IMG/VR virus record: IMGVR_UViG_3300032268_000986
Coordinates: 186,001 to 250,000 of that record
Length of the DNA: 64,000 bases
Strand: one strand, 5' to 3'
Shown here: piece after piece, positions 1 through 64,000 of the stretch
Layout of the letters: every line of letters begins with the position of its first letter
How positions within the stretch are numbered: position 1 is the stretch's first letter
Notes under the pieces: model-generated
Databases searched by the model: none
Told to the model about the DNA's origin: nothing
The model's input: only the letters and a program-made list of their open reading frames with translations
Made by a program: the position numbers and the translations under genes

Positions 1-776
1 CCACCTGTGACGTTGCCCGAAGCTGACACAGTGGCACTTTGTACCAGAGTTGCTGCTATGACGTTGCCGCCGCTGACGTTGCCAGTGGTCACTATCAGAC
101 CAGCTGTGGTAATATTACCACCAGTTACGTTTGCACTTACTGAAACAGTGGTACCTGTGTGTGTTGTGGCATTGACGTTGGCTCCACCCAAGATGTTGCC
201 ACCAGTGATGTTGCCTGTGGTTGATATTGGATTTGATCCCAACGCAGCCAAATTGGCCACAACATTGGCGTTGCCATAACTGGCAGCAATACCAGACAGC
301 AGTGAACCGTTGCCTAGAATAAATCCACCGGAAATGTTAGCAGTGGTTGTGATGTTGCCCGTGCCACTGATAGTGTTGGCTCCCAAACTGGCCAATAGAG
401 TAGTCACATTTGAATTGCCATATGTACCGCCCGACGTAATGGTCATTGTGGCCACTGCGCCGTTGGCAGTGACAGCAACGCCTGATCCAGTGAAGTTGAT
501 TGCTGTGGCGTCTTTTACTATGATATTGCCATCCACCATGACTTCAATATAGTTGGGCACTGTGGGCTTGACGTTGGTAACAGTGGTGCTGCCAGCAGGG
601 TTAACAGCAACTTCCTGCACAGGCACAACTGCAGGAGTTGTGCTGGCAGTGATGCCCAGTCCTGGTCCAGGTTCCACTGGTGCCGGAGTTCGATCTAACG
701 GGGCTATTGGTGTTGGTGGGGGTGTAGAAGTGTCTACTGCGGCTGGTGCATAGGTGTAATTGTTATTTGTGGCCAT
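1..776 (-). CDS. Gly/Asn/Thr-repeat tail fibre-like structural protein (5' part; runs off window start)
   Basis: ATG at 776 (MATNNNYTYAPAAVDTS...), open to the window edge with ATGNITGGN-type repeats; TAAATA late-type motif just upstream; the + strand ORFs here are its antisense shadows. Confidence 0.8.
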   Translation of the reverse strand, partial: MATNNNYTYAPAAVDTSTPPPTPIAPLDRTPAPVEPGPGLGITASTTPAVVPVQEVAVNPAGSTTVTNVKPTVPNYIEVMVDGNIIVKDATAINFTGSGVAVTANGAVATMTITSGGTYGNSNVTTLLASLGANTISGTGNITTTANISGGFILGNGSLLSGIAASYGNANVVANLAALGSNPISTTGNITGGNILGGANVNATTHTGTTVSVSANVTGGNITTAGLIVTTGNVSGGNVIAATLVQSATVSASGNVTG

Positions 777-967
777 GGTGTTGGGATCCTTGCAATATTT
801 ACCGCAGTATCAATTTTAATTCAATCTGCCTGGGTCAGCGCCAAACATGTTGTTTGGAGCCTAATACTTAGTCAAGCATGCCACTAAAATCTATCCACAT
901 AATATTCATTGCACAATGTCGTAAATATTTCTGTCTCAGAACAGAGACTAACCTAGGAGATTTGCAC

Positions 968-1705
968 TTGAGCAGAAATCGCGCCGCTAAGGCACAGAAA
1001 CGACAGAGTCCGGAAACAGTGGAAAATACCATTAAATTCAACACAGCATCTAAGGTGGCACAGCGCCGCATAGAATTGATCCCTCGAACACGAAATCAAG
1101 AACAGCTGGTCATGGCTCTGCAAGATCCCAATCAACACATTGTAGTCACCACAGGGCCTGCAGGTACTGGTAAAACATACCTGGCCATGCTGGCGGCTAT
1201 ACGAGCACTAAAAGAAGGAGAATGCGATCGAATCATAATGACACGCCCCGCTGTGGGTGTAGAAGGTGAACAACATGGGTTCTTGCCCGGCAATCTAGTT
1301 GCCAAAATGGAACCATGGACTCGCCCCTTGTTGGATGTCATGCGCGAATATTATCGCCCTCAGGACATCTTGGCCATGATAGAAGATCAGGTAGTTGAAA
1401 TCGCGCCACTGGCTTACATGCGCGGACGCACCTTTAAAAACTCATGGATTATAGCCGACGAAATGCAAAATGCAACTCCGGCCCAGGCCAAGATGCTGAT
1501 GACCCGCATAGGAGTGAATTCACGTATTGTGATCACCGGTGACGTGGAACAGGCCGATCGCCACTCAGGCGAAAACGGTTTGTTGGATTTGTGTGAACGG
1601 CTTTGTTCAACTCCGGTTCGGGGTATAGCCGTGTGTGAAATGACTGCTCGTGATGTACAACGTCACGCCATCATTGGGTCAGTACTGGGACTTTATTCCA
1701 ACTGA
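968..1705 (+). CDS. phoH: PhoH-family ATPase
   Basis: GPAGTGKT Walker A, GFLPG, YMRGRTF, DEMQN, GDVEQAD motifs; likely TTG start at 968 after AGGAGA. Confidence 0.95.
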   Translation: MSRNRAAKAQKRQSPETVENTIKFNTASKVAQRRIELIPRTRNQEQLVMALQDPNQHIVVTTGPAGTGKTYLAMLAAIRALKEGECDRIIMTRPAVGVEGEQHGFLPGNLVAKMEPWTRPLLDVMREYYRPQDILAMIEDQVVEIAPLAYMRGRTFKNSWIIADEMQNATPAQAKMLMTRIGVNSRIVITGDVEQADRHSGENGLLDLCERLCSTPVRGIAVCEMTARDVQRHAIIGSVLGLYSN

Positions 1706-2292
1706 CCTGTTATCAGCTGGTAGATTTCACGCCAGTTTTTGACCACAGGATACGGGCACTCATGATTCATGTTGTGCCCGTGTTCCATTAGTATGCTCCG
1801 TAAACCCAGTCTATATCCTAGATCAGCGTTTTCGGGTTTGTCTTCAATCCAGTACAGGCCCGACCCACGATAGGGTTCCAGGGCAGCGTCTTTGTCTCCG
1901 CCGGTTTCCAGACACACCACACTTTCAAATGCAGTTTTACCAAACAACTTTCTGAGATTCATTTCTCGCAGTTTCTTGGCATTGGTGTCAGTGCTGAGAC
2001 TGGTGATGCAATGAAATTGATATCCGTGTTCTTCATGCAGGCGCTTGACATAGAACATGGCATCTCTCAGGGGCGGCAAAAAACCAATGGCCGCTGACTC
2101 GTTGAACATCTTGATCAGCTTTTTGCCTTGATCCAGAGAAATACCATAACGATCACCAATGTCATAGGTGAGTTCACTGCCATGAGCCTTTTCAAATCCA
2201 TGCTGTTCCATCCAGACCGAGAACGCATACTCCCAGTCTAACAGCACGCCATCGGCATCAACCAGTAATGTTTTCTGCAGGGGTTTTTTCAT
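1693..2292 (-). CDS. HAD-family 5'(3')-deoxyribonucleotidase (T4 gp30.2-like)
   Basis: LLVDADGVL motif I, WIEDKPEN motif IV; start trimmed to MKKPLQ. Confidence 0.8.
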   Translation of the reverse strand: MKKPLQKTLLVDADGVLLDWEYAFSVWMEQHGFEKAHGSELTYDIGDRYGISLDQGKKLIKMFNESAAIGFLPPLRDAMFYVKRLHEEHGYQFHCITSLSTDTNAKKLREMNLRKLFGKTAFESVVCLETGGDKDAALEPYRGSGLYWIEDKPENADLGYRLGLRSILMEHGHNMNHECPYPVVKNWREIYQLITGQLE

Positions 2293-2569
2293 CAGTTGCT
2301 TTCTCAGGTTTGACAATTTCCCAACCATTTTCGTGAAACAGTCGGGTCAGGATATTTTCGTAAAATTGCATGTAGTACTGCACAATACGATCAAAGTCTC
2401 GGGGCACACTGGTGCCATTCATGCTGCATTTTACTACTTCTAGTTTTTTAAAGTCCAGTATGACATTGGCACATTGCAGATCCCGAGTTTTGATACTGCG
2501 AGCAACTTGGTTTTGCTCGTCCATTTGCCCATTGGGTTTTTTGAGGTAGGTGATTAAAAAATATCTCAT
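2258..2569 (-). CDS. hypothetical phage protein
   Basis: 103 aa ORF translationally coupled (ATGA overlap) to the clamp loader. Confidence 0.7.
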   Translation of the reverse strand: MRYFLITYLKKPNGQMDEQNQVARSIKTRDLQCANVILDFKKLEVVKCSMNGTSVPRDFDRIVQYYMQFYENILTRLFHENGWEIVKPEKATDEKTPAENITG

Positions 2570-3489
2570 TGCAATTGGCTCAGCTCAATCAAGGTTGCAC
2601 TCAAGTTGATTTCAACATCGGCTACACTGTTGTGGCTGACCAGGCCATTGCGTATGATCACAATGGCTTGATCCTGTTGCTCGGGAGTTTTGCCCCAGAG
2701 TTCCAGATTGTCATACATCCAGCGAAAGATTTCTTCTGCATCTTCAGGAGACGAATTTTGACACATCATGGTTCGAGCCTGTCGTATCCGGCCAGTTTTA
2801 AACAGGTCCACAGCATCCAAGCGCCAGTCACGTGCGGCACGGTCTGATGCAGACGGTGCTGCCAGCACACCAGTCACTGAGTTTTGTTGCACCAGGTTCA
2901 AACACTTGCGCAGATCAGGGTAGGTGGCCTTGACATAGCTGTCCAGGGTATCAAGATCAAACTCCATGCCTTCAGACACCAACACTGTGGCCACTCGGGC
3001 TGTGAATTCTATATGATCAGATTTCACAATGTGAAAACCCTGCAGTCGGCTGTGCAAGGGGTCAATGATCTTGTGTGGGTAGTTACAGGTCATGATGAAT
3101 CTCACAGTTTGACTGTAGTCTTCCATCAAGTTGCGCAGTGCAGGTTGCACTGACTCTTTGTTCATGTAGTCGGCTTCATCAATCAGCACCACCTTGAACC
3201 GGCCAAACGGCATGGTCTGACAGAATCCAATCAGTCGATCAATCCACTCAATCTTGCGACCTTCCTTGGAACCGTTCACATACAACACATCGTATTCGTC
3301 CACGCCCAGTTCATTGATCAAGACCTTGGCCAAGGTGGTTTTGCCTGTGCCCGGAGCACCACTCAACAGCAGGTGCGGAATAGTACCAGACTTGACCCAG
3401 CTGTCAACTTGATCACGTTGAGCCTGATCCACAAACACATAATCAGCCACTGTTTGTGGACGATATTTTTCAACCCATAACTGCTTCAT
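2566..3489 (-). CDS. sliding-clamp loader AAA+ subunit (gp44/RFC small subunit)
   Basis: LWVEKYRP, GAPGTGKTT, VVLIDEAD, FIMTCN, PDLRKCLN. Confidence 0.95.
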   Translation of the reverse strand: MKQLWVEKYRPQTVADYVFVDQAQRDQVDSWVKSGTIPHLLLSGAPGTGKTTLAKVLINELGVDEYDVLYVNGSKEGRKIEWIDRLIGFCQTMPFGRFKVVLIDEADYMNKESVQPALRNLMEDYSQTVRFIMTCNYPHKIIDPLHSRLQGFHIVKSDHIEFTARVATVLVSEGMEFDLDTLDSYVKATYPDLRKCLNLVQQNSVTGVLAAPSASDRAARDWRLDAVDLFKTGRIRQARTMMCQNSSPEDAEEIFRWMYDNLELWGKTPEQQDQAIVIIRNGLVSHNSVADVEINLSATLIELSQLQ

Positions 3490-3490
3490 A

Positions 3491-3733
3491 CTAGATTCCT
3501 TTTCGCTGATTTAACACATTCCAAACTTGTTTCTTTTGTTGTTCGCGCAGCCACTCTTCTTCGCCACTGAATGTGGGTGCTGTGCGCAACATTTCATCTA
3601 GTATAAATTTTACTTGATATAGGTCTTGTTTGCAAGGCCATTGGACAAATCCAGTGAGATAGGAATCAGTCACGGCGGCATTGCACCGCCGCAGTTGTTG
3701 AACTATGCTGTCAACATCCCAGTCCTGTTTCAT
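3491..3733 (-). CDS. hypothetical protein
   Basis: 80 aa ORF in a coupled operon. Confidence 0.65.
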   Translation of the reverse strand: MKQDWDVDSIVQQLRRCNAAVTDSYLTGFVQWPCKQDLYQVKFILDEMLRTAPTFSGEEEWLREQQKKQVWNVLNQRKGI

Positions 3734-4128
3734 GTGTGCAGCATGTGATCGGGTTTTTTATCAATGTGAACAGCATCACTCCAGGTTTCGTCCTGCTGGG
3801 GTTCATCGCTTTGCAACAAGATGTCCTTGGGATCCACACGTCTCAGTGTTTGTTTGCCCAACTCGTCTTCAATGTCAATGCCGCGTGTCCAGCGGCCATG
3901 TGCTACTAAGACCCAGTCTCCAACTTGAACATCCTGTTGGTCTGGGCCCACAGCATACACCTGTGCCCAGCGTGGTCGAATTCCGGTACCTTTGCCGTTG
4001 TCGTTGAGAATGATGATACCACCTGTGGTGATACGTTGATCAAACACCATGTCCGACACAATCACAGCATCGTTGAGTGGTCGTAGTTGCGCACGATTGA
4101 TGCGATGTGGTTCAAAAGCCAGTTTCAT
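3730..4128 (-). CDS. GroES/Cpn10-like co-chaperonin
   Basis: LRPLNDAVIV, TTGGIII mobile loop, VYAVGP, VQVGDWV, DIL. Confidence 0.85.
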   Translation of the reverse strand: MKLAFEPHRINRAQLRPLNDAVIVSDMVFDQRITTGGIIILNDNGKGTGIRPRWAQVYAVGPDQQDVQVGDWVLVAHGRWTRGIDIEDELGKQTLRRVDPKDILLQSDEPQQDETWSDAVHIDKKPDHMLHT

Positions 4129-4364
4129 CCGTTGAGATCCAATCTTATTGCAGCGCCGGGGCTGGGTGGTCGAGTTTGTTTGTTGTAGGTCTGTTGATTG
4201 ACCTGTTGTGGCTTGGTCTGTACAATTTGATTTTTGTCATCAATCATGTCACCACGAGCATTGACCTTCATGTTGCCAACTGCTCGAACATCTTCGTTTT
4301 GCAGCATGAGTTTGCCCATGTCCACTGCTTTGCCTTGTGCAGTTTTGTATACTTGTTTTGTCAT
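4125..4364 (-). CDS. hypothetical protein
   Basis: 79 aa, AGGAG RBS, TAAATA upstream. Confidence 0.7.
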   Translation of the reverse strand: MTKQVYKTAQGKAVDMGKLMLQNEDVRAVGNMKVNARGDMIDDKNQIVQTKPQQVNQQTYNKQTRPPSPGAAIRLDLNG

Positions 4365-4385
4365 TACGGTCTCCTAAATTGATAT

Positions 4386-4898
4386 TTAACGTAGAAATTC
4401 CTCGGGGTCTAAATCATAATACATTGAGTCAATGCGATGAACTCCCAGTAGATACAGCACATAACTGGCAGTGCTACTGCCTCGACCCACACCCCAGATC
4501 AGCTGGTTTTCACGCATGATGTCCACAAGATACTTGAGATATCGCAATAGATCAAACAAGTCTCGTTGTTGAAACATCAATAGTTCAGTGCCCACACGCT
4601 GTAGTTCTTCTTGTGATGTGCAAAGACCTATCACATATTCAGCAATGTCCAGTTGTTTGTATTCGTTGGGCATGTGCCAGTTCTGTTGCTGTTGTTGATC
4701 CCATTTGGCCACTGGCAACACCGGCGCATCATATTTGAGCAAGTTGGGCATTGCGGTCAGTAGCTCTGCTGCCAACTCAAGGTCCACAGTTTCGTCTACC
4801 AAGACATCACGCAGGGCTTCTAGTTGACGCCCTTGCATCACAAGATCTATTAGATCTTGATCACTGTAGATGATTTGTCCGTATGAATCACGTTTCAT
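4386..4898 (-). CDS. DNA polymerase III alpha (DnaE) fragment
   Basis: RVxxEL...WGVGRGSSTASYVLYLLGVHRID...FLR; ends before the catalytic PDxDxD motif. Confidence 0.85.
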   Translation of the reverse strand: MKRDSYGQIIYSDQDLIDLVMQGRQLEALRDVLVDETVDLELAAELLTAMPNLLKYDAPVLPVAKWDQQQQQNWHMPNEYKQLDIAEYVIGLCTSQEELQRVGTELLMFQQRDLFDLLRYLKYLVDIMRENQLIWGVGRGSSTASYVLYLLGVHRIDSMYYDLDPEEFLR

Positions 4899-5484
4899 TT
4901 TTGACAAAATTTGCATAGACTATGGTATTGTTGACTGGCCCAGTGGGCAAGTCCGCCCACTCCAAGCCATATTCACGCCAGTGGTTGTTGGAAATTTTCA
5001 CCACATTTCCCGCCTGAGGCTGGGGCAAGTCGTTGTGTCTGGGAGTGGGCTCGCTCCACCAACCCTCAACCGAGAATGGTCCCAGTGGATCTTCGGCGTT
5101 GTGTTGATACCATACAGAGTCTCCCAGTGCAGAACATATATCCAAGGATGTCACAATCATGCGGTCTTCCATCACAGCATTGTACTTGGTATACAGCATC
5201 ATGCCAATGATTTGGTCCACCGGATCCTGTGGCAAAGTAGTGGTGGCAATTCCCACTAGGTCCATGAGTTCAGCACGTTCAATAAGATCGTGATTGATGA
5301 AAACTGAATGTGCCAACTTGGCTTGAGTAAAATATTTCACTCGATCCATGGCAACATTGGTACTGGCTGCATCAGCAGTTTGAGTCAATAGTTGTAAATT
5401 AACCGAATAGTGATTCATCTGCAGACGATCTTCGTAATAGATGCCTGCTGTGAACTCTAGATCATACTGTAGTCTTACGTTCAT
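4888..5484 (-). CDS. hypothetical protein
   Basis: 198 aa ORF overlapping its neighbours in an operon. Confidence 0.7.
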   Translation of the reverse strand: MNVRLQYDLEFTAGIYYEDRLQMNHYSVNLQLLTQTADAASTNVAMDRVKYFTQAKLAHSVFINHDLIERAELMDLVGIATTTLPQDPVDQIIGMMLYTKYNAVMEDRMIVTSLDICSALGDSVWYQHNAEDPLGPFSVEGWWSEPTPRHNDLPQPQAGNVVKISNNHWREYGLEWADLPTGPVNNTIVYANFVKNET

Positions 5485-5717
5485 TGGATGTCAATCTTGT
5501 TGCCAAAATCAGTGTCTTGAATTTGTTTTCGATAGGTTTCTTGCAATCGAGCTTGGTAAGTGTTTTGATAACTTTCCAAGGCCATGCGGATTTGATTGCA
5601 AAGATGGCCGTTGCCACTGCGGGCAGCAATGCTCAATTTGTTTGAAAGCTCGCCAATTTTTTTGGAAAGCTCTTCCTCGGTCAGGGTTTCTAAACTGCCA
5701 ATTAAAGGATGTTCCAT
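5481..5717 (-). CDS. hypothetical small coiled-coil protein
   Basis: 78 aa, directly behind a sigma70-type promoter. Confidence 0.7.
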   Translation of the reverse strand: MEHPLIGSLETLTEEELSKKIGELSNKLSIAARSGNGHLCNQIRMALESYQNTYQARLQETYRKQIQDTDFGNKIDIQ

Positions 5718-5723
5718 GTGTTG

Positions 5724-5752
5724 ATTATATACTAATCAGCGCCGGCAGTCAA
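5724..5752 (-). promoter_or_regulatory. sigma70-type early promoter
   Basis: TTGACT-17 bp-TATAAT. Confidence 0.75.
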
Positions 5753-5758
5753 CCAGTA

Positions 5759-7243
5759 TTAACTCCAGTTGCCCACAGAAGTTACCGAACCAGATCCCAC
5801 GGGAGTCAAACGGAAGAAGCTGTTGGTCAAAATAGTTGGTGCTCCGCCAGGTGCAGCTGAATATTGAATTTGGGGAGTAAATGTTCCCGCGGTATTGGTG
5901 CGTACAACGCCTCGCAAATGCACAGTGATGTTTTCATTTGCTGTGGTCGATGCGCCAGTTACCACAGTGGCTGTGGCCGCTGTGGCATAGATTCGATTAT
6001 CTCCACTCAGTATATTACCAGCAGTGCTGGTGGTCTCCACAAGGTAGGTGATACTGGTCAGCGTACCACTCAGCGCAAACAGTGTGCTCAGAGTATGGCT
6101 TGTGGTACCAGCTGCTCGTGTGATATAGTACAGGCCTTCAATGAAATAAGTAGTATTGGCTTCCAGAGTCACCGCACCATTGGCAGGAGTGTTAAACACC
6201 TTTTGTGCCGACGCAGAGTTTGCGGCTGTGTAGTCGCTGGACAACACAACAAAATGTTCAGCTGGCAAAACACCGCGTTGGCTGGCAGTGGGTGATCCAT
6301 AAAACACCACACCGTCGTATTCAAATGCGCCGGCCGCCGCAGTTGATGTGTTGGTACCCGAAGTAAACACAATTGGGGCTTGGCTGGCCGATCCTGATGC
6401 AGGGCGAACAAACCCAGTGACGTTGCCACCTGTGACATTGCCTGTTGCTGAAATCAACCCTGCTGTGACAATGTTACCTCCAGCCACGTTGCCAGTTGCA
6501 CTCACCGTACCGGCTGTGACAATATTTCCGCCCACCACATTGCCCGTGGAAACCACACGACCACCAGTGACCAAGTTTCCACCGGTGACATTGCCTGTGG
6601 CGCTGATGTTTCCTGATGCTGTGACGTCATCCAGTGTGACATCACTACCGGTAAAGTTTGTCAAGGCACGATTCAAGTCAAAAATGGTAATAGTAGCGCC
6701 ACCGTTATAGGTCCCAAACGCAAACTCATATGTGCCAGTTGCGCCAAATGTGATTGTGCCGGCACTGTAACCCTGTAGTCCTGAAGTGCCCAGGGTCACG
6801 TCAGCTGGCAGTGTCACTGTGTGTGCCACATTGGTAATGTTGATTTGCAACTTGATATAGCCGTATTGTCCCACTGGAGGCCAAGTGGTAAAGCTCAGAG
6901 AAATACTGCCCGAGGTAGATATTGACTGATAGTGTCCAACACTGTAGTTCACAGCAATTGCACCAGATGTTGTTGGAATAGTGTACTTGTAAGCTGAGAA
7001 ATCCTTGATCTGGGCCGCATAGATCAAGACATCATTCATATTATTTTGCTCACTAGGTGGTAGTCCACCAGTTAGTTGTGCTGTTACAATCACCTTATTT
7101 TGAAGGTCCGTGATTTCATCAGCAGCTTCTTGGAAATTTACTTTGATATTGGTAAAGTTGTCCCGAAAGCCCTGGGAATTGTTGTCTTGACCGGCCACTG
7201 GATATGAGCCGTTAATGTTGTTTGGGTTGATTTGACTTGTCAT
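5759..7243 (-). CDS. virion structural/tail protein
   Basis: N-terminus YPVAGQDNNSQGFRDNF typical of large myovirus tail proteins; ATGNVTGGN repeats. Confidence 0.8.
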   Translation of the reverse strand: MTSQINPNNINGSYPVAGQDNNSQGFRDNFTNIKVNFQEAADEITDLQNKVIVTAQLTGGLPPSEQNNMNDVLIYAAQIKDFSAYKYTIPTTSGAIAVNYSVGHYQSISTSGSISLSFTTWPPVGQYGYIKLQINITNVAHTVTLPADVTLGTSGLQGYSAGTITFGATGTYEFAFGTYNGGATITIFDLNRALTNFTGSDVTLDDVTASGNISATGNVTGGNLVTGGRVVSTGNVVGGNIVTAGTVSATGNVAGGNIVTAGLISATGNVTGGNVTGFVRPASGSASQAPIVFTSGTNTSTAAAGAFEYDGVVFYGSPTASQRGVLPAEHFVVLSSDYTAANSASAQKVFNTPANGAVTLEANTTYFIEGLYYITRAAGTTSHTLSTLFALSGTLTSITYLVETTSTAGNILSGDNRIYATAATATVVTGASTTANENITVHLRGVVRTNTAGTFTPQIQYSAAPGGAPTILTNSFFRLTPVGSGSVTSVGNWS

Positions 7244-7255
7244 TCTTTGTCCTAG

Positions 7256-10200
7256 TTACACCAATATATTGGTACGGGGAAATACGAGATATTTATCCAG
7301 GCTATCGCTTGTATCGTACATATCAACTGGTTCCACAAACGCCAGGCTGGCATGGTCAAACACAGTTTCTGCTGTGGTCTCGGTAAGCAAGGGCAACCAT
7401 GAAATACGTGTGAGTCCCGCGCCTGGGCTGGCAGGATAATAGAATTGCCCACTGATGTTTTCACTGCCACGAGTGATTTCCACCCAGTCAAATTCCTCCG
7501 GCTGTGTGGTCAAGGTCAAGGTCACCAGGGTGCTGACAGGATCCACGCTGATGGTGTAAATGGCCATGCGTTGATCCACAGTGCTGAAATCGCCTCCGGG
7601 CACTGTGGTGGCTTGATCAAATAGGTCATGATCAAACGAACCTGGAGCACCATCAATCAGTGCGTTGCTGTAGGGATAAGCATATCGTTGCCAGGCATCA
7701 GCAATACTGGGATAATCAGGATAAAATTCCTGATTGATGAAAATAATGGTATTGCCGTTCACGCCTAGAATTATTCCATCAAGTCCCCCTAGATTGTTGA
7801 TGTACTCAAGGGTGCGCTGGTTGACATCGGCAAATGCCAAATTGGTAGCAATGTCAACTTGGCCAATAAACACATACCCTGCTGTGTCAAATCGATCAAA
7901 TGTGGTTAGATTGGCTGCAGGTGTCCACCGTTGTGTCACAGTGTCCCAATTGCGACTCAGCACTCGATCCAACACATACCGATCAACCTTGAAATCCACA
8001 CTGTTGAGGTCTGGTGACGCTTGGCTGATGTAGTATGCAATCTGCGCACTCTTACCCGGGTTTGTGTAGCACAACACCCAGGCCGGTGTGAAACCCAGCA
8101 CACGCCCATTGGTTTGTTTGCTGGTCATCCACAGCGGCAACTTGGTTGATATCTGTCCCACAACATCCACCACTTGATCACGCATGGTTACCAGGCTGTT
8201 GGGATACACAGATCGTATTTCTGTAGATCCATCCCGGGGATCTATAATGGCATAGGGCAGTGTTACAATTTTGTTCACGCTGTCACCTGCTGAATTTACC
8301 AGGTTGTCTATGATCTTGCTGTACACAACTTCATAAATGATGTTGCCGTCGGCATCCAGGGCTTGAGCAGTTTCAATTTGGCCCAACACAAGATTTTTCC
8401 AGTAGTGATTCTCGTAGAGACTTTCCACATACCGGTCCAAGGTGGCTGGAGCAAGGCCATATGCATGCTCATAAATCACTCGAGTGGCCTTGCCAAAGTT
8501 TGGATCAGTTGGGCGGAAAATAAAGTCCGGCACAAATATCGTATCGTTATCCAAGAGCTCAGAAATAACCACACGATCTGCCAAGGGTGGCATGGCTTCA
8601 ATCAAGAGATTTTGATAGGGTCTATTGTATGCACGAACCACTCGAATTGTAAATGTCTTGAATACTGAAACCACATCACGGGTGCCCGTGGCGGCCATTA
8701 CAGCAGTTAGGTTGGCACCAGATCCGCCAAAACCTTGAACAATGCTAATGGCAGCTGGTGATGTGTAACCGGCACCTTGGTCGCTTAGAGCAACACTGGT
8801 GATGGCACCAGCTACCACAGTAACGCTGCCGGCCTGTGCCTGCACTGCTGACGCACCTATGGGAGTGGAAAATTCTATGGTTGGTGGAGTTACATTGCTG
8901 TAGCCTGTACCGCCGCTTACAACATTGACCGAGTCAACTTTGTACAACACCTGCTCGGTGTCTTCAGCATAGGCATTGACTGTGAATGTAAACAAACTAT
9001 CCCAGGTTGTGGTGTTGCTGTCAAATGTGGTAAGTCCAAGATCCACTGCAAAGGTATCAAAACTCACTCGCCCTGCAATTTCACCAGTGGGCAACAGCGT
9101 CAAGCCCTGAGGTAATTCATTGTAGGCCCCACTCTTGAGTCGATATGTCAGTGTACGGCCGCCTCGATTCACTGCTTGAATCTTGAACAGACTGGTTGCC
9201 CCATTTTCAATTATGCCAAGATTATGAGTGAATTCCGTAGTAGACACATATGAACCTGCCAGGGATTCAGTCGCAGTTGGGGCAGGAATCCATCGATCAA
9301 TCACATCAAGATAATAGCCCGGGCCACCATTGAGCCATGTGACTTCGGCATCCAGTGTGCCAACAATGGTCACAGTGAATGGATACTGCGGGCTGACAAT
9401 AATCAGTTCACAGGTCATTGATCCCGAAGCAGTAGTCAAGGGCAGTGAACTAGCAGAGTCTGCATTGGTCATTATCGTGAACGTGGTGCTGTTGATGACC
9501 GAATCCACATAGTAAATTTGAGTTGCAGCAGTACTGATACCGCCAAATCCTGTGCCGGTGAATCTAATGGGTGCGCCGGGACCCAGTTGTGCAGTACTTG
9601 CACAAGTGACACGATTGGTACTGTATGTGGTTGCAGTGCAGGTAATAGGAGTACCAATTGCATCTGTTTGTTGCACTGTGATGTAAAAACTGTAGGTAAC
9701 TTCAGTTACACCTTGATCCGGAATGTAACCATAATACCAGCCAGTGATGGGGTCAAGTTGCAGTCCAGGCGGTAATCCTATTCCTTGGTTGACCGAGATA
9801 GCATACTGTATCTGTGTGGTATCAAAGTCTTCGCCTAGAAATTGATAAGCATAGTAATTGTCGCCACGCACACGACCAAGATCAGTCGGTGACTTGTTCA
9901 GTACAAACGGTGGACGAGTTGTAGTTTCGTCGGCTGTGACCTCAGTATCATCACTGTCAATTGTGGTGTCATCGGCAGTGAGTGTGGATCGATCATATAC
10001 AAAAAATTCAAATGTACGCAGATTGCTAGTTTTACCATCTGTGACTTCTAGGGTAAATTGATAGTTTTTGTTGATGGCCGACACCACAAAGTCATATGGT
10101 TCAACATAAATGGGAGTTAGATCATATCCTGGTGGTTCATCAACATTGGCTGCCGGAGTGATCTGTCCAGTGATCAATCCGCCAGGGGTCACAGTGACTC

Positions 10201-10672
10201 CCACTGGCAACTCGCCGCCAATCACCCGTACCACCGTGACATCGCCGGGATCATTGTCAGTGAATTCAATTTGAAAATTAATTGCATCACCGTCGTAGTA
10301 GGTGCCAATACTGCCAGCGGGAGTAACAAACTCGGGTATGTTGTTGCCGGTCACAGTGATTTCAAATGTACGATCAGCAATACGTGCTGGATTGCCATTT
10401 ATGTCAATGGTATAGGCACGAATCACAAACTTGCTGGTGACATCTCGATTGACCAGGGCTGGTACACCCTGCAGGTAGGCTGTGGCCAAGGGTATACCTA
10501 TCAAGTTGCCATAGGTAGTACATTGCAATCCATCGGGCAAGCTGCCAGCTACCACTCGAAAGAACACATCTTCACTGTCGGGATCATATGCCGAAAGATC
10601 AAATTGATAGAAAATTGCTTCGGGAATAACACCCAGTTGTCCTGCCGATGTTGTCCATATTGGTTGTGCCAT
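7256..10672 (-). CDS. baseplate wedge/tail protein with Ig-like (He_PIG-type) repeats
   Basis: repeated GxLPxGLxLxxxGxIxG units, 1138 aa, in the structural module. Confidence 0.75.
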   Translation of the reverse strand: MAQPIWTTSAGQLGVIPEAIFYQFDLSAYDPDSEDVFFRVVAGSLPDGLQCTTYGNLIGIPLATAYLQGVPALVNRDVTSKFVIRAYTIDINGNPARIADRTFEITVTGNNIPEFVTPAGSIGTYYDGDAINFQIEFTDNDPGDVTVVRVIGGELPVGVTVTPGGLITGQITPAANVDEPPGYDLTPIYVEPYDFVVSAINKNYQFTLEVTDGKTSNLRTFEFFVYDRSTLTADDTTIDSDDTEVTADETTTRPPFVLNKSPTDLGRVRGDNYYAYQFLGEDFDTTQIQYAISVNQGIGLPPGLQLDPITGWYYGYIPDQGVTEVTYSFYITVQQTDAIGTPITCTATTYSTNRVTCASTAQLGPGAPIRFTGTGFGGISTAATQIYYVDSVINSTTFTIMTNADSASSLPLTTASGSMTCELIIVSPQYPFTVTIVGTLDAEVTWLNGGPGYYLDVIDRWIPAPTATESLAGSYVSTTEFTHNLGIIENGATSLFKIQAVNRGGRTLTYRLKSGAYNELPQGLTLLPTGEIAGRVSFDTFAVDLGLTTFDSNTTTWDSLFTFTVNAYAEDTEQVLYKVDSVNVVSGGTGYSNVTPPTIEFSTPIGASAVQAQAGSVTVVAGAITSVALSDQGAGYTSPAAISIVQGFGGSGANLTAVMAATGTRDVVSVFKTFTIRVVRAYNRPYQNLLIEAMPPLADRVVISELLDNDTIFVPDFIFRPTDPNFGKATRVIYEHAYGLAPATLDRYVESLYENHYWKNLVLGQIETAQALDADGNIIYEVVYSKIIDNLVNSAGDSVNKIVTLPYAIIDPRDGSTEIRSVYPNSLVTMRDQVVDVVGQISTKLPLWMTSKQTNGRVLGFTPAWVLCYTNPGKSAQIAYYISQASPDLNSVDFKVDRYVLDRVLSRNWDTVTQRWTPAANLTTFDRFDTAGYVFIGQVDIATNLAFADVNQRTLEYINNLGGLDGIILGVNGNTIIFINQEFYPDYPSIADAWQRYAYPYSNALIDGAPGSFDHDLFDQATTVPGGDFSTVDQRMAIYTISVDPVSTLVTLTLTTQPEEFDWVEITRGSENISGQFYYPASPGAGLTRISWLPLLTETTAETVFDHASLAFVEPVDMYDTSDSLDKYLVFPRTNILV

Positions 10673-10673
10673 G

Positions 10674-12236
10674 TCAGGTCCTCATTGTGATGTTGGTGAT
10701 TCCCACTGAGCCAGCAATGCCAGCATTGACGCTGGTGCTAAGGGCTGCACCCGGGTACATCACACGATTTGGCCCAGCATGTATTTTGTACTGATTTGTA
10801 TAGTCGGTTTGCGTGGTTGCTTGCATCTGGTTAGTGGCTGCAAGTTCTAGTAGTTTTGCCTTGAGTTGGTCTGTGGTTGCACTGGGCCACACCTGAGCCA
10901 GGCAAGCGGCCAGACCTGCCACTTGTGGTGCTGCCATGCTGGTTCCACTAAGGCGTGCTATCTTAAATGAGGGATTAGGTGGATACGAAAATGTTGATGA
11001 TGTTGAGTTATTGGAGGTACTCATGGTACTCATGATATTTGTCCCAGGAGCCCAAACGTCAATACCAGGACCTGAATTACTGAAATAGACCTTGTCCGAA
11101 GCACCAAGTGTATTGTTGGTGTCCATTGCTCCAACAGTGATTTGTCGACTATCTCTAGGACTGGGGCCACGTTGATAATATCTTCTATTGTACTCTATGA
11201 TATCAAAAAAAGTTTCTTCAAATATGTTGTTGTCCCAGTCTGGACCGCCAGGCACATCAAGTGTGTTGTTGTTGTTCCCAGCAGCCTTGACCACATTAAT
11301 TCCAGCATCAATCATTTCACTCAAGTTGGTGTCAAAAGTGGGCTGGTTACTGCCAAATGTGTTCTCCAATCCCACCATGCCCAGGGCGGGATTAACTGAA
11401 CCACCATAGTCGTTTCCTCGGTATTCCACACCATCAAAATTGGTAAATGTGGTAAAACTTCCCCAACTCATGTTTACTATGGTAGGGCGTTTGAATCCTG
11501 TAACAGGGTCCACGGGTTTGTTGAGGTGCCATCCAGTCATGCAGTCCATTGCTGTGTTAGAGTCAATACCATTCCCAGCGCCTGGATCTCCGTCAAGTAT
11601 AATATGCATGGCATAGATTCTGGCGTTCTTGGCCCACCCATACAACAGTCCAGCTACGATACCTGCTACATGTGTACCGTGTCCATCAAGGTCTGTGTAA
11701 AAATTAGCCGGCATTGTGCCGCTGACCCCAGACTCGGTAAACCAGTTGATCTGTTGCACACGACTAACGCCACTGCTGTCATTGAAATCAGGGTGGTTGG
11801 CTTGGATACCAGTGTCCATGATGACAACATCAACTCCAGTGCCATCTAAGATGTAGTTGTAATATCCCGAAGATGCACTGCCAACATTGCTGTTGTCGGG
11901 GTACTGGCAACGAAAAAGTCCCCAATTTAATGCGTCGCTTCCAAAGTATGAAAAGTTTCCATATTGCCTGGCACAGTGACGTAGGTCTAGGTCTGTGCGA
12001 TTTTCCGGGGGAATTTCAACAACAAACACTCTTGAGTCGTTGCAAAGTTGCCGAGCTTCGTCATCGGTTAGTGCATAATGACATTGTCTCAGGCTGACTG
12101 GTCTCTCATTGATTATATCCACAGCACGAGTTGGCACATAAGGAGTTGTACCGTTTCCAACAGTCTCCATTTCGTACCAGAATGCGTCATAATCGACGCC
12201 TTTATTTAAAATGACGTTGTATTCTTTTTGTTCCAT
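10674..12236 (-). CDS. subtilisin-like S8 serine protease
   Basis: VVIMDTG (Asp), HGTHVAG (His), AAGN oxyanion, GTSMAAPQVAG (Ser). Confidence 0.93.
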   Translation of the reverse strand: MEQKEYNVILNKGVDYDAFWYEMETVGNGTTPYVPTRAVDIINERPVSLRQCHYALTDDEARQLCNDSRVFVVEIPPENRTDLDLRHCARQYGNFSYFGSDALNWGLFRCQYPDNSNVGSASSGYYNYILDGTGVDVVIMDTGIQANHPDFNDSSGVSRVQQINWFTESGVSGTMPANFYTDLDGHGTHVAGIVAGLLYGWAKNARIYAMHIILDGDPGAGNGIDSNTAMDCMTGWHLNKPVDPVTGFKRPTIVNMSWGSFTTFTNFDGVEYRGNDYGGSVNPALGMVGLENTFGSNQPTFDTNLSEMIDAGINVVKAAGNNNNTLDVPGGPDWDNNIFEETFFDIIEYNRRYYQRGPSPRDSRQITVGAMDTNNTLGASDKVYFSNSGPGIDVWAPGTNIMSTMSTSNNSTSSTFSYPPNPSFKIARLSGTSMAAPQVAGLAACLAQVWPSATTDQLKAKLLELAATNQMQATTQTDYTNQYKIHAGPNRVMYPGAALSTSVNAGIAGSVGITNITMRT

Positions 12237-12242
12237 GGGCGG

Positions 12243-15200
12243 TTAAATCAGGTTGCCCCAAGCACCATTTTCATAGCCTTGGAATTTGTTCAGTGTTGAA
12301 TTGTAAATCATGTCACCGTTGACAGCAATCAGTGCATTTCGTTGTGTTGTGGTCAAGCTGGGTAGTCTAAACGAGCCGCCACCTACCACACGCACTGCGG
12401 TAGCTGCCGATAGATCCAGGTTCGTAGCCGAACTCAGTGTTGGTGTACCTGCGCCGCCACCTTGAAAATTTCCAGCAATCACATTGCCAGCTGTGGAAAT
12501 AATTCCAGTGGCAAGGATATTGCCGGCTGTGATGTTGCCTGTGGTTGATATTGGGTTAGACCCCAGTGCAGCCAAGTTGGCCACAACGTTGGCGTTGCCA
12601 TACGTGACTGGAAGCCCACTTAACTGTGAACCGTTGCCAAAGATATAACCGCCTGTGATGTTGCCTGTGGCTGATACAATGCCCCCGGTTATAACATTGC
12701 CCCCAGTGATGTTGCCTGTGGCTGTGATCAAACCAGCTGTGCTGACATTGCCCCCAGTGATGTTGCCTGTGGCTGTGATCAAACCAGCTGTGCTGACATT
12801 GCCCCCAGTGATGTTGCCCAATGCACTGATTGTTCCTGTGCTGCCAATTATTGTGGCATTGGCAGTTACAATGTTACCGCCTGTGACGTTGCCACTGAGC
12901 GATGCAGTGGTACCTGACAGTAATGTGGCGTTGACACTGGCACCACCCAGGATATTGCCAGCAGTGACGTTGCCTGTGGCACTGATAGTGGCAGCAAGCA
13001 CCTGCGTGGCTGCAACATTGCTACTTGTGGCGATATCTTGTGTGGTAACAATGGAACTTAGTACATTGCCACTGATGCTCAATGATGATCCAGTGATGTT
13101 TGCACCAGTGATGTTGCCCAGAGCAAACAAGATGCCACTAGTGATTAAGTTGCCACCAGATACATTAGCAGTGGTTGAAATTATATTTTCACTAATGATA
13201 TCACTCAACACATTACCAGTTAGTGCAAATCTACCAGTTGACACATTCCCACTGACTATATTGCCAGTCACACTTAGAGAAGCAAGTGTACCAACATTGG
13301 ATGACACAACTCCACTTAGCTGTGAACCGTTGCCAATAAAAAAGTTGCCAGTGATGTTGGCTGTGGTGGTTACATTGCCAGTCAGGGCCACAAGATTACC
13401 TGTGTATGTGGGCAGGTACGCAGCCACATCAGCATTGCCATACGTGGCAGGGAGACCAGTCAGTTGTGATCCGTTGCCAATGAAATAGTTGCCAGTGACA
13501 TTGGCTGTGGTGGTTACATTGCCAGTCAGGGCCACAAGATTACCTGTGTATGTGGGCAGGTACGCAGCCACATCAGCATTGCCATACGTGGCAGGGAGTC
13601 CAGTCAGTTGTGATCCATTGCCAAGAATATATGAACCAGAAATGTTTCCAGCGGCTGATATTTCTCCATTGACAATTAATCCATCTTGAATAGTGACAAA
13701 ACTAGAATCATCACTAGAGATATTGTTAACCACAAGATTAACAGCTGATAAATTGCCACCTGTGACGTTGCCGGTTGCAGATATTGATCCGCCAGTTATC
13801 AAATTGCCGTTGTTAATATTGCCGGTCACGCTCAGACTAGCCAGTGTACCAATATCTGTGGCAACTACACCAGTTAACAATGCGCCATTGCCTAAAAAGT
13901 ATCCACCGCTGATGTTGGCAGTGGTTGTGATATTTGCCGCGCTGGTCAATGTACTTACAACATTACCACTTAAACTCAATCCAGTAGCATTCAAATTGCC
14001 GCTGGTGATGTTGCCAGTAGCTGAAATTAGCCCAGCAGTCAAGATGTTGCCACCCGTGATATTGCCTGTGACAGTGGCCAGGCCACCTGTGACAACATTG
14101 CCACCTGTGACATTGCCAGTTGCTGAAATGATACCATCTGTCAACAAGTTACCACCGGTGACATTGCCTGTCAGTGATGCTGTTGCGCCTGTGTGTGTGG
14201 TGGCATTGACGTTGGCGCCACCCATGATGTTACCACCTGTGATGTTGCCCGAGGCGCTGATTACCACAGCAGCAATGTTGCCAACTGTTGAAATATTTCC
14301 ACCAGTGATGTTGCCTGTGGCACTGACAACTCCAGCAGTTAAAATGTTGCCACCTGTGACATTGCCCGCTGCACTTACTCGGTCCCCGGTGACCAAGGAT
14401 GTGGCATTGACGTTGTTGCCACCAATGTTGCCACCTGTGGCATTGGCACTGATGTTCTGAGCAGTGATATCGTTGGTGGCAGTGATTGTGGCAGTGTAAA
14501 CAACCCCAGTGGTGATAAAATTGGCTGCTGTGACGTTGCCAGTGGCGCTGACTGTTTGGTCTGCATTGATGTTGTTGGCTGACACATTACCCGATCCGCC
14601 CAGGGCATTGCTAACTGTTAGGTTGTTCAAATTGCCCACAGTTTGTAAACTGCTGTTTGTTACGTTTGCACTCAGTGTGGTGCCAGTGATCAAGGCTGCA
14701 TTGGCGCTGACTGACACCCCGGTCAGCAGCGCACCATTACCAACAAAATAATTGCCAGTGATGTTGCCCGAAGTAGTAATATTGCCCACTGAAGTAATTG
14801 CACCTGCCGTGGTCAAATTACCTGCTGAAACATTCCCTGTGGCACTGACAACACCCCCGGTGTTGATGTTGAGTCCGCCCACGTTGCCTGAGGCGCTGAT
14901 TGTGCCAGTTGCAATGAAATTTCCACCTGTGGTATTGCCTGTGACTGCTAGATTTACGAGATTTCCCACCGTGGTCAAACTGGAAAACAACACATTTGAG
15001 CTCAGTGTATTTCCTGTGATCAATGCCGCGGCCGGACTTGAAACCACCCCAGTGATCAAACTGCCGTTGCCCAGCAAGAAGCCGCCGGCAATGATGTTGC
15101 CTGTGGCAGAAATTACTGAATTTGCCAGCAATGTACCAGTAACTGTGGCCCCTGTGCCTGACACCACCAGCACATTTGCCACGCCTGTGGAACTCACACT

Positions 15201-15374
15201 GACAGTGGAATCATCAACAATGCTGATATTGGAATTACCATTGGCAATACCCGAAACACCGCCAATGTTGTATAATTCAGTAAAGTTTTGATTGGTCTTG
15301 GTAAATGCTGTGCGCAGCGGATCTCCCAGCCCGTCATTTGGGGATGATCCTACGTCGATTATTTGTTGTGTCAT
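12243..15374 (-). CDS. repeat-rich tail fibre/baseplate protein
   Basis: N-terminal IDVGSSPNDGLGDPLRTAFTKTNQNF (gp9/gp10-type anchor); many ISATGNITGGN repeats; C-terminal GDMIYNST..FQGY. Confidence 0.85.
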   Translation of the reverse strand: MTQQIIDVGSSPNDGLGDPLRTAFTKTNQNFTELYNIGGVSGIANGNSNISIVDDSTVSVSSTGVANVLVVSGTGATVTGTLLANSVISATGNIIAGGFLLGNGSLITGVVSSPAAALITGNTLSSNVLFSSLTTVGNLVNLAVTGNTTGGNFIATGTISASGNVGGLNINTGGVVSATGNVSAGNLTTAGAITSVGNITTSGNITGNYFVGNGALLTGVSVSANAALITGTTLSANVTNSSLQTVGNLNNLTVSNALGGSGNVSANNINADQTVSATGNVTAANFITTGVVYTATITATNDITAQNISANATGGNIGGNNVNATSLVTGDRVSAAGNVTGGNILTAGVVSATGNITGGNISTVGNIAAVVISASGNITGGNIMGGANVNATTHTGATASLTGNVTGGNLLTDGIISATGNVTGGNVVTGGLATVTGNITGGNILTAGLISATGNITSGNLNATGLSLSGNVVSTLTSAANITTTANISGGYFLGNGALLTGVVATDIGTLASLSVTGNINNGNLITGGSISATGNVTGGNLSAVNLVVNNISSDDSSFVTIQDGLIVNGEISAAGNISGSYILGNGSQLTGLPATYGNADVAAYLPTYTGNLVALTGNVTTTANVTGNYFIGNGSQLTGLPATYGNADVAAYLPTYTGNLVALTGNVTTTANITGNFFIGNGSQLSGVVSSNVGTLASLSVTGNIVSGNVSTGRFALTGNVLSDIISENIISTTANVSGGNLITSGILFALGNITGANITGSSLSISGNVLSSIVTTQDIATSSNVAATQVLAATISATGNVTAGNILGGASVNATLLSGTTASLSGNVTGGNIVTANATIIGSTGTISALGNITGGNVSTAGLITATGNITGGNVSTAGLITATGNITGGNVITGGIVSATGNITGGYIFGNGSQLSGLPVTYGNANVVANLAALGSNPISTTGNITAGNILATGIISTAGNVIAGNFQGGGAGTPTLSSATNLDLSAATAVRVVGGGSFRLPSLTTTQRNALIAVNGDMIYNSTLNKFQGYENGAWGNLI
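12694..12818. repeat. 51-bp tandem coding repeat
   Basis: ACATTGCCCCCAGTGATGTTGCC at 12694, 12745 and 12796. Confidence 0.9.
13344..13622. repeat. 144-bp near-identical tandem duplication
   Basis: two copies (13344, 13488) encoding GNGSQLTGLPATYGNADVAAYLPTYTGNLVALTGNVTTTAN. Confidence 0.9.
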
Positions 15375-15389
15375 GAGTGTGGGGTCCTA

Positions 15390-15450
15390 GTGATTGTATT
15401 TACCAGAAGCGACATATGGCGCACAACACTATAAGTTGCGCTAAATAATC
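15390..15450. promoter_or_regulatory. divergent late-type promoters (TAAATA)
   Basis: TAAATA on the - strand (~15398-15403) and + strand (~15442-15447) between two divergent structural genes; resembles the T4 late promoter TATAAATA. Confidence 0.6.
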
Positions 15451-15465
15451 AAAACTGGAGATGCA

Positions 15466-18042
15466 ATGAGTTATATTATCAACAACAGCCGGGGACAATT
15501 GGTGGCTGTCATACCTGATGGCACTGTAAACACCACAGCAACCAATCTGGCCTTGGTGGGACGTGCGCTGACTGATTATGGCACCTACGAAAACGAAAAT
15601 TATTTGTTTTTATTGGAAAATTTTGCCAACTCCACTGCACCCACTCAACCCATTCTAGGTCAGCTGTGGTACGATTCCAGCACAGACATTATCTACGCAT
15701 ATAATTCAACCAACAACTGGACACCACTGGCCAGTCAAGATTATGTGCAGGCGCAGAAAAACAGCCCGGCTTTTACTGGCATTCCCACTGCACCCACTGC
15801 TGCCGCAGGCACTGCCACCACACAGCTGGCCACCACGGCATTTGTCACTAACTCCCCACAGTTTTCCGGAGTGCCCACTGCACCCACTGCTGCCGCAGGC
15901 TCAGCCACCACACAGCTGGCCACCACGGCATTTGTCACCAATTCACCACAGTTTCTGGGCATTCCCACAGCACCCACTGCCAGTCAAGGTACATCCAGCA
16001 CACAGCTTGCCACCACTGCATTTGTGACCGCTGGTCCGCAATTTGCCGGCAGTCCCACTGCACCCACTGCTGATGTTGCAGATAACACCACACGCATGGC
16101 CACCACGGCATTTGTGCAGTTGCAAAAGGCCAGTCCAGTGTTTACTGGTGTTCCCACTGCGCCCACTGCGGATCCAGGAACATCTACCACACAGCTGGCT
16201 ACCACGGCATTTGTGCAAGCTGAAAAAGTCAACACTGTGTTGCTGGGAGTGCCCGTGGCGGCCACAGCACCTGCAGGCACTGTCAACACACAGCTGGCCA
16301 CCACTGCATTTGTCAACACTGCCATTGCCACTAGTAATTTGCTGGGCAGCATGGCCTATCAAAATTCCAATGCAGTTGGTATCACTGGCGGGTCAATCAG
16401 TGGAATCTCTGCTCTAGAATTGCCATTTGGTGGTACTGGTGCAACATCTGCCGAGGGTGCAAGAACCAATTTTGGCCTGGGCAGCATGGCTGTTCAAAAC
16501 GCCAATGCTGTGGCCATTACTGGCGGGTCAGTTACTGGCATCACAGCCTTGGCCATTGCCGACGGTGGAACCGGTGCCAGCAACATCAGCGGTGCAAGAA
16601 CCAATCTTGGTCTGGGCAGCATGGCTGTTCAAAACGCAGCTGATGTTCTCATAACCGGAGGTGTGGTCACTGGAATTTCTCCCTTGGCCATAGGTGACGG
16701 TGGTACTGGTTCCAGCACTGCTGCCAGTGCTAGAGACAATCTTGGACTGAGCAGCATGGCCATTCAAAACGCCAATTCTGTGAGCATTAACGGGGGTTCC
16801 ATTACTGGCATCAATCCCATTGCAATTGTCAGTGGCGGCACCGGTGCCAACACTGCCGGCAATGCTAGAACAAATCTAGGGCTTGGCACAGTGGCCACAC
16901 AAGACAGCAACAACATCAACATCACTGGCGGGGTCATCACTGGTATCCTGGCACTGCCAATTGCCAGCGGTGGAACTGGTGCCAACACTGTGGTCGGTGC
17001 CAGGGACAATCTTGGAATTGGTACCCTTGGACTACAGCCTGCCGGCAATGTTGAAATCACAGGTGGCAATGTTTCTGGACTGACCAATCCCTTGGCCATA
17101 GTCAGCGGTGGAACTGGTGCAAATTCTGCAGTTGACGCTAGAGCAACTCTGGGACTTGGTACCATGGCCACTCAAAACGCCAACAACGTAAGTATCACAA
17201 ATGGTATAATATCAAATGTCAGTATTGTCACTGTGTCGGGATTGACCGTGGCCAATGCTGCTGTGGCCACAAGTCTACGAAGCAATATTGGTCTGGGCAA
17301 CATGTCTTTGCAGGCTCCCGGCAATGTGACCATCACTGGCGGCTCAATTACTGGCATCACTGACTTGGCCATTGCTGATGGAGGCACAGGAGCATCTGAT
17401 GCTGCCAATGCCAGAATCAACCTGGGGTTGGGCAATATAAATCCAGATTTTGTTGCAGGTACCATAGCCACTCAAAACGCCAACAGTGTGAATATCACAG
17501 GTGGCACAATATCAAATGTTGGTATTGTCACTGTGACTGGATTGACCGTGGCCAATGCTGCTGTGGCCACAAATTTCCGAGCCAACATTGGACTGGGCAA
17601 CATAGCCACTCAAAACGTCAATAACGTGAGTATCACTGGCGGCTCGATCACCGGCATCAATGACCTGCCCATTGCTGATGGAGGTACAGGAGCATCCGAT
17701 GCTGCCACTGCCAGAACAAACCTGGGACTGGGCACCATGGCCACACAAAATGCCAATGCTGCGGCCATCACTGGCGGATCAGTTATTGGCATCACTGACC
17801 TGGCCATTGCTGATGGGGGTACAGGAGCATCCGATGCTGCCACTGCCAGAACCAACCTTGGTGTGGTAGCAGCCACAACCAACATCATAGCCGGCGGAGG
17901 CCTAAGCGGTGGTGGTGATCTCACTGCCAACCGAACACTGAGCATTGCTGCCAACAGCAATGGATTTGGCACACGCTATATCAGTACATCACCTCCCACC
18001 GCGGGTGTGGGAGTCAACGGCGACATTTGGTATCAAATCTAA
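15466..18042 (+). CDS. tail fibre protein
   Basis: N-terminal ENYLFLLENFA..P..PILGQLWYD; PTAPT...TTQLATTAFV repeats; 45-aa GGTGA..ARTNLGL repeats. Confidence 0.88.
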   Translation: MSYIINNSRGQLVAVIPDGTVNTTATNLALVGRALTDYGTYENENYLFLLENFANSTAPTQPILGQLWYDSSTDIIYAYNSTNNWTPLASQDYVQAQKNSPAFTGIPTAPTAAAGTATTQLATTAFVTNSPQFSGVPTAPTAAAGSATTQLATTAFVTNSPQFLGIPTAPTASQGTSSTQLATTAFVTAGPQFAGSPTAPTADVADNTTRMATTAFVQLQKASPVFTGVPTAPTADPGTSTTQLATTAFVQAEKVNTVLLGVPVAATAPAGTVNTQLATTAFVNTAIATSNLLGSMAYQNSNAVGITGGSISGISALELPFGGTGATSAEGARTNFGLGSMAVQNANAVAITGGSVTGITALAIADGGTGASNISGARTNLGLGSMAVQNAADVLITGGVVTGISPLAIGDGGTGSSTAASARDNLGLSSMAIQNANSVSINGGSITGINPIAIVSGGTGANTAGNARTNLGLGTVATQDSNNINITGGVITGILALPIASGGTGANTVVGARDNLGIGTLGLQPAGNVEITGGNVSGLTNPLAIVSGGTGANSAVDARATLGLGTMATQNANNVSITNGIISNVSIVTVSGLTVANAAVATSLRSNIGLGNMSLQAPGNVTITGGSITGITDLAIADGGTGASDAANARINLGLGNINPDFVAGTIATQNANSVNITGGTISNVGIVTVTGLTVANAAVATNFRANIGLGNIATQNVNNVSITGGSITGINDLPIADGGTGASDAATARTNLGLGTMATQNANAAAITGGSVIGITDLAIADGGTGASDAATARTNLGVVAATTNIIAGGGLSGGGDLTANRTLSIAANSNGFGTRYISTSPPTAGVGVNGDIWYQI
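15780..16320 (+). repeat. six 90-99-bp coding repeats (PTAPTA...TTQLATTAFV)
   Basis: units start near 15784, 15874, 15964, 16054, 16153 and 16252. Confidence 0.9.
16342..17870 (+). repeat. ~135-bp coding repeats (GSMAxQN...GGTGA...ARTNLGL)
   Basis: CTGGGCAGCATGGC recurs at 16342, 16477 and 16612, with further degenerate copies. Confidence 0.85.
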
Positions 18043-18043
18043 T

Positions 18044-21000
18044 ATGACAGCACCTAGCATTATACGCCCTGTGGGGTTTTCTGGATCTGTAGAACAGTTG
18101 GTGGTCAACAGCAGCGTGGCCGGCGAAGTCACTGCTTATCTCTGGGGCGGTGGTGGCGGCGGCGGAGGTGGGCCGAGTAGTGGCAACTCATTGCTCGGTC
18201 GAACAATTCAGGGATCAACGGCCACAGACCCATTTCATGGTGTGTTTGCACCAGGCAAGTCGGGGTACTATCAATCAGTGGTACTGGTATACAACGACGT
18301 GGGAAACTTGATTGATCGCAATAACATTGGTTATTGCGTGGTAGTCAACGATGTTGTTGTATATCTAAATCAAACAGGACCCGGACAACCAGATGCGTTG
18401 CGGCCGCCAGATGATCTGGCCATTAGAAGAGAGTATGTGGGATACAGTTATTATAATGGTACTCCTGGACCCTATGCCACAGTTGACGTTGTTGAATGTT
18501 ACAATTTTACATACACCGCGGTGGAGCCGGGTGCAGGAGGCAATGGCCAGGCCGGCAGCTACAGTCGAATAACATTCAACGTAGAGCCCGGTGACATCAT
18601 TGATGTCGCAGTTGGCCAAGGTGGCGGGGCTGGCAAGATTAGAACCGCTCCCACCAATGGTGACTCTGGCGGCCCATACTACCAAGGATCACTAGCAACG
18701 AATCCGTTTGCCGGGGGTGTGATTGCTCCCGGAACATCTGGGTATTATGTGTTTGGATTTGGCCGCGCCTACGAGGTGGTCCAAGGTTTTGGTGACCTGC
18801 GTGTGAGCTTTCAGCCGTACCAATGGTGTGTGGTCGTAGACGGAGTCATTGTTTATGGCCCGTCGACAGCGGCTCCTCCAGAATCTTTTGCCAAACCAAC
18901 AGCATTTGTAGGAAACAGTTATTATGTTGAGTCTGGCAATCAATATTATGGTGAGTATGACGCAGTTCAGTGTTACACTTTTCAATACACTGCCGCAGGG
19001 CCAGGTGGCAACATCTCCGCTGGTGGTCAGCCCGGCCTGGGATACAGCCCCAAAGAAATTTTCAGCAGCAGAAATCCAGGTCCGGGAAATCCAGTAATCC
19101 CAGTCAAAAATGTTGCCTACAATGAATTCATGAATGCCTATGGAGTCTGGGATCCAGACACAGGGCTTCCAAATTTTACTCGAACATACGAGGTGTATTT
19201 TCCCAGTTCTTCAAAATACGTTTTTGCCATGGGCTGTGACACTTATGGCCGTGTGTATCTTGATGATGTACTTTTCATGGAAGGACAGGGATATGCCAAC
19301 ACAGGACATCCAGTTGAGTACGTTTTGTATGTAGAGCAAGGATTTCACACAGTCAAGATGCAAGGCCAAGGTGCGTCACTGCTCCCAATCTGGACCACTA
19401 GATCCGGCGGGCAAGCAAATCCCGCCGGTGCCCCGGTGTATGTGGGGTACTACTGGGGGCCAGTACCACAGAATCCAGCATATGGATTTATGAACGAATA
19501 CGGAATATGGAGTGTGCCGGCTTCATTCATGCCAAACGGGCAAGGCACCGAGTTGGTACCTATTTGGAACTCAGTGTCCTTTCCCATCTCTGGTTACTAT
19601 ACCATTCAAGCAGCTATTTTTGGAACAGGATACAGGCAAGACACCGCAGGCACACCCGGACAAGTGGCCATAGATGGAACCCCGGTGTGGAACTTGCCGG
19701 CAACTTGGGGAGAACTACTCACACAAACAGTATATATCACTGCCGGGACTCATAGCATTGGTGTTTTTGCCACCTCAGCCTACCCTAGTTCAGGCGATGA
19801 ACAGGGAATAATATCAACAATGGCAGTTTCAATACAACTAAATGCCGGAGTGCCTGGAGCCAACAGCATGGGCCTGGCCATAGCCTTGCCCGGCAGTCTC
19901 AATGCATACTCAGGTGGTGTAGGAGGAAACTCGGGACAACAAGGCATTTCAGGATCTGGTGGCGGTGGCGGTGGCGCCACCACGTTGTTCAAGAATGGTG
20001 TGCCCATTGCCGTGGCTGGCGGAGGTGGCGGAGGTGGCGGCGCTGGACGTCTTAATAGAATTCTTCAATGTGATGCCCCGGGCCTAGGTGGGTTTAACAC
20101 AGCGTATGATGGTGTTCCCACAGGCACAGCTGGCCAAACCTATCTAGGCGAAGGTGGTGGCGGTGGTGGCGGTGGCGGTGGTAGCACCGGCCCCGGTGGT
20201 GGCGGTGGCGGCACGGCTTTGGTGTTTGACATACTCACAATTGGCGGTGGCGGCGGCGGTGGCGGCGGATCATCACGGGCATTTCTATGGAGCGGTGCAG
20301 GTGGCGGTGCAGGTGATATAAGATATGCGTCTGTCAGTGTCAGCCCAGGTGACAGTTTAGGTATAGACGTGGCCGCTGGTGGGGCCGCTGGTAGTGCTAG
20401 AGATGGACCTTTTTCTAGTGGTACACCCGGAACTGCTGGCGGCACAAGTCAATTTCGAGTCAATGGGGCTGTTGTATCAACAGCACCGGGTGGCGGTGGC
20501 GGGCAACAAGCTCAACCAAGCCCGCCAACACCTGGTGCAGGAGGCTCGGGCGGAACAGGCACCCAAGTTTTGACTCCTACAGCAGGAACAAATAACGATA
20601 CTCCTGAGTTTTTTTGTACCGGAGGCACAGGAGGAAAAGGATATCTAGCACCCACTGATGCAAGTGGCCCATATTCTTATGGCAACACCGGTGCTGGTGG
20701 CATTGGCCAAACCGAGACTTCTGGACAAACTGGCACAGTATATGGCGGTGGTGGTGGTGGTGGTGGTAACAATGCCTCACGCGACCAAGCCGGCTATAAT
20801 CCAGCACCCGGTGGCTCAGGAGCGGTGGTGATATCTTATACCAGTCCAGATGGCGTTCCTGTGTTGTCAGGCGGAGCTATCACAATTGTGGGGTTGAGAG
20901 TAACACATGTTTACTCTGTTCCTGGTACTAGAACTGTGTACAGTGGCAGTGGCTCAGGGGTTGTAGGTGGCGGCCTTGGCGGCGGCACTCGTGGAACCGG

Positions 21001-21496
21001 AGCCACTGGGTTTGGCGGCGCCAATGGTGCCAGCTATGGCGACTACATCGAGGCGGCCACTAACTTGGACACACCTGGACAGGAATCGCCATACTGGGAC
21101 AGGCGCAGGGGCAACGGCGGCACTGGTGGTTCTGCTATTGTATTAGCTAGGTCTCTTGCTCAGCCCGGTGGCGCTGGCTATGCTGTAGTGGTTTTCAAGC
21201 AGTCTGGCGTACGGGTCAAGGATGAAGATGAATGGAAATCGCCCAGAGTCATATGGATCAAACAAAACAATGTTTGGACTCAGGTGGACACAGTCTGGGT
21301 CAAGGACAGCACTGGTGAGTGGAGCAAGGTTCTAGGCAGCAATTCAAGCGCACCAGATTTTGAACCCTTGTACAATCAAATGGGCTGGACTTACTATCCT
21401 TATCCCCTGGGCGATGCGCCTGCGCCACCGCCGCCACCACCTGATCCCCCAGTGGGCTATGTTGCCGACACTGGTACAAGTTGGGCAATGTTTTAA
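18044..21496 (+). CDS. glycine-rich tail fibre tip/adhesin with PA14-like and duplicated domains
   Basis: ATG at 18044 right after the fibre stop; poly-Gly tracts, WGGGGGGG, C-terminal WIKQNNVWTQVDTVWVK. Confidence 0.75.
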   Translation: MTAPSIIRPVGFSGSVEQLVVNSSVAGEVTAYLWGGGGGGGGGPSSGNSLLGRTIQGSTATDPFHGVFAPGKSGYYQSVVLVYNDVGNLIDRNNIGYCVVVNDVVVYLNQTGPGQPDALRPPDDLAIRREYVGYSYYNGTPGPYATVDVVECYNFTYTAVEPGAGGNGQAGSYSRITFNVEPGDIIDVAVGQGGGAGKIRTAPTNGDSGGPYYQGSLATNPFAGGVIAPGTSGYYVFGFGRAYEVVQGFGDLRVSFQPYQWCVVVDGVIVYGPSTAAPPESFAKPTAFVGNSYYVESGNQYYGEYDAVQCYTFQYTAAGPGGNISAGGQPGLGYSPKEIFSSRNPGPGNPVIPVKNVAYNEFMNAYGVWDPDTGLPNFTRTYEVYFPSSSKYVFAMGCDTYGRVYLDDVLFMEGQGYANTGHPVEYVLYVEQGFHTVKMQGQGASLLPIWTTRSGGQANPAGAPVYVGYYWGPVPQNPAYGFMNEYGIWSVPASFMPNGQGTELVPIWNSVSFPISGYYTIQAAIFGTGYRQDTAGTPGQVAIDGTPVWNLPATWGELLTQTVYITAGTHSIGVFATSAYPSSGDEQGIISTMAVSIQLNAGVPGANSMGLAIALPGSLNAYSGGVGGNSGQQGISGSGGGGGGATTLFKNGVPIAVAGGGGGGGGAGRLNRILQCDAPGLGGFNTAYDGVPTGTAGQTYLGEGGGGGGGGGGSTGPGGGGGGTALVFDILTIGGGGGGGGGSSRAFLWSGAGGGAGDIRYASVSVSPGDSLGIDVAAGGAAGSARDGPFSSGTPGTAGGTSQFRVNGAVVSTAPGGGGGQQAQPSPPTPGAGGSGGTGTQVLTPTAGTNNDTPEFFCTGGTGGKGYLAPTDASGPYSYGNTGAGGIGQTETSGQTGTVYGGGGGGGGNNASRDQAGYNPAPGGSGAVVISYTSPDGVPVLSGGAITIVGLRVTHVYSVPGTRTVYSGSGSGVVGGGLGGGTRGTGATGFGGANGASYGDYIEAATNLDTPGQESPYWDRRRGNGGTGGSAIVLARSLAQPGGAGYAVVVFKQSGVRVKDEDEWKSPRVIWIKQNNVWTQVDTVWVKDSTGEWSKVLGSNSSAPDFEPLYNQMGWTYYPYPLGDAPAPPPPPPDPPVGYVADTGTSWAMF

Positions 21497-22045
21497 TTAC
21501 AAGCGTTCATTGCAGACATCCCAGTCAATGATCCGCCAGATATTGTCTAGGTATGCTTCTTTGTCCCACTGATAGTCAGTGGCCCACACATGTTCCCACC
21601 AGTCCACCAGTACGCATATATCTGTGCGTACTGCGTGGTTGGCAATGGTCTTGATGTCACCTGAAGTGCTCAAGTAAACCCAACCCGAACCCTGAATCTT
21701 CATGGCAGTTTCTTTAAACTGCTCTCGGAAATCTTCGTAAGTCTTGAACTTTTCTTCAATCAAGGCCAGTACTGCACCACGGGGTCGATTGGCACCTTTG
21801 GGGGGTCGAAGCTGGGGGAAAAACTTATTATGTAGAAAACTACCAGCACGATTAAAATCCGCATTGCCTTCTCCTGCATTGTAGCGTTTGGCATAACCTT
21901 TGGCCAAATGCCCGTAGTGATAGTTGATACTGTCTGCACTCAGTACAGGTGCCAGTTCTTTTTCGCCATAGGGCAATGGGGTGGTTTCCAGCTTGGCTGG
22001 TCTGGTGCTGGCTTCCACCAGGTCAATGTGTTCTCTAATTTGCAT
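21497..22045 (-). CDS. Fe/Mn superoxide dismutase
   Basis: LPYG..LAP, YHYGH, FLHNKFF, GSGWVYL, DWWEH: four metal-ligand positions present; start 22045 or 22051. Confidence 0.88.
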   Translation of the reverse strand: MQIREHIDLVEASTRPAKLETTPLPYGEKELAPVLSADSINYHYGHLAKGYAKRYNAGEGNADFNRAGSFLHNKFFPQLRPPKGANRPRGAVLALIEEKFKTYEDFREQFKETAMKIQGSGWVYLSTSGDIKTIANHAVRTDICVLVDWWEHVWATDYQWDKEAYLDNIWRIIDWDVCNERL

Positions 22046-22053
22046 AGACATAT

Positions 22054-22272
22054 TTATTTTCTGCGGGTAACACGACCCTTGGTGAGATCGTAAGGTGAGA
22101 ATTCAAGTTCTACTCGATCGCCCAGCAACACCTTGATGTTGTTTTTTCTCATGCGTCCTGACAGGTGTGCCAGTACCATATTTTCCAAATTGTCCAATTT
22201 TACTCTAAACATAGTGTTGGGTAAAACTTCTTCAACTCGCCCCTCCATGTTGATAATGTCTTCTTTTGCCAT
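22054..22272 (-). CDS. infA: translation initiation factor IF-1
   Basis: [24 protein letters not shown]...[26 protein letters not shown]. Confidence 0.96.
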
Positions 22273-22278
22273 AGGCTA

Positions 22279-22665
22279 TTACTTAGCAGTGAATCCAATC
22301 TCGGCTGTGATCTTTTGCAGTCGATCAAATCGGAAACTGCGCCATTCTTGCTTTTCTAGGTCAAACACTCGCAGGCTGTGTTCATCAGGTTGCTTGCGCT
22401 TCTTGGTTTCCAAGAGCTTTTCAACCGGCACATCTTGAGGCTGTTTGTCTGCAGGAATCTGTTCCCAATCCAATGTGCAATTCATGTCCCTAACAGCACC
22501 GTCGGCCTTGACAAAGGTCACTGTGATTGTGCCTTTTTGCAACAAACTGCGCACCCAGTCGCGCATGATGGCTTTGTTGGCGTCATCGGCTTCTTGGTAA
22601 TGTGTGCCAGGTGCTCCTTGGAGCAGGCGAAACATTTCCATTTTTTCCCACATGTCTGTAGTCAT
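22279..22665 (-). CDS. WYL-like/SH3-Sm fold protein (WYL_2 type)
   Basis: VTFVKADG.VRDMNCTL ... VFDLEKQEWRSFRFDRL. Confidence 0.75.
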   Translation of the reverse strand: MTTDMWEKMEMFRLLQGAPGTHYQEADDANKAIMRDWVRSLLQKGTITVTFVKADGAVRDMNCTLDWEQIPADKQPQDVPVEKLLETKKRKQPDEHSLRVFDLEKQEWRSFRFDRLQKITAEIGFTAK

Positions 22666-22724
22666 CTCAAATTCACCTCTATCGGTTAATAAACGTTTCT
22701 TTTTCATTCCCGTACACTGGCCAA

Positions 22725-23120
22725 TCAGCCTCGTCGCATGCGTGAAATTTCCACGGCTTCTTCGTCTGAGAACACCGGCACTGCATTTGACTTGTGCATG
22801 GTGGCAATGCCCTTGACCTTGGTACCGGTGTAGACCTTGGGTGCGGCCAGGGTGGCATTGCCCCCGGTGTCACGACTGGGAATGTGATGAGTACTGCGGC
22901 CCTCGGGTATGGCCAAACTGTAGTGGCCTTTCAAGGGCGGTGCTAACATAGCACGTTGATGTCGACGAGAGTCGGTATCAACTTCCCACTTTTTTTGCAG
23001 TTCTTTCCAGGATGCATCCAGCTCACGTGCCTTGCGAGCTTCTTCGGCGTTGCGGAACTTGGGCTTGCCTTTTTTCTTACCGTTGAGACTGAGGCTGGGG
23101 TGGTGTAGGTGCATGCTCAT
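22725..23120 (-). CDS. conserved basic phage protein
   Basis: YTGTKVKGIATMHKSNAVPVF motif, which I recognise from large myoviruses. Confidence 0.7.
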   Translation of the reverse strand: MSMHLHHPSLSLNGKKKGKPKFRNAEEARKARELDASWKELQKKWEVDTDSRRHQRAMLAPPLKGHYSLAIPEGRSTHHIPSRDTGGNATLAAPKVYTGTKVKGIATMHKSNAVPVFSDEEAVEISRMRRG

Positions 23121-23347
23121 TTGCGCAGTAACTCCATGGTGTATTCAGTGTCCCGCATGTGTGCCACGGGGTTCAACCAGCCACGGCCAATACATTCTGC
23201 TATGATTAGCTTGTATTCGCGTGGACATTCATTGCTGAGTTCAAAACTGGCCCGGGGCACTATGGTAAGGCCATCGGGCGAGAATTTGAAGTCAGCATCT
23301 TTGTGACGCAGTGTTTTGTGGGGTCGACCCGCTGTAATCTTAATCAT
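23117..23347 (-). CDS. hypothetical protein
   Basis: 76 aa behind a promoter. Confidence 0.65.
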   Translation of the reverse strand: MIKITAGRPHKTLRHKDADFKFSPDGLTIVPRASFELSNECPREYKLIIAECIGRGWLNPVAHMRDTEYTMELLRK

Positions 23348-23352
23348 GCTTT

Positions 23353-23381
23353 ATTGTAGCAGATCATGATTTATTGGTCAA
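23353..23381 (-). promoter_or_regulatory. sigma70-type early promoter
   Basis: TTGACC-17-TACAAT. Confidence 0.75.
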
Positions 23382-23385
23382 CCGC

Positions 23386-23694
23386 TTATCTGAACAAGAT
23401 CAAGGCCATGAGCACAGCCTGCACTATAAAACCCACACCAATTGTGACAATGTTCAGCACATCTCGGAGCACCACTGCTCGCAAGAACATCAGCACCAGG
23501 CCTGCCCAGGCAAACAGCACAATATCCAAGTTGGGTGTGCGGTCACTCAAGCCAGTCATCAGGGCCAACAAGGTGGGCACTGTGGCTGCATGTATCACAA
23601 TGGCTGCCAGCCAGCCCAGAGTTTCTGCTGAAATCTTGCTGAGATGTTCGGTAAAAAAGTTTCGAACTGCGGGTGCAAGGTCATTGATGTTCAT
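23386..23694 (-). CDS. 3-TM membrane protein (possible holin/lysis accessory)
   Basis: three hydrophobic segments; overlaps the lysin stop. Confidence 0.55.
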   Translation of the reverse strand: MNINDLAPAVRNFFTEHLSKISAETLGWLAAIVIHAATVPTLLALMTGLSDRTPNLDIVLFAWAGLVLMFLRAVVLRDVLNIVTIGVGFIVQAVLMALILFR

Positions 23695-24248
23695 AAGCGT
23701 TCTCCATAAAAAATGTGTCGTCCAATTTTTTCAATTCGGGGTTTGTTCCAGCCAGGGTTGACATAGTCAGCATGGTAGTAGATGGCATGTTTGAGACCGG
23801 GCAGTCTAAAGCCTTCCAGCAGGACCTTTTTGGCCACTGTTTCGCTTTCTTCCCACATGGGTGAGTTCACGGGTCGCACACGACTCTTGTTTTCGCAGTA
23901 CCAGCTGAACTGACATACCACACGTTCGTAGAACACGTTCTTTTGATAAACCACACCACAGACCGAGTTGGCAAAGCGACCGCTTTCCAGTCGGTTCAGT
24001 GTGACCTGTGCCACACCAACTTTGCCTTCAAATGGCTCACCGGCAGCTTCGTGATAGATGTTGCGAGTCAGACATTCCAGTTGTTGGGTGCGTTCGGCTG
24101 CTGTGACATAATTGTCTGGCATGCCAGTTTTTTGGTTACGCAGAGCATCAAGATGATTTTTGCATACCATGATTAGAACCACACTCACCAGCAATAAAGC
24201 CAGTGCTTGCATGATCCGTGAACTCCATTTGGCTAGTTCATTGGTCAT
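23691..24248 (-). CDS. SleB/Hydrolase_2 cell-wall hydrolase with N-terminal TM anchor
   Basis: CLTRNIYHEAAGE, VAQVTLNR, VCGVVYQ, CQFSW, YYHADYVNPGW, IGRHIFY. Confidence 0.92.
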   Translation of the reverse strand: MTNELAKWSSRIMQALALLLVSVVLIMVCKNHLDALRNQKTGMPDNYVTAAERTQQLECLTRNIYHEAAGEPFEGKVGVAQVTLNRLESGRFANSVCGVVYQKNVFYERVVCQFSWYCENKSRVRPVNSPMWEESETVAKKVLLEGFRLPGLKHAIYYHADYVNPGWNKPRIEKIGRHIFYGERL

Positions 24249-24368
24249 ATTTTCTCCTTTGTTTTGAGTGGTAGTTTTACTTAACCATCGGCTAATCAAA
24301 CCACCCCAAAAGTGGGCCAAAAAGGCAAGTTTTTGCCATTATATAGGGAGATAACTCCCTATACTACA

Positions 24369-24397
24369 ATTATACTACAAACAAGATTATTTGTCAA
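24369..24397 (-). promoter_or_regulatory. sigma70 consensus promoter upstream of the lysin
   Basis: TTGACA-17-TATAAT. Confidence 0.8.
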
Positions 24398-25205
24398 ACT
24401 TGCACACCGGAATTGGGGTCATCTTGTGCATGTTTCTAGCACGAAGTTCTTGATAGCGTTGAAGCTTTTTTCTATCATCTGCTGACAGTTTGGCACTGCC
24501 CGGCATCGCCGAATCCACGGCCTGGGCCCGTTTTAAAAAGTCCAAGGCCATCATGCGCTCTAGATCTGGATAGCTCATGCCCAGTTGATCTTCATCATTG
24601 CGGCCATCGGGCCACAGGCCATCGGTGGGTGCAGCGTCAATGATTTCTTGCTCAAGACCCAGCTCGCGTCCCATGTCCCAGACTTGAGTTTTGAGACAGT
24701 CACCAATGGGCGAAATATCCACCCCACCGTCACCATATTTGGTAAAGAAGCCCACGCCAAAGTCTTCTACTCGATTGCCGGTGCCCACCACAATTGCCCC
24801 ATGGCATTGTGCAATTTGGTACAGGGTCATCATTCTCAGTCTAGCACGTGAGTTGGCAAAAGCCAGCTCAACTTGTGATGCATTTTCTGCATCACAAAAC
24901 GGCGCAGTTTTCTTTTCAAATGCCAAAAACACCGGAGTCAAGTCCATGCTCATGTGTGTGACAGTATCTGGGTAACGTTCCAGCAACCAAGTGGCCTGCA
25001 TGCTACTGCGGCGGTCCAGTTTTCGATGCTGACGTATGGGCATCTGCACCACAATGGTTTTCAAGCCAGTTTGGGCGCACAAAGCACTCACAACTGATGA
25101 GTCAATTCCGCCTGAAATTCCCACCACAAAAGTATCAATTTTGGCACTCCGGGCATACTGCTTTAACCACCGCACAATGTGGTTGATACGTTGTCGAGGT
25201 GTCAT
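24387..25205 (-). CDS. nadE: NH3-dependent NAD+ synthetase
   Basis: VVGISGGIDS, NSRARLRM, GTGN..E...GFFTKYGDG, PTDGLW, DEDQLG. Confidence 0.95.
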   Translation of the reverse strand: MTPRQRINHIVRWLKQYARSAKIDTFVVGISGGIDSSVVSALCAQTGLKTIVVQMPIRQHRKLDRRSSMQATWLLERYPDTVTHMSMDLTPVFLAFEKKTAPFCDAENASQVELAFANSRARLRMMTLYQIAQCHGAIVVGTGNRVEDFGVGFFTKYGDGGVDISPIGDCLKTQVWDMGRELGLEQEIIDAAPTDGLWPDGRNDEDQLGMSYPDLERMMALDFLKRAQAVDSAMPGSAKLSADDRKKLQRYQELRARNMHKMTPIPVCKFDK

Positions 25206-25735
25206 AGCTTTGGTGGGGGCATTTGTTTGAGTTTTTTCCATACATCTGCTTTCTCTTTGCATTTCTTTTCCAGTTTACGATAACGCTCGCCCAGTCGGCG
25301 CAGATCATCCCAGTCTTTTTCCAGTTCCACATTGGGTTGCATCCAGTTCAACCTCTCTTCCATGGCTGCCATCCATTTGACCAAGCTCTTGCCATTGATG
25401 TCAAGATCAGCGTTGTCGCCTTGCAGGCTCATCTTGCCACCTTGCTCAACATGAGCCGATGACGACCCCCAGGTGATATTGCCATTGACAAACGGGTTGG
25501 TGGTGGAAGTGGTCCAAACTGTGTTTGGCATGGTGTTGGAAAATGTGTAATTGCCAGTGGCCCCAGTGGCACCACCAATGGTATATCCCCCATTGGACAC
25601 AGTTGACATATCCCCGTAATTGACATCTGAATATTGCAAAGATGACAAGTCAATTGTGTCAGCCGCTGATGTAAGTGTTATTGTGTCTGTGTCCCAGGCG
25701 CTGTAAATGTCGCCTGAATTTTTGTTAGGGTCCAA
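25202..25735 (-). CDS. hypothetical protein (Thr/Gly-rich N-terminus, coiled-coil C-terminus)
   Basis: 177 aa ORF in an operon. Confidence 0.65.
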   Translation of the reverse strand: MDPNKNSGDIYSAWDTDTITLTSAADTIDLSSLQYSDVNYGDMSTVSNGGYTIGGATGATGNYTFSNTMPNTVWTTSTTNPFVNGNITWGSSSAHVEQGGKMSLQGDNADLDINGKSLVKWMAAMEERLNWMQPNVELEKDWDDLRRLGERYRKLEKKCKEKADVWKKLKQMPPPKL

Positions 25736-25875
25736 GATCCGTCTCCGTTGTCTTTCCAGTCAATTGTGTCGCCGACGTTCCAACCCAGCTGTTCACACAA
25801 TTCATTTCCCAGATCCAACGCTAAATCTCCATCGTCAGTTTCAACAATGCTGAGTGTCTTTGTCAAGTGTTCCAT
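25678..25875 (-). CDS. AbrB/MazE-like small DNA-binding protein
   Basis: DGDLALDL..ELCEQLGWNVGDTIDW. Confidence 0.6.
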   Translation of the reverse strand: MEHLTKTLSIVETDDGDLALDLGNELCEQLGWNVGDTIDWKDNGDGSWTLTKIQATFTAPGTQTQ

Positions 25876-26038
25876 TTGCTATATTGGGTATATCGAACTC
25901 CACTACCTTGCCATGCAGTCGTTGCTGATACAGCCGGGCTCGGTGCATCTTTTGCCGCAAGAGTTCGGCCCGTTGCTCTGGTGTGAGTGTAATGGGCCAG
26001 TCTGTTTCCGGAAAAAGATCATTTAAATCTAGATTCAT
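25841..26038 (-). CDS. hypothetical protein
   Basis: 65 aa, coupled to neighbours. Confidence 0.5.
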   Translation of the reverse strand: MNLDLNDLFPETDWPITLTPEQRAELLRQKMHRARLYQQRLHGKVVEFDIPNIANGTLDKDTQHC

Positions 26039-26223
26039 TTAGCCACAGTCAACGCTTCTTTTTCAGCGGTGATTTCTTTACGGCGTTCCTTGATGGCCTT
26101 GGTCATGTCTTGCAGGGCTTTGCGAGCTCGTGCAGCCGCGGCCTTGACGCCCTTGGCCGTGAACTTTTCGTTTTCGGCAATGTATGTCTCGTAAGCAGAG
26201 ACGATGGTTTCGTGTTGTGTCAT
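26035..26223 (-). CDS. Hc1-like histone-like protein
   Basis: KGVKAAAARARKAL....K..K..RKE motif. Confidence 0.75.
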   Translation of the reverse strand: MTQHETIVSAYETYIAENEKFTAKGVKAAAARARKALQDMTKAIKERRKEITAEKEALTVAK

Positions 26224-26444
26224 TATGAATTCTCCTTGTATATAATGATCTCATAACCTTGGGCTACCAATGCAGGTATGCTAACAAGGTCTTGACTGGC
26301 TAGAACAATAAATCGTTGTCCATGCAGCCAATCAGTCAAGCACTGGTCTTGATGTAGAACAGGATCGTCAGTCGAGGATCCAGCTGCCAACAAGGCCTGT
26401 GTCCAAGCATAAAGTCTAACTTCGGGAATGTCAGCAGTGTTCAT
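26223..26444 (-). CDS. hypothetical protein
   Basis: start trimmed to MNTADIPE, 6 nt downstream of a -10 box. Confidence 0.55.
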   Translation of the reverse strand: MNTADIPEVRLYAWTQALLAAGSSTDDPVLHQDQCLTDWLHGQRFIVLASQDLVSIPALVAQGYEIIIYKENS

Positions 26445-26450
26445 ACAGTA

Positions 26451-26479
26451 ATTATACTGTACTGCGCCTGCAATGTCAA
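26451..26479 (-). promoter_or_regulatory. sigma70 consensus promoter
   Basis: TTGACA-17-TATAAT. Confidence 0.8.
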
Positions 26480-26497
26480 ATCCTGGCACTCCAGAAT

Positions 26498-26743
26498 CTA
26501 GTCAAAATAGATGTGTCTGCGGTGCCATGTGTCCCAAACAGCAATGTCGTCAAATCCGTGTGCCCAGGTCACACGAAAACATTCAAACGCAGGCTGGGCA
26601 TGCAACATCATTCTGTTGCCATTGACCACGGCGTGTTCAATTCGATTTTGTTTGATCCAGGCTCGGAAGTTTTGCTCAGCAGGGCCATGGCGCATGATTA
26701 TCACGTACAGTGGTTCCACTGCGCGAAATGTAGTTAAGCTCAT
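26498..26743 (-). CDS. hypothetical protein
   Basis: 81 aa, TAAATA upstream. Confidence 0.6.
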   Translation of the reverse strand: MSLTTFRAVEPLYVIIMRHGPAEQNFRAWIKQNRIEHAVVNGNRMMLHAQPAFECFRVTWAHGFDDIAVWDTWHRRHIYFD

Positions 26744-26792
26744 GAGTTGGTGGGGGTTGTTTTATTTACCGAACATCCCAAAACGGCCATGG

Positions 26793-26814
26793 AAAAGCGG
26801 CCCGGGGGCCGCTT
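26793..26814 (-). terminator. rho-independent terminator
   Basis: AAGCGGCCC/GGGCCGCTT stem followed by Ts on the - strand. Confidence 0.65.
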
Positions 26815-26831
26815 GCGCCACACTCACAATG

Positions 26832-27191
26832 TTATTGGGCAACAGCAGCCAACACTTGTTCGGCAGTGACTGCCTTGGTGGCCTTCTTGGCCGGAGCCTT
26901 GACAGCCTTGACCTTGACTTCGCCTTTCTTGGCAACCTTGGCTTTTTCTGCCAACTTGTTGCTGACAGCAAAGCCTGCGTCACCTTCGGTGATGCCTTGC
27001 TCAGTGAGATACTGAAGAGCTTGCAGTTTGGTCATGGACTGGGGCAGTTCCACCAAGTTGATGTCAGTGCAACCTGCCTTGTTGAGGATCTTGATGCGAG
27101 CCACCAAGTCGTTTGCAAAACGGACCTTGACGGTGCCATCGGGGTTTTTAGCGGTACCAGCTACGGAAAAGAGTTTGTCAGTTGCGTTCAT
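26832..27191 (-). CDS. conserved phage protein with Lys/Ala-rich tail
   Basis: FSVAG...VKVRFAND...IK.L.K.G.TDINLVELP..MTK; KAPAKKATK tail. Confidence 0.7.
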   Translation of the reverse strand: MNATDKLFSVAGTAKNPDGTVKVRFANDLVARIKILNKAGCTDINLVELPQSMTKLQALQYLTEQGITEGDAGFAVSNKLAEKAKVAKKGEVKVKAVKAPAKKATKAVTAEQVLAAVAQ

Positions 27192-27256
27192 ATAAAATGC
27201 CTTTTTTAAGTTGCCTTACAAGTTACAAAAAATGCTGTGTTTCTCAGCATGTCCTT

Positions 27257-27285
27257 ATTGTAGCAGATCATGTCATTATGGTCAA
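27257..27285 (-). promoter_or_regulatory. sigma70-type early promoter
   Basis: TTGACC-17-TACAAT. Confidence 0.75.
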
Positions 27286-27312
27286 CCACAATCTAGACTC
27301 AGTTTGCCCAAA

Positions 27313-27441
27313 TTACTGGGCCAATTCTTTGCTTTGGTGTTTGATGGTCTCAATACCGTTGTCCAGGATTCGGGCAATGCCCCCAAAACCCACAGTGGCC
27401 ACCACCAAGCCTGCTACAAATCCAATGATCAAATTGCGCAT
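27313..27441 (-). CDS. small membrane protein (42 aa, absent from the ORF track)
   Basis: MRNLIIGFVAGLVVATVGFGGIARILDNGIETIKHQSKELAQ; TGATG overlap with the upstream gene. Confidence 0.65.
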   Translation of the reverse strand: MRNLIIGFVAGLVVATVGFGGIARILDNGIETIKHQSKELAQ

Positions 27442-28208
27442 CACAGCACCTTTACATAGTTGAGTTGAGTAACCCCATCTCGGTGTGCCTTGACAGCACC
27501 CTTGATGGTAAGAGTTGCACCGGGTTCAAACCTTGCCCGGTTGCTGAACATCACAGGTTGATCCGCCTGGGTCACACCACGAATCCACCAAATGTTGTAT
27601 TGTTGACTGTAGGTGGCACTGACCACTTCCACAGTGGTTGTGATCTTGTCGCCAGGTTGGCCAATCAAGCCACCACGAGCAACACGCAGGCGTTGTTGCT
27701 GTTCTTGACGTGCCACTGCACGTTGATGGCTTTGTGGCAGGCATGCTATCACTGCCAGTTCATAACGATTGCGCACAGTGTCAAACACATCGGTCACAGC
27801 CAAGACCTTGCTCACACTTTGATCAAAGTCATTGAGTCGACCCTTGAGAGCTCGGAATGTAAGATCGTTCTGCAAAAACTTGCGAGCATCTTCGCCGGCC
27901 ACTACATCTTGTGGCAACAGCTGATCAGGGTTGTGCAAAAACTCTACCATGATGTCGCGATTACGGCGTGTGGTACTGAGCACTTCACCTTTGTCACCGT
28001 ATTCATTGCGACCTTCTTTGACATACTCGCCGTTCACACGTTGGGCGGCACTGGCCGCGGCCCACACAATGTTAACTGGGAATTGTTTTGACACCGGCTG
28101 AGCCGCACGGCGTTGGCGAGGTTGATACTCATCATGGTCATCTGCTTGACCCAGACGCTTGATTTCAAGATCACTCATGTGTGTTACATCTACAAATCCA
28201 GGCATCAT
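27441..28208 (-). CDS. hypothetical protein with C-terminal OB-fold-like domain
   Basis: IGQPGDK ... IKGAVKAHRDGVTQLNYVK; GGAG RBS before MMPGF. Confidence 0.65.
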   Translation of the reverse strand: MMPGFVDVTHMSDLEIKRLGQADDHDEYQPRQRRAAQPVSKQFPVNIVWAAASAAQRVNGEYVKEGRNEYGDKGEVLSTTRRNRDIMVEFLHNPDQLLPQDVVAGEDARKFLQNDLTFRALKGRLNDFDQSVSKVLAVTDVFDTVRNRYELAVIACLPQSHQRAVARQEQQQRLRVARGGLIGQPGDKITTTVEVVSATYSQQYNIWWIRGVTQADQPVMFSNRARFEPGATLTIKGAVKAHRDGVTQLNYVKVL

Positions 28209-28215
28209 GTTCTCC

Positions 28216-28470
28216 TTAAACCCAAAAAGATTCGTTGCGTTTGTTGGCACCAATTCGGCTGTACACAATCTCACGAACCATGGTGTCAGTGGCTTCGCCA
28301 AACATTTTTTCTTCGCTGAGCACCATCAGGGCTCGATAAGTCTGTTTCCAAGTCAGGTTGTTTTCACAGGCAGCCACCACAATGGCATGCACTGCGGCAT
28401 TGCCAAGTTCGGTAAACATGCCATAATCTTGCACAGTACCAGTTAGATTGTATTCAATTTCAATGCTCAT
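28216..28470 (-). CDS. hypothetical early protein
   Basis: AAGGAG RBS, own promoter; EATDTMVRE motif. Confidence 0.7.
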   Translation of the reverse strand: MSIEIEYNLTGTVQDYGMFTELGNAAVHAIVVAACENNLTWKQTYRALMVLSEEKMFGEATDTMVREIVYSRIGANKRNESFWV

Positions 28471-28500
28471 TCCTGACTCCTTGTTGCTCACTATACCCAT

Positions 28501-28529
28501 ATTATAACAAATTGGCCTTTATTGGTCAA
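28501..28529 (-). promoter_or_regulatory. repeated early promoter
   Basis: TTGACC-17-TATAAT; the -35 box contains the upstream stop codon. Confidence 0.8.
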
Positions 28530-28792
28530 CCAAATTCATACATGTGCTGAGCCATGCTGGGATCCAATTTCACCAGGGCTGTTGCAGCCGCTGTGAGTTC
28601 GCGGTAGCGTCGGTTAGTTTCTGTGCGGCTCAGTTCACCATCACAGGAAAGATTTTCTGGGCTAAGAGCACAGTCAATCATTTTGGCCACACGCAGGCGG
28701 CCTGCCGCGGTTGCAACCTCGTAAGGTGTGTGCTTGCCAAAACAGGCGTTCCACTTGTTTTGACGATCAATATAGGCTTGCAGTGCTTTCAT
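28526..28792 (-). CDS. hypothetical early protein
   Basis: LSPENLSCDGE motif; AAGGAG RBS. Confidence 0.75.
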   Translation of the reverse strand: MKALQAYIDRQNKWNACFGKHTPYEVATAAGRLRVAKMIDCALSPENLSCDGELSRTETNRRYRELTAAATALVKLDPSMAQHMYEFG

Positions 28793-28821
28793 CTTGGCTC
28801 CTTTTGCGTTAACATGTTCAA

Positions 28822-28850
28822 ATTATAGCAGATTGGGAATTATTGGTCAA
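28822..28850 (-). promoter_or_regulatory. repeated early promoter
   Basis: TTGACC-17-TATAAT. Confidence 0.8.
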
Positions 28851-29032
28851 CCAAAATAGTTGTCAACTGCACCTTCAATACCTTCTTCAAAGGTGTCGCT
28901 GTAAAATCCCTCAATGTCCTGCTCAAAGAACTTGGCCAGCTCTTCTTTGGAAGGAGCCTTGCCAGTGAGTTCTTTGGCATACTCTTTGACTGACTTGATA
29001 GCATGTTTTGGAACAGTGATCGTGATCTTCAT
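28847..29032 (-). CDS. hypothetical early protein
   Basis: 61 aa, AAGGAG RBS. Confidence 0.7.
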   Translation of the reverse strand: MKITITVPKHAIKSVKEYAKELTGKAPSKEELAKFFEQDIEGFYSDTFEEGIEGAVDNYFG

Positions 29033-29062
29033 TTAGCACTCCTTTTGTTACAATATGTCCAT

Positions 29063-29091
29063 ATTATAGCATTTGGGCAATTATTGGTCAA
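29063..29091 (-). promoter_or_regulatory. repeated early promoter
   Basis: TTGACC-17-TATAAT. Confidence 0.8.
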
Positions 29092-29096
29092 CCATG

Positions 29097-29125
29097 AAAA
29101 AAGCCCTAGTACCAGTAGGGCTTTT
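29097..29125 (-). terminator. rho-independent terminator
   Basis: AAAAGCCCTA/TAGGGCTTTT inverted repeat. Confidence 0.75.
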
Positions 29126-29139
29126 GTAGTACTTGAGTA

Positions 29140-29394
29140 TTAGTTGTTTTTTCGCAACACTTTTTCACTTTTTATGCGCCGTTGTTTTTTTGCAAACTCT
29201 TGTTCAATATAGTACTTGACCAGAGTTCGTTGCATCATGGTTATTAAATCGCCGTGATCTTCGGGCACCACAAATCGCACAGGGCATCGACCCCAGGTAT
29301 TGGATTTCACAAACTCATGATACCATTCGCGATGTTGTTTACTGGCAGGATTGAACACTGTCCAGGGACGACCACACAAAGCAAGTTGACTCAT
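29140..29394 (-). CDS. conserved phage protein
   Basis: RPWTVFNP..KQHR.WY.EF...TWG.CP.RF; start MSQLAL. Confidence 0.7.
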   Translation of the reverse strand: MSQLALCGRPWTVFNPASKQHREWYHEFVKSNTWGRCPVRFVVPEDHGDLITMMQRTLVKYYIEQEFAKKQRRIKSEKVLRKNN

Positions 29395-29396
29395 TA

Positions 29397-29954
29397 TTAC
29401 ACCTTGAAGTAAGTTACATGGGTACCGAGATTCCACTGAGCAGGATCCACCGCGGTACCATCGTGTGTTTCCAACTGAATACCCAACATAGAGTATCTTT
29501 GCCAAAACCACCAAACATCCGGGGTTTTGTTGGCCAGTCCCTGCTTGTGCAACAGGGAATGGTTCTTTTTCTTCAGCAAGCATGTGGGCGGATTCATGGC
29601 CAGTTCAACTGAGATCCTGCCCTGTATCAGCAAGGCCGCCAAGGTAGATGCCGGGATCACATGCTCAAAGTCAGTTTTGTCTGTGGGCTTGAGATCCAAT
29701 TCTCGATAGTGAGCACGAATGCGCTCTTTGATGGCATAACCATGATATCGACGCAACAAGAAATCAATTGCATCACGCAACAATCGAGCAGTCTGATCCA
29801 GGCGTTCCATCTTGCGATATGCTGCCAAACACAGTCGAAGACCACGACGCACAAACCGTTCGGTGGCCACGTATGCCGCACCATCCCGCACCACCCGACC
29901 GTAGTCGGGTGATGTGAAACCATGGACTTGTTGTTCCAGTAGTTTCAAGTCCAT
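29397..29954 (-). CDS. putative HNH-like nuclease
   Basis: DFEHVIP ... PTCLLKKKNH; start MDLKLL. Confidence 0.5.
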   Translation of the reverse strand: MDLKLLEQQVHGFTSPDYGRVVRDGAAYVATERFVRRGLRLCLAAYRKMERLDQTARLLRDAIDFLLRRYHGYAIKERIRAHYRELDLKPTDKTDFEHVIPASTLAALLIQGRISVELAMNPPTCLLKKKNHSLLHKQGLANKTPDVWWFWQRYSMLGIQLETHDGTAVDPAQWNLGTHVTYFKV

Positions 29955-29955
29955 G

Positions 29956-31155
29956 TTAGAACAAGTCCTTTGCATCAGGATAAAACTGCGTTTGAATGTT
30001 GAGTCGGGGCATGTGCATGGGCAGGCCTGCGGCATCCTTCCAACGCTTCTTGAGTAGGTGCCAGAAAAATGTGCCACCTTGTGTCCAGTCCTTGTTCATT
30101 CTTGGACGTTCTGGGCGCATGCTAACATCATGATTGGCATAGTAGCCTTCCCACCAGTTCAGGTAGGCAGTTTCCAACTGCGCCCAGAATGCACCAGCTT
30201 CATCAAAGTCGGCACTGAACAATTGGTGACACAGTTGTGCTAGACTGCGAACTTCGTCGTCGGTGTAGGTGACATTGTCGCCTTGAGCCATTTTAAGAAA
30301 CCCCAGGATAATGGGTGCTTCTTTTGTGTTTATGGCACGTGGTGTAAAGCCCAACACTGTCTGTGCATACACACAGAACTGTCGCACAATTTCTGGTGAC
30401 ACCTTGCGATCCACAATGTCTTGAACTCGACTTATGGCGCCGGGCTGATCAGTGTCCCCAAACTTTTTGTCAGTAAGGAACAAATCTGCGGCTTCAAGAT
30501 ATTGTTGCTTCTTTTCCACTTCCAACCACTCGGGGTAGGTGGCACCGTCAACACGAACACCATACACCTGTTGTTGGAAGATGTCAATCTTGTCAAGAAG
30601 CTTTTTGCCGCCTTCGGTGTTGCTCTCAATGAAGTTGTTGCGAATTTCGGCCTTGGTCTTGACGTCGTATACCACTACAGGGATATCTACGTCCCGGGGA
30701 TCCAGGCCCAGGATAAACACAGCAATCACGTAAAATGCCACCGCAGTGTGTTGTCCATCCCAGCTGGCATACAGGCCTTTGCCCAGGTACACCAACTCAG
30801 TATCCGCATCGGGTGCCACAGTGTACACCTGCACTGGCATGGCCTGCCAGCTACGCCACTTCTCAATGATCTCCAGGACCCAGGAGATGTTGAGTTGACG
30901 TTGCATTGTGGTGTCAATGATGATGTCACTGAGTCGAACCGTTTCGGCTCGACAGATGGGCATGTCTGAAAATAGTTTGACGTTGGGATGTCGCACAATC
31001 CAACCTTGAATGTTTCGCTTGAGCGTGGAGCGAATGGTGGCCTGTGTGTTGAGGGGATACAGACTCATGGTCTGGTTCCAGCGTTCCTTGAGGTCCACAA
31101 AGTGGCTCTGGGTGCTATGATATTTTGCGTTGACTTGGCTTGCATACGTTGCCAT
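29956..31155 (-). CDS. ParB/Srx-fold (DGQH) domain protein
   Basis: IDTTMQRQL ... WDGQHT ... R.NF. Confidence 0.65.
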   Translation of the reverse strand: MATYASQVNAKYHSTQSHFVDLKERWNQTMSLYPLNTQATIRSTLKRNIQGWIVRHPNVKLFSDMPICRAETVRLSDIIIDTTMQRQLNISWVLEIIEKWRSWQAMPVQVYTVAPDADTELVYLGKGLYASWDGQHTAVAFYVIAVFILGLDPRDVDIPVVVYDVKTKAEIRNNFIESNTEGGKKLLDKIDIFQQQVYGVRVDGATYPEWLEVEKKQQYLEAADLFLTDKKFGDTDQPGAISRVQDIVDRKVSPEIVRQFCVYAQTVLGFTPRAINTKEAPIILGFLKMAQGDNVTYTDDEVRSLAQLCHQLFSADFDEAGAFWAQLETAYLNWWEGYYANHDVSMRPERPRMNKDWTQGGTFFWHLLKKRWKDAAGLPMHMPRLNIQTQFYPDAKDLF

Positions 31156-31235
31156 GGTACTTCCTTTAGATTGTGAGTTGCAACAATTTTACCTTTGTTG
31201 CCTACTGTTTTGTACTGACACTATTGTCAGCACAG

Positions 31236-31269
31236 TTTCTAGTATAACACTAGAAATCTTTTATGTCAA
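31236..31269 (-). promoter_or_regulatory. sigma70 promoter with overlapping palindrome
   Basis: TTGACA-17-TATACT; TTTCTAGT-N5-ACTAGAAA spans the -10 box. Confidence 0.7.
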
Positions 31270-32004
31270 GACCCTGACTGCCACTTGTTGATGGCGCCCC
31301 ACTCGACCAATGTATTCATAACTGCGACCATACGCAGCCACATGCTCAATCCAGGCGCGGTATTCATCCATGTACCAGCCCGGATAGTTGAGATACTCAT
31401 CAAACACAATCACTGTGCCGGGCACAATGTTGTCTTTCAAACTGTTTAATATGGTAACTGTGCTGGAATACAAATCACAGTCAATGTGCAACAATGCAAT
31501 GGGTCTAGTCAATTGTATTTTGGTCTTGAAACCTGGCAGTGTTTGATCAAACCAACCAACATGTAATTCACAGTTGCCACGAACTCGAGGCAGTGAACTT
31601 CTTGCAAAGAAGCCCTTGCGCATGCGACTGGTCCAGTCTTCGGGCAAGCCCACAAATCCATCAAATCCATGCACAGGTTTGTCAGGCAACCAGTGTGCAA
31701 ATTGATTCAGTGTGCGGCCTGTGGCCACACCAAACTCCAGCACAGTACCTCTAGACAACAGGTCAGGGTCAAGTTGTGTGTTTGCAATCCACTCATGAAG
31801 GTCATAGTCGGTATTAAAGTTGGGCACAGCTCGCATGTGTTCTAGCACATAGCGGGCCGACTCTTCAGACGCCAAGCGATTGGCTGTGAAGTCTGTGTCT
31901 ATCACATCAGTGTGCAGGCCCAACAGTTGTTGTTGTGCTCGCGTGGGCTGTGGGTATCTCCACCACTCGCCCAGCCTATCTCGAATTCTGTGTAAGTTTA
32001 TCAT
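31261..32004 (-). CDS. TylF/class I SAM methyltransferase
   Basis: LEFGVATG, GFDGFVGLP, GWFDQTL, LLHIDCDLYSS, IVFDE. Confidence 0.88.
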   Translation of the reverse strand: MINLHRIRDRLGEWWRYPQPTRAQQQLLGLHTDVIDTDFTANRLASEESARYVLEHMRAVPNFNTDYDLHEWIANTQLDPDLLSRGTVLEFGVATGRTLNQFAHWLPDKPVHGFDGFVGLPEDWTSRMRKGFFARSSLPRVRGNCELHVGWFDQTLPGFKTKIQLTRPIALLHIDCDLYSSTVTILNSLKDNIVPGTVIVFDEYLNYPGWYMDEYRAWIEHVAAYGRSYEYIGRVGRHQQVAVRVLT

Positions 32005-32333
32005 GTGATTAATATTTCATCTCTATTTGCACGGTCACTGTATATGCGTTGACCCAATCGGCGTATGGTGTCAGCAGACACTTGTGGGTTGGCTTCAAAC
32101 ATGTCTCGTATGTCATCCACAGTGATACCATCAGTGGCGCTGACAACATAGATCTCATAGTGCCGTTGCATATTATAACGTGCGCGAAGCATGAGATGGT
32201 GTAGATTGGGAATAGTGTATTTTAGTTCTTCGCCCTTGAGAGCGGCCCAGGTGCGTTGCTGTTCATCCAGTGTGATGTTGCCAACGTATTCCAGTCCGGT
32301 GTTGTCCCAGACCACAATGAACTGGTGATTCAC
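32001..32333 (-). CDS. hypothetical protein
   Basis: GTG start coupled to the upstream stop; WDNTGLE, LRARYN.QRHYEIY. Confidence 0.7.
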   Translation of the reverse strand: MNHQFIVVWDNTGLEYVGNITLDEQQRTWAALKGEELKYTIPNLHHLMLRARYNMQRHYEIYVVSATDGITVDDIRDMFEANPQVSADTIRRLGQRIYSDRANRDEILIT

Positions 32334-32569
32334 AGCATGAACCTCTTGAGATAATCTCGAGCCTGGCTGCATTCTTCCAGTTGCTTGAACTGTTCTCGCT
32401 CGATCACTTCCATGATCACCAGTTGTTGCAGATCATCGGCTGTTTTTTGTTCTTCAGCATCCAACAGCTCGTACCACTCTAGGTATTCCTCAGCGGAATC
32501 AATGGTCCACATAGCATCCAGCATGTCTACCTGATGGGACGTCAGATTGGTCAGGGTAATTTTGTCCAT
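32330..32569 (-). CDS. hypothetical protein
   Basis: AAGGAG RBS; promoter TTGACA-17-TACAAT at 32589-32617. Confidence 0.7.
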   Translation of the reverse strand: MDKITLTNLTSHQVDMLDAMWTIDSAEEYLEWYELLDAEEQKTADDLQQLVIMEVIEREQFKQLEECSQARDYLKRFML

Positions 32570-32637
32570 GTTTGCTCTCCTTTGTGTTATTGTACAAGAT
32601 CTGCAATTTTGTGTCAAGTACTAATAAAGTACTAAGA

Positions 32638-32868
32638 TTATTTCCAGCACAGCGTGAACGCAAAGTAGTCGCGCTCGTTGTCAAAGTAAAAGTGGTATCT
32701 TCCCGGACCAATGGCAGTGCTGACGTCAATGAGTTCCCAACGCCATTCGTCACGGAGTTCGTGCTTGCACCATGCCAAGATGTGATCAAGTTTGCCAGAT
32801 GGTTTGGAGATCTCACAACTGAATCGAAATGAGTCTTTGGTGCGGTAATCGGCAACTTGCATCACCAT
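32638..32868 (-). CDS. small phage protein (F-x-F-D...F-x-L-x-W family)
   Basis: WC...W...YHFYFDNERDYFAFTLCW. Confidence 0.65.
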   Translation of the reverse strand: MVMQVADYRTKDSFRFSCEISKPSGKLDHILAWCKHELRDEWRWELIDVSTAIGPGRYHFYFDNERDYFAFTLCWK

Positions 32869-32875
32869 GTAATTA

Positions 32876-33115
32876 TCACTGTGCCCATTTCAGCTGATAA
32901 AAGGTTGCCAGAGCAGGATCACGGAAATAGAAGTTCACATGTCTGGGCGTTGTAAGGCCCGAAAATCCATCATCCTGGTAAGGCATAAACTGCCAGGCAA
33001 AATCAACTCCCATGACCAAGCCCGATTGTTCCAGGCCTTGTTTGAGATCAATGGCCTGTGATGGACCTACGTCTGCCAGTGTTACACAGGTATTCTTTTC
33101 GTATGATTCGATCAC
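32876..33115 (-). CDS. small phage protein (same C-terminal family)
   Basis: VNFYFRDPALATFYQLKW. Confidence 0.65.
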   Translation of the reverse strand: MIESYEKNTCVTLADVGPSQAIDLKQGLEQSGLVMGVDFAWQFMPYQDDGFSGLTTPRHVNFYFRDPALATFYQLKWAQ

Positions 33116-33329
33116 AAATTTTTGGATCCCGGGTAAATTTCAATCTAAGGTCTCGAACAGCAAAGTGGTTGCAAAAACTTTCACCGTATGGGATGCCTTT
33201 GAGAGCGTCCCAGGTGGCAATCTTTTGCCACTTTGCCAATTTGGGTGCAGTTACTTCAAGTGGTTCAGTGTCTTGAGTTTCCAATAGTTGGGAAAACATG
33301 TTATCAAACAAACAGATTGGCCTTTTCAT
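33048..33329 (-). CDS. hypothetical protein
   Basis: YGESFCNHF motif; ATGA coupling. Confidence 0.55.
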   Translation of the reverse strand: MKRPICLFDNMFSQLLETQDTEPLEVTAPKLAKWQKIATWDALKGIPYGESFCNHFAVRDLRLKFTRDPKICDRIIRKEYLCNTGRRRSITGH

Positions 33330-34048
33330 TGAGACAGTCGCAACCGAGTTATGGACCAAAAGCCACGATTGCGATGATAACCCCGGTGTGGTTTGGGGTA
33401 GAGTAAAGCAGTCAACTGTGTTGGCCGTGCCAGCACACTTTCAAGCAGTGACGCCATGTTATTTTTTGTGTCAACTGCTATCATGAATGGCGCAGAATCA
33501 AAATCTGATGCCAACCAGTAGTGGTGGTACTCACAGGCTCGACGACTGTACAACACCTGCTGTAACAACCTGAACTGTGTGGTTATTTCCAGTGGTGTAG
33601 TAAGACCATGAATCTTGGACACCATGTTGCTGTCATCGGTCACAGCAATGACTTCATCTACCGCAGTGTCTTCTGCATAAAAGTATGGCAAGCGATACAG
33701 TATGCCCAGTTCATCCTTGGTAATGTCAAGATTACCAGTGACCAAGGCATGTAGCTTCTTTCGAAACTGGCTGACCGTGTTCTGTCCTTTGAGAGCTGAC
33801 CAAGTCAGTCTACCTCGATAGTATGAACGAATATCATTGGCTTGCACACGATCATCTGCGGTTGGTTTCATTTGCTCAAGTTCAAGCCAACGAGCTCCGG
33901 ATTCTTTCCACAAGCGATAACTTGCACAGGACATGGCAATGGGATCGTCGGTCAGAGCCACTTGTTTTTTGACAGCTTGATTCCTGTCCCAGGTAACCCA
34001 GGGTTCTTCATCTTCAATCAAGTTAACACCTCTCAGCATGGTTCTCAT
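33326..34048 (-). CDS. hypothetical protein
   Basis: long ORF with GILYRLPYFY.ED; start trimmed to MRTML. Confidence 0.65.
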   Translation of the reverse strand: MRTMLRGVNLIEDEEPWVTWDRNQAVKKQVALTDDPIAMSCASYRLWKESGARWLELEQMKPTADDRVQANDIRSYYRGRLTWSALKGQNTVSQFRKKLHALVTGNLDITKDELGILYRLPYFYAEDTAVDEVIAVTDDSNMVSKIHGLTTPLEITTQFRLLQQVLYSRRACEYHHYWLASDFDSAPFMIAVDTKNNMASLLESVLARPTQLTALLYPKPHRGYHRNRGFWSITRLRLSQ

Positions 34049-34049
34049 G

Positions 34050-34766
34050 TCAGTCCCACAATCCCTGGTAGTACTTGCCAAACAGTCTAAAGCCGTTTTG
34101 AACACGAGCTTCCACCACTTTCATGCCATCGTAATCGCACTGGTAAGTGTCGTTGGGACCACGCCGCATCTCGGTGAACTTGTGATCACCTTTGGCAACT
34201 TCGTTACCGTCTGCATCCACAGGAACCCACAAGATATCATGCTCACCGGAACGAAAAGCATCTTGCCAGGAATCATCCACTTTGCACTCAAATGCAAAGA
34301 TCATTTCGTTCATGGCCCAGTCCCAACGTGCAAAGTGATTGGCATCTGTGTCCCACTCGTTTTCTTTGGCCGGTGCGGCTGTGCTACGCAGGTGTTCGGG
34401 CACATCCTCGTCGTCTACAAAGGGTGCGCCGTGCTTGGTTGCTTTGAGCTGTTTCAGCATGGGCAACACAATGTGAGCCAGGGTATGATCCATGCTCCAG
34501 GTATCCCAGCGATCAATTTTCACATACTCAATTTTTGGATGCACAAGATCCCATGCCCATTGAATAGCTTTGCTGACTGGCACCAATCGATCACTCCACC
34601 GTTCTACCCACTCTGGTCGGTCAATGTATTTGCGATCTCGATCCAGTGCCGAAGCAAGACTGTTGTCTCTGTTGCACTTTGACCAGTCAGTCCAGAAGAA
34701 TGCATAGTCCAACATGGTGTAGGGACTAATCCAGTGATCACGATAGTTGCTGAGATATATTTTCAT
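34050..34766 (-). CDS. conserved phage protein
   Basis: IDRWDTWSMDHTLA...HGAP.VDDEDVP...GFRLFGKYY..LWD. Confidence 0.8.
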   Translation of the reverse strand: MKIYLSNYRDHWISPYTMLDYAFFWTDWSKCNRDNSLASALDRDRKYIDRPEWVERWSDRLVPVSKAIQWAWDLVHPKIEYVKIDRWDTWSMDHTLAHIVLPMLKQLKATKHGAPFVDDEDVPEHLRSTAAPAKENEWDTDANHFARWDWAMNEMIFAFECKVDDSWQDAFRSGEHDILWVPVDADGNEVAKGDHKFTEMRRGPNDTYQCDYDGMKVVEARVQNGFRLFGKYYQGLWD

Positions 34767-34954
34767 TACCAATTTCCTACGTCAGTTATGTCTTCCACAA
34801 GATCATCATGTCCGTGATACACAGCACGATGATTGGCACCAATGCCAGATACATACTTCTCTTCTATTGTAACACAATCTATGTTTTCCTGCAAGGCCAA
34901 AAACACCGCAAGACGCTCGATTTGATGTCGAGTCAGTGTTATTTTACTTGACAA
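34766..34954 (-). CDS. hypothetical protein
   Basis: 62 aa, SGIG...DITDVGNW. Confidence 0.6.
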   Translation of the reverse strand: MSSKITLTRHQIERLAVFLALQENIDCVTIEEKYVSGIGANHRAVYHGHDDLVEDITDVGNW

Positions 34955-35207
34955 TGGTCATGCTCTCTGAAGTGTAGTCCAGGAAGTCGCCGGCAGCATT
35001 TCGAATCAACGCAGCCGAAGGATCAATTATGACAACTTCACAGTCATGATTGGTGATTTCATAATCAACAAATGCATGCGTTTCATCCCCAGTGGCATAG
35101 ACTCTAAACCAAATTTGATTTTCAAATCCGCGGATCAGGAATCCACGTTCACCAATAGCCCTGGTCTCACTTGGCTCGATTAAATCTCCACTGTTTTCAA
35201 TTTCCAT
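34944..35207 (-). CDS. hypothetical protein
   Basis: 87 aa in an operon. Confidence 0.55.
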   Translation of the reverse strand: MEIENSGDLIEPSETRAIGERGFLIRGFENQIWFRVYATGDETHAFVDYEITNHDCEVVIIDPSAALIRNAAGDFLDYTSESMTIVK

Positions 35208-36103
35208 TCGCTGGCCTTTGGTTCATAGTTGATATATCCGCGTGGGTTGCACACTACACGAGTTTCGCCAATCATGTAGTCAAAGTCATCATGAGTGTGA
35301 CCGTGTGTCCACAATCGAATTTGTGGATGGTCAACAATAAAATCATCCATGTTTGAACTGTAACCACCATTCATAATAGTGTCATGTGCATAGCGAGGAT
35401 GTGTGCTCTTACGGCTGGGCGCATGATGCCCCACCACCACAAACTTGTGATCAAATCGTCCTTCAACGATCTGTTGTATATAACCTCGAGTCAGTGCATG
35501 TTCCTCGGCTGCATCTTCGGGCGAGAAACGACCCGGTTCTTGTTTCTTCTTTGTGGCAATCTGTGACTTGTTGCCCTGCTCGTCTTCCACATACTGCCCT
35601 TGCTCGTCCTTTTGGTACAGCGGCACAGTGCGGTACACTGGCCGCAGACTGTTTTTCACACAGATAAAATCGTTCATCATCTTGCGCATGTGAAACAAAG
35701 TAAGAGCATCACCATTGTTCATGTCAGTCCACAAGGTGCCACCAATGAAAGTAACATCGTCAATGACCTTGATCTCGCGTTCCAGCACATGGAGGTTCTT
35801 GATGTAGGCCAACTTGGCCTTGATGTCCGACACCGTGGTACCAACGTCACCGTGATAGTGTTCATGGTTGCCTGCCACATAGATCACATGTGGAAAACGT
35901 TCTGCACAACGCCTAAAGAATTCATGGAACATTTCCGAGCGCCAACGTGCAAACCCCATTTCGGTTTGACGACGATCCCACATGTCCAAGTCAGCGGCCA
36001 CACAGATATCACCTGACAGAATCAAAACATCAGCGTTCTGATCGTTTTGTATGTCTAGGTCACCAAACTCTAGGTGTACATCTGATGTCACAGCAATTTT
36101 CAT
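35180..36103 (-). CDS. calcineurin-like metallophosphoesterase
   Basis: SDVHLE, GD, GNHE, HHAP, HGHTH, NPRGY. Confidence 0.9.
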   Translation of the reverse strand: MKIAVTSDVHLEFGDLDIQNDQNADVLILSGDICVAADLDMWDRRQTEMGFARWRSEMFHEFFRRCAERFPHVIYVAGNHEHYHGDVGTTVSDIKAKLAYIKNLHVLEREIKVIDDVTFIGGTLWTDMNNGDALTLFHMRKMMNDFICVKNSLRPVYRTVPLYQKDEQGQYVEDEQGNKSQIATKKKQEPGRFSPEDAAEEHALTRGYIQQIVEGRFDHKFVVVGHHAPSRKSTHPRYAHDTIMNGGYSSNMDDFIVDHPQIRLWTHGHTHDDFDYMIGETRVVCNPRGYINYEPKASEWKLKTVEI

Positions 36104-36453
36104 ATTTTTACCTTTTTTCTAGACAACTGCACACGCAGGGTTTCTACAGCCTGGGTATCACCGTTGTATATGGAAGCACTTTTGTCAGGATACCGAGCCT
36201 GGAAATGCTGTACAATCTCATCAAGGTCACTGCCTTGACAGACAAATTCCTTGTTGATTGAATTATAACACAAATAGGTATTGCCAGCAACCTCAACCGT
36301 GAGTGGAATTAGGTCACCTCTTTCCAGTTCGCTGGCTATTTTGGCAGTGTCATGAGTCTGGGTCTCTAGGCCTAACCAACCAACAATGAACCGAGCCAAC
36401 CAAAACGTCAGCACCGATATCAAGAACAGATCCAACAATTGAAACCAATCCAT
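36100..36453 (-). CDS. membrane-anchored hypothetical protein
   Basis: N-terminal TM; F.CQG...E...F..RYP. Confidence 0.65.
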   Translation of the reverse strand: MDWFQLLDLFLISVLTFWLARFIVGWLGLETQTHDTAKIASELERGDLIPLTVEVAGNTYLCYNSINKEFVCQGSDLDEIVQHFQARYPDKSASIYNGDTQAVETLRVQLSRKKVKI

Positions 36454-36454
36454 G

Positions 36455-36760
36455 TCAGCCTCGCATGCTTTCCAAGGTGATCATCTTGCCCAGTTCTCTT
36501 TCAAAATCTAATTCGTCGGGAATGATGTATAGCTTGTGACTGTTGCGATCTGTTTTGTGATCATAGTGTCGAAATGTCACAATTTTACCACCAATGGCTC
36601 GTCGAACAGTGATATTTAATCCGTTTTCACCGTCAACATCGTCACTGGCTCGAATCAGTCGAGACGCTTTGGTCTGCACAACTTCGTTTCTACTGTCACG
36701 GAGCTCGCGATTGAAATCCCAGCCCCACTTCATCATCATTGACCATAACCATCTAATCAT
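36455..36760 (-). CDS. hypothetical protein
   Basis: start MIRWLW; A.GG.IV...YD...D...LYII. Confidence 0.65.
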   Translation of the reverse strand: MIRWLWSMMMKWGWDFNRELRDSRNEVVQTKASRLIRASDDVDGENGLNITVRRAIGGKIVTFRHYDHKTDRNSHKLYIIPDELDFERELGKMITLESMRG

Positions 36761-37212
36761 ACATCGGCCTTTCTGTTTATCAAATACTGTTCCCACTGCA
36801 CCCACTGATTCCGCACCAGGAAACCCCAGTCTCGGCACTTGCGCCCGGGCATGAACAAGGTCCAACAAGTCACTTCAGGATCCAATTCAATGCGATGATA
36901 GGTGTTGGCACTGGCCCAGCGAACACTACCGGCACCGCACCATCGGGCAATCTCACCTGTCTTTTGGCCTGCACTGTCAAACTGTGGGCGCCACTCGTAG
37001 TAACCGCCCCGAAGGATTATGGTAAGAAAGGGCCAGGGATGATCATGCACATCATCGGGATCACTCTTGAGAAACTTGTGCAAGAACACATTGAATGGAA
37101 AACGTTCACGATCCTTTAGAAAAAGATAATATCTTTCCAGGTATGGCTCATTGTCCACTCGGTCATACACAATGCGTTTGCGGCCCAGGCGTTCTAGAAT
37201 TTTAAGTAGCAT
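36757..37212 (-). CDS. cupin-fold protein
   Basis: HDHPW...ILRGGYYE...HRIEL...WTLF. Confidence 0.7.
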   Translation of the reverse strand: MLLKILERLGRKRIVYDRVDNEPYLERYYLFLKDRERFPFNVFLHKFLKSDPDDVHDHPWPFLTIILRGGYYEWRPQFDSAGQKTGEIARWCGAGSVRWASANTYHRIELDPEVTCWTLFMPGRKCRDWGFLVRNQWVQWEQYLINRKADV

Positions 37213-37232
37213 GTGGTTTCCTTTGTGTGACA

Positions 37233-37290
37233 ATTATACATGGCGTAGTCATTTATGTCAAGAAAAAGCCGGCATTGCACCGGCTTGTGG
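37233..37290 (-). promoter_or_regulatory. terminator hairpin followed by consensus promoter
   Basis: AAGCCGG/CCGGCTT-T tract, then TTGACA-17-TATAAT (37233-37261). Confidence 0.75.
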
Positions 37291-37311
37291 TTAACACTAC
37301 CGAATGGAGTA

Positions 37312-37578
37312 TTAAGCGAGGCCCATGGCCATGGCCTTGTAACCAGCGGCAATCAATTTGCGGCTGGGTTTGCCCATGACGTATTCAGTCACTTGCACGC
37401 CATTGCCGGCTTTACGGCTGTTGGCATAAACTGCAAATCCTGCCTGACGGATACGGCTGGCTTCAGCAGAAATGTTCTTGATGCCAAAACGCTTTTCAGC
37501 GACCGAGGCAGAAACAGCTTCGCCATTGCGCAGTGCTGTGAACAGTTTGAAAGTTTTGGTGTCTTCGTTAAAACGCAT
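37312..37578 (-). CDS. winged-helix-like DNA-binding protein
   Basis: L..G...S......RFGIKN..A..SRIRQ.G..VY.N; AGGAG RBS. Confidence 0.65.
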   Translation of the reverse strand: MRFNEDTKTFKLFTALRNGEAVSASVAEKRFGIKNISAEASRIRQAGFAVYANSRKAGNGVQVTEYVMGKPSRKLIAAGYKAMAMGLA

Positions 37579-37689
37579 TTTTAAATCTCCTATAAAGATG
37601 CTGTGCGTCAGCATGTATGTATTGTAACGCAAAAGTAATGCAACATGCAACAAAATTGAACAACATTGTTTGGGCAGTTGCACCAAAAA

Positions 37690-38037
37690 TCATGCCACTT
37701 CTTTGATGTGTCGGCAGCTGCCACGGAATCGAAAGCCTGAGCATGTGCAGGAGAGATTACCATTTACCTCTGACACCTTGTATTCGTCGCCCTTGCTGCC
37801 TTTCACTGTCCAGGTACGGCCTTCTGGCACTTCAGCTTGTACCTGGGTCACAAACTGTTCAGGATTGACCATAAACTTGCGACCACGGGTGTCAATGCGA
37901 ATGGGATTGCGGAACACCTTGATGTCGCCGGTGCCCCGAGGTCGGAACGCATACATCTTGGTCTTGCCATCATCCAACAGGTAGATGCCGTTGGGGGTGG
38001 AATCTTTCCAATCAGTTGTTTCAGCAAACCATTTCAT
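37690..38037 (-). CDS. SWIM zinc-finger protein
   Basis: CTCSGFRFRGSCRH. Confidence 0.75.
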   Translation of the reverse strand: MKWFAETTDWKDSTPNGIYLLDDGKTKMYAFRPRGTGDIKVFRNPIRIDTRGRKFMVNPEQFVTQVQAEVPEGRTWTVKGSKGDEYKVSEVNGNLSCTCSGFRFRGSCRHIKEVA

Positions 38038-38573
38038 TTTAACTGCTCCAGTTTTGCAAATTCTTTTTTGGTGATTGGGAAATGGAATCGCCGAGTTTCA
38101 TTGTAGCAAAACACATAGCCTTGAACCCAATATTCGTAGTTGGCCAAATTCACAACACGGTCATCCACCAATTCCTTAGCAGCCAGCAAAGGGTATGAAT
38201 ACTCTTTGCCTAGATATGTGACCGTGATGTGGCAGGGGATATTTTCTGTATCACCATCTTGTGCATGTACAAATCCCAACGCCAACATCTCGCGCTCTTC
38301 GGAATAGGTACAGTGAGGACGGAAAACAAACAGTCGGCAAGTGAGATTATCCCGACTGTAGTAGATCCTATACCGAACTGATTCCTCACCCAAAGTGTCT
38401 GCCAGTTCCTGCAAGGTGAATGCATCTGGCCACGCTTCGTCTACACTAGTTCGAGTCTTTTCAAAGTAGAAATCCTGCATACGCTGTATGGCCGAACCTT
38501 GACCCCAGAATGCATTTTGCTTGCACCATGCAATCTTACGGTCCAGCATTTCTGTTGTAATTTCATTAGCCAT
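38034..38573 (-). CDS. hypothetical protein
   Basis: 179 aa ORF. Confidence 0.6.
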   Translation of the reverse strand: MANEITTEMLDRKIAWCKQNAFWGQGSAIQRMQDFYFEKTRTSVDEAWPDAFTLQELADTLGEESVRYRIYYSRDNLTCRLFVFRPHCTYSEEREMLALGFVHAQDGDTENIPCHITVTYLGKEYSYPLLAAKELVDDRVVNLANYEYWVQGYVFCYNETRRFHFPITKKEFAKLEQLK

Positions 38574-38576
38574 TGT

Positions 38577-38768
38577 TCAACTTTCTACGTCTATGTGACG
38601 TCCTTTGTCTAGGCCCAAACGAATATTCCGTGCAACACGTTCTGCAATGATTCTATCAAAGTTGCGTTTTTCAACTATCTTGCGATAGTCTTCATCGCGC
38701 CGGTCTTGCAGTTGAATCCGTTCTTGTCGATCCAAACGTAAGTTATAGTCAACTCTTGAAACGTTCAT
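38577..38768 (-). CDS. small protein with C-terminal KGRHIDV motif
   Basis: start MNVSRV. Confidence 0.55.
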   Translation of the reverse strand: MNVSRVDYNLRLDRQERIQLQDRRDEDYRKIVEKRNFDRIIAERVARNIRLGLDKGRHIDVES

Positions 38769-38881
38769 TTTGACATGATCCTTGCTAGTACTTCGCGGAC
38801 CCGGGAGAGATCTCGAATGGGAAACTCTAAGGGTTCCCACATGGTATAAGGCTGGGTCCAGCGGATGGTGTAAAGAGTCAT
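38765..38881 (-). CDS. small protein (38 aa, absent from the ORF track)
   Basis: MTLYTIRWTQPYTMWEPLEFPIRDLSRVREVLARIMSK; fills the gap with ATGA coupling. Confidence 0.5.
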   Translation of the reverse strand: MTLYTIRWTQPYTMWEPLEFPIRDLSRVREVLARIMSK

Positions 38882-38884
38882 TAC

Positions 38885-39028
38885 TTAGAGTCCGGTGTGG
38901 AAAGGGTTGCGTTTGCGAAGATGGGCCAGTGCGGCTTCTTTGGTTTCAAATCTACCACTGATGGGTGTTTGATGTGCGCCGCGCACAATGAACCAACCTG
39001 ACAATAAACTGTTATAAACGACTTTCAT
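38885..39028 (-). CDS. small hypothetical protein
   Basis: MKVVYNSLLSGWFIVRG.HQTP. Confidence 0.6.
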   Translation of the reverse strand: MKVVYNSLLSGWFIVRGAHQTPISGRFETKEAALAHLRKRNPFHTGL

Positions 39029-39029
39029 C

Positions 39030-39314
39030 TTACATGCTCCAATAAGTTTCGCTGGCAGGATTGCACGACCAAGGAGTGTCACGATCAATTTGAATGTCCT
39101 TGCCGGTCATCAAGTTTTTCACTGTCTTCATTGTGGCATGGTATTCAAACCTCCAGCCCCGAGTAGCAGGGTAGAGATCATAGAGCTCGTTGCATTCACG
39201 ACGCATGCCAGCTTCATCACGATCACGCCACACTGTGGTGGAAAACAGTCGCTCGCCCGACTTGGTGCGACGATCTGTTTTGTAAATGTACACGGTGTAA
39301 TCTTGCTTGCTCAT
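39030..39314 (-). CDS. hypothetical early protein
   Basis: D.RTKSGER ... VKNLMTG...DTPWSCNPASETYWSM; RBS and promoter 39345-39373. Confidence 0.75.
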   Translation of the reverse strand: MSKQDYTVYIYKTDRRTKSGERLFSTTVWRDRDEAGMRRECNELYDLYPATRGWRFEYHATMKTVKNLMTGKDIQIDRDTPWSCNPASETYWSM

Positions 39315-39344
39315 TTGGGGCTCCTTGTTGCTGTCTATGTGTAT

Positions 39345-39373
39345 ATTATAGCAAATTGGGAATATTTGGTCAA
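39345..39373 (-). promoter_or_regulatory. repeated early promoter
   Basis: TTGACC-17-TATAAT. Confidence 0.8.
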
Positions 39374-39597
39374 CCAAAATAGCGCCAGGCCAGTCCGGCC
39401 AGGCCCGTGGCCAACATCACACCATTGGTGACAATGAGACTGGGTTCACGCCAGTGTATACTGACCCCCAGCCAAATGGCACCACCTGCTGCCAGAATCA
39501 ACGGGCCCTCGGGATAGAATCCCATGCTGTTCACCGCAGTGCCCACGATCAAGGTAGCTGTTGCCACCCACTTTGCATACCAATCAAGTTTTTTCAT
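39370..39597 (-). CDS. small 3-TM membrane protein
   Basis: hydrophobic; promoter TTGACT-17-TATAAT at 39606-39634. Confidence 0.65.
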   Translation of the reverse strand: MKKLDWYAKWVATATLIVGTAVNSMGFYPEGPLILAAGGAIWLGVSIHWREPSLIVTNGVMLATGLAGLAWRYFG

Positions 39598-39736
39598 ATG
39601 TGTATATTATAGCAAATTAGGCCATTTCAGTCAACCGGATAAAATTAGTGATTTAGTACTAATCTCAGTAGAAACCATGAGTTTTTGTGCAGTGCAACAT
39701 CATCTCATGGTAAATACTAGCACAAGGAGAAAAACT

Positions 39737-39910
39737 ATGTCACAATTTATGATGCAATTACTGGAAAGATTGGCCGAAATGTTTCCCCGGCAAAATTACC
39801 AAAGTCGCCTGGATCAATATTTGACCTCAAAGCACGTACAAAACGTTGCTGATGTTGAATACTGGACACGTCAGTACGAACAAAATTCTGAATGGAGCAG
39901 ATCACTATGA
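39737..39910 (+). CDS. small protein (DUF3563-like)
   Basis: AAGGAG RBS, TAAATA at 39711; ..LD.YL......DVE...R pattern. Confidence 0.55.
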   Translation: MSQFMMQLLERLAEMFPRQNYQSRLDQYLTSKHVQNVADVEYWTRQYEQNSEWSRSL

Positions 39911-40029
39911 AAAATACAGTGCAATACATCTGGAACTTTTTTCAAGGATTTTTCACTGCCATCATTGAAGCCCGTCAACTGCAAGCAGATGCCATGATCA
40001 AACGTGGTGGATTCTGCGATTACTCGTAA
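39907..40029 (+). CDS. small amphipathic protein (40 aa)
   Basis: MKNTVQYIWNFFQGFFTAIIEARQLQADAMIKRGGFCDYS; ATGA coupling. Confidence 0.5.
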   Translation: MKNTVQYIWNFFQGFFTAIIEARQLQADAMIKRGGFCDYS

Positions 40030-40042
40030 ATCCCGTGTGGCA

Positions 40043-40294
40043 TCAACGATGCGGGGTCAACAACCAACCTTGGCCCGACGCTCGATGATACCAGTTGTAG
40101 AATGGTTCAGAGATGGTCAATGTTCCGTGCGTGGACAAATGCCAATATTTAGGCAATACCTCAATGTTGTCAATGATGACAGAGTCATCTGCATTGAAAA
40201 TCAAATTGTCATGTAGATTGGCCATGGTGGCAACTCCATTCACCACAACATTTAATTCTAACTCAGTAGCCAGCAGTTCTGAAAAGTTCTTCAT
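40043..40294 (-). CDS. hypothetical protein
   Basis: PFY.WYH..SGQGWLL.P; follows the radical SAM gene. Confidence 0.6.
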   Translation of the reverse strand: MKNFSELLATELELNVVVNGVATMANLHDNLIFNADDSVIIDNIEVLPKYWHLSTHGTLTISEPFYNWYHRASGQGWLLTPHR

Positions 40295-41537
40295 ATTGGG
40301 GCAGGTATGTTAGTATGCTGTTGCCGCGGCTGGTTTCAATACGCTTCAAGTATGTCACCAACTCGGGCAATCTAAAACTTTCATCACCTTCACTTTTTAA
40401 ATAGTTTACATAACTTTGCAAGTCTTGTATTATGTGTTGTCGGGACACATTTGGATTTCGACTGTTCACAATGGTTGGGACAACCGTGCCATGCTGAGCA
40501 ATCCAGGACTCCATGCGATCAATAATGGGCTGGCGATAAATCATGGGCAACACTGACGGGCGCATGCACTCGGGATGATCCAAAAAATTGCAACTTTCAA
40601 TTGCTATCGATCGTTCCCAGGCATACTGGTACACACTAAGCAACGAGTCAATGGTCAATATTGTAGGAGTGGTACGGAACTGCATCAACCAATCATGCTG
40701 TTGTGCAATGGCCAACCACTTGTTCAGTGTTTCATGTATCTTGGGCACAGTGGCAGGCCAACGCACATAGTCATTTACAGTTTCAAATGTTTCAATACTC
40801 ATTCCAAGATTGACGCCGGCAAATTGCGTCAGCAGATCAACTGTTTGCTGATCCCATGTAATGAGATTTGTGGTAAATCCAATGGTGGCCGTGCGGTGTA
40901 TACCTGTTTGGATCAGTGCTTCCAGCATGGTTTTAAAAGCTGGTGTGATCAAGGTTTCGCCACCAATAAAATGTAGATATTGAATGTGAGGGCTTGCCCG
41001 AAGCATGGCAACAAATCGATCCACCAGCACTGGGTCATCGGTCCAATTTGCTCTTGGCAGTTGATCAATAAAACCTATGCGTTTCCACTCACTGGCCAAT
41101 CTTGAGCTGGCCACAGGAGTACAAAAAATACAGGCACTGTTGCAATAGTTCCCAAGATCTATCTGCCAATCTTGTGGAAACTGCACAAATTCTTGAGAGG
41201 TAAATGTATCAAACCAAGGACTTGATGCCATGGTTTTTTCAAACTGATCAACACGCACACCGGTCTTGAGTAATTGTCGTTGTCGGCCACTGATCTTGTT
41301 GTGACCTTCCATTTGATAGCACTTTTTGCATGCCTCTACTGGTTGGCCTTGTAGCATACGTGCCCGGATGTCTGACATGTGTTGCTGAAAAAACTCCACA
41401 GGATCGCTGTCACGTATATTGATCTTGGCAACTATATTCTTGTCTGCCCAACGGCAATAGGTCATGTCACCATTGTTTGTGATCCGCATGTGAAACCATG
41501 GGCTGGGACAAAAATATTGTTTTAAATCGTTAGGCAC
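40263..41537 (-). CDS. radical SAM protein with N-terminal SPASM/twitch-like domain
   Basis: CNSACIFC (CxxxCxxC), GGE motif, N-terminal CPSPW..C..C..C. Confidence 0.88.
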
Positions 41538-42123
41538 GTTGTGAAATTACTTTGTCAGCAAGACCGTAGGCCACAGCTTCATCGGCACTCATGAAAAAGT
41601 CTCGCTCCATGTCAATACTTAGTTGTTCGTAGGTTTTGCCCGCAGTATTGTGTTTGACATAGATCTCGGTCAAGTACTCTTTCATTTTCTGAATTTCACG
41701 AGCTTGAATCTGAATATCAGTTGCTTGACCACGAGCACCACCTGATGGTTGGTGAATCATGTGTCGTGCATTGGGCAGTATCATGCGCTTGCCCGCGGCG
41801 CCGGCTGTACCCAGCAAGCTACCCATGGAACAGGCCTGTCCCATGACAATGGTTTGAACATCGCATTTGATAAACTGCATGGTGTCATAGATGGCCATGC
41901 CTGCTGTGACTGACCCACCAGGTGAGTTGATGTATAACGAGATATCTTTGTCAGGATTCTCACTTTCCAAAAACAACATTTGTGCTATTAACAAACTGGC
42001 TGTGTGTTCTGAAACTTCTGTGTCCAGCATGATCACACGGTCTCTCAATAGTCGGCTGTAGATGTCATAACTGCGTTCGCCTTTGGCGGTGTGTTCAAGC
42101 ACAATTGGTACTAGATTTGGCAT
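41530..42123 (-). CDS. clpP: ATP-dependent Clp protease proteolytic subunit
   Basis: [31 protein letters not shown]. Confidence 0.96.
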
Positions 42124-42173
42124 GGGTTCTCCTGTTTATTAGATAAGTATAACACTATTCTTGGAATAAAACA

Positions 42174-43757
42174 ATGCGTGACCTACTCAATTTACTCGAC
42201 AATGTACTAACTGAAGAAAATCTAGGGGCCAAAGAAATACCCGCTAGAAAAATGTCTACATTTACAGATCCCAAAACCAAAAAACAATTAAATCGAGCTG
42301 AGTTGTTTTTGTGGAAAGTCAAAAACAGATCACCTTTTGAACTGGTTGCAGGCGGATCAGTTGTGATTGACCCCAAGGAAGCACAAAATGTTGCCACTTG
42401 GATTATGACTGGTCCCACGGGTGTCATATCAATGCGCACCGCAGATGGTGGCACAGTAAAAAATACACAACTACAAAAGACTGGAGAATTTGGTAGTAAA
42501 GAAGCCGAACTTCTCAAAGTCAAGCCCAGTGACATTTTTCAAACAGACGAAAAAACTGAAGTGGCTGACCTAGGTAACAATATTAACGCACTGCTACAAG
42601 CCGGCGGTTTCCCTGCGTCTGAAATGTATAATGCGATTGCTGATAACCCGGCCCTGAAGTCCATGGGAAAACTGGGCGATGCAATAATTTACATGGCCAA
42701 TCAAGCCAACAACGGACAGGTCCCACAATTCCCAGACAACCTCACCAAGGATCAAACCAAGGCAATTGAACTATACGCCAGCGAGTATATTGGTGTGTTG
42801 GGCCTGGTCAGCGGAGCAGTGCCGTTCATGCGCGGTTCTCGAGAAGAATTTGAAGGATTTGTTGGTGGCGATCTCAAGAACATGATTATGTTTTTTCCCA
42901 AGGCATCCAACAATCCCTTGGCCGACAGTTTTAGTGTGGTGAATGATGAAACTGGACATGCTGTCAAGATCTCCAGCAAGGCCGGGGGTACTGGTGCTCC
43001 GCCCAGTCTGGGCAGTATGAAATTTCCTGCCGACGTGCAGAAAAAATATCCCGAAGCCACCAAGTTCCTGGCCCAGGCGCAGGACTCGTCGTTGAGTGCA
43101 TTTACTCAACCATTTGTCTTGATGAACTACCTGTACGAAATCAATCCCAACAAGGTGCCCAAGGCATATCGCAATCTAATGCCATTTACCCCGGCCTTGG
43201 TCAGCCAACTTGAAAGCAATATGAAATCTGACCAACCCGTTCCACGAGCCATCATGCGACAGTTTGAAAAACAGTTGAGTGAAAAGGTTCTTTACGGTGA
43301 TGCCACAGATGGTGGCAAAGCATGGTATGCTGTGATTCAAGACGTGATGCGAGCTGTCAACACTGACCGTGCTGTGCCCGAACTACGTGCTGCCTTGATT
43401 GAAAGTCTGGGCTACAACTTTGTTCAGCTGTATACCAAAGTCAAGGGCGGAAAACTAATAACTGAAGCATTTTGGCCTGCAAAGATTTCCGGACAGGTCA
43501 AACTCAAAAGCAAGGGATCAGCTGGCGAACTCAAGGGCAAAATGAGTGTGGAAATATCACCAGGTGGCGAGGACTTGTACGATCCTTACAATCTTGACGA
43601 CAAACGTGGTGACCTTGGCAGTATGGACAACACTGACGACACTGAAAAACTAGACCAAGTTACCAACAGCCCACGTCTGACTGGTCCCGGAGCGCAGGCC
43701 AGTAAAAAGTCTGATCCAGACTACAGTGAAAAAACTCTGGGCAGACGAAAAAAGTAA
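42174..43757 (+). CDS. late-expressed protein with PD-(D/E)xK-like motif
   Basis: TAAGTA upstream; NPLADSF...VKISSK; N-terminal MRDLLNLLDNVLTEE. Confidence 0.55.
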   Translation: MRDLLNLLDNVLTEENLGAKEIPARKMSTFTDPKTKKQLNRAELFLWKVKNRSPFELVAGGSVVIDPKEAQNVATWIMTGPTGVISMRTADGGTVKNTQLQKTGEFGSKEAELLKVKPSDIFQTDEKTEVADLGNNINALLQAGGFPASEMYNAIADNPALKSMGKLGDAIIYMANQANNGQVPQFPDNLTKDQTKAIELYASEYIGVLGLVSGAVPFMRGSREEFEGFVGGDLKNMIMFFPKASNNPLADSFSVVNDETGHAVKISSKAGGTGAPPSLGSMKFPADVQKKYPEATKFLAQAQDSSLSAFTQPFVLMNYLYEINPNKVPKAYRNLMPFTPALVSQLESNMKSDQPVPRAIMRQFEKQLSEKVLYGDATDGGKAWYAVIQDVMRAVNTDRAVPELRAALIESLGYNFVQLYTKVKGGKLITEAFWPAKISGQVKLKSKGSAGELKGKMSVEISPGGEDLYDPYNLDDKRGDLGSMDNTDDTEKLDQVTNSPRLTGPGAQASKKSDPDYSEKTLGRRKK

Positions 43758-43759
43758 AA

Positions 43760-44332
43760 TCATCGACGACTTATTTCGCTGATGGAGTCACACACATTTA
43801 GCGCCAGGGCTTCTTCGGCACTGAGCCACACATCATGTGGTGGCAACAGAGTTTTGCGTATTTCTTCTTGGCCAAGTCCAGTGCAGGCCTCGTAGTGTGC
43901 CAGCATGCGTTTGTGTGTGAGTTCAAACTCTTTCATGGTGGCAAACAGTTCATGTGCTTTGCCGTCTGACCCCCAGCTAAATTGATGACTCAAGATAGAT
44001 GTGTTGGGTGTCAGCACACGTCGGCCAGCGGTGCCTGCTAGAAAAATCAACAGGCCAGCTGATGCAATAGTGCCCAATCCCACGGTCTTGATTGGTATGT
44101 TGCTACTGTGCATGACGTCAATCAAGGCAAAGGCCGCGGACACATCTCCGCCTTCACTACAGATCATCAACAGCAATTCTTTGCGTTTTTTCTTGTTGAT
44201 GAAATTTTCATGCAAAACCCACTCGATTATGGGACGAATGCTTTCAGTGTCTACTGCGCCCATGAACACATACATGCCTGCATCCGCAAGCTGTTGACTG
44301 TGTGAATTTGTGGTTTCTGTTTCTGCTGTCAT
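43760..44332 (-). CDS. second, divergent ClpP-family protease
   Basis: ICSEGG, IASAG, ILSHQ, DVWLSAEEA. Confidence 0.85.
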   Translation of the reverse strand: MTAETETTNSHSQQLADAGMYVFMGAVDTESIRPIIEWVLHENFINKKKRKELLLMICSEGGDVSAAFALIDVMHSSNIPIKTVGLGTIASAGLLIFLAGTAGRRVLTPNTSILSHQFSWGSDGKAHELFATMKEFELTHKRMLAHYEACTGLGQEEIRKTLLPPHDVWLSAEEALALNVCDSISEISRR

Positions 44333-44352
44333 TGCATGCCCGTTTTTGGTAT

Positions 44353-45387
44353 TTAGCGACACTGGGATCTCCTGACTACATTAACTTCTGCTGAAGTGAC
44401 CTGTTCAATTTGATCAATTCCTATTTTTAATACTACATTTAATGTTTCTTTGCCTTGAATCTGGATGCGTCGGCTGCCAATCTCATTGAGATAACGGCTG
44501 CGATATTCACTCTGATCCAGCTCGGCTGCTGAGAAGCAGTACACCCGATCTCGACCCGTGGTGGTCTGCAGGGTCAAGCGATACATGGGTTCAGAATGCA
44601 CCATGTGACGGCGCATGATGTGCCAGGCCTGATCATCGTTGAACCAAGCACCGGGATTGTCGGCCACTAGATTTATATCCAGCACAATGCTGGCCGGCGC
44701 TGAGGCACAAGAATTTAGACCCGGATTGCATCGTGGGTACTGATTGATTGTATGCAGGGTATCTTGCATGGCTTGAATAAACTTCTTGTTCCAGGAAATG
44801 CGAAACGGAACCAAAAGATGTGCTTGTCGATTGCTGTCAAAATCCACCTTGACCGGTTGCAATCGCAGATCAAACGCTCGAGCAGGATAATCCTGCATCA
44901 CAGTGTTCAGCACCTGGTCGGCGCCCTGGCGTTGTTGCACAAGGGATCCGATTTGCACAGCCACACGATCACCGTTGATCTGTCCTGCTGTGGCACTGTT
45001 GTTGAGCAATCGGTTGGCAATGGCATTGTGAGCCACCCAGACTTCCATGACCACTCGCACGGATCTGCCCTGGTCCACACGCTCAACAATGTTGTAACGA
45101 TCAACCACACCTGAACTGTAGTTGATGATGTCTTCGCGCCCAATGCGATTGTTGCGCATCTCAGTTTCATTCAGCACCACAGTGCCCACAGCCTGCTCAA
45201 CTGCTAGCCTAAACGCCTGTTGCCGAGCCTGCTCAAAGTTGGGTGCTGTGGCTTCGACCTTGATGTAGTACACTGGCACTCGATCCAAGACCAAGTACTG
45301 TGCCGCAGTCAGCACCAGCCCTGCCACCTGAGCCTGAGCAGTGGCTGTTGCTGTGGCCAGCAACAGAGCCGCAAAATAGCGTTTCAT
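44353..45387 (-). CDS. secreted protein (FlgT-N/LPP20-like N-terminus)
   Basis: signal peptide; A...A...AVEQAVGT.V..ET. Confidence 0.55.
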   Translation of the reverse strand: MKRYFAALLLATATATAQAQVAGLVLTAAQYLVLDRVPVYYIKVEATAPNFEQARQQAFRLAVEQAVGTVVLNETEMRNNRIGREDIINYSSGVVDRYNIVERVDQGRSVRVVMEVWVAHNAIANRLLNNSATAGQINGDRVAVQIGSLVQQRQGADQVLNTVMQDYPARAFDLRLQPVKVDFDSNRQAHLLVPFRISWNKKFIQAMQDTLHTINQYPRCNPGLNSCASAPASIVLDINLVADNPGAWFNDDQAWHIMRRHMVHSEPMYRLTLQTTTGRDRVYCFSAAELDQSEYRSRYLNEIGSRRIQIQGKETLNVVLKIGIDQIEQVTSAEVNVVRRSQCR

Positions 45388-46004
45388 TATCGGCCGAACC
45401 GGCTGCGAAAGTAATCGGCTGCTTGCTCGCTGTCACGATCCCAGCGAATGGTCACGGACACTTCTTGTATGCCAGTGATATCTTCACGAGTCTTGCGGAA
45501 ACCACGCAAGATGGTCTGTGCATTGCTACGCACATTTTCAGTGAGTTCGACCACGGTGTCGTTGTTGTTCTCACGCAAGGAGACCTTGTTGGCTTCCTGG
45601 TCAGTCATGGCCACTGTTTGGCCATTGTCATTGCCCGAACGCACTCGGTCCTGTGCTTTTTCAAGATTCTTGGCAATCACATTCTTGACCTGTGTGGTAG
45701 TGATCTGTTCATTCAAGAATCGTGCCACCTGTGCCTTGGCCCTGAGTTCAGCGCGAGTCAGCGCAGACTTGCGGTTGGTAGCAGTACCACCAAAGCTGGA
45801 ATCAGTGCCCACTACTTCCAAGGCAACAATTTCACAGTTGGTCTTGGACCAACTGAACCATGCGCACTTGGTTTCAATCTTGATGTTCTCGCCAACAAAA
45901 CTAGTGGCTAGTTTTTGTTCGCTGATGGGTCCAGTTTGTTTGCCAGTAGAACTACAGCCGGCCAAGATGGCCACAGCAACTAGGGAAAGAGCAAGGTGTT
46001 TCAT
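45387..46004 (-). CDS. lipoprotein (LPP20-like)
   Basis: lipobox LAGC; A..RA...A..A.F; promoter 46034-46062. Confidence 0.7.
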   Translation of the reverse strand: MKHLALSLVAVAILAGCSSTGKQTGPISEQKLATSFVGENIKIETKCAWFSWSKTNCEIVALEVVGTDSSFGGTATNRKSALTRAELRAKAQVARFLNEQITTTQVKNVIAKNLEKAQDRVRSGNDNGQTVAMTDQEANKVSLRENNNDTVVELTENVRSNAQTILRGFRKTREDITGIQEVSVTIRWDRDSEQAADYFRSRFGR

Positions 46005-46058
46005 AACTGTCCTTTTGAGTTTAACATGTTAGTATTGTAAGTGAATTTGAATTATTGG

Positions 46059-46214
46059 TCAACCAGAATCTGCATCGCGATTCTGATGTTTGGGTTTGCG
46101 CCGGTACTCGGTCTTGCTCTTTTCCACACGACCGCGAAACGGCAAGTCTCGATCAAACAAGGCTCGATGAGCACGTTGCTTTACAGGCGGCAGTGTGAAT
46201 TGGATTGGCTTCAT
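46059..46214 (-). CDS. ArfA-like small basic protein (51 aa, absent from the ORF track)
   Basis: MKPIQFTLPPVKQRAHRALFDRDLPFRGRVEKSKTEYRRKPKHQNRDADSG; own promoter 46224-46252. Confidence 0.6.
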   Translation of the reverse strand: MKPIQFTLPPVKQRAHRALFDRDLPFRGRVEKSKTEYRRKPKHQNRDADSG

Positions 46215-46271
46215 AATGCAGTAATTATAGCAAATTGGGAATTATTGGTCAATCAGACCAGTGTTGTGTTT

Positions 46272-46499
46272 TTACAACCCCACATGTTTTTTGATCACAT
46301 AACGAGCAATTTTCTCGTCAAAGTACATGCGAACACCGTCACGCTCAGGCTCGTTGGCTACCATTTCGCCCAACTCTGTGGCCAAGGCATGTGTGAATCG
46401 AGTCAGAATGGCCTGGGTATCTTCCATCTGATCCAAGGGATCTCGATCTAGGATTTCTGCAAATTTGCCGATAAGTTCTTGTACGTTTGAGTGCATCAT
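46272..46499 (-). CDS. hypothetical early protein
   Basis: AAGGAG RBS; promoter 46530-46558. Confidence 0.7.
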   Translation of the reverse strand: MMHSNVQELIGKFAEILDRDPLDQMEDTQAILTRFTHALATELGEMVANEPERDGVRMYFDEKIARYVIKKHVGL

Positions 46500-46558
46500 G
46501 TTGGGCTCCTTTTTGTCAATCTATGCTATATTATAGCAAATTAGGAATATTTGGTCAA

Positions 46559-46586
46559 GAAAAACCCTGCTTTAAGCAGGGTTTTT
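46559..46586 (-). terminator. rho-independent terminator
   Basis: AAAACCCTGCT/AGCAGGGTTTT. Confidence 0.75.
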
Positions 46587-46605
46587 GCAAGGTAGTACTT
46601 GAGTA

Positions 46606-46881
46606 TTACTTTTTAGCTGTTTGTGCTGTGTAGGCTTTCATGATACCTTCGCCAAACTTGACATAGTCAAACTTGGTGGCTTCTTGCATGGCTTTCACAG
46701 TTTCACTGGCCACTGTGGCGGCAGCATCTGTGGTGGCCTTGACGGCTTTTTTGGTGTAGTCAGCTTGAGAGTCAATGAACTTGATCATGGCTTCTTTGGC
46801 TGCTTCGTTTGTGACAAAGGTGTTGACAAAAGTCTTTTTACCGGTTTGAACGGTGTCGATGAATGCGTCTGCTGTAAACAT
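46606..46881 (-). CDS. phasin-like amphipathic helical protein
   Basis: Ala/Lys/Thr-rich helical composition; strong RBS; TGC-N-GCA box in the promoter. Confidence 0.5.
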   Translation of the reverse strand: MFTADAFIDTVQTGKKTFVNTFVTNEAAKEAMIKFIDSQADYTKKAVKATTDAAATVASETVKAMQEATKFDYVKFGEGIMKAYTAQTAKK

Positions 46882-47031
46882 AGTGTTCTCCTTAATTAAG
46901 CAAGTTTACTATAGGACCCGGCCTATCCAGCGCCCTATGTATTATTGTAACATTATTTATGCTGCTCTGCAACATTTTTTAAAAAATAAATTAGTAGCCG
47001 ATCACTAAATACTTGTGCAAGGAGACAAACA

Positions 47032-47385
47032 ATGTTTGCAAAAATCAAAGAGTTATTTTTTGGAAAGCCAGCACCGATCAGTGCAGAAGCCCCGTACAAA
47101 GTCGAAGCGCCTGAGCCGTTACCCGAAGTCAAAACCGAAATCAAGAGTGATGGTGGTACATGGCCATTCCCTACCATGGCGCCAGTTGCGGAAAGCACAA
47201 CCTACAAAGTGCCCGAGCCAGCGGCTACCACACCAATCCCATTGGTACCAGAAAAGTCTGTGGCTTCCACTAAACCTGCCAAAAAAGCACCTGCCAAAAA
47301 AGCACCTGCCAAAAAAGCACCTGCCAAAAAGTCCAGTGCAGCCAAAGCAGCCGCCAAGCCCCGCGCTAAAAAATCTCCCAAATAA
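47032..47385 (+). CDS. histone H1-like Lys/Ala/Pro-rich protein
   Basis: KKAPA repeats; AAGGAG RBS; TAAATA upstream. Confidence 0.7.
   Translation: MFAKIKELFFGKPAPISAEAPYKVEAPEPLPEVKTEIKSDGGTWPFPTMAPVAESTTYKVPEPAATTPIPLVPEKSVASTKPAKKAPAKKAPAKKAPAKKSSAAKAAAKPRAKKSPK
47274..47330 (+). repeat. 15-bp tandem repeat x3
   Basis: AAAAAAGCACCTGCC at 47281, 47296 and 47311. Confidence 0.9.
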
Positions 47386-47408
47386 AAAGGAGCCCGGGGC
47401 TCCTTTTT
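47385..47408. terminator. bidirectional terminator
   Basis: AAAAGGAGCCC/GGGCTCCTTTT between convergent genes. Confidence 0.8.
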
Positions 47409-47695
47409 TACATCATCATTCTAACCAGGCCAACTGTGTCTATTGTGGTCAGCAATAGATAGTTAGCCAGCATGCCAAAAGATTTCCTAGTCCAACTAGC
47501 CCAAGCATACATGGCACAGCCAAGAATCCAAACAGGATAAAGAGCAAGAAGCGGAGGCGTGGGGACTGTGAGTGCCATAGTAACACTGCAACCAATGCTA
47601 GCAGCCCAAGCAAGCAACTCAATAACAAAGCGAACTCGGTTAGATCTAAAATCATCTCGTATCCAATCAAAGGTGGGTTTTAAAAGTGTGTTCAT
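47408..47695 (-). CDS. small multi-TM membrane protein
   Basis: three hydrophobic helices. Confidence 0.7.
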   Translation of the reverse strand: MNTLLKPTFDWIRDDFRSNRVRFVIELLAWAASIGCSVTMALTVPTPPLLALYPVWILGCAMYAWASWTRKSFGMLANYLLLTTIDTVGLVRMMM

Positions 47696-48852
47696 GATCT
47701 ACTGGGAAAATAATCTTGTTGTTGCCCTGGTCGGTTCAGGTCCAATGTCATGCAATGAACTCCCCCGTCCCAAAAATAAGAGTGCGGAATGTCTAGCACA
47801 TGCACAGCGATTCCGTGCTTCTCCAGTCTAGAAATTAGTTTGGTGTTTTGCACACTGGAGATGACATTTTTTTCATTGACCACTAGCATGTTCACATCAA
47901 ATATGCTTTCTCCTGATGATCCAATCCAGGAATTGAAACTAGCTTCCACAGTTGCTATCAGCTCTTGGTCTTGTTCATGTCCGGGAATCCACCAACGTGA
48001 TTTTGTTTTTTTAAAAAACTCTTTGTACTTGCTGTATTGAGCAGCCATTGCATTTGTGTTTTTGACATATATCACTTCCCAGTCTGGAAAATACGTGTCA
48101 TAGTCGATTACACAGTTGGGATCATCATGTGCCACAATCAGCCCCGGACACACAATACAAAATATGCCATCGGTGTGCCCAACCGAGTCAATTATGTGAT
48201 TGCGATAATTTGGAAATTCTGCATCGTACATGTTTTTTAATTGACCCATGTCCCGATCCTGGATTGATGTTCCAAAATACAAATCCTGTCCTGCCCTGGT
48301 TAGTGCGCCGCCATCAGACCGGTCCCAGTCAATTGTTTGATTTCCTTGCTGTTTGACAAATTGCAAGATATCACCGTGGGTGTCGTTGAAATGAGTGAAA
48401 AAACACATTTCTTGCGCCAGGCCAAATTGATCATATGCTTCAGTTATGTGCGATTCAGGGGCATGGGCTAAGAAATCATAAACGTTGTTGTACCTCTCCC
48501 AGGCCGGATCTGCTATGTTGTTGTAGTATTTTTTCCAGTATTGTGCGCTCCAGTCTTGATAATAAAATTTATCACCAATCATCATCATGTGATTACGCGG
48601 TTGTAGTGGTGGTACAAACACATTTTTTTCATGTGCAGGATACTGCAAATTCACGTTTGGCCTGAGTACTTGTACCCCAAGCTCGTGCAGTTTGTTTGCC
48701 AACAACTGTGAGCCATGTTCGGTCTCAATAGCCATTCTTTCAAACAAATCTCTCACACGGGGCACAGTGATCCAAGCATAGTATTCAGGAGGCAGTGTGC
48801 GGCCAACAATGCATGTTTTCAGTGGATCCCAGTCTTGATTCACACTAAGCAT
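47692..48852 (-). CDS. amidinotransferase-family protein
   Basis: WDPLKTCIVG, PRN, DGG, HTDG, WDGGVHCMT. Confidence 0.85.
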   Translation of the reverse strand: MLSVNQDWDPLKTCIVGRTLPPEYYAWITVPRVRDLFERMAIETEHGSQLLANKLHELGVQVLRPNVNLQYPAHEKNVFVPPLQPRNHMMMIGDKFYYQDWSAQYWKKYYNNIADPAWERYNNVYDFLAHAPESHITEAYDQFGLAQEMCFFTHFNDTHGDILQFVKQQGNQTIDWDRSDGGALTRAGQDLYFGTSIQDRDMGQLKNMYDAEFPNYRNHIIDSVGHTDGIFCIVCPGLIVAHDDPNCVIDYDTYFPDWEVIYVKNTNAMAAQYSKYKEFFKKTKSRWWIPGHEQDQELIATVEASFNSWIGSSGESIFDVNMLVVNEKNVISSVQNTKLISRLEKHGIAVHVLDIPHSYFWDGGVHCMTLDLNRPGQQQDYFPSRS

Positions 48853-49876
48853 GTTGTTGGTATCGTTGATAAACTTGTTCGCTGGCTAGATTCTTGCCCT
48901 TGGCCTCGCACTGGATATCAAAGTCTTCAGCAAACTCCAAGGCCCAATCTGTCACAGCGTCATTCCAGTAAAAGTCGCTGTGTGCTCGTAACTTTTGCTT
49001 CTTATAACCTGCATCAAGAAGGGCAGCAAGGTCTGGGAGAACTCGTTGATCATGATTGACCAAAATATCTTCGCGACTAACTGAGTAGTGAAGAGCAGGA
49101 CGAACACCACGCCAAGAGTCAATAACCCTTGCCACACGATGATCTTGAGGGGAGATGTATTCGCCGGAATTGATCCAATGATGGTGTATGTCCAGTACGA
49201 GAGCCACATGCTCAGCCACAAGTAAAGTAGTATCAAGTCCATTGCTTATTTCATCATTTTCAATAGTTATGAGGTTGCGAGCCTCGGGTGTTAATTTACC
49301 CAGTGTGCGCAAGAACTTGGCCGGGCCACCTTTGCCCGAAAGATGCACATTGATTTTAAAACCATGATCATGCCAGGTAGCGCCATAGCCCATCCAACGT
49401 GCCATGTCTGCATGATACTCAAATTCTGCAATGCTACGTTCTACAATTTCGTCACTTTCCGACGCCAGCACACAGAACTGCCCGGGATGGAACGATATGC
49501 GCACACCCAGGCGACGAGCAGTCTCGCCAACAGGTGCAAAGATCTGGGCACAGTGCTCTTGTATTTCTGTGCGTTGCCACCAGCTGATCCAGTCTTTCTC
49601 AGTGTAGCCCTGCAACATTTCTGAGCCCAATCGAACCATACGCCGTTCGGGCGGCAGTGTGCCCACACGCTCGATCATGCGAACGGCTGCGGCAGCATTG
49701 TGATTCATGATATCCCATTGGCGTTGTTCAGCTTCGCTTTTGTGCTCGCGAAGCCAGCGCATAGTGGTTGAACGCCCGTTAAGGTCCCGGTCCTTTGCAT
49801 TGACCTTCATGCCGCCGCATTCGGACGGGTCATTGAGCCATTTGCAACAGAAGCCAATTCGAGTATATGTATTCAT
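48845..49876 (-). CDS. uvsE: UV damage endonuclease UvsE/UVDE
   Basis: RIGFCC, SFHPGQF, NVH, IENDE, LDIHHH, AHSD, EAKGK; start MNTYTR. Confidence 0.9.
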   Translation of the reverse strand: MNTYTRIGFCCKWLNDPSECGGMKVNAKDRDLNGRSTTMRWLREHKSEAEQRQWDIMNHNAAAAVRMIERVGTLPPERRMVRLGSEMLQGYTEKDWISWWQRTEIQEHCAQIFAPVGETARRLGVRISFHPGQFCVLASESDEIVERSIAEFEYHADMARWMGYGATWHDHGFKINVHLSGKGGPAKFLRTLGKLTPEARNLITIENDEISNGLDTTLLVAEHVALVLDIHHHWINSGEYISPQDHRVARVIDSWRGVRPALHYSVSREDILVNHDQRVLPDLAALLDAGYKKQKLRAHSDFYWNDAVTDWALEFAEDFDIQCEAKGKNLASEQVYQRYQQHA

Positions 49877-49947
49877 GCTGTATTGTAGCACAGATTTGCA
49901 ATTATTGTCAAGCCTTGACATAAATACTTCATTATAGGACCCCAAGC

Positions 49948-50361
49948 ATGTACGTTACTATCAACACCTACAACAACGAAATTGACACTCCAATTTTGGC
50001 CAATGACATTGAAACTACATACCTACAAATTTTTGAAAAAAGATTTGAACTTGGTCTAGTAGACGGCCAAGGTTTTACTTTCATGCAAAAGGATACCGTT
50101 GATGATAGTTGGTATTCCCGTGCGGCATGGGCTGCTAGTATAACATCTAACGAAGCAATACATGGCAAGAGTCAGATCGGTGACACGGCAAAAGAGTTTG
50201 CGGAATCAAGAGTTTATTACTCACAGCGCCGTGCATGGAATACCCAGGAATCAGCTCAAGCCTATGTGGATTTTATCAATCAATTAAACTCGCCTGCTTG
50301 GTCCGCCACGTACGAAGGATTTGACGAGTCAATTCAGAATGATGGGTCAAGTCTGCTTTAA
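49948..50361 (+). CDS. hypothetical protein
   Basis: 137 aa; TAAATA and AGGA upstream. Confidence 0.6.
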   Translation: MYVTINTYNNEIDTPILANDIETTYLQIFEKRFELGLVDGQGFTFMQKDTVDDSWYSRAAWAASITSNEAIHGKSQIGDTAKEFAESRVYYSQRRAWNTQESAQAYVDFINQLNSPAWSATYEGFDESIQNDGSSLL

Positions 50362-51278
50362 TTGCTTCTGACCAAGTCCAAGGTAACACAATGAAATCCT
50401 CCGCCCAGTGTTCTGCTGTGGCGGAGTTCCAATGGGACGGTGGTGAAATTCCATTGCTCCAGTTTACGAATCAGTTCGGCTTGATGTTTGTCCACAATCA
50501 CAGTGTGCGGGTCAACCACTAACATGTTCATGGCAATCCATTTGGAAGCATAGGGATACTGATAAAAGCCCTGAGCCACAACTTCATCAACATAGATCTT
50601 GTCCCAGGTTTTGAACACCTGGGGACAGTTGTTTTCATTCACACGGGCAGCATTCAACATCACCAGCCCCTCTCGCAAGGGCACCACAGTTGAGTCAATG
50701 TGTACTCCAGCATAGAAATTGCATAACTCAATTTCAACACTGGGAAATACTTTGCACAACCAGTTGTAGGCTGCTCGATTTCCGCTGTCTGATTCCAAAA
50801 ACAGCATTTTGTCACCCAAGCGACAAACATTGGCAGCATCCAGAGTCAATCCTTCGTTGCGAGGCATAAAATGGTAATGCTCAGCCTGATCCACAATGTC
50901 ATGATAGCATTGCAGTTCCATGTCTCTGCAGGGATACATCATGGCAGGATCCACAACAGTGCTGCCATGAATCAGCAGTCGATCTCGTGGACAATAATTG
51001 TACATGCCATCATGAGTTTGGAAATTCATGGGAGTTGGACGTTCTACCTTGACACCCAGGCTCATCAGGGTCGTTGCCAGACCATCCAAATCTTCATTGG
51101 CTTCGTCAATGATCCACTGTGGCACTGCACCCGACGGCACCGGTGTTTCTTTCCACGAAGTTTTTTTACTTTCCTGAGCAAACACTGGGTCATGCCGGGG
51201 CCAGTTGGCCCAACTGGCATCGCCGACTACAATCTTTTTTAGAGGATCCCACTCGTTAAATGTTGAAATCATATCCAT
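50358..51278 (-). CDS. amidinotransferase (StrB1/AGAT-like)
   Basis: NEWDPLKKIVVG, CPRD, DAAN, HIDST, LGGGFHCVTLD. Confidence 0.9.
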   Translation of the reverse strand: MDMISTFNEWDPLKKIVVGDASWANWPRHDPVFAQESKKTSWKETPVPSGAVPQWIIDEANEDLDGLATTLMSLGVKVERPTPMNFQTHDGMYNYCPRDRLLIHGSTVVDPAMMYPCRDMELQCYHDIVDQAEHYHFMPRNEGLTLDAANVCRLGDKMLFLESDSGNRAAYNWLCKVFPSVEIELCNFYAGVHIDSTVVPLREGLVMLNAARVNENNCPQVFKTWDKIYVDEVVAQGFYQYPYASKWIAMNMLVVDPHTVIVDKHQAELIRKLEQWNFTTVPLELRHSRTLGGGFHCVTLDLVRSN

Positions 51279-51787
51279 CCTGTTATTTGCAGTGTGTATC
51301 TTGGGTCAATGCCCATGTTGGCCGCCAGATGCGGTGTATCGTATGTCCACTCTACCACATCGCCTGCTTGCCACTCAGTCACAGGCACGCCATTGCCTTC
51401 AAAGTAGTGTCCGGACCGCCAGTCCTCCAAGAACACAATGGCTCTGTGAATACGATGTTGTTGTCCCTGTAGCTTGAACAAATCAATATACTTCACATAT
51501 AGATCCCCATGAGTGGGGAGAATTGTACCTGTGCCCATTCTGTAGTAACTGGTACCAATGTCTTTCCACCCTTTTTCCCGGTACAGTTCAACAAACTGAT
51601 GATTCCAACTGGGCTGGGGACTGCGCATGTCGCACATGTCACCAGTGAATTGATTGGCATAACCCAGTGCCAACCAAGCCTGCAGGTTGTCCACATCGTT
51701 GAATGTTTCGTTGATGTAGTTGAGACCTTTGAACTCGTCGTCCCAGAACTTGGTGATATGGTACTTAGACAGCTCGTGTGTTGCCAT
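51269..51787 (-). CDS. Fe(II)/2-oxoglutarate oxygenase-like protein
   Basis: LPTHGD (HxD) ... PHLAAN.G..PRYTLQ; start uncertain (51787 or 51799). Confidence 0.75.
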   Translation of the reverse strand: MATHELSKYHITKFWDDEFKGLNYINETFNDVDNLQAWLALGYANQFTGDMCDMRSPQPSWNHQFVELYREKGWKDIGTSYYRMGTGTILPTHGDLYVKYIDLFKLQGQQHRIHRAIVFLEDWRSGHYFEGNGVPVTEWQAGDVVEWTYDTPHLAANMGIDPRYTLQITGWI

Positions 51788-53003
51788 AGTGTATGACATT
51801 GACTGTGTTGGTTGATTCTAGTTTGCGCCATGGGTCAACAATTATGCTGCCCGGCAAAATGTCACAATATGGTTTTGTGTCTGCTTGCTCGCCGGTGTAT
51901 TCGTATGTGATTTTACGATTGTGTGCCCATAATATAACACTGGGCCCAGTCAGTTCTGAAATGACTTCTGTTGCATCATCTGCCAGGGGATCTATGTATC
52001 TGACATTGAATCCCAGTTGTTTGACATAGTGCCCAACCAGGGTTGAGTATGATCCAATACAATATTCAACGTCTGGTTTGTATGCTTTGCCGTGTATCAC
52101 AACAGGCAAATTATATTTCTTGGCTTGTTCAACCAAGAACTTGGCAAGGTTTTCTGCCTGTACTTCTCTAGCATGCATCACAGTGTCAAACAGATCGTAG
52201 CCAATGTTGTATTCCTGTGCCAACCAGCGCAGTGCAATATTGTCACGTGGATGGCAAGCACCCGCATCGCCCATGCCAGCTGTCATGTACTTGGGCCCCA
52301 TGATGCGCATGGTGCTTCGAGCCAAGGCATTTGTGACCACGTCAACGTTGATGTTGCCAATTTTTAATGCAAAGTCCTGGATCATGTTCACAAGACCCAC
52401 CTTGGCTGAAATAAATGTGTTGTAGAAGATCTTGATGGCTTCGCACTCGTCCCAGGTGCCAACTTCGTAACGAGGATCATTTTCCATCACTGTTTTGTAC
52501 AGTTCGATCAGCTCACCTGCGATGCCTGTCAAACTGCCGTCCTCGGTACCAATCATGACCATTTCAGGATTGACCATGTCCCATTTTACCGACCCCATGG
52601 CAATGAGATATGGGTTGTAAACAAATTCATGTTGTGGATCCAGCAGGGGCACAAACTTGCGGCGTGTGGTACCCGGCAACACTGTGCTGATCAACACAAC
52701 TTTTTTGGGCGATGTTGCATACCGGTTGATGTTGTTGATGGCATCAATCACAGCGTCATGGCCGAAGTCTCGGGGTTCCATGTGGCTTGACGGCACTGAT
52801 CCATCATAGCCCTCGGTGTGCGGTGTTGGCACAGCCACAAAGATCCAGTCACTGCTGTTGACCAATTCTTCAATGCCGCATACTTTGACCAGGTCACTGG
52901 TGCGTGGGTAAATATCGTAACCCCAAACTTTGTGCTTTTCTGCCATTACTTCAGCACAATCAAGGCCAAGTTTTCCAATACCAATGAATCCAATTTTTTT
53001 CAT
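51765..53003 (-). CDS. UDP-glucose/GDP-mannose 6-dehydrogenase family
   Basis: GIGKLG, VAVPTP, STVLPGTT, E.IK...N, GACHPRD, AYKP. Confidence 0.9.
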   Translation of the reverse strand: MKKIGFIGIGKLGLDCAEVMAEKHKVWGYDIYPRTSDLVKVCGIEELVNSSDWIFVAVPTPHTEGYDGSVPSSHMEPRDFGHDAVIDAINNINRYATSPKKVVLISTVLPGTTRRKFVPLLDPQHEFVYNPYLIAMGSVKWDMVNPEMVMIGTEDGSLTGIAGELIELYKTVMENDPRYEVGTWDECEAIKIFYNTFISAKVGLVNMIQDFALKIGNINVDVVTNALARSTMRIMGPKYMTAGMGDAGACHPRDNIALRWLAQEYNIGYDLFDTVMHAREVQAENLAKFLVEQAKKYNLPVVIHGKAYKPDVEYCIGSYSTLVGHYVKQLGFNVRYIDPLADDATEVISELTGPSVILWAHNRKITYEYTGEQADTKPYCDILPGSIIVDPWRKLESTNTVNVIHYGNTRAV

Positions 53004-53006
53004 ACT

Positions 53007-54287
53007 ATGAGTGTTCCTTTAGATAGATTATACAATTTCTTGCATGCGGTCAGCGACCAGGATATAATAATTTATCGCTGGCATGTGCCCGGCTCAAGAA
53101 AACTTGAACACTGTACACCCCTGTGCCCATTGCCCCAGGATCGTGTGAAAAAATTCAGTACCATGCACATGGTCTGTCATGACCAAGAACCCTTGTTTTT
53201 TGATCAGTGGGAACCAGCAAAATTACAACCATTGTTCCTGGGGCCTGAGCATAAATCTGGGCCTCGTGACATACCCAACACACCGTACTCGGTACTGATG
53301 AATGCGGTTTCCGGAGAGTTCTTCTTACACGATCGTGTGCTGTTGTTACACAGTGAGCAGCGCAGCCAAGATCTCGACCAATTTGAAGCCGATGGCGCAG
53401 TGGGATGCTACTGGTGGAGTCATGCTGTGATTGCAAGAGACTGGTATCGATATGCCGAACTGGATCCAAAATTGCAAGTTGAAAAACAAGCCAAAAAAGA
53501 TTTCTTAATCTATAACCGTGCATGGGCAGGCACCCGAGAATACCGACTCAAATTTGCCGAGATGTTGATCAACCATGGTCTTTCCAGTCATTGCCAAATG
53601 GGGTTTGCTGCAACTGACGCCGGAGTTGATTATCGCGATCATCAATATCACAACACAGTATTTGGCATCAATCGCAGTGATCTTGAACAGCATTTTGTTG
53701 CCAATCATTCTCCACCTGAATCTTCAGCAGACTATGTGTCACAAGACTATGTGTCAACTGGCATAGAAGTTGTGCTAGAAACACTATTCGATGACTCACG
53801 TTGGCACTTGACTGAAAAAAGTCTGCGCCCCATAGCCTGCGGGCACCCGTTTATATTGGCAGCAACTCCAGGCAGCTTGGAATATCTGCGCAGTTACGGG
53901 TTCCAAACCTTTGAAGGCATAATTGACGAAAGTTATGACCAAGAATCTGATCCAGTAAAACGCCTGGAAAAAATCACCAAACTCATGCAAGACATTGCTG
54001 GATTACCCACACACGAAAAACATCTTTTGTGGGCACACATGCAAGTACGGGCAGATCATAATCGGCGTAGATTTTTCAGCCAGGAATTTCATGATCAAGT
54101 AATTGGCGAATTTTGTCAGAATCTCAATACAGCCGTGACGACCATGCAACAGTACGCCACGGCTGCACAGTGGCGCAGTTACATGCGTGAATTTGGGCCT
54201 GACATCATGTGTGCGCCCGAGGCAGACACTAGACAAGATGTGGTTGGTAAATGGCTAAGAATTTGGGCAGCACAGCAAGATAAGTAA
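53007..54287 (+). CDS. glycosyltransferase-like protein (GT10-like C-terminus)
   Basis: VVLET....HLTEK.LRPI..GHPF....GSL.YLR.YGF.TF...DESYD; start MSVPLD. Confidence 0.55.
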   Translation: MSVPLDRLYNFLHAVSDQDIIIYRWHVPGSRKLEHCTPLCPLPQDRVKKFSTMHMVCHDQEPLFFDQWEPAKLQPLFLGPEHKSGPRDIPNTPYSVLMNAVSGEFFLHDRVLLLHSEQRSQDLDQFEADGAVGCYWWSHAVIARDWYRYAELDPKLQVEKQAKKDFLIYNRAWAGTREYRLKFAEMLINHGLSSHCQMGFAATDAGVDYRDHQYHNTVFGINRSDLEQHFVANHSPPESSADYVSQDYVSTGIEVVLETLFDDSRWHLTEKSLRPIACGHPFILAATPGSLEYLRSYGFQTFEGIIDESYDQESDPVKRLEKITKLMQDIAGLPTHEKHLLWAHMQVRADHNRRRFFSQEFHDQVIGEFCQNLNTAVTTMQQYATAAQWRSYMREFGPDIMCAPEADTRQDVVGKWLRIWAAQQDK

Positions 54288-54290
54288 TAC

Positions 54291-55055
54291 ATGCAAGCCA
54301 AAACTTATAGATCTATCTTTGTCAGCGATGTACACCTGGGCACACGAGACTGCAAGGCCGAGCAGTTGAACAATTTTCTCAAACACAACACTTGTTTTAC
54401 ACTGTATCTAGTGGGTGACATAATTGATGCTTGGAAAATACAACAAAATCAACTGCGCTGGAAACAGAGCCACACCAATGTGGTACGAAGAGTGCTGGGT
54501 CATGCCAAGCGAGGAACTCGAGTGGTCTACGTGGCCGGCAATCATGATGAATTTTTGCGTCCCATGATTCCATATGCTGCCAGCTTTGGCAGCATAGAGA
54601 TATGCAATCAAACCGAACACATAGGTGCTGATGGCAAGCACTACTTGGTCACACACGGTGACATGTTTGATGGTATCACCAGACTGGCGCCATGGCTGGC
54701 ATTTCTAGGTGACAAAGCATATGATTTTATTCTTTCCATGAACAGCAGATTCAATTGGATAAGACATCGACTGGGATTTGGCTACTGGAGCCTGAGCAAG
54801 TTTCTCAAATACCGTGTGAAAAAAGCAGTTGATTTTGTATTCAAGTTTGAAGAAAATCTAGCAGGCTATTGTAAAAAACGTGGGTTTGACGGAGTGATCT
54901 GTGGACACATACATCATGCAGAAATAAAAGAGATCAACGGTGTCATGTACATGAATGACGGCGACTGGGTAGAGTCAATGACTGCCTTGGTCGAACATCA
55001 TGACGGGCAGTGGGAAATCGTTACCTGGACCACAGCACATGATAACAAAACCTAG
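54291..55055 (+). CDS. LpxH2/PlcP-like metallophosphoesterase (phospholipase C)
   Basis: SDVHLG, LYLVGDIID.W, GNHDE, HGD.FD, GVICGHIH, Y.NDGDWVES. Confidence 0.85.
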   Translation: MQAKTYRSIFVSDVHLGTRDCKAEQLNNFLKHNTCFTLYLVGDIIDAWKIQQNQLRWKQSHTNVVRRVLGHAKRGTRVVYVAGNHDEFLRPMIPYAASFGSIEICNQTEHIGADGKHYLVTHGDMFDGITRLAPWLAFLGDKAYDFILSMNSRFNWIRHRLGFGYWSLSKFLKYRVKKAVDFVFKFEENLAGYCKKRGFDGVICGHIHHAEIKEINGVMYMNDGDWVESMTALVEHHDGQWEIVTWTTAHDNKT

Positions 55056-55686
55056 GATAGCAATATTTTTAAATCATCCTGAATGTTCGGCGCACTGTTG
55101 TGTTGGCATGTATGAAGCCTTGCATCCACACTATCAAGTTAGATTCTTCAACCGAGATCAAATCAATTCTAGATTGTTTAAAAATCTAGACATCATTGCA
55201 TTTCCCGGGGGCATTGGTGACAGTGACACCTTTGACAAATTGGTAAAACCACGAGCCGGCTACATCAAGGACTACATCAACAATGGCGGACGTTATCTGG
55301 GAATATGCATGGGTGCATACTGGGCCGGGCATCACTACTTGAACCTGCTACATGATGCAACCGCAGAACAATATATAAAAAGACCCAATGCTGATGTGCG
55401 CCGCAGTTTTGGAACAGTTTCCAAGATAACCTGGAAAGAGCAACAAGAACACATGTACTTTTATGATGGATGCAGTTTGATTGGCGACGAAAGTCAATTT
55501 GACATCATTGCCAGGTATCCAAATCATGACCCCATGGCCATTGTTCAGAATCGCATAGGTGTGGTTGGCTGTCATCCCGAGTCCTTGCCCAGCTGGTATG
55601 ACAAGCCACACCTAAAGCCAAATTGGCATAACTATCGACATCATGAATTGTTGTTGAACTTTACTAATGAACTGCTAGCAAGATGA
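55039..55686 (+). CDS. BPL_N/class I GATase-like protein
   Basis: FPGG.G, YLGICMGAY nucleophile elbow, HPE. Confidence 0.75.
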   Translation: MITKPRIAIFLNHPECSAHCCVGMYEALHPHYQVRFFNRDQINSRLFKNLDIIAFPGGIGDSDTFDKLVKPRAGYIKDYINNGGRYLGICMGAYWAGHHYLNLLHDATAEQYIKRPNADVRRSFGTVSKITWKEQQEHMYFYDGCSLIGDESQFDIIARYPNHDPMAIVQNRIGVVGCHPESLPSWYDKPHLKPNWHNYRHHELLLNFTNELLAR

Positions 55687-56678
55687 AAACTGTTTTAATC
55701 ATAACAGATAACTTACCGGATCAAATAAATGGCGTTGTCACAACATACAAGAATATCGAGGCGTGTGCGGTTCTGGACGGTTATCGCGTTGTTTACCTTA
55801 CTCCCGGGGACTTCGGCTACATTGATTGCCCTATGTACCACGAAGTCAAGATTGCCTATCCCCGGAACCTGGGCAAGAAGATTGCGGAGATCAGTGCGGA
55901 TTATATCCATGTCGCCACAGAGGGTCCTTTGGGTTTGTGGGCTAGAAAGTATCTTTCAAAACATCGTATTAGGCACAATACTGCTTATCATACTAAGTTT
56001 CCTGAAGGACTCAAAACTCTTTTAGGCATCCCTGAACACATCACATGGCGCTATGTGCGTTGGTTTCACAAGCATTCGGGCAAGGTGCTGACCACGACAG
56101 ATACCATGGTACAAGATCTCAGATCTCATGGGTTTGATGGTGAAGTTATTCCCTGGACTCGCGGTGTTGACCGCAAGGTATTCAATGCTCGTCAACGGCA
56201 CGAATACAGCGACATGACCACCTTGGTATGTGTGAGCCGAGTGAGCAAAGAAAAAAATCTTGAAGACTTTTTTGAGCTAGAATATCCCAACTGTCGCAAG
56301 ATCATGGTGGGCGACGGACCCATGTTGGAAACTTATAAAAAACAATATCCCGATGTTGAGTTTGTGGGATTCAAGACTGGAATAGATTTGGCCATATACT
56401 ATGCCAATGCTGATGTATTTGTTTTTCCCAGTCGCTGGGAAACATTTGGATTGGTCATGATCGAAGCCATGGCCTGCGGCACTCCAGTGGCTGCATATCC
56501 AGTGACTGGTCCCTTGGATGTGGTTGAGCCCGGAGTCACTGGGTTCATGGATCAGCACCTGGCATCAGCAGTGCATCGATGCATGGGGCTTGATCGATCC
56601 AGGGTATTGCAAGGCAGCCAACGCTGGTCATGGGATCGTGCCTGGGAGATTTTTAGAGATAACCTAGTCAGCCCTTGA
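55683..56678 (+). CDS. GT4 glycosyltransferase (Agt-like glycolipid synthase)
   Basis: TD...QINGVV, IHVATEGPLG..AR, YHTKFPE, RGVD, RVSKEKN, ETFGLVMIEAMACG. Confidence 0.85.
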   Translation: MKTVLIITDNLPDQINGVVTTYKNIEACAVLDGYRVVYLTPGDFGYIDCPMYHEVKIAYPRNLGKKIAEISADYIHVATEGPLGLWARKYLSKHRIRHNTAYHTKFPEGLKTLLGIPEHITWRYVRWFHKHSGKVLTTTDTMVQDLRSHGFDGEVIPWTRGVDRKVFNARQRHEYSDMTTLVCVSRVSKEKNLEDFFELEYPNCRKIMVGDGPMLETYKKQYPDVEFVGFKTGIDLAIYYANADVFVFPSRWETFGLVMIEAMACGTPVAAYPVTGPLDVVEPGVTGFMDQHLASAVHRCMGLDRSRVLQGSQRWSWDRAWEIFRDNLVSP

Positions 56679-57021
56679 CAATCACGCCAGTCCAGTCCGG
56701 TTCAGGTTCATGCTCTTTGAACTGTTGCACACGTTGCAACATGCTGGAATAAAATGTATCCAGCTCACCATTCCAGCGTCCCATTAATCCTTCAATGGCA
56801 TGTTCGCAATAGGTCCAATGGCGTTGTTTGAAATACTGTATGAGATCTTGGTGTATTTTCTGGTATGCTTCCAAGGTATCAAATTCGTTCAATGGAACTT
56901 TTTCAACCACACAGTATGCAGTCTTGGGCTGATCATCCCCGGGCACAACAAATGTGTCCAGTTCCAACACAGTAAAACTGTCGGGTAGTTCTTTTAAAGA
57001 GTCTCCAAAAATAATGTGCAT
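56668..57021 (-). CDS. hypothetical protein
   Basis: TVLELDT ... W.G.....; start MHIIFG. Confidence 0.65.
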   Translation of the reverse strand: MHIIFGDSLKELPDSFTVLELDTFVVPGDDQPKTAYCVVEKVPLNEFDTLEAYQKIHQDLIQYFKQRHWTYCEHAIEGLMGRWNGELDTFYSSMLQRVQQFKEHEPEPDWTGVIVKG

Positions 57022-57045
57022 ACAATTTCCTTTTAAATATGTATC

Positions 57046-57837
57046 ATGCAACTAGCGTTTGATTTAATTTCTGACTTACACATTGACACATGGCCCACAG
57101 AGTTTTCCTGGTCTGAGCAGGCCACCAGTCCTATCTGTGTGGTGGCTGGTGATGTTTGTACTGATCGTGCCCAACTGGTAACGGTACTCAAGCATCTGGG
57201 ACAGTGTTATCAAGCAGTGTTCTATATTGATGGCAACAGCGAGCATCGTGATTATCTTGACAACCTAGGTGCCAGTTATAATGACCTTGCCCGGCAAATT
57301 CGACGTATCCCAAATGTGGTTTACCTGCAGGACAATGTGATTGTGATTGATGGCGTTGCAATTTTAGGCACCAATGGTTGGTGGGGATTTGACTTTGACT
57401 TGTCCATAGACCCTGAGCAATCTGAACTCTGGTACCGAGAGCGTCACCAGTTGAACCCTGCTGATACTCTTGCCATACGAAAAATGAGCAATACCGATGC
57501 CACGTACATGATCAACAGTGTCAGCAGATTGCAAACACACGCCGATGTCAAACACATTGTCATGGTCACTCACACTGTGCCTGATCCTGCATTGATAGCA
57601 CACGACATTGATCTTGACGGTAGCATGAGATTCAATGTCATGGGCAATCGGTTCATGATGCAGGCGCTGGCCGCTGACACTGAGAAAAAAATACACACCT
57701 GGTGCTTTGGACACTATCATGGATCAGTGGATCAGACCCGGGCCAATGTTAGATTTGTCAACAACTGTCGGGGTCGAGGTGACACAGACTATTCTCAATA
57801 TGTGTACCACCCTCGACGCATTGTGATCAACTATTAA
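57046..57837 (+). CDS. metallophosphoesterase
   Basis: SDLH, AGD, GNSE (His replaced), THTVP, FGHYH. Confidence 0.8.
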   Translation: MQLAFDLISDLHIDTWPTEFSWSEQATSPICVVAGDVCTDRAQLVTVLKHLGQCYQAVFYIDGNSEHRDYLDNLGASYNDLARQIRRIPNVVYLQDNVIVIDGVAILGTNGWWGFDFDLSIDPEQSELWYRERHQLNPADTLAIRKMSNTDATYMINSVSRLQTHADVKHIVMVTHTVPDPALIAHDIDLDGSMRFNVMGNRFMMQALAADTEKKIHTWCFGHYHGSVDQTRANVRFVNNCRGRGDTDYSQYVYHPRRIVINY

Positions 57838-58142
57838 TTTTCTTCAGGTTCTAGTTTGATTTGCAAAGGATAACTTTGCGAGCGAGCACTTATTGTAACT
57901 TCAATACCTTTTTGTTCAGCCAGTTCGTATGGTAACACCGCTACCACAGCCGAACCAGCTTCATGGATATCCACAGTGATACGTTCAGCAGTTTCTGCGT
58001 TGTAGTTGAAATATTCAATCAGACTTTCAATCACAAATTCCATAGTGGTTTGATTGTCATTGATATACACCACACGATACATTGGAGGCTCCTTGATATC
58101 CGTGGCAGGTTTAATTTTAATAACTGAGTCAGTTTGTGGCAT
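57834..58142 (-). CDS. clpS: ClpS adaptor
   Basis: PPMYRVVYINDNQTTMEFV..L...F....A..I...IH..G.AVV...YE.AEQK...YPL. Confidence 0.92.
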   Translation of the reverse strand: MPQTDSVIKIKPATDIKEPPMYRVVYINDNQTTMEFVIESLIEYFNYNAETAERITVDIHEAGSAVVAVLPYELAEQKGIEVTISARSQSYPLQIKLEPEEN

Positions 58143-58198
58143 TTTTTGTCCTTGTTGCAGTGGCAGCACTGTGCTGCCACTGTATTTACACAATTATA

Positions 58199-58651
58199 TT
58201 AGGCTGTGTATGTGATAGCAATGGCCTTTGGCTTGGCTTCCTCAGGAACTTCACGTTTTAAGTGAACACTCAAGATACCAAGTTCAAGATGTGCATTGGT
58301 GATTTCCACATGATCTGCCAACTGAAATTCTCTACGGAAATCTCTGTTGCTGATGCCTTTGTGCAAGTAGTTTGGCACAATCTTTTCGCTGTCAGGCTGA
58401 TATTCTTTGCCTTCAATGATCAAGAACTTTTTGTCCTTGGTAACTGAAAGATTGTCAAGTCCAAATCCGGCCACCGCAAGACTTATCATGTACTCATCTT
58501 CATTGATTTGTACAATGTTGTAGGGTGGATAGTTTGTTGAGCTTTGCTGAGCACTCACACGCATGAGTTCATCAAACATGTTATCAAAACCGATACCAAA
58601 TTTGGTGAGTGTGGGAATGTCGAAAGATCGAAGGGTGAGAGTTTTTGTCAT
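58199..58651 (-). CDS. small heat-shock protein (IbpA/Hsp20)
   Basis: IGFD, NYPPYNI, LAVAGF, YLHKGIS.R.F.R.F.LA, GIL...L...PEE.KP. Confidence 0.95.
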   Translation of the reverse strand: MTKTLTLRSFDIPTLTKFGIGFDNMFDELMRVSAQQSSTNYPPYNIVQINEDEYMISLAVAGFGLDNLSVTKDKKFLIIEGKEYQPDSEKIVPNYLHKGISNRDFRREFQLADHVEITNAHLELGILSVHLKREVPEEAKPKAIAITYTA

Positions 58652-58710
58652 TTGTTTTCTCCTTTATTAAGCAAGATGACTTTGATGTAGCCCCACCATG
58701 GGCACTACAT
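58652..58710 (-). promoter_or_regulatory. ROSE-like RNA thermometer in the hsp20 leader
   Basis: 5' hairpin plus UCUUGCU-N-AAGGAGA. Confidence 0.55.
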
Positions 58711-58776
58711 GTTTATTTATTATACACGAAAAAAAAAACTATATTTTGTTATTTAGGTCAAACTAAATGTTTGTTA

Positions 58777-59001
58777 TTAGAACAATTTTTTAGGAAGCTC
58801 TTGCTCGCGTAGTTTTCGCTGCCAGCGTTTTTTTGCAGCAGCGGCCTTGAGTTTGCGTTCAGTAGTGGGCTTGACGTAGCATTCACGGCTGCGCAAATCA
58901 TCCAGCAGTCCCGATGTTTGAATTTTTTTCTTGAACTTGCGCAGGGCCTTGTCTACGTTGCCATCTTGCACCAGTACTGATCTACCGTGTAATTTAGTCA
59001 T
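58777..59001 (-). CDS. rpsU: ribosomal protein bS21
   Basis: VDKALRKFKKK....G.L..LRSRECYVKPTTERK. Confidence 0.9.
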   Translation of the reverse strand: MTKLHGRSVLVQDGNVDKALRKFKKKIQTSGLLDDLRSRECYVKPTTERKLKAAAAKKRWQRKLREQELPKKLF

Positions 59002-60196
59002 TTGTTGTGTTGAGTGCGCAGGGATTGTTGATCAAGTCAGTACCAATATTGACTTGTTCAATCCCTTGCTCACGATATTTAACCAAATTGAACATATGAG
59101 GCAACAGCACTCGCTCAAGTTCGCTGTGCAGACCACGAGCTCCTGTACGGCTGGTCATGGTTCGTTTTGCAATGACCTCTAGTGCAGGGACATCAAAATT
59201 TAATTCAACTTTGTCTTGGGCAAACAACCAACGATATTGTGAAACATAGTTGTGTTTTACATCAGTGAGAATCTTTATAAGATCGTCCTGTGTGAGTTCT
59301 TGCAGGGCCACCCAACTGGGAAAACGTCCCACAAACTCAGGAATCATGCCAAACTTGATCAAATCTTCAGGTGTGGTCTGTGTCAAAGTTGCTTGTTCTG
59401 TGTGCTTGGTTAGATCAGCCGCAAACCCAATTGAAGTGCCCTTGACTCGATTCTTGACCACAGTGTCCAAGCCTACAAATGCGCCGCCGGCAATGAACAA
59501 GATGTTTGTGGTGTCAATTTCAACCATGTCGCCCGATGGGTGTTTGCGATTACCAGTGGGAGTTACTCTGCACTTGGTGCCTTCCACCAGCTTGAGCAGG
59601 GCCTGTTGCACACCTTCCCCTGACACATCTCGAGTGATACTGGCACTCTCGCTGCGCCGACTGATCTTGTCAATTTCGTCAATGAACACAATACCGCGTT
59701 GTGTTTTTTCTACGTCGCCGCCGGCAGCGGCAAACAGTCGACTGATCAAACTTTCAACGTCGTCGCCCACGTACCCTGCTTCTGTGAGGCTGGTGGCATC
59801 GGCGATCACAAACGGAACGTCAAGGTAACGAGCCACACTGCGAGCCAGCAGTGTTTTGCCTGACCCAGTGGGGCCCAGCATGAGAATATTGCATTTTTCA
59901 ATCTCAGTGTCAGATTTCAAATTGTTAATGCGTTTGTAGTGGTTGACAATGGCCACTGCCAATACCTGCTTGGCCTGGTCTTGACCGATAACATATTGGT
60001 CAAGATGTGCTTTAATACGAATTGGATCCAGCGTGGGTTCAGAACTGGTCGCTGGCAATACATCATCAGTCAGCAATGAACCGCAGAGGTCTACACACTC
60101 GTTGCAAATTGCAACAGTGTCGCCAACAATGAGTTTGGTCACTGCATCTTTGTGTTTGCCACAAAAACTACAGGTATCAGGTATGTCTTTTTTCAT
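58994..60196 (-). CDS. clpX: ClpX ATPase
   Basis: CSFC...ICNEC zinc domain, GPTGSGKT, DATSLTEAGYVG, RDVSGEGVQQ, IGF loop, GARGL. Confidence 0.96.
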   Translation of the reverse strand: MKKDIPDTCSFCGKHKDAVTKLIVGDTVAICNECVDLCGSLLTDDVLPATSSEPTLDPIRIKAHLDQYVIGQDQAKQVLAVAIVNHYKRINNLKSDTEIEKCNILMLGPTGSGKTLLARSVARYLDVPFVIADATSLTEAGYVGDDVESLISRLFAAAGGDVEKTQRGIVFIDEIDKISRRSESASITRDVSGEGVQQALLKLVEGTKCRVTPTGNRKHPSGDMVEIDTTNILFIAGGAFVGLDTVVKNRVKGTSIGFAADLTKHTEQATLTQTTPEDLIKFGMIPEFVGRFPSWVALQELTQDDLIKILTDVKHNYVSQYRWLFAQDKVELNFDVPALEVIAKRTMTSRTGARGLHSELERVLLPHMFNLVKYREQGIEQVNIGTDLINNPCALNTTND

Positions 60197-61596
60197 TCGG
60201 TATGATGATTGTTAGATTTAGATTCCAGGCGTTGCGCAATTTGTTCTTGCTCACTCTCACTCAGGAAATCAGGATCGTATTGCCCTTCAGCCAGCAATGA
60301 GATCAAGTGATCAATGTATGCAGTATCGTAAGTATAACTGTCAGCTATGGTTTTGTCAACTTCAATCCACTCATCACCATTGTGTTTGAACACACGATTA
60401 GGGATTGAATCAGTTCTAATATAAGTATCACCGCGAACAGCGTCCTGTGGAAACTCTGCGCCAAACCCAGTCTTGGAAGTGGGCTCAATTAATTTCATCC
60501 AAGGCAACTCATCTATTTCTCCCAGTCTGTGTCGGAATCTTTGTCCCTTGAGTGTGAGATGTGGGTTGAGCTCTTTCCATTTTTTAATGGCAGCTTTTTC
60601 TGTTGGGGTTGTATCGTGATGATCGTCGGGCTCTTCTTCAGCATCTTGAGTTGGTTGCTGAGGCTGGTGGACCATGGGAGTTAAATTTTCAAAATGCACA
60701 AATGGTTTGTTTAGATATGGGTGTTGTTCCAGTATAGATTTTTCTTCAACTGCCACTTCTGGAACCACCGGCGTTGGGGTAACAGTACAATCTTCTTCAG
60801 TGGGCGATTTTTCGACGTCTGGTTCCTGGCGTTTTTTATTTTCTCGTGCCCACTTCATGCTTTCAGTTGAAGCCAACACCATCATGATGGCCAGGGGATC
60901 AAACACTATCACCAGCAAAATAATAACCCAACGCACTGCTCGTTCCAGCAAGTTGGCATCAGGGTCGTCGCCGTAAATCAAGGCCGCAATGTATTTTATT
61001 GGACCTACTTCGGCTTCCACCTTACGTATTTCCGCTCGTATGGGTGCGGCTTCTTCATTGAGAGCACCAATGAGTTTTTGGTTGGCTTCAATGCTCTTGG
61101 CTAAAGCAGTCCTGTCACGGGCCTGGGCTCGACGAATAGCATTAGATTTAGTGGCACCTTCTTCTGTTGTGCTCCTGGCCATGACTTGATCAACAGCCTC
61201 ATCCATTTGGCGAAGTTGCCGGCGATCAGCTTCGATATTCTCTCGTGCTGTTTTGATCTTTTCATCATAAACTGCAATTTTGCTCTGCACATCACCGCTT
61301 ATTATGTCCTGGTCCAAGTGGGCCTTGCTCAAGAAACCAAAAATACCCATGGAGGTAATCACCATGAGCATAGCCACTGCTGGCACAAGATACAGTTTCA
61401 TAGCCAGGCGGCACTGGTTCCAGTACTCATGCAGCCACACAGTTACCACTACCTTGGCAACCTCTAACATACCGCCCATGACAATGATGGGAATGACTGC
61501 TGATGCAAAAATTGCAGTCAAACCAATAATGCTGTACCAGGCAGCAATGGCGCTGAGACTCAGCGCCACCAGTAAGGTTATTATACTAAGGAGCAT
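60193..61596 (-). CDS. membrane-anchored coiled-coil protein
   Basis: N-terminal TMs, TSMGIFGFLS, EVGPIKY, VFDPLA. Confidence 0.75.
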   Translation of the reverse strand: MLLSIITLLVALSLSAIAAWYSIIGLTAIFASAVIPIIVMGGMLEVAKVVVTVWLHEYWNQCRLAMKLYLVPAVAMLMVITSMGIFGFLSKAHLDQDIISGDVQSKIAVYDEKIKTARENIEADRRQLRQMDEAVDQVMARSTTEEGATKSNAIRRAQARDRTALAKSIEANQKLIGALNEEAAPIRAEIRKVEAEVGPIKYIAALIYGDDPDANLLERAVRWVIILLVIVFDPLAIMMVLASTESMKWARENKKRQEPDVEKSPTEEDCTVTPTPVVPEVAVEEKSILEQHPYLNKPFVHFENLTPMVHQPQQPTQDAEEEPDDHHDTTPTEKAAIKKWKELNPHLTLKGQRFRHRLGEIDELPWMKLIEPTSKTGFGAEFPQDAVRGDTYIRTDSIPNRVFKHNGDEWIEVDKTIADSYTYDTAYIDHLISLLAEGQYDPDFLSESEQEQIAQRLESKSNNHHTE

Positions 61597-61600
61597 GCAT

Positions 61601-61924
61601 TTATTTATTGTTAGTTTCGGTCAGCATCACTGCATACTTTAGACTGCACCAGGTGCCAAACGTGGGATCTGGCACTTCAAACCACACTCGAATTGTTTCT
61701 TTTTTCCAGTTGTTGTCTAGTCTACGTTTCACATGCGGTTGTCCGCGCCAGCCAGTTTTACCAAACATGGCATTGGCTTCGCGAATGATGTTGTACCAGG
61801 ATTTTACTCCTGCCCTACCCACCGCAATATTGAACCAAATACGGTGCATGACCGGGGGCGTTAATTTAAGAGGGCTGAGAGGCTCAGACATACTCAACGT
61901 AGAGGTTTGAACTTCAACAGACAT
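61601..61924 (-). CDS. hypothetical protein
   Basis: AAAGGAC RBS; WFEVPD..F.TW.SLKY. Confidence 0.65.
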   Translation of the reverse strand: MSVEVQTSTLSMSEPLSPLKLTPPVMHRIWFNIAVGRAGVKSWYNIIREANAMFGKTGWRGQPHVKRRLDNNWKKETIRVWFEVPDPTFGTWCSLKYAVMLTETNNK

Positions 61925-62107
61925 AGAGTCCTTTCACTGTTTGTGTCCTTAATGAGCATACACCGGACCAGTGCCCGGTTTTGGCCGAAACCAAGGACAG
62001 TGCCTCATCCTATGTGATTTACATCTACATGCCACGGAACCAGCGGGCCCGGGTTGTCGACTCACCCCGCCAGGTCCATTAGATAACACGATTTCCCCGA
62101 TCATGCC
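61925..62107 (-). ncRNA. putative structured leader/ncRNA (~185 nt)
   Basis: consensus promoter at 62113-62141 followed by several G-U-containing stems and a UUCG loop. Confidence 0.45.
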
Positions 62108-62112
62108 ATGTA

Positions 62113-62141
62113 ATTATACACACAGATCAGTGAAGTGTCAA
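62113..62141 (-). promoter_or_regulatory. sigma70 consensus promoter
   Basis: TTGACA-17-TATAAT. Confidence 0.8.
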
Positions 62142-62157
62142 TTGATTTGGAAACTTA

Positions 62158-62619
62158 TTAAGTTTTAGAGTTCTTGCGTGTCATTTCACACACCAGCAAG
62201 AATTTGTTGTAGGCTTCTTGCACAGCTGGGTGAGTCATGAGTTTGGCAGCTTCTTTTTGAAGCGCCGTTACACCTGCTTCCACAACGTCATGAGTGCTTG
62301 CACCGTTCAAAGTGCAAAGTTCATCGCCAAACTCTTTGGCCAGTTGGTGCCATGCACGTTGTTGACCCAGTGTGAGCGGAGTTCTCTGTGGGCGCAGTTC
62401 GCTGGCCTTGCGCATGGCTTCACACATGGCATCTTCGGCCACACGTCCAGCCGCAATCATGGCAGCATAATTGGGATCAATATGGTAACGACGACTCTGT
62501 CCGCCGGGGTAGCACATCACAAGATGTGTACCTTGAGAGAAACTGTCCAAGTACTCACTGTCGTACTCACTCACAGGCACATACCTGCGGCCACGTTTTT
62601 CATAATAGATCTTTTTCAT
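62158..62619 (-). CDS. conserved phage protein
   Basis: Y.K.GRRYVPV.EY. Confidence 0.7.
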   Translation of the reverse strand: MKKIYYEKRGRRYVPVSEYDSEYLDSFSQGTHLVMCYPGGQSRRYHIDPNYAAMIAAGRVAEDAMCEAMRKASELRPQRTPLTLGQQRAWHQLAKEFGDELCTLNGASTHDVVEAGVTALQKEAAKLMTHPAVQEAYNKFLLVCEMTRKNSKT

Positions 62620-63062
62620 CGATATTCTTTATCCAATTTAACATTGGTCAACCCTGCTAGAGTTTGAAATTGATCCCAGGCCGCTTTCACAGCGGGTCGA
62701 GTTTCAAGTTCAGAATCCGGCAACACCGTTTCCAACCAGATTTCGCGTCGACGGCTTGGATGCGCACCAAACTTGCGAGGCTGATGTAGCTTGCCAGTTT
62801 CCCACAGCTCAATGCTGACACTACGAAATCGATCTTCGTCTTCAAAACCGTAGCTTTCCCATTCAGGATTACTACCGCTGAAAAATCCACGCATGCTCTG
62901 CATGCCAGAGCCGCCGCCGTAACCTTGCCAAATTCCTTGCCACTGCTCGTCATCACGTGGGTCAAAATCTGTACGAGTAATCAACACCAACACATCAGAG
63001 ATGTCTACCTTGCCGTCCACAATATCGCGCACACACCGACTGTAACTGAGACCAATTTTCAT
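62616..63062 (-). CDS. conserved phage protein
   Basis: IG.S.SRCVRDIV.G.V...DV...GKLHQPR. Confidence 0.7.
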   Translation of the reverse strand: MKIGLSYSRCVRDIVDGKVDISDVLVLITRTDFDPRDDEQWQGIWQGYGGGSGMQSMRGFFSGSNPEWESYGFEDEDRFRSVSIELWETGKLHQPRKFGAHPSRRREIWLETVLPDSELETRPAVKAAWDQFQTLAGLTNVKLDKEYR

Positions 63063-63065
63063 TTT

Positions 63066-63296
63066 TTATCCGCCAAAGTACTTGATCACAGCGTCCAGAT
63101 GGTGAACCATGATTTCGTTATCAACTACATCTTCAGGGTGTAGCCAGTATCCGTCGGGATTGGCTTCTGTGCGAGGATTTTTCTTCCACATCCGAAGTTC
63201 TTCTTTAAGATAGTTTCGTTGTTCTTTCAGTGTGAGCACAGTGATTCGATCCGCGGCTTCACCGTCTAGTGTGATGGGGCCAACACGTTTGCTCAT
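63066..63296 (-). CDS. hypothetical protein
   Basis: 76 aa, coupled to the ligase. Confidence 0.6.
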   Translation of the reverse strand: MSKRVGPITLDGEAADRITVLTLKEQRNYLKEELRMWKKNPRTEANPDGYWLHPEDVVDNEIMVHHLDAVIKYFGG

Positions 63297-64000
63297 ACTT
63301 TTTCTCCTGCGTCAAAATCACGGAATCTCAAGAACCTGGGGAATCGGAGACTGTACGATCCGTCTTGGTTTTGAGTAACTGCGTCCGCTTGGACTTCAAC
63401 CAAGTGACCAAGTAAGTCATCCCTATTGGCCCAATACTCATCACGAAGAGCATCACTAAAGCCAGTACCAACATTAACACGAATTCTACGGTCATTGTCT
63501 TCTCCTTCACAAATTATAGCACCAAGACGATTTAAATTCCTACCGGTGCCAGGTTCAAATCCCACAATGGTCAAATCAACACTAATAGTGGGTTTCCATT
63601 TCATCCACGAATCACTGCGTTTGCAGATGTAGGGTGCATCCATGCTTTTAATCATGATGCCTTCAAAACCTTCGGCCACTGCATCTTCGGCAAAACGTTG
63701 CATGATATCATGTCCCTGGGCAGTGTCCAGGTCCACGTCCAGGCCCGTCATGGCACGTAGACAATCAGTTTCCAACAACCGATCTCGAGCAGATTCAATC
63801 CACTCAACACGCTTGTATTGTTGCATGTTGCAGTGACCTTCTTTGAAAGCATCCAAGGGCAATACATCAAAAATATGATATACCATGTTGTCGGTCTTGG
63901 CATCCGATTTGCGATGTGCCTGCTTCATGAGTTTCTGGAAGCTCTCGCCCACAATCTCACCGTCCAGTACAAAATGACCACCGGTGCCACGGCCGTATTG
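63293..64000 (-). CDS. ATP-dependent DNA ligase (3' part; runs off window end)
   Basis: VLDGEI, IFD, EGIMIK, WMKWK, VGTGFSD, SLRFPRF. Confidence 0.93.
   Translation of the reverse strand, partial: QYGRGTGGHFVLDGEIVGESFQKLMKQAHRKSDAKTDNMVYHIFDVLPLDAFKEGHCNMQQYKRVEWIESARDRLLETDCLRAMTGLDVDLDTAQGHDIMQRFAEDAVAEGFEGIMIKSMDAPYICKRSDSWMKWKPTISVDLTIVGFEPGTGRNLNRLGAIICEGEDNDRRIRVNVGTGFSDALRDEYWANRDDLLGHLVEVQADAVTQNQDGSYSLRFPRFLRFRDFDAGEKV

What the first reader, a model, noticed from the sequence alone, without database searches (positions are those of the whole stretch)
29397..31269. Self-contained ParB/DGQH + EHxxP-HNH two-gene module (split GmrSD/SspE-like architecture)
Seen: a 399-aa protein with QR...DGQHT motifs is followed 1 nt later by a 185-aa protein with DFEHVIP...CLL...H. 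The pair has its own consensus promoter with an 8-bp palindrome over the -10 box and two leader hairpins (CTGACA/TGTCAG, GCAACAA/TTGTTGC). Established: GmrSD and SspE combine a ParB/Srx DGQ(Q/H)R domain with an EHxxP HNH nuclease to sense modified DNA. Inference: an autoregulated phage-borne nuclease module for excluding competitor phages or degrading host DNA, with the HNH part as a separate gene.
Basis: partly seen in the sequence, partly recalled or inferred. Interest (0 to 1): 0.66.

Follow-up and report, generated by a model that had tools for sequence, protein, structure and literature searches.

The report
Phage ParB-like plus EHxxP nuclease-like operon
A 343-kb freshwater jumbo phage carries a tightly coupled gene pair, a DndB/GmrS-like ParB-fold protein and a small protein with a GmrD-like EHxxP motif, with its own promoter, a conserved structured leader and a terminator; it looks like a very divergent, phage-only version of a known two-part DNA nuclease, but the nuclease fold and the target are not shown.

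Summary
On the minus strand a 399-aa gene (A, 31155-29956) is followed 1 nt later by a 185-aa gene (B, 29954-29397). Upstream lie a near-consensus sigma-70 promoter, an inverted repeat over the -10 box and two leader hairpins. An 84-aa gene and an intrinsic terminator complete the unit.

No Pfam, PADLOC, PHROG or NCBIfam model recognises either protein. B follows A in all 33 viral-contig loci with room. The pair was not found in 50,697 GenBank phage records or 185,579 species-representative prokaryote genomes, apart from one MAG contig. The leader hairpins show strong covariation and the RNA model hits only this position.

Verdict: a divergent, phage-restricted variant of the GmrS/GmrD (ParB + HNH-like) architecture. 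Separate genes are already the arrangement of the original E. coli GmrS/GmrD. Nuclease activity, target and autoregulation are untested.

The parts
31264..31269 (-). -35 hexamer TTGACA; it directly precedes the TAA stop of the upstream methyltransferase gene
31241..31249 (-). extended -10, TGtTATACT
   Evidence: sigma-70-like promoters found by the consensus scan 85-131 nt upstream of gene A in most relatives checked (16 of 20 loci)
31236..31256 (.). 8-bp inverted repeat TTTCTAGT / ACTAGAAA across the -10 box (candidate operator)
   Evidence: a palindrome over the -10 is also seen in L004 (78% identical A) but not in the more distant loci
31156..31235 (-). 5' leader with two hairpins, P1 (about 31234-31211, loop ATAG) and P2 (31201-31180, loop ending TAAAA), followed by the conserved AAT[CT]ACAATTTGRAG-type Shine-Dalgarno context
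   Evidence: Fold -23 kcal/mol, z -3.3. Covariance model R1 hits only upstream of gene A, in 23 sources out of 372 kb searched. Covariation score 0.748 against 0.267 shuffled, 0 of 500 shuffles as high. P1 plus P2: 80% of cells paired, all 15 pairs with changes on both sides. No Rfam match. The motif occurs once in the window.
29956..31155 (-). gene A, 399 aa, DGQHT ParB/Srx-fold protein (P0001)
30601..30951 (-). ParB/Srx domain of A (residues 69-185) with QR (85-86), DGQHT (133-137) and FxxxN (175-179)
30010..30597 (-). helical C-domain of A (residues 187-382, eight helices)
29397..29954 (-). gene B, 185 aa (P0002): helical hairpin (22-81) plus a C-terminal alpha/beta part
29535..29711 (-). 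candidate beta-beta-alpha-metal core of B (residues 82-140): strand ending in E97-H98, P101, P123, strand 124-128, helix 129-137 with H132 (H/D/E/N in most of the wide family)
29140..29394 (-). third gene, 84 aa, starts 2 nt after B's stop; no family match; accessory
   Evidence: a homologue directly follows B only in L004, L005 and L008
29093..29125 (-). intrinsic terminator (10-bp G+C-rich stem, then a U run)
31261..32004 (-). upstream neighbour: TylF/Methyltransf_24-type SAM methyltransferase (not a core part)
   Evidence: adjacent in 11 of 33 loci and in L002

Best explanation
The unit most likely encodes a two-subunit, GmrS/GmrD-like DNA endonuclease made early in infection.

Shown:
- A host-type sigma-70 promoter drives one transcript: a structured leader, A, B, an 84-aa gene and a terminator.
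- A and B are translationally coupled and never separated in the viral-contig loci examined.
- A has a ParB/Srx NTP-binding fold with the DGQHR-domain motifs, followed by the helical domain that follows ParB in DndB and GmrS.

Inferred:
- A binds DNA and senses some feature of it, possibly using a nucleotide, although Thr replaces the phosphate-binding Arg.
- A hands the DNA to B, or activates B.
- B's invariant [E/D]-H at a strand end, with H/D/E/N at position 132 on the following helix, would form a His-Me-finger-type metal site that nicks or cuts DNA.
- The target would be DNA that differs from the phage's own, either the host chromosome or a co-infecting phage. No DpdA/TGT-, thymidylate-synthase- or N6/N4-methylase-type DNA-modification gene was found in this phage, so a modification-dependent enzyme would spare its own genome.
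- The conserved leader hairpins, which lie just upstream of the ribosome-binding site, probably set translation or stability of this potentially toxic pair.
For: - Gene order, 1-nt spacing, promoter and terminator.
- Strict A-then-B linkage in 33 of 33 viral-contig loci, down to 41% (A) and 32% (B) identity.
- On a MAG contig a B homologue (45% identical) follows a distant A relative that keeps the canonical DGQHR (hhalign probability 86%, E 5e-6).
- ParB/Srx fold of A.
- QR, DGQH and FxxxN are invariant and align in register with DndB at P 0.0011. Known relatives DUF262 and DndB give P 0.0008 with the same method; reversed controls for A give 0.079 or higher.
- Eight-helix C-domain.
- B: [E/D]HxxP conserved (H98 invariant, P101 nearly so), and R153 and Y154 invariant, across 54 wide-family members.
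- B aligns with GmrSD_C so that EHxxP matches EHxxP and H132 matches the second Asn of the E/D-H-N-N motif. P is 0.0065-0.023 against 0.19 or higher in 21 controls; motifs from PMC4619093.
- Distant B relatives sit next to hsdS-hsdR, DUF2779, WYL, ParDE and RT-trypsin genes in bacterial contigs.
Against: - No family model recognises A or B: Pfam, PHROGs, PADLOC and NCBIfam. GmrSD_C finds nothing in the whole phage even at E 10 or lower.
- A profile search of 1.84 billion representative proteins with B reached only 146 small proteins and no GmrSD-sized enzyme.
- The B-DUF1524 signal rests on 14-47 columns around one motif.
- The structural Asn of the HNH motif is a Pro in B.
- Fold searches with whole B are swamped by its helical hairpin, and the C-terminal half could not be folded alone.
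- The Arg of DGQHR, which binds nucleotide phosphates in relatives, is Thr in all 33 family members.
- A against DUF262 is not significant (P 0.18).
- The complex prediction gave no verdict.
- No activity, target or phenotype data exist.
Confidence: 0.45

Rival explanations
1. A DNA-modification or regulatory module. A would act like DndB or DpdB: a ParB-type protein that binds DNA and tunes or targets a modification enzyme, or represses its own promoter. B would be an accessory factor rather than a nuclease. The neighbouring SAM methyltransferase or other enzymes would do the chemistry.
For: - A is closest to DndB in profile comparison, in length (399 aa against 370-416 aa) and in architecture.
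- A methyltransferase lies directly upstream in 11 of 33 loci.
- Other relatives have FkbM or CmcI methyltransferases, an epimerase, a halogenase-like gene or a P-loop+GNAT gene beside the pair.
- There is a palindrome over the -10 box.
- DndB is described as an ATP-modulated autoregulator in a reference cited by PMC12065111.
Against: - The methyltransferases are of sugar or natural-product O-methyltransferase types (TylF, FkbM, CmcI), not DNA methylase families.
- They are absent from two thirds of the loci, whereas B is always present.
- No Dnd, Ssp or Dpd partner genes (for example TGT) were found in the phage.
- B's invariant His, Arg and Tyr argue for catalysis.
- The -10 palindrome is not conserved beyond the nearest relative.
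Confidence: 0.18
2. An anti-defence or host-takeover enzyme acting on something other than bulk DNA. For example, it could cut a host immune nucleic acid or RNA, with A as the specificity or NTP-binding subunit.
For: - Early-type sigma-70 promoter, within a block of small genes with further sigma-70-like promoters at 29091 and 28866/28850.
- Not found in the 185,579 species-representative prokaryote genomes scanned, apart from one MAG contig.
- Distant B relatives lie in defence-island-like contexts with varied, non-ParB partners.
Against: - No similarity to any described anti-defence protein was found.
- ParB/DGQHR domains are described as DNA-modification sensors in GmrSD and SspE.
- Nothing here points to RNA.
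Confidence: 0.12
3. A small-molecule enzyme pair. A would be a ParB/Srx-fold kinase or transferase like SerK or SbnI, working with B and the neighbouring sugar-type enzymes on a metabolite or glycan.
For: - The distant A relative P0388 weakly hits the SerK model (E 0.008).
- Neighbours are often sugar-type or natural-product-type enzymes.
- The Arg-to-Thr change suggests a changed nucleotide site.
Against: - The QR, DGQH and FxxxN motifs and the helical C-domain are those of the DNA-associated DGQHR group.
- The neighbouring enzymes vary from locus to locus and are not conserved with the pair.
Confidence: 0.08
4. A ParB-type genome partition or organisation device of a jumbo phage, with B as a clamp partner.
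For: The best fold matches are chromosomal ParB, Noc and KorB CTPase domains.
Against: - No helix-turn-helix or centromere-binding domain of the ParB type was matched.
- No ParA gene lies beside the pair among the ORFs examined.
- A has the DGQH motif set rather than the partition ParB arginine-patch motif (that motif is from my own knowledge, not tested here).
- B has conserved catalytic-looking residues.
Confidence: 0.04

Closest known systems
GmrS/GmrD (GmrSD) type IV restriction enzyme, including BrxU and SspE (DUF262 + DUF1524)
   Same: - A ParB/Srx-fold domain with QR, DGQ(Q/H) and FxxxN motifs and a helical middle domain, combined with a protein bearing (E/D)HxxP.
- The original E. coli CT596 system is likewise two separate genes (PMC4619093).
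- The two parts are inherited together.
   Different: - Neither gene scores against the GmrSD_C, DUF262 or PADLOC models.
- DGQHT replaces DGQQR.
- B is 185 aa. A Pro stands where GmrD has its first Asn, and only about 23 residues separate His from the second strand.
- The pair was found only on viral or metagenome contigs (many over 100 kb), not in cellular defence islands.
- It carries a dedicated conserved leader RNA.
DndB / DGQHR-domain proteins (PF14072, TIGR03187), including DpdB
   Same: - Similar length (399 aa against 370-416 aa).
- ParB domain plus helical C-domain.
- QR, DGQH and FxxxN align in register at hhalign P 0.0011.
   Different: - Below the Pfam threshold.
- Thr replaces the signature Arg.
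- No dnd, ssp or dpd partner genes were found.
- The partner is instead the B family.
Phage His-Me / HNH nucleases (for example the T5 SciA endonuclease, PDB 9qgv)
   Different: - I could not confirm SciA's fold class from the literature held here.
- B has an extra N-terminal helical hairpin and an obligatory ParB-type neighbour.

Membership tests
ParB/Srx superfamily (fold) | ParB/sulfiredoxin alpha/beta fold around the nucleotide-binding loop | tested here: met
   [not shown]
DGQHR domain / DndB (PF14072, TIGR03187) | QR pair and FxxxN motif | tested here: met
   Q85, R86, F175 and N179 are invariant in 33 sequences and align with the DndB motifs. Motif definition from PMC4619093.
DGQHR domain / DndB (PF14072, TIGR03187) | nearly invariant pentapeptide DGQHR | tested here: not met
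   The motif is DGQHT, with T137 invariant. A distant relative paired with a B homologue does have DGQHR.
DGQHR domain / DndB (PF14072, TIGR03187) | score above the family model's threshold | tested here: not met
   No Pfam or NCBIfam hit at E 1 or lower for A or for any of 33 homologues. Profile-profile P 0.0011 only.
DUF262 / GmrSD_N (PF03235) | model match, or profile similarity to DUF262 domains | tested here: not met
   No Pfam hit. hhalign against 28 Bacteroidota GmrSD N-domains gives P 0.18, although the QR and DGQ motifs fall in register.
DUF1524 / GmrSD_C (PF07510) | model match | tested here: not met
   No hit for B or for 31 homologues. PF07510 finds nothing in the 343-kb phage at E 10 or lower, while it matches control genomes.
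DUF1524 / GmrSD_C (PF07510) | motif (I/L/V)(E/D)H(I/L/V)xPQ | tested here: met
   B has F-E-H-V-I-P-A. Across 54 wide-family members [E/D]H..P is kept, with H98 invariant. It aligns with EHIxP of GmrSD_C. The final Q is absent.
DUF1524 / GmrSD_C (PF07510) | L(G/A)NLxLLxxxN, the two Asn of the E/D-H-N-N site | tested here: inconclusive
   The first Asn position is P123. The second aligns with H132, which is H/D/E/N in most of the wide family. hhalign P 0.0065-0.023 against controls of 0.19 or higher.
His-Me finger nucleases (fold) | beta-beta-alpha-metal core with the catalytic His at the end of the first strand | tested here: inconclusive
   [not shown]
GmrSD / SspE systems (function) | NTP-stimulated cleavage that depends on a DNA modification; antiphage phenotype | not testable with these tools
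   Needs biochemistry and infection assays.
Known anti-phage defence systems (PADLOC-DB) | match to any component model | tested here: not met
   No PADLOC hit at E 1 or lower for A, B, the methyltransferase or the small downstream gene (scanned as an 86-aa read of 29143-29400).

The most novel reading that the evidence does not exclude
This is a phage-only weapon not yet described: a ParB(DGQHT)-EHxxP two-subunit nuclease, made early by large freshwater phages whose own DNA lacks the sensed mark. It would destroy host or rival-phage DNA. It would be held in check by a dedicated, covarying two-hairpin leader RNA that could be a new cis-regulatory RNA class. In effect it would be a type IV restriction logic turned around and used by a virus.
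Probability: 0.2. Interest if true: 0.75.

Novelty: new variant of a known kind. Interest (0 to 1): 0.55.

Why it matters
ParB/DGQHR sensors coupled to EHxxP nucleases are known as bacterial and prophage defences against modified phage DNA (GmrSD, BrxU, SspE).

Here is a large family of such pairs: at least 283 (A) and 309 (B) clusters at 90% identity, seen in lake and freshwater metagenomes from many studies. All loci recovered are viral or metagenome contigs, many over 100 kb. The family is invisible to current family models and was not found in the GenBank phage records searched.

If the pair is an active nuclease, it would show viruses using the same sensor-plus-nuclease design offensively. 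It would also give two new families to annotate in jumbo-phage genomes.

The operon-specific leader with covarying hairpins is a testable candidate for a new phage cis-regulatory RNA. If B is not a nuclease, the strictly conserved pairing still defines an unknown ParB-dependent function.

Tried and rejected
- Sequence searches of PDB with single proteins and with profiles found nothing relevant.
- Megablast and tblastn of A, B and two distant relatives against 50,697 GenBank phage records found no close relative. One distant ParB-like 'partitioning protein-like' gene in Microcystis phage Mwe-JY08 has no B-like neighbour.
- Scans of 185,579 species-representative genomes found nothing for A and one MAG contig for B.
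- ESM Atlas searches by features and by shape returned only unnamed, mostly viral clusters.
- BFVD returned only uncharacterised phage proteins, including one from Synechococcus phage S-T4 at E 0.016.
- Rfam has no match in 28000-33000.
- Complex prediction for A+B gave no verdict (score 0.01). This is neither for nor against binding.
- A literature search for SciA as an HNH enzyme found nothing usable.
- I looked for DNA-modification genes in the phage (TGT/DpdA, thymidylate-synthase-like, N6/N4 methylase) and found none.
- Rejected: that the methyltransferase is a core third component. It is present in only 11 of 33 loci.
- Rejected: that the leader motif is a general feature of this phage's genes. 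The motif occurs once in 64 kb, and the RNA model hits only upstream of gene A.
- Rejected: that the plus-strand ORFs overlapping A and B are genes. I looked for no support for them, and the minus-strand genes they overlap are conserved.
- No genetic code other than table 11 was needed.
Full report
**Context.** The window is bases 186001-250000 of a 342,865-bp IMG/VR virus record, estimated 99% complete. It is a jumbo phage. Other genes in the window match tail-fibre, protease, endolysin, NAD synthetase and radical SAM families. The stretch is held in lake and freshwater metagenomes of at least eight studies.

**Observation.** All features lie on the minus strand.
- Gene A runs from 31155 to 29956 (399 aa). 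Gene B runs from 29954 to 29397 (185 aa). One nucleotide separates A's stop from B's start.
- The promoter is TTGACA, 17 nt, then TGtTATACT (31269-31241), 11 of 12 consensus positions with an extended -10. The -35 hexamer directly precedes the stop codon of the upstream methyltransferase gene.
- The 8-bp inverted repeat over the -10 box and the two leader hairpins are present. The leader folds at -23 kcal/mol, z -3.3.
- I add two features. An 84-aa gene (29394-29140) starts 2 nt after B's stop. An intrinsic terminator lies at 29125-29093. Promoter to terminator therefore forms one compact unit.

**Gene A.**
- No Pfam, PHROG, PADLOC or NCBIfam model matches it or any of 33 homologues.
- The word search found 283 relatives. 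All those listed lack a Pfam domain, nearly all are about 400 aa, and some sit on contigs of up to 248 kb.
- The alignment shows invariant D81, T83, Q85, R86, then S131, W132, Q135, H136, T137 (D133 is nearly invariant), then R172, F175, N179.
- According to the GmrSD phylogenomics paper, the DGQHR domain is defined by a QR pair, the pentapeptide DGQ(Q/H)R and an FxxxN motif (PMC4619093). A has all three, except that the Arg is an invariant Thr.
- I built reference alignments from Bacteroidota genomes: 28 GmrSD N-domains, 23 C-domains and 6 DndB proteins.
- hhalign of A's ParB part against DndB gives P 0.0011 over 101 columns, with QR, DGQH and FxxxN in register. Against DUF262 it gives P 0.18. 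Reversed and unrelated controls for A give 0.079 or higher. The known relatives DUF262 and DndB give 0.0008 by the same method.
- A is therefore a DGQH-type ParB protein, nearest to DndB in form, but outside the curated families.

**Gene B.**
- No family model matches it or its homologues. GmrSD_C finds nothing in the whole phage at E 10 or lower.
- A profile search of 1.84 billion representative proteins found only 146 clusters, 38-347 aa long (full-length members about 180-250 aa). It found no GmrSD-sized protein and no fusion to A.
- Across 54 wide-family members, H98, R153 and Y154 are invariant. R68, Y83, P101, P123 and H179 are nearly so. The motif is [E/D]H..P, and position 132 is H, D, E or N in most.
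- The model (pLDDT 93) has a helical hairpin (22-81). It is followed by a strand ending in E97-H98, two short helices, strand 124-128 and helix 129-137. This order fits a beta-beta-alpha-metal core with an insertion.
- hhalign against GmrSD_C gives P 0.0065-0.023 in three versions of the B alignment, against 0.19 or higher in 21 controls. EHxxP aligns with EHxxP. H132 aligns with the second Asn of the E/D-H-N-N site, and P123 stands in place of the first Asn.
B is thus a plausible, not a proven, His-Me-type nuclease.

**Linkage.**
- In 32 viral-contig loci plus two places of a 63%-identical relative, B follows A on the same strand in all 33 with room. The tblastn matches of A and B lie 0-15 nt apart in most loci and up to about 160 nt apart in a few. 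This holds down to 41% (A) and 32% (B) identity.
- On a MAG contig, a B homologue (45% identical) follows a 345-aa protein with VQR, DGQHR and FxxxN. That protein is a distant relative of A (hhalign probability 86%, E 5e-6). The pairing of the B family with DGQH(R/T) ParB proteins is therefore older than the A family.
- The TylF/Methyltransf_24 methyltransferase is adjacent in only 11 loci. A P-loop+GNAT gene overlaps B's stop in 7 other loci. The 84-aa gene follows B in three. These are accessories.
- More distant B relatives occur in bacterial contigs: after hsdS-hsdR, after a DUF2779 protein and beside ParDE, near WYL and DUF2779, and near an RT-trypsin gene. Where the upstream gene could be read it is not a ParB protein. 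This points to nucleic-acid conflict systems.

**Distribution.** There is no relative in 50,697 GenBank phage records. The pattern scans found none in 185,579 species-representative genomes apart from the MAG contig.

**Leader.**
- A consensus scan finds a sigma-70-like promoter 85-131 nt upstream of A in most relatives checked (16 of 20 loci). It is followed by two hairpins and a conserved AAT[CT]ACAATTTGRAG-type ribosome-site context.
- RNAalifold predicts P2 with compensatory changes at all 8 pairs.
- A covariance model built on the leader hits once per locus, always just upstream of A, in 23 of 29 sources (372 kb, both strands) and nowhere else.
- P2 has a covariation score of 0.748 against 0.267 for shuffles (0 of 500 as high) and 0.15 or lower for slid partners.
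- P1 was not part of the model's structure. It is paired in 81.5% of cells, with changes on both sides at all 7 pairs.
- No Rfam family matches, and the 3' motif occurs once in the window.
- The palindrome over the -10 box is shared only with the 78%-identical relative. An operator there is possible but not conserved.
- The conserved element is the leader. Variable stems with conserved loops and flanks fit an RNA element better than a protein-binding DNA palindrome. That last point is inference.

**Expression.** A lake metatranscriptome run holds one 223-nt contig on 30884-31106, the 5' part of gene A, with 6 differences. Carried-over DNA cannot be excluded.

**Mechanism.** The best-supported reading is a GmrS/GmrD-like two-subunit nuclease made early from a host-type promoter. 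A would be the DNA- or nucleotide-binding sensor and B the catalytic subunit. I found no TGT-, thymidylate-synthase- or N6/N4-methylase-type gene in the phage. This would fit an enzyme that spares unmodified phage DNA, but it is an inference from absence. The Arg-to-Thr change, the missing first Asn and the failure of all family models lower confidence to about 0.45. The rivals are a DndB-like modification or regulatory role, an anti-defence function, a small-molecule enzyme pair, and genome partition. They are listed with their tests.

**Comparison and novelty.** The architecture is that of GmrS/GmrD, and separate genes are the original arrangement of that system, so 'split' is not new. What is new:
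- the depth of divergence, since both families are unmodelled;
- a distribution confined, in these searches, to viral and metagenome contigs;
- the DGQHT variant;
- the compact 185-aa B protein;
- the dedicated structured leader.

I rate it a new variant of a known kind, of moderate interest.

Noticed in passing
window 29140-29394 (-) and 29093-29125 (-): An 84-aa gene starts 2 nt after B's stop and is followed by a strong intrinsic terminator. It has no family match. A homologue directly follows B only in L004, L005 and L008.
   Followed up: partly
L012:7741-8805, L015:7726-8784, L035:7744-8796 and four more loci: In one subclade a protein of about 350 aa, with a P-loop NTPase N-terminus and a GNAT acetyltransferase domain, overlaps B's stop codon. 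It may be a third component there. It is absent from this phage.
   Followed up: partly
window 31261-32004 (-); L012:4085-4840; L032:8122-8814; L027:3901-4677; L019:3689-5263: Genes beside the pair are often sugar-type or natural-product-type enzymes: TylF/Methyltransf_24, FkbM and CmcI methyltransferases, an NAD epimerase, and a tryptophan-halogenase-like flavoenzyme. The reason is unknown.
   Followed up: partly
L077:4001-4924 (NCBI assembly contig), L079:4001-4576, L082:4001-4657, L085:303-887: Distant B-family proteins lie in bacterial defence-like neighbourhoods: directly after type I hsdS-hsdR; after a DUF2779 protein next to ParDE; near WYL and DUF2779; near an RT-trypsin gene. Where the upstream gene could be read it is not a ParB protein; in L083 it is a membrane protein.
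   Followed up: partly
G000:C1:115361-115585 (-), outside the window (L086): A second, weak ParB_N-like match (E 0.016, below the family cut-off) elsewhere in the same phage.
   Followed up: no
window 29063-29091, 28839-28866 and 28822-28850 (-): Further near-consensus sigma-70-type promoters (11 of 12 positions, two of the three with an extended -10) in front of the small genes downstream. This suggests a block of host-RNA-polymerase-transcribed early genes.
   Followed up: no
window 30884-31106: A lake-water metatranscriptome run holds a 223-nt contig covering the 5' part of gene A with 6 differences. This hints at transcription, but DNA carry-over is not excluded.
   Followed up: partly
L012, L014, L017, L019, L020, L025 and L035, about 60 nt upstream of gene A: A second leader type, with a conserved GATGGACATGCCAC..GGCTACGCCGGAG block in place of the simple P2 loop. 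The RNA model matches it only weakly (E 0.01-0.9). Its structure was not worked out.
   Followed up: no
window 23694-25262, 35183-37233 and 40266-41537 (-): Auxiliary-type genes in the window: endolysin, NAD synthetase, metallophosphoesterase, a cysteine-dioxygenase-like protein and a radical SAM protein.
   Followed up: no

Follow-up and report, generated by a model that had tools for sequence, protein, structure and literature searches.

A divergent, apparently virus-only relative of the ribosome rescue factor ArfA in a tmRNA-bearing jumbo phage

The ArfA-like gene and its surroundings

The window analysed here is a stretch of 64,000 nt, bases 186001-250000 of IMG/VR record IMGVR_UViG_3300032268_000986. 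The parent virus record is 342,865 bp long, is rated 99% complete and has a G+C content of 47%. It carries 33 tRNA genes and one tmRNA gene (aragorn), and its identity as a phage is confirmed by matches of tail-fibre and other virion proteins. One structural protein matches T4-like cyanophage proteins only, at about 30% identity, and is uninformative about the host, while the sequence words of the window occur mostly in freshwater and lake metagenomes. The gene of interest encodes a protein of 51 residues with a net charge of about +8, which contains ALFDRDLPFRGRVEKSKTEYRRKPKH, and is flanked on the same strand by two other small genes (Table 1). An earlier note on this DNA had described the ORF as a phage gene with a TTGACC-17-TATAAT promoter of its own. 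Translation and a consensus scan confirm both ORF and promoter, the span that the note gave, 46059-46252, comprises exactly these two elements, and the phage origin holds, the gene being part of a 342,865-bp virus record. The description of the ORF as uncalled is true of the first-stage length cut-off only, while public gene callers do call its homologues.

Table 1. Features at and around the ArfA-like gene. Positions are those of the window unless marked otherwise.
Feature	Position	Strand	Description	Basis
ArfA-like gene	46059..46214	-	51 codons; ATG start, TGA stop at 46059-46061	ORF and translation
Product, N-terminal part	residues 11-31		putative equivalent of the ArfA N-terminal RF2-contacting and A-site region	alignment
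Product, C-terminal part	residues 32-46 (...KSKTEYRRKPKHQNR)		putative equivalent of the ArfA basic tail, mRNA tunnel	alignment
Sigma-70-type promoter	46224..46252	-	-35 TTGACC 46247-46252, 17-nt spacer, TG-extended -10 TATAAT 46224-46229
Gap from -10 to ATG	46215..46223	-	9 nt, without Shine-Dalgarno sequence	read from sequence
Next promoter	46034..46062	-	TTGACC-17-TACAAT, for the lipoprotein gene; -35 overlaps the ArfA-like stop codon
Downstream neighbour	45387..46004	-	205-aa predicted lipoprotein; signal peptide ends LAGC
Upstream neighbour	46272..46499	-	75 aa, function unassigned; own promoter 46530-46558, normal Shine-Dalgarno leader
Small gene	46606-46881	-	91 aa, function unassigned; weak HU-like and phasin-like matches
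Small ORF	47032-47385	+	117 aa, KKAPAKK repeats; weak histone H1-like HC2 match; strand opposite to neighbours
ClpP genes	41530-42123 and 43760-44362		both on the minus strand; one canonical (270 bits), one divergent (95 bits)
ClpX	58994-60196		minus strand; full: zinc finger, AAA_2 and D2-small domains
Permuted tmRNA	record 105048-105526 (L072:1596-2039), outside the window		tag ANDSQFALAA	aragorn; Rfam tmRNA_permuted, 135.9 bits

The promoter of the ArfA-like gene matches 11 of 12 consensus positions and has a TG ahead of its -10 element (consensus scan). Transcription would start at a conserved purine at about 46217, which would leave a leader of about 3 nt and an mRNA of the leaderless type. 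At 14 or more distinct related loci the homologue follows a promoter of the same layout, and most promoter-bearing homologue loci keep the 9-nt spacing and a purine at position 7. Over the whole genome, 17 of the 56 strong promoters (pattern TTGAC-N16-18-TANAAT) have an ORF start 5-9 nt past the -10 element, against about 7% for random positions (p = 2e-7). Leaderless-type genes are common in this phage and not peculiar to the ArfA-like gene; its other strong promoters are followed by leaders of 19-46 nt that include a Shine-Dalgarno sequence. Near-identical promoter blocks, TTGACCAATAATTC...TTTGCTATAAT, are found three times on the minus strand within 520 bp (46046-46062, 46236-46252 and 46540-46556), and since there is one small gene for each block, the region is organized as a string of independently transcribed small genes.

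Metatranscriptome contigs from one lake library, about 97% identical to the window, span 46032-46182 and 46220-46370; past the end of the ArfA-like gene, the next 1.7 kb downstream has no coverage in the same library. The contigs differ from the window at four positions inside the ORF, of which two are synonymous and two fall at variable residues. Transcription of the ArfA-like gene is suggested by these contigs, but not more than suggested because RNA libraries can contain DNA. The best-covered stretch of the region is the 91-aa gene at 46606-46881, which has matches in three metatranscriptome libraries from lakes, two of them with about 99% identity. A blastn comparison of the 1.7-kb neighbourhood with 50,697 phage records gave zero matches, and no credible Rfam match was found at 45000-47500.

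The permuted tmRNA, which is of the two-piece type, adjoins the cluster of 33 tRNA genes at 91-109 kb, and ClpX and both ClpP genes lie within 20 kb of the ArfA-like gene. With a tmRNA tag ending in ALAA, and with ClpX and ClpP, this looks like a phage-borne tagging and degradation pathway. SmpB and a class-I release factor were searched for in the phage genome and neither was found, so the phage would depend on its host for both SmpB and RF2. Of five related or comparable jumbo phages, four have a permuted tmRNA, among them Ralstonia phage RsoM2USA; since RsoM2USA carries the permuted type too, the type of tmRNA is uninformative about the host.

Conservation, selection and distribution

A search of 5.8 billion proteins returned 55 close homologue clusters with lengths of 49-57 aa, identities of 57-94% and E-values down to 1e-22. 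An exhaustive HMMER search of 1.84 billion representatives (E<=0.001) added 72 more distant cluster representatives, the clusters being defined at 50% identity. A homologue is present at 24 IMG/VR loci, and the frame is open in all 19 of the homologous loci checked. Across 18 loci the median pS is 0.68, with synonymous sites near saturation, while the median pN is 0.18, and the median dN/dS is about 0.13 where dS can be estimated. The codon-aligned antisense frame, a 136-aa ORF in the window that is without a Pfam match, contains stops in 9 of 19 loci; because of its length it could win over the sense ORF in gene calling. Conservation was a point at which the ArfA idea of the earlier note could have failed, and the clusters, the loci and the dN/dS of about 0.13 uphold it.

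It is highly improbable that the ORF is non-functional as a protein, being either a chance frame or a short upstream ORF whose translation controls the lipoprotein gene. The ORF is indeed very short, and in several related phages the start of the lipoprotein gene overlaps the ArfA-like stop codon (ATGA), an arrangement that would permit translational coupling. However, the protein sequence is strongly kept while synonymous sites are saturated, the family is found in many neighbourhoods without a lipoprotein gene, and the lipoprotein gene of the window comes with a separate promoter and Shine-Dalgarno sequence. This explanation is already largely refuted by the selection pattern, and the ORF is almost certainly a real gene.

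The related jumbo phages share the neighbourhood, with genes for UDP-glucose dehydrogenase and UvdE, small genes, ClpP and radical SAM genes, and on a more distant contig of 248 kb the homologue is again found near ClpP. In all 28 homologue loci examined, a stop codon, mostly TGA, follows after 44-56 codons, and the hydrophobic tail is absent. One variant protein, P0003, on a 1.5-kb contig from a near-identical phage, has its TGA stop changed to a Trp codon and gains 10 residues, for a length of 61 aa. Since this extension runs into the next promoter, the C-terminus appears to tolerate extension in nature. Near distant members of the family, on two unrelated contigs, there are genes with an HD_4 domain, that of RelA/SpoT-type hydrolases (L093:918-1445 and L006:627-1088).

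Contigs of 230-356 kb, a size typical of this jumbo-phage group, carry many of the homologues, and the three distant members that were checked come from short contigs crowded with small genes that lack annotation. Close-family peptide patterns, run against 185,579 prokaryote species with one genome per species, found no relative. A degenerate DNA pattern for H-x-A-[L/F]-F-D-x-x-[L/F]-P-F gave 36 matches in the same 185,579 species genomes, which are attributed to chance because none has the C-terminal motif. An HMM search of 401 sampled genomes from the GTDB class that includes an ArfA-bearing Neisseria yielded partial matches only, at 19-24 bits, and no member. From these pattern searches a virus-only distribution appears well supported.

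Relationship to ArfA and proposed role

A phmmer search of all PDB sequences (E<=10) with the phage protein gave six matches, all of them ArfA chains, at an E-value of 0.014 over residues 4-47, and a profile of 30 homologues retrieved ArfA alone from the PDB (E 8e-4). Alignment of the phage family with three ArfA alignments by hhalign gave probabilities of 92.8%, 90.3% and 88.7% (E 4e-7 to 3e-6, with 4e-7 for the 92.8% alignment) over ArfA residues 12-53, although profile scores of this kind are inflated by short, basic, low-complexity sequences. The third ArfA alignment was the more diverse one, with Neisseria-type and Pseudomonas-type sequences from genomes. The resemblance to ArfA that the earlier note proposed is thus borne out by the PDB matches and by the profile comparison (89-93%) that it had suggested as a check. 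Its quoted E. coli ArfA string agrees with the annotated K-12 gene, and the features it had listed, namely the shared F-R-x-R-V-E-K-x-K...Y-x-R-K-x-K-H pattern, the missing KGKG segment (a three-residue gap in KGKGS) and the absent hydrophobic tail, are all seen in the HMMER and hhalign alignments. A link to T4 gp30.9, also raised there, found no support: tblastn against 50,697 phage records gave no T4-like match at E<=10.

The Pfam ArfA model (PF03889, gathering threshold 25.5 bits) is absent from an hmmscan of the 51-aa protein even at E<=10, and a PF03889 search of the whole phage genome at the same limit found nothing. At E<0.01 the model matches 2 of 73 family representatives. The PHROGs that match, 6310 and 2701, are both of unassigned function. 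A bridge to the model is the 51-aa protein of Pseudoalteromonas phage J2-1 (ATN93434.1), which is annotated as ArfA, has the same three-residue deletion and passes PF03889 at 41 bits; used as a protein query, it returned only itself. Many close homologues are named "stalled ribosome alternative rescue factor ArfA" by JGI, a naming which, like the near-leaderless mRNA and the phage tmRNA, ClpX and ClpP, goes beyond the earlier note. From its sequence relationships the protein is very probably a homologue of ArfA, if not a canonical member, and the ArfA reading is the best supported one.

In the cryo-EM work on ArfA with RF2 on the 70S ribosome (PMC5378476), Trp319 in the switch loop of RF2 is bound by a patch made up of ArfA Leu19, Leu24 and Phe25, and a change at Ala18 (A18T) inactivates ArfA. 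In the same work His21-Glu30 lie in the A site, residues 31-48 occupy the mRNA tunnel, where their contacts are electrostatic, and the N-terminal fold orders only in the activated ribosome-RF2 complex. In the alignments, the phage equivalents of these sites are A18, L19, L24/P25 and F26, followed by R27-G-R-V-E31 and by K32-R46. Residues R14, H16, R17, L19, F20, L24, P25, V30, E31, R39, K42 and H43 are invariant in the close family, and A18, F26, R27, R29 and Y37 are at least 90% conserved, so that all equivalents of the RF2-contact patch are invariant or at least 90% conserved, as far as conservation goes. The basic tail is kept, with phage Y37, R39, K40, K42 and H43 corresponding to ArfA Y39, R41, K42, K44 and H45. 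The strongest constraint falls on the parts that in ArfA activate RF2 and sense the empty tunnel.

Two features set the phage family apart. The KGKGS loop has a three-residue gap in all alignments (ArfA KNKKGKGSY, phage KSK---TEY), and since these residues are lost from the most conserved motif of ArfA, the tunnel segment would be shorter. By itself the deletion is no argument against function because ArfA activity does not depend on any one residue of KGKGS or the tail (PMC6299226). The family also has three invariant basic residues, R14, H16 and R17, at positions occupied in ArfA by D, A/I and E, and the contacts of the phage protein may accordingly differ from those of ArfA. A two-chain prediction with E. 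coli RF2 gave a score of 0.23 against a mark of 0.34, and counts neither way because it is only on the ribosome that ArfA and RF2 come together.

ArfA serves bacteria as a back-up and is kept off by tmRNA: the cellular arfA gene is silenced by tmRNA, and active protein arises only where its mRNA has been cut by RNase III and is left without a stop codon. In E. coli, a long 3' hairpin and the hydrophobic tail couple arfA expression to the loss of tmRNA activity (PMC10107115). This long hairpin is seen in the E. coli gene and is absent from the phage gene. A 9-bp stem at the 3' end of the phage ORF (local z = -2.6) is found only in the window and its closest relative, and was dropped as a candidate for an arfA-like regulatory hairpin since it is unconserved beyond that relative. 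Because the gene has a true stop and its own promoter, the phage probably makes the ArfA-like factor without the usual tmRNA control of the host. The layout, with its own promoter, a true stop and neither a hydrophobic tail nor a conserved arfA-type hairpin, fits the constitutive expression that the earlier note had supposed.

The most likely role, with a probability of roughly 0.6, is that of a constitutive factor that would rescue ribosomes through a host release factor, RF2. If the factor worked as E. coli ArfA does, its basic C-terminal part (about residues 32-46) would reach into the mRNA tunnel left empty when a ribosome stalls on the 3' end of an mRNA that is cut or lacks a stop codon, while N-terminal residues V11, A18, L19, L24/P25 and F26 would form a small hydrophobic domain that holds host RF2 open; RF2 would then hydrolyse the peptidyl-tRNA and the ribosome would be freed. 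With a gene already of mature-ArfA length, a true stop and a strong sigma-70-type promoter, the factor would be made whenever the promoter fires, and its output would be independent of tmRNA status. What the analysis establishes is a real gene, its homology to ArfA, its layout and its co-occurrence with tmRNA, ClpX and ClpP, while we infer ribosome binding, RF2 dependence and rescue activity, together with the timing of expression and a benefit to the phage. Since the phage has a permuted tmRNA, ClpX and two ClpP genes, the ArfA-like protein looks like the arm that works without tagging in a rescue and quality-control kit borne by the phage.

Two other roles can be weighed against rescue. It is quite unlikely that the protein is an ArfA-derived blocker or decoy, which would sit in the vacant A site and mRNA tunnel, or attach to RF2, with no hydrolysis following; it could in that way keep host tmRNA-SmpB or host ArfA away from stalled ribosomes, favour the phage tmRNA or titrate RF2. 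The truncated KGKGS loop and the new invariant basic residues R14, H16 and R17 in the N-terminal half would agree with such a role, as would the phage's possession of its own tmRNA, and the A18T mutant of ArfA shows that binding without activation is possible (PMC5378476). However, the equivalents of the RF2-activating A18, L19 and F25 are the best conserved in the family and a pure blocker would not need them, and ribosomes locked on dead mRNAs would cost the phage translation capacity. A small basic nucleic-acid-binding or ribosome-associated protein that resembles DUF7230 (PF23876) and does not rescue, its likeness to ArfA being convergent or distantly inherited, is likewise unlikely. The lack of a Pfam ArfA match speaks for it, as does the fact that the single Pfam match is to DUF7230, at 17.8 bits against a cut-off of 27, over residues 27-48 and the K-x-Y-x-R-x-x-K-H tail. 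DUF7230 is matched by 24 of 73 family representatives, against the 2 of 73 for ArfA, the nearest ESM Atlas clusters are labelled DUF7230, and the two PHROGs are without an assigned function. On the other side, hhalign of the phage family against six cellular DUF7230 members, a small alignment, gave a probability of only 7% (E 0.005), compared with 89-93% for ArfA, and the ArfA match extends over both the basic tail and the hydrophobic N-terminal half, whose order and spacing agree. Since the J2-1 protein, a bona fide Pfam ArfA member, also passes DUF7230, a DUF7230 match is no argument against kinship with ArfA. Cellular DUF7230 (RNPVAKHA...F-x-D-R-x-K-Y) lacks the ALFD-LPF patch of the phage family, and because it aligns poorly with that family, ArfA appears to be the closer relative; between cellular DUF7230 and ArfA the hhalign probability is 0.8%.

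Cellular DUF7230 was observed in 6 of 301 sampled genomes (L081-L086, of the GTDB class of G005), and in none of the four with ArfA. Several of these proteins end in a hydrophobic tail, as does full-length ArfA, and cellular DUF7230 could be another unrecognised small ribosome-associated family.

If the RF2-dependent rescue role is correct, the virus-only ArfA branch might serve as a tmRNA-proof constitutive rescue system that acts with the permuted tmRNA and ClpXP to counter the translational effects of RNA-cutting immunity. Ribosomes would be kept free during mass cutting of mRNA, whether the cutting comes from ribonucleases of host defence or toxin systems or from the phage as it shuts off host mRNA. 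This idea is speculation, and doubtful as it stands.

Taken by its sequence, the protein appears to be a divergent ArfA relative, so far virus-only and with constitutive-looking expression, while phage ArfA genes as such have already been annotated. What it would add is a phage ArfA stripped of tmRNA control, alongside the phage's own tmRNA and ClpXP protease. For huge phages, tRNAs and tmRNA have been described so far, and the survey of such phages lists tmRNA, SmpB, release factors and RRF among the translation genes, not ArfA (PMC7162821). If the protein is active, large phages manage their supply of free ribosomes by both rescue routes, and it would be a natural minimal ArfA without the KGKGS loop that helps to define what the tunnel-sensing tail needs. 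Genes this small get missed or mis-called in isolate genomes. ArfA-like ORFs of the KGKGS type were seen in Pseudomonas phage pf16 (L034:1495-1638), RsoM2USA (L033:2968-3156) and Salmonella phage Arash (L035:1417-1641); the pf16 and RsoM2USA annotations instead place a hypothetical CDS on the opposite strand, and the Arash copy goes under the name "ribosomal protein L2".

Comparison with known rescue factors

ArfT of Francisella and BrfA of Bacillus are, like the proposed phage factor, small basic peptides that sense the empty tunnel and recruit a release factor (PMC6299226; PMC6881298), and ArfT can use either RF1 or RF2. The PDB search with the phage protein (E<=10) returned ArfA chains only, so there was no ArfT or BrfA match.

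E. coli ArfA (YhdL; PF03889; PDB 5U4I, 5MDV and 5H5U) is similar in mature size, with 52-55 aa compared with 51 aa in the phage, and has the hydrophobic N-terminal mini-domain, the F-R-x-R-V-E-K A-site segment and the basic Y-x-R-K-x-K-H tail in the same order. Unlike E. coli ArfA, the phage protein fails the Pfam model, has three KGKGS residues deleted and carries the extra R14, H16 and R17. The two genes also differ, since that of the phage has a true stop and neither a hydrophobic C-tail nor an RNase III hairpin, and would be free of tmRNA-coupled regulation. Its mRNA appears to be of the leaderless type, and its family has been found only in viruses.

Among phages, ArfA has been annotated as g10 of Citromicrobium phage RXM (PMC8953757) and as gp30 of pelagiphage HTVC027P, which is reported to be highly expressed early and late in infection (PMC12753301); in the literature that was searched there was no functional test of any phage ArfA. 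The J2-1 protein, RXM g10 and HTVC027P gp30 are, like the product of the window, small ArfA relatives whose length is close to that of mature ArfA. In contrast to the window's protein, however, all three pass the Pfam ArfA model. The family of the window has an N-terminal signature of its own, R-x-H-R-A-L-F-D-x-D-L-P-F, and with at least 55 clusters it forms a set separate from the annotated phage ArfA proteins.

What the first reader, a model, noticed from the sequence alone, without database searches (positions are those of the whole stretch)
47692..54287. Two amidinotransferases with an Fe/2OG oxygenase, Ugd and a GT-like gene: a possible guanidino-sugar pathway
Seen: both amidinotransferases keep Asp-His-Cys triad positions. 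One (50358-51278) is coupled to an HxD...H oxygenase and Ugd and faces a GT-like gene. A radical SAM and a TylF-type methyltransferase occur elsewhere in the window. Established: StrB1-type enzymes transfer amidino groups from Arg to amino-cyclitols or sugars. Inference: the phage may make an unusual amidino/hydroxylated glycan to decorate virion fibres, DNA or the host surface.
Basis: inference. Interest (0 to 1): 0.6.

Follow-up and report, generated by a model that had tools for sequence, protein, structure and literature searches.

The report
Phage amidinotransferase-oxygenase-glycosyltransferase sugar cassette
A 343-kb freshwater phage carries a tightly packed, widely conserved gene set (sugar dehydrogenase, small iron/2-oxoglutarate oxygenase, streptomycin-type amidinotransferase, facing a glycosyltransferase) that most likely builds and attaches an unusual nitrogen-rich (guanidino) sugar; its chemistry and target have not been studied.

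Summary
Gene 50358-51278 is a full-length StrB1-type amidinotransferase (PDB 1bwd, E 1.3e-66). Gene 51269-51799 has no Pfam match but folds (pLDDT 93) as an Fe/2OG oxygenase with invariant H97-x-D99...H157...R167. Gene 51765-53003 is an NDP-sugar 6-dehydrogenase. The facing gene really starts at 53007 and is a GT-B glycosyltransferase.

In 80 related viral loci the oxygenase is followed by the amidinotransferase in 79. The GT faces it in 78 and Ugd is present in 63. In more distant phages the oxygenase is fused to the GT's donor-binding half, with the amidinotransferase next door. There the set sits among DegT-type sugar aminotransferases, carbamoyl- and methyltransferases and radical SAM enzymes.

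The second amidinotransferase (47692-48852) is a divergent paralogue found in about 5 of 80 loci. UvdE, which lies between the two, is a DNA-repair gene. Neither belongs to the core.

Best model, inferred rather than shown: a nucleotide sugar is oxidised, aminated in trans, amidinated from arginine and transferred to a virion or host-surface acceptor. A DNA-modification route and an aminocyclitol route both lack their expected genes. The cassette is uncharacterised and widespread: a new variant of phage glycan-tailoring clusters.

The parts
50358..51278 (-). AT306: StrB1-type L-arginine amidinotransferase, 306 aa, the last gene of the Ugd-oxygenase-AT operon
   Evidence: PDB 1bwd E 1.3e-66. 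Invariant D99, R118, D147, H193, D195, H296, C297. Follows the oxygenase in 79 of 80 viral loci.
51269..51799 (-). Minimal Fe(II)/2-oxoglutarate oxygenase, 176 aa, from a family with no Pfam model
   Evidence: AF2 pLDDT 93. Foldseek best hit 4j25 prolyl-4-hydroxylase, E 2e-6. VIA 4iw3 Z 13.1, 149 aligned, rmsd 3.2. Invariant H97, D99, H157, R167. 502 clusters at 50% identity.
51765..53003 (-). NDP-sugar 6-dehydrogenase (Ugd-like), 412 aa, the first gene of the operon
   Evidence: Pfam PF03721 and PF00984. phrog_9148 E 1.9e-89. Solved Ugd enzymes E about 1e-13 with the catalytic Cys aligned. 57% identical to Synechococcus phage Bellamy Ugd. Present in 63 of 80 loci.
53007..54287 (+). GT-B fold glycosyltransferase-like protein, 426 aa, GT10-like T269-E270-K271 motif. 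Divergent from Ugd, with the two start codons 3 nt apart.
   Evidence: AF2 pLDDT 89.7. VIA T4 BGT Z 11.8, POGLUT2 Z 11.0, alpha-1,3-FucT Z 10.2. Faces the oxygenase in 78 of 80 loci. Its C-terminal half is fused to the oxygenase in other phages. Atlas lead to GT10 at 0.79.
47692..48852 (-). AT386: divergent pentein-fold, amidinotransferase-like enzyme. An accessory gene that overlaps the end of UvdE by 8 nt.
   Evidence: StrB1 E 2.4e-9. phrog_25854, shared with AT306. Triad positions D180, H226, C367. Two further paralogues in the genome. Found in only about 5 of 80 loci.
48845..49945 (-). UvdE UV-damage endonuclease. A syntenic neighbour, probably not part of the pathway.
   Evidence: Pfam PF03851 E 1.1e-28. 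phrog_8420 E 6e-69. Downstream of the AT in 68 of 80 loci at variable distance.
54291..55055 (+). Calcineurin-like metallophosphoesterase, the first gene of a movable trio downstream of the GT
   Evidence: Pfam PF00149 E 1e-9. Travels with the next two genes in 14-21 of 80 loci, at varying positions.
55000..55686 (+). Class-I glutamine-amidotransferase-like (BPL_N/GATase) protein
   Evidence: Pfam PF09825 E 4e-13 and PF00117 E 3e-7.
55683..56678 (+). GT4 family glycosyltransferase
   Evidence: Pfam PF00534 E 1e-24 and PF13439 E 4e-13.
49948..50361 (+). 137-aa ORF in the gap between UvdE and AT306. Its coding status is uncertain.
   Evidence: No family hit. Related loci carry variable small ORFs or gaps at this position.

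Best explanation
The core of the finding is a conserved phage sugar-tailoring cassette. It consists of an overlapping-gene operon (Ugd, then a minimal Fe/2OG oxygenase, then a StrB1-type amidinotransferase) and a divergently transcribed GT-B (GT10-like) glycosyltransferase.

Proposed mechanism:
1. Ugd makes an NDP-uronic acid. This is shown only at family level.
2. The oxygenase oxidises or hydroxylates the sugar or a sugar-derived intermediate. One chemically economical option is C-4 oxidation of UDP-GlcA to a keto sugar, as the SDR domain of ArnA does. This step is inferred.
3. A DegT-like aminotransferase encoded elsewhere in the genome installs an amine. Inferred.
4. AT306 transfers an amidino group from L-arginine to that amine through its Cys297 thio-amidine intermediate, giving a guanidino sugar and ornithine. 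The mechanism is established for the family. The acceptor is inferred.
5. The GT-B enzyme transfers the product to a macromolecular acceptor, most likely a virion protein or the host envelope. Inferred.

AT386 and UvdE are accessory neighbours, not core parts.
For: Enzyme identities.

Translational coupling: overlaps of 35 and 10 nt.

Synteny in 80 IMG/VR loci where the oxygenase is 64-88% identical: AT in 79, GT in 78, Ugd in 63.

Fusion evidence: the oxygenase domain is fused to the donor-binding half of GT-like proteins in at least 10 cluster representatives. hhalign gives 98.8% probability.

The AT is directly adjacent to those fusions at only 34-40% identity. The same oxygenase-AT pair occurs in cultured Synechococcus phage S-SCSM2R, at 28% and 37.5% identity, amid four GTs and a short DegT.

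Association with sugar-nucleotide tailoring genes:
- short DegT next to or near the AT in clade 2, in L111-L118, in L179 and in S-SCSM2R
- Ugd directly upstream of the oxygenase in L179 as well
- carbamoyltransferase, methyltransferases and B12-radical SAM in the same cluster
- in this genome a short DegT / AT386 paralogue / 4,6-dehydratase trio, plus a full DegT with a dehydratase

StrB1, the closest characterised enzyme (228 bits, against 114 or less for any other amidinotransferase), amidinates an amine on a phosphorylated six-membered polyol ring.
Against: - No enzymatic step was tested. The substrates of all four enzymes are inferred.
- No aminotransferase lies in the window cassette.
- Ugd is absent from 17 of 80 loci, so UDP-GlcA may not be obligatory, or the host supplies it.
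- The oxygenase's best structural neighbours are protein prolyl hydroxylases, not sugar-acting enzymes, although PolD, PasI, EvdO2, AviO1 and HygX also score Z 10-12.
- Most of the synteny comes from related phages and partly reflects shared ancestry.
- No natural NDP-guanidino sugar is known to me (own knowledge).
Confidence: 0.5

Rival explanations
1. Protein hydroxylation followed by glycosylation. The P4H-like oxygenase hydroxylates Pro or Lys residues of a phage protein, and the partnered or fused GT-B enzyme glycosylates the new hydroxyl, using UDP-GlcA from Ugd. A candidate target is the proline-rich giant repeat protein that borders the cluster in clade 2 and in this genome's second cluster. 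The amidinotransferase would tailor the glycan or convert lysines to homoarginine.
For: - The top structural matches are prolyl hydroxylases: P. putida P4H Z 13.1, PHDs 12.8, chlorovirus vCPH 11.9, mimivirus lysyl hydroxylase 10.1.
- The GT model also matches protein O-glucosyltransferases POGLUT1 and POGLUT2, Z 10-11.
- An oxygenase::GT fusion follows the same logic as collagen LH3 and mimivirus L230 (own knowledge).
- A 2109-aa repeat protein ends the clade-2 cluster. A 1456-aa homologue with about 65-aa repeats containing PDPxDPPY lies beside GT-like paralogues in this genome.
- In S-SCSM2R an amidinotransferase and a prolyl dihydroxylase were detected in purified virions (PMC12801897).
Against: - It does not explain the tight, deep conservation of the oxygenase-amidinotransferase pair, nor the StrB1-like (small-molecule) character of AT306.
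- The Z-scores do not separate protein-acting from small-molecule 2OG oxygenases.
- The repeat protein is about 170 kb away from this cassette, and its role is unknown: no Pfam, PHROG or PDB hit.
Confidence: 0.2
2. A diffusible small molecule. The cassette would make an aminoglycoside-like or other glycosylated guanidino metabolite (the 'antibiotic synthesis genes' reading), or simply a guanidino acid such as guanidinoacetate, as an auxiliary metabolic function.
For: - AT306 is closest to the streptomycin enzyme StrB1.
- The extended clusters contain the enzyme types found in aminoglycoside pathways: DegT, B12-radical SAM, carbamoyltransferase, 2OG oxygenase, GT-B.
- The S-SCSM2R authors read the homologue as an antibiotic-synthesis gene (PMC12801897).
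Against: - The genome has no sugar-phosphate cyclase and no inositol-1-phosphate synthase.
- No export or self-resistance genes were seen nearby.
- The constant GT partner, with a fast-evolving sequence (median 46% identity against 71-81% for its neighbours), fits a macromolecular acceptor better.
- A plain glycine amidinotransferase role does not explain the oxygenase or the GT.
Confidence: 0.12
3. DNA hypermodification. The GT-B enzyme glycosylates a modified base, as T4 glucosyltransferases do, and the oxygenase and amidinotransferase build or decorate the adduct.
For: - T4 beta-glucosyltransferase is the top structural match of the GT (Z 11.8) and T4 alpha-GT scores 9.7.
- A DNA-repair nuclease (UvdE) is a constant neighbour.
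- ALKBH-type DNA oxygenases appear among the fold matches at Z about 11.
Against: - The genome has no ThyA-family hydroxymethylase (control positive).
- No Tet/JBP hit was found, though the control was silent, so this is weak evidence.
- The BGT score is tied with protein- and glycan-acting GT-B enzymes.
- The surrounding gene content is nucleotide-sugar tailoring, not nucleotide metabolism.
Confidence: 0.08

Closest known systems
StrB1, L-arginine:inosamine-phosphate amidinotransferase of Streptomyces griseus (PDB 1bwd)
   Same: Alignable along its full length (E 1.3e-66), with all catalytic and arginine-binding residues conserved. Presumably uses the same ping-pong amidino transfer through a cysteine.
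   Different: AT306 is about 40 residues shorter: a segment between residues 129 and 143 is missing relative to StrB1 139-174. It is phage-encoded and has no aminocyclitol pathway around it. It is always paired with a mini 2OG oxygenase, which the roughly 40%-identical StrB1-type genes of Streptomyces and cyanobacteria lack.
ArnA/ArnB/Ugd (PmrE) pathway to UDP-4-amino-4-deoxy-L-arabinose (own knowledge)
   Same: Same order of steps: Ugd, then C-4 oxidation, then a DegT-family aminotransferase, then N-modification, then transfer to an acceptor. Ugd and a DegT-like gene flank the oxygenase in locus L179.
   Different: Here the oxidising enzyme would be an Fe/2OG oxygenase, not an SDR. The N-modification would be amidination, not formylation. 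The transferase is a soluble GT-B, not the membrane GT-C ArnT. All of this is inferred.
Hydroxylase-glycosyltransferase pairs or fusions acting on proteins: collagen LH3/PLOD, mimivirus L230, Skp1 P4H1-Gnt1 (own knowledge)
   Same: A 2OG oxygenase is physically fused to, or partnered with, a glycosyltransferase. The oxygenase fold is closest to prolyl hydroxylases.
   Different: The GT here is GT-B/GT10-like rather than GT-A. An amidinotransferase is an obligatory third partner. No target protein has been identified.
Glycan gene islands of T4-like cyanophages and pelagiphages: S-SCSM2R ORF305-310, Bellamy gp222-228, HTVC008M gp159-164
   Same: Homologous Ugd (47-57% identity) and oxygenase/AT (28% and 37.5%), embedded among GTs, carbamoyltransferase, NadE-like and methyltransferase genes.
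   Different: This is a 343-kb freshwater phage with no detectable similarity to cultured phages at DNA level. A large protein from elsewhere in the window (17945-21496) also has no tblastn match in cultured phages. The GT partner is a different, unannotated family that S-SCSM2R lacks.

Membership tests
Amidinotransferase family (AGAT/StrB1, pentein fold): AT306 | Full-length sequence homology to characterised amidinotransferases | tested here: met
   1bwd E 1.3e-66 covering residues 3-304. HsvA, SxtG and AGAT E 1e-25 to 5e-32. The Pfam ADI model does not score.
Amidinotransferase family (AGAT/StrB1, pentein fold): AT306 | Catalytic Cys-His-Asp triad and the Asp/Arg residues that hold arginine | tested here: met
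   D99, R118, D147, H193, D195, H296 and C297 are invariant across 10 members down to 36% identity.
Amidinotransferase family (AGAT/StrB1, pentein fold): AT306 | Arginine-dependent amidino transfer to an amine acceptor | not testable with these tools
   Needs an enzyme assay.
Amidinotransferase family: AT386 | Homology and triad | tested here: inconclusive
   StrB1 E 2.4e-9, but mainly over the last ~65 residues. D180, H226 and C367 align to the triad. There are large insertions. The data do not separate a transferase from a hydrolase of the same fold.
Fe(II)/2-oxoglutarate-dependent oxygenases | Double-stranded beta-helix fold | tested here: met
   AF2 pLDDT 93. 205 Foldseek matches at E<=1e-3, led by 2OG oxygenases. 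VIA Z 13.1 to 4iw3, and the listed neighbours at Z>=10 are almost all 2OG oxygenases.
Fe(II)/2-oxoglutarate-dependent oxygenases | HxD/E...H iron triad plus a basic residue for the 2OG C5 carboxylate | tested here: met
   D99, H157 and R167 are invariant and H97 is at least 90% conserved in 50 sequences. R167-x-T169 lies 10 residues after H157.
Fe(II)/2-oxoglutarate-dependent oxygenases | Match to a curated family model | tested here: not met
   No Pfam, NCBIfam or PHROG hit even at E 10. It is a family without a model.
UDP-glucose 6-dehydrogenase | Rossmann N-domain, and a central domain with the catalytic Cys | tested here: met
   PF03721 and PF00984. GxGxxG at residues 8-13. Cys250 aligns with the catalytic Cys of 7kws.
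UDP-glucose 6-dehydrogenase | Equivalog-level score and a C-terminal UDP-binding domain, which together indicate substrate identity | tested here: not met
   TIGR03026 scores 135 bits, below its cut-off of 189.8. All equivalog models score far below their cut-offs. PF03720 is not detected. The protein is therefore an NDP-sugar 6-dehydrogenase of unproven substrate.
GT-B glycosyltransferases (GT10-like) | Two Rossmann-like domains | tested here: met
   AF2 pLDDT 89.7. VIA Z 11.8 (T4 BGT, 271 residues aligned), and the matches at Z>=8 are almost all GT-B enzymes. Foldseek E-values are only 2e-3 or weaker.
GT-B glycosyltransferases (GT10-like) | Membership of a curated GT family | tested here: not met
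   No Pfam, PHROG or NCBIfam hit. The Atlas score to GT10 is 0.79, a lead only. The invariant E258 and T269-E270-K271 motif resembles the GT10 TEK motif (the resemblance is from own knowledge).
Streptomycin-type aminocyclitol pathway | A cyclitol-forming enzyme (inositol-1-phosphate synthase or a DHQ-synthase-type cyclase) alongside the amidinotransferase | tested here: not met
   PF07994 and PF01761 are absent from the 99%-complete genome, with controls positive.
Phage DNA hypermodification through 5-hydroxymethyl pyrimidines | A ThyA-family dNMP hydroxymethylase, or a Tet/JBP oxygenase | tested here: not met
   PF00303 absent, control positive. PF12851 absent, but the control was silent.

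The most novel reading that the evidence does not exclude
Aquatic phages encode the first natural pathway to a nucleotide-activated guanidino sugar. A new mini Fe/2OG oxygenase replaces the usual SDR in oxidising a uronic-acid nucleotide. A truncated DegT aminates the product. A StrB1-like enzyme amidinates it from arginine. A new GT10-like family then attaches the cationic sugar to a giant proline-rich repeat protein or other virion surface protein, changing adsorption or defence evasion.
Probability: 0.25. Interest if true: 0.8.

Novelty: new variant of a known kind. Interest (0 to 1): 0.58.

Why it matters
Phage-encoded glycan tailoring is known: chlorovirus capsid glycans, mycobacteriophage virion glycosylation, and the GT islands of cyanophages. 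This particular trio is different. It is an amidinotransferase, an unmodelled mini 2OG oxygenase and an unmodelled GT-B family, often with Ugd.

It is very abundant in freshwater and marine viromes. At 90% clustering there are 2,281 oxygenase, 4,318 GT and 6,891 amidinotransferase sequences, and the oxygenase alone forms 502 clusters at 50% identity. It has never been studied. The only published comment calls one homologue an 'antibiotic synthesis gene'.

If the model is right, it would add a new sugar chemistry (guanidino sugars) and give a function to two large families that have no curated model. It would also point to a cationic virion or host-surface decoration relevant to adsorption and defence. 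A cultured phage, S-SCSM2R, carries the oxygenase-AT pair, so the idea can be tested.

Tried and rejected
- Megablast of the region against cultured phages found nothing. tblastn of a 1183-aa window protein also found nothing, so the phage lineage and host remain unknown.
- Pfam, NCBIfam and PHROG scans gave nothing for the oxygenase or the GT.
- The HTVC008M gene next to Ugd (gp163) is not a homologue of the oxygenase.
Single proteins and alignment A4 were used instead.
There is therefore no complex evidence either way.
- The Atlas and PDB sequence searches did not identify the giant repeat protein.
- The promoter and terminator scan was no better than shuffled sequence.
- No RNA run holds the region, and read laying was not used.
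- The aminocyclitol route was considered and rejected. So was the hydroxymethyl-pyrimidine DNA route.
- AT386 and UvdE were rejected as core members.
- The close 'cellular' hits (62-78% identity) sit on MAG contigs that carry the phage cassette. They are best read as binned phage DNA, not bacterial homologues.

Full report
**Setting.** The window is bases 186001-250000 of a 342,865-bp IMG/VR virus record rated 99% complete. Near-identical DNA occurs only in freshwater and lake metagenomes, and no RNA run holds it. Cultured phages show no DNA similarity. The finding's neighbours in the window are accessory genes: two ClpP, ClpX, ClpS, HSP20, a SPASM/radical-SAM enzyme and a DNA ligase.

**Check of the observation.** The minus strand carries a run of overlapping genes.
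- Ugd, 51765-53003. It has the Pfam N-terminal and central domains, phrog_9148 at E 1.9e-89, and a catalytic Cys aligned to solved Ugd enzymes.
- A 176-aa protein, 51269-51799, overlapping Ugd by 35 nt.
- AT306, 50358-51278, overlapping the 176-aa gene by 10 nt.

AT306 matches StrB1 (1bwd) at E 1.3e-66 along its whole length, far better than HsvA, SxtG or AGAT. Its catalytic residues D99, R118, D147, H193, D195, H296 and C297 are invariant down to 36% identity.

The 176-aa protein has no hit in Pfam, NCBIfam or PHROGs. A 50-sequence alignment nevertheless shows invariant D99, H157 and R167 and nearly invariant H97. The AlphaFold model (pLDDT 93) matches Fe/2OG oxygenases: Foldseek best hit P. 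putida prolyl-4-hydroxylase at E 2e-6, VIA Z 13.1 with 149 residues aligned at rmsd 3.2.

The facing gene begins at 53007, not 52818. Its start codon lies 3 nt from that of Ugd. Its model (pLDDT 89.7) is a GT-B glycosyltransferase. VIA gives T4 beta-glucosyltransferase Z 11.8, POGLUT2 11.0 and alpha-1,3-fucosyltransferase 10.2; Foldseek alone is weak. An invariant E258 and T269-E270-K271 motif, together with an Atlas lead of 0.79, point towards GT10-like enzymes.

AT386 (47692-48852) is a distant pentein relative. StrB1 scores E 2.4e-9, mostly over the C-terminus. D180, H226 and C367 sit at the triad positions. Between the two amidinotransferases lies UvdE. The radical SAM gene (40263-41537) and the TylF-type methyltransferase (31261-32004) are also present.

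**What belongs together.** I fetched 80 viral loci through the oxygenase and located the window's genes in them by tblastn. AT306 follows the oxygenase in 79. The GT faces it in 78. UvdE is downstream in 68 at variable distance. Ugd is present in 63. AT386 appears in about 5.

These loci are related phages, so I looked further afield. An exhaustive HMMER search found 502 oxygenase clusters at 50% identity, several of them 520-1018 aa long. Those long proteins are fusions of the oxygenase domain with the C-terminal, donor-binding half of GT-like proteins. BLAST gives 29-39% identity and hhalign 98.8% probability over 108 residues including the (T/S)EK motif. On their contigs an AT306 homologue (34-40% identical) lies directly upstream.

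The oxygenase-AT pair also recurs elsewhere:
- in the cultured cyanophage S-SCSM2R, at 28% and 37.5% identity, amid four GTs, a short DegT and a radical SAM enzyme
- in a marine MAG contig arranged Ugd, oxygenase, short DegT, GTP cyclohydrolase, AT
- on two Bdellovibrionota MAG contigs, one of which was examined and has the pair next to an integrase

StrB1-type genes of Streptomyces and cyanobacteria, about 40% identical, lack the oxygenase and the GT. The deepest conserved unit is therefore oxygenase plus amidinotransferase. A GT partner is nearly always present, of this family in most lineages and of other GT families in S-SCSM2R. Ugd is frequent.

**Link to sugar chemistry.** A second phage clade carries one contiguous cluster, in this order:
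1. GT-like
2. Ugd fused to a methyltransferase
3. B12-radical SAM
4. short DegT
5. methyltransferase
6. AT
7. GT-like
8. oxygenase::GT fusion
9. a 251-aa protein
10. carbamoyltransferase
11. a 2109-aa repeat protein

The window's own genome holds the same components at two other sites.
- At 49-73 kb: five radical SAM/SPASM genes, GT-like paralogues, a carbamoyltransferase (58% identical to the clade-2 enzyme), a fourth pentein gene, a 1456-aa repeat protein, an epimerase/dehydratase and a full-length DegT.
- At 125-133 kb: a B12-radical SAM, a short DegT that keeps the Schiff-base lysine motif, an AT386 paralogue (40% identical) and a 4,6-dehydratase.

Ugd's closest cultured relatives, in Bellamy and HTVC008M, also sit among GTs, carbamoyltransferase, NadE-like and methyltransferase genes. 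The repeated pairing of amidinotransferases with DegT-type sugar aminotransferases and dehydratases is the strongest support for an amino-sugar acceptor.

**Mechanism (inferred).**
1. Ugd supplies an NDP-uronic acid.
2. The oxygenase oxidises or hydroxylates the sugar. C-4 oxidation, as in ArnA chemistry, would create the keto group that an aminotransferase needs.
3. A DegT-like enzyme, acting in trans, aminates it.
4. AT306 amidinates the amine from arginine.
5. The GT-B enzyme transfers the product.

Across 45 loci that hold all five genes, median identity is 81% for Ugd and UvdE, 73% for the AT, 71% for the oxygenase and only 46% for the GT. That pattern fits an enzyme that tracks a variable macromolecular acceptor.

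**Rivals.**
- A protein hydroxylation-then-glycosylation system. It is favoured by the prolyl-hydroxylase and POGLUT fold neighbours, by the fusion, and by the neighbouring proline-rich repeat protein. It is also consistent with the detection of an amidinotransferase and a prolyl dihydroxylase in S-SCSM2R virions (PMC12801897).
- A diffusible aminoglycoside-like metabolite. The lack of any cyclitol-forming enzyme argues against it.
- DNA hypermodification. The lack of a ThyA-type hydroxymethylase argues against it. No Tet/JBP hit was found either, but that control was silent.

**Literature.** Full-text searches found no study of this cassette. The only mention is the S-SCSM2R paper's annotation of ORF309 as an antibiotic-synthesis gene.

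**Limits.**
- No activity, expression or complex data exist.
- The word search sees only proteins of similar length. The fusions came from the exhaustive search.
- The host is unknown. Close hits in Haliscomenobacter, Terrimicrobiaceae, Legionella and Bacteroidetes MAGs are contigs that carry the phage cassette, and are best read as binned phage DNA.

**Verdict.** This is a widespread, uncharacterised variant of phage glycan-tailoring clusters with plausible new chemistry.

Noticed in passing
own genome G000:C1:49183-72837 (outside the window; loci L123, L126, L127): A second, larger modification cluster. It holds five radical SAM/SPASM genes, at least three GT-like paralogues, a carbamoyltransferase (61051-62526), a fourth pentein gene (63176-64219, with Ser instead of His before the Cys), a 1456-aa protein made of about 65-aa repeats (WxPDPxDPPYIYxFGNQW...PGATExKY) at 66449-70819, an epimerase/dehydratase and a full-length DegT.
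   Followed up: partly
own genome G000:C1:125044-132632 (locus L125): A B12-binding radical SAM, a truncated 189-aa DegT-like protein that keeps the PLP-lysine motif, an AT386 paralogue (40% identical) and a GDP-mannose-4,6-dehydratase-like gene lie side by side. The short DegT family recurs next to amidinotransferases in several phage lineages.
   Followed up: partly
window 53001-53009: The start codons of Ugd (minus strand) and the GT (plus strand) are only 3 nt apart. Any promoters of the divergent genes must therefore lie inside each other's coding sequence. In related loci the spacing is about 30-40 nt.
   Followed up: no
window 54291-56678: Metallophosphoesterase, GATase1-like and GT4 genes form a compact trio. 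In 14-21 of 80 related loci the trio turns up at different positions and orientations around the core cassette, so it behaves like a movable sub-module.
   Followed up: partly
window 40263-41537 and own genome C1:53299-59920: The radical SAM enzymes of this phage carry their SPASM domain N-terminal to the radical SAM core, the reverse of the usual order. There are at least five paralogues.
   Followed up: no
window 41530-44362 and 57834-60196: The phage encodes a complete Clp set (two ClpP, ClpX, ClpS) and an HSP20 around the cassette. This synteny is conserved in related 340-350-kb contigs.
   Followed up: no
L128 and L130 (NZ_JBBAKG010000110.1, NZ_JBBAKG010000031.1): Two contigs of one Haliscomenobacter MAG each carry the phage cassette, at 78% and 66% AT identity. 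This is either mis-binned phage DNA from two related phages or a hint about the host.
   Followed up: no
L093 (JGI contig of 697,313 bp): The same cassette and synteny sit on a contig about twice the length of this genome. It may be a concatemer or assembly duplication rather than a 700-kb phage.
   Followed up: no
L094:1871-3802: In the second clade Ugd is fused to a C-terminal SAM-methyltransferase domain, giving a 643-aa protein.
   Followed up: no
loci L011-L090 compared with the window: The GT is far more divergent between related phages (median 46% identity) than its neighbours Ugd, UvdE, AT and the oxygenase (71-81%).
   Followed up: yes
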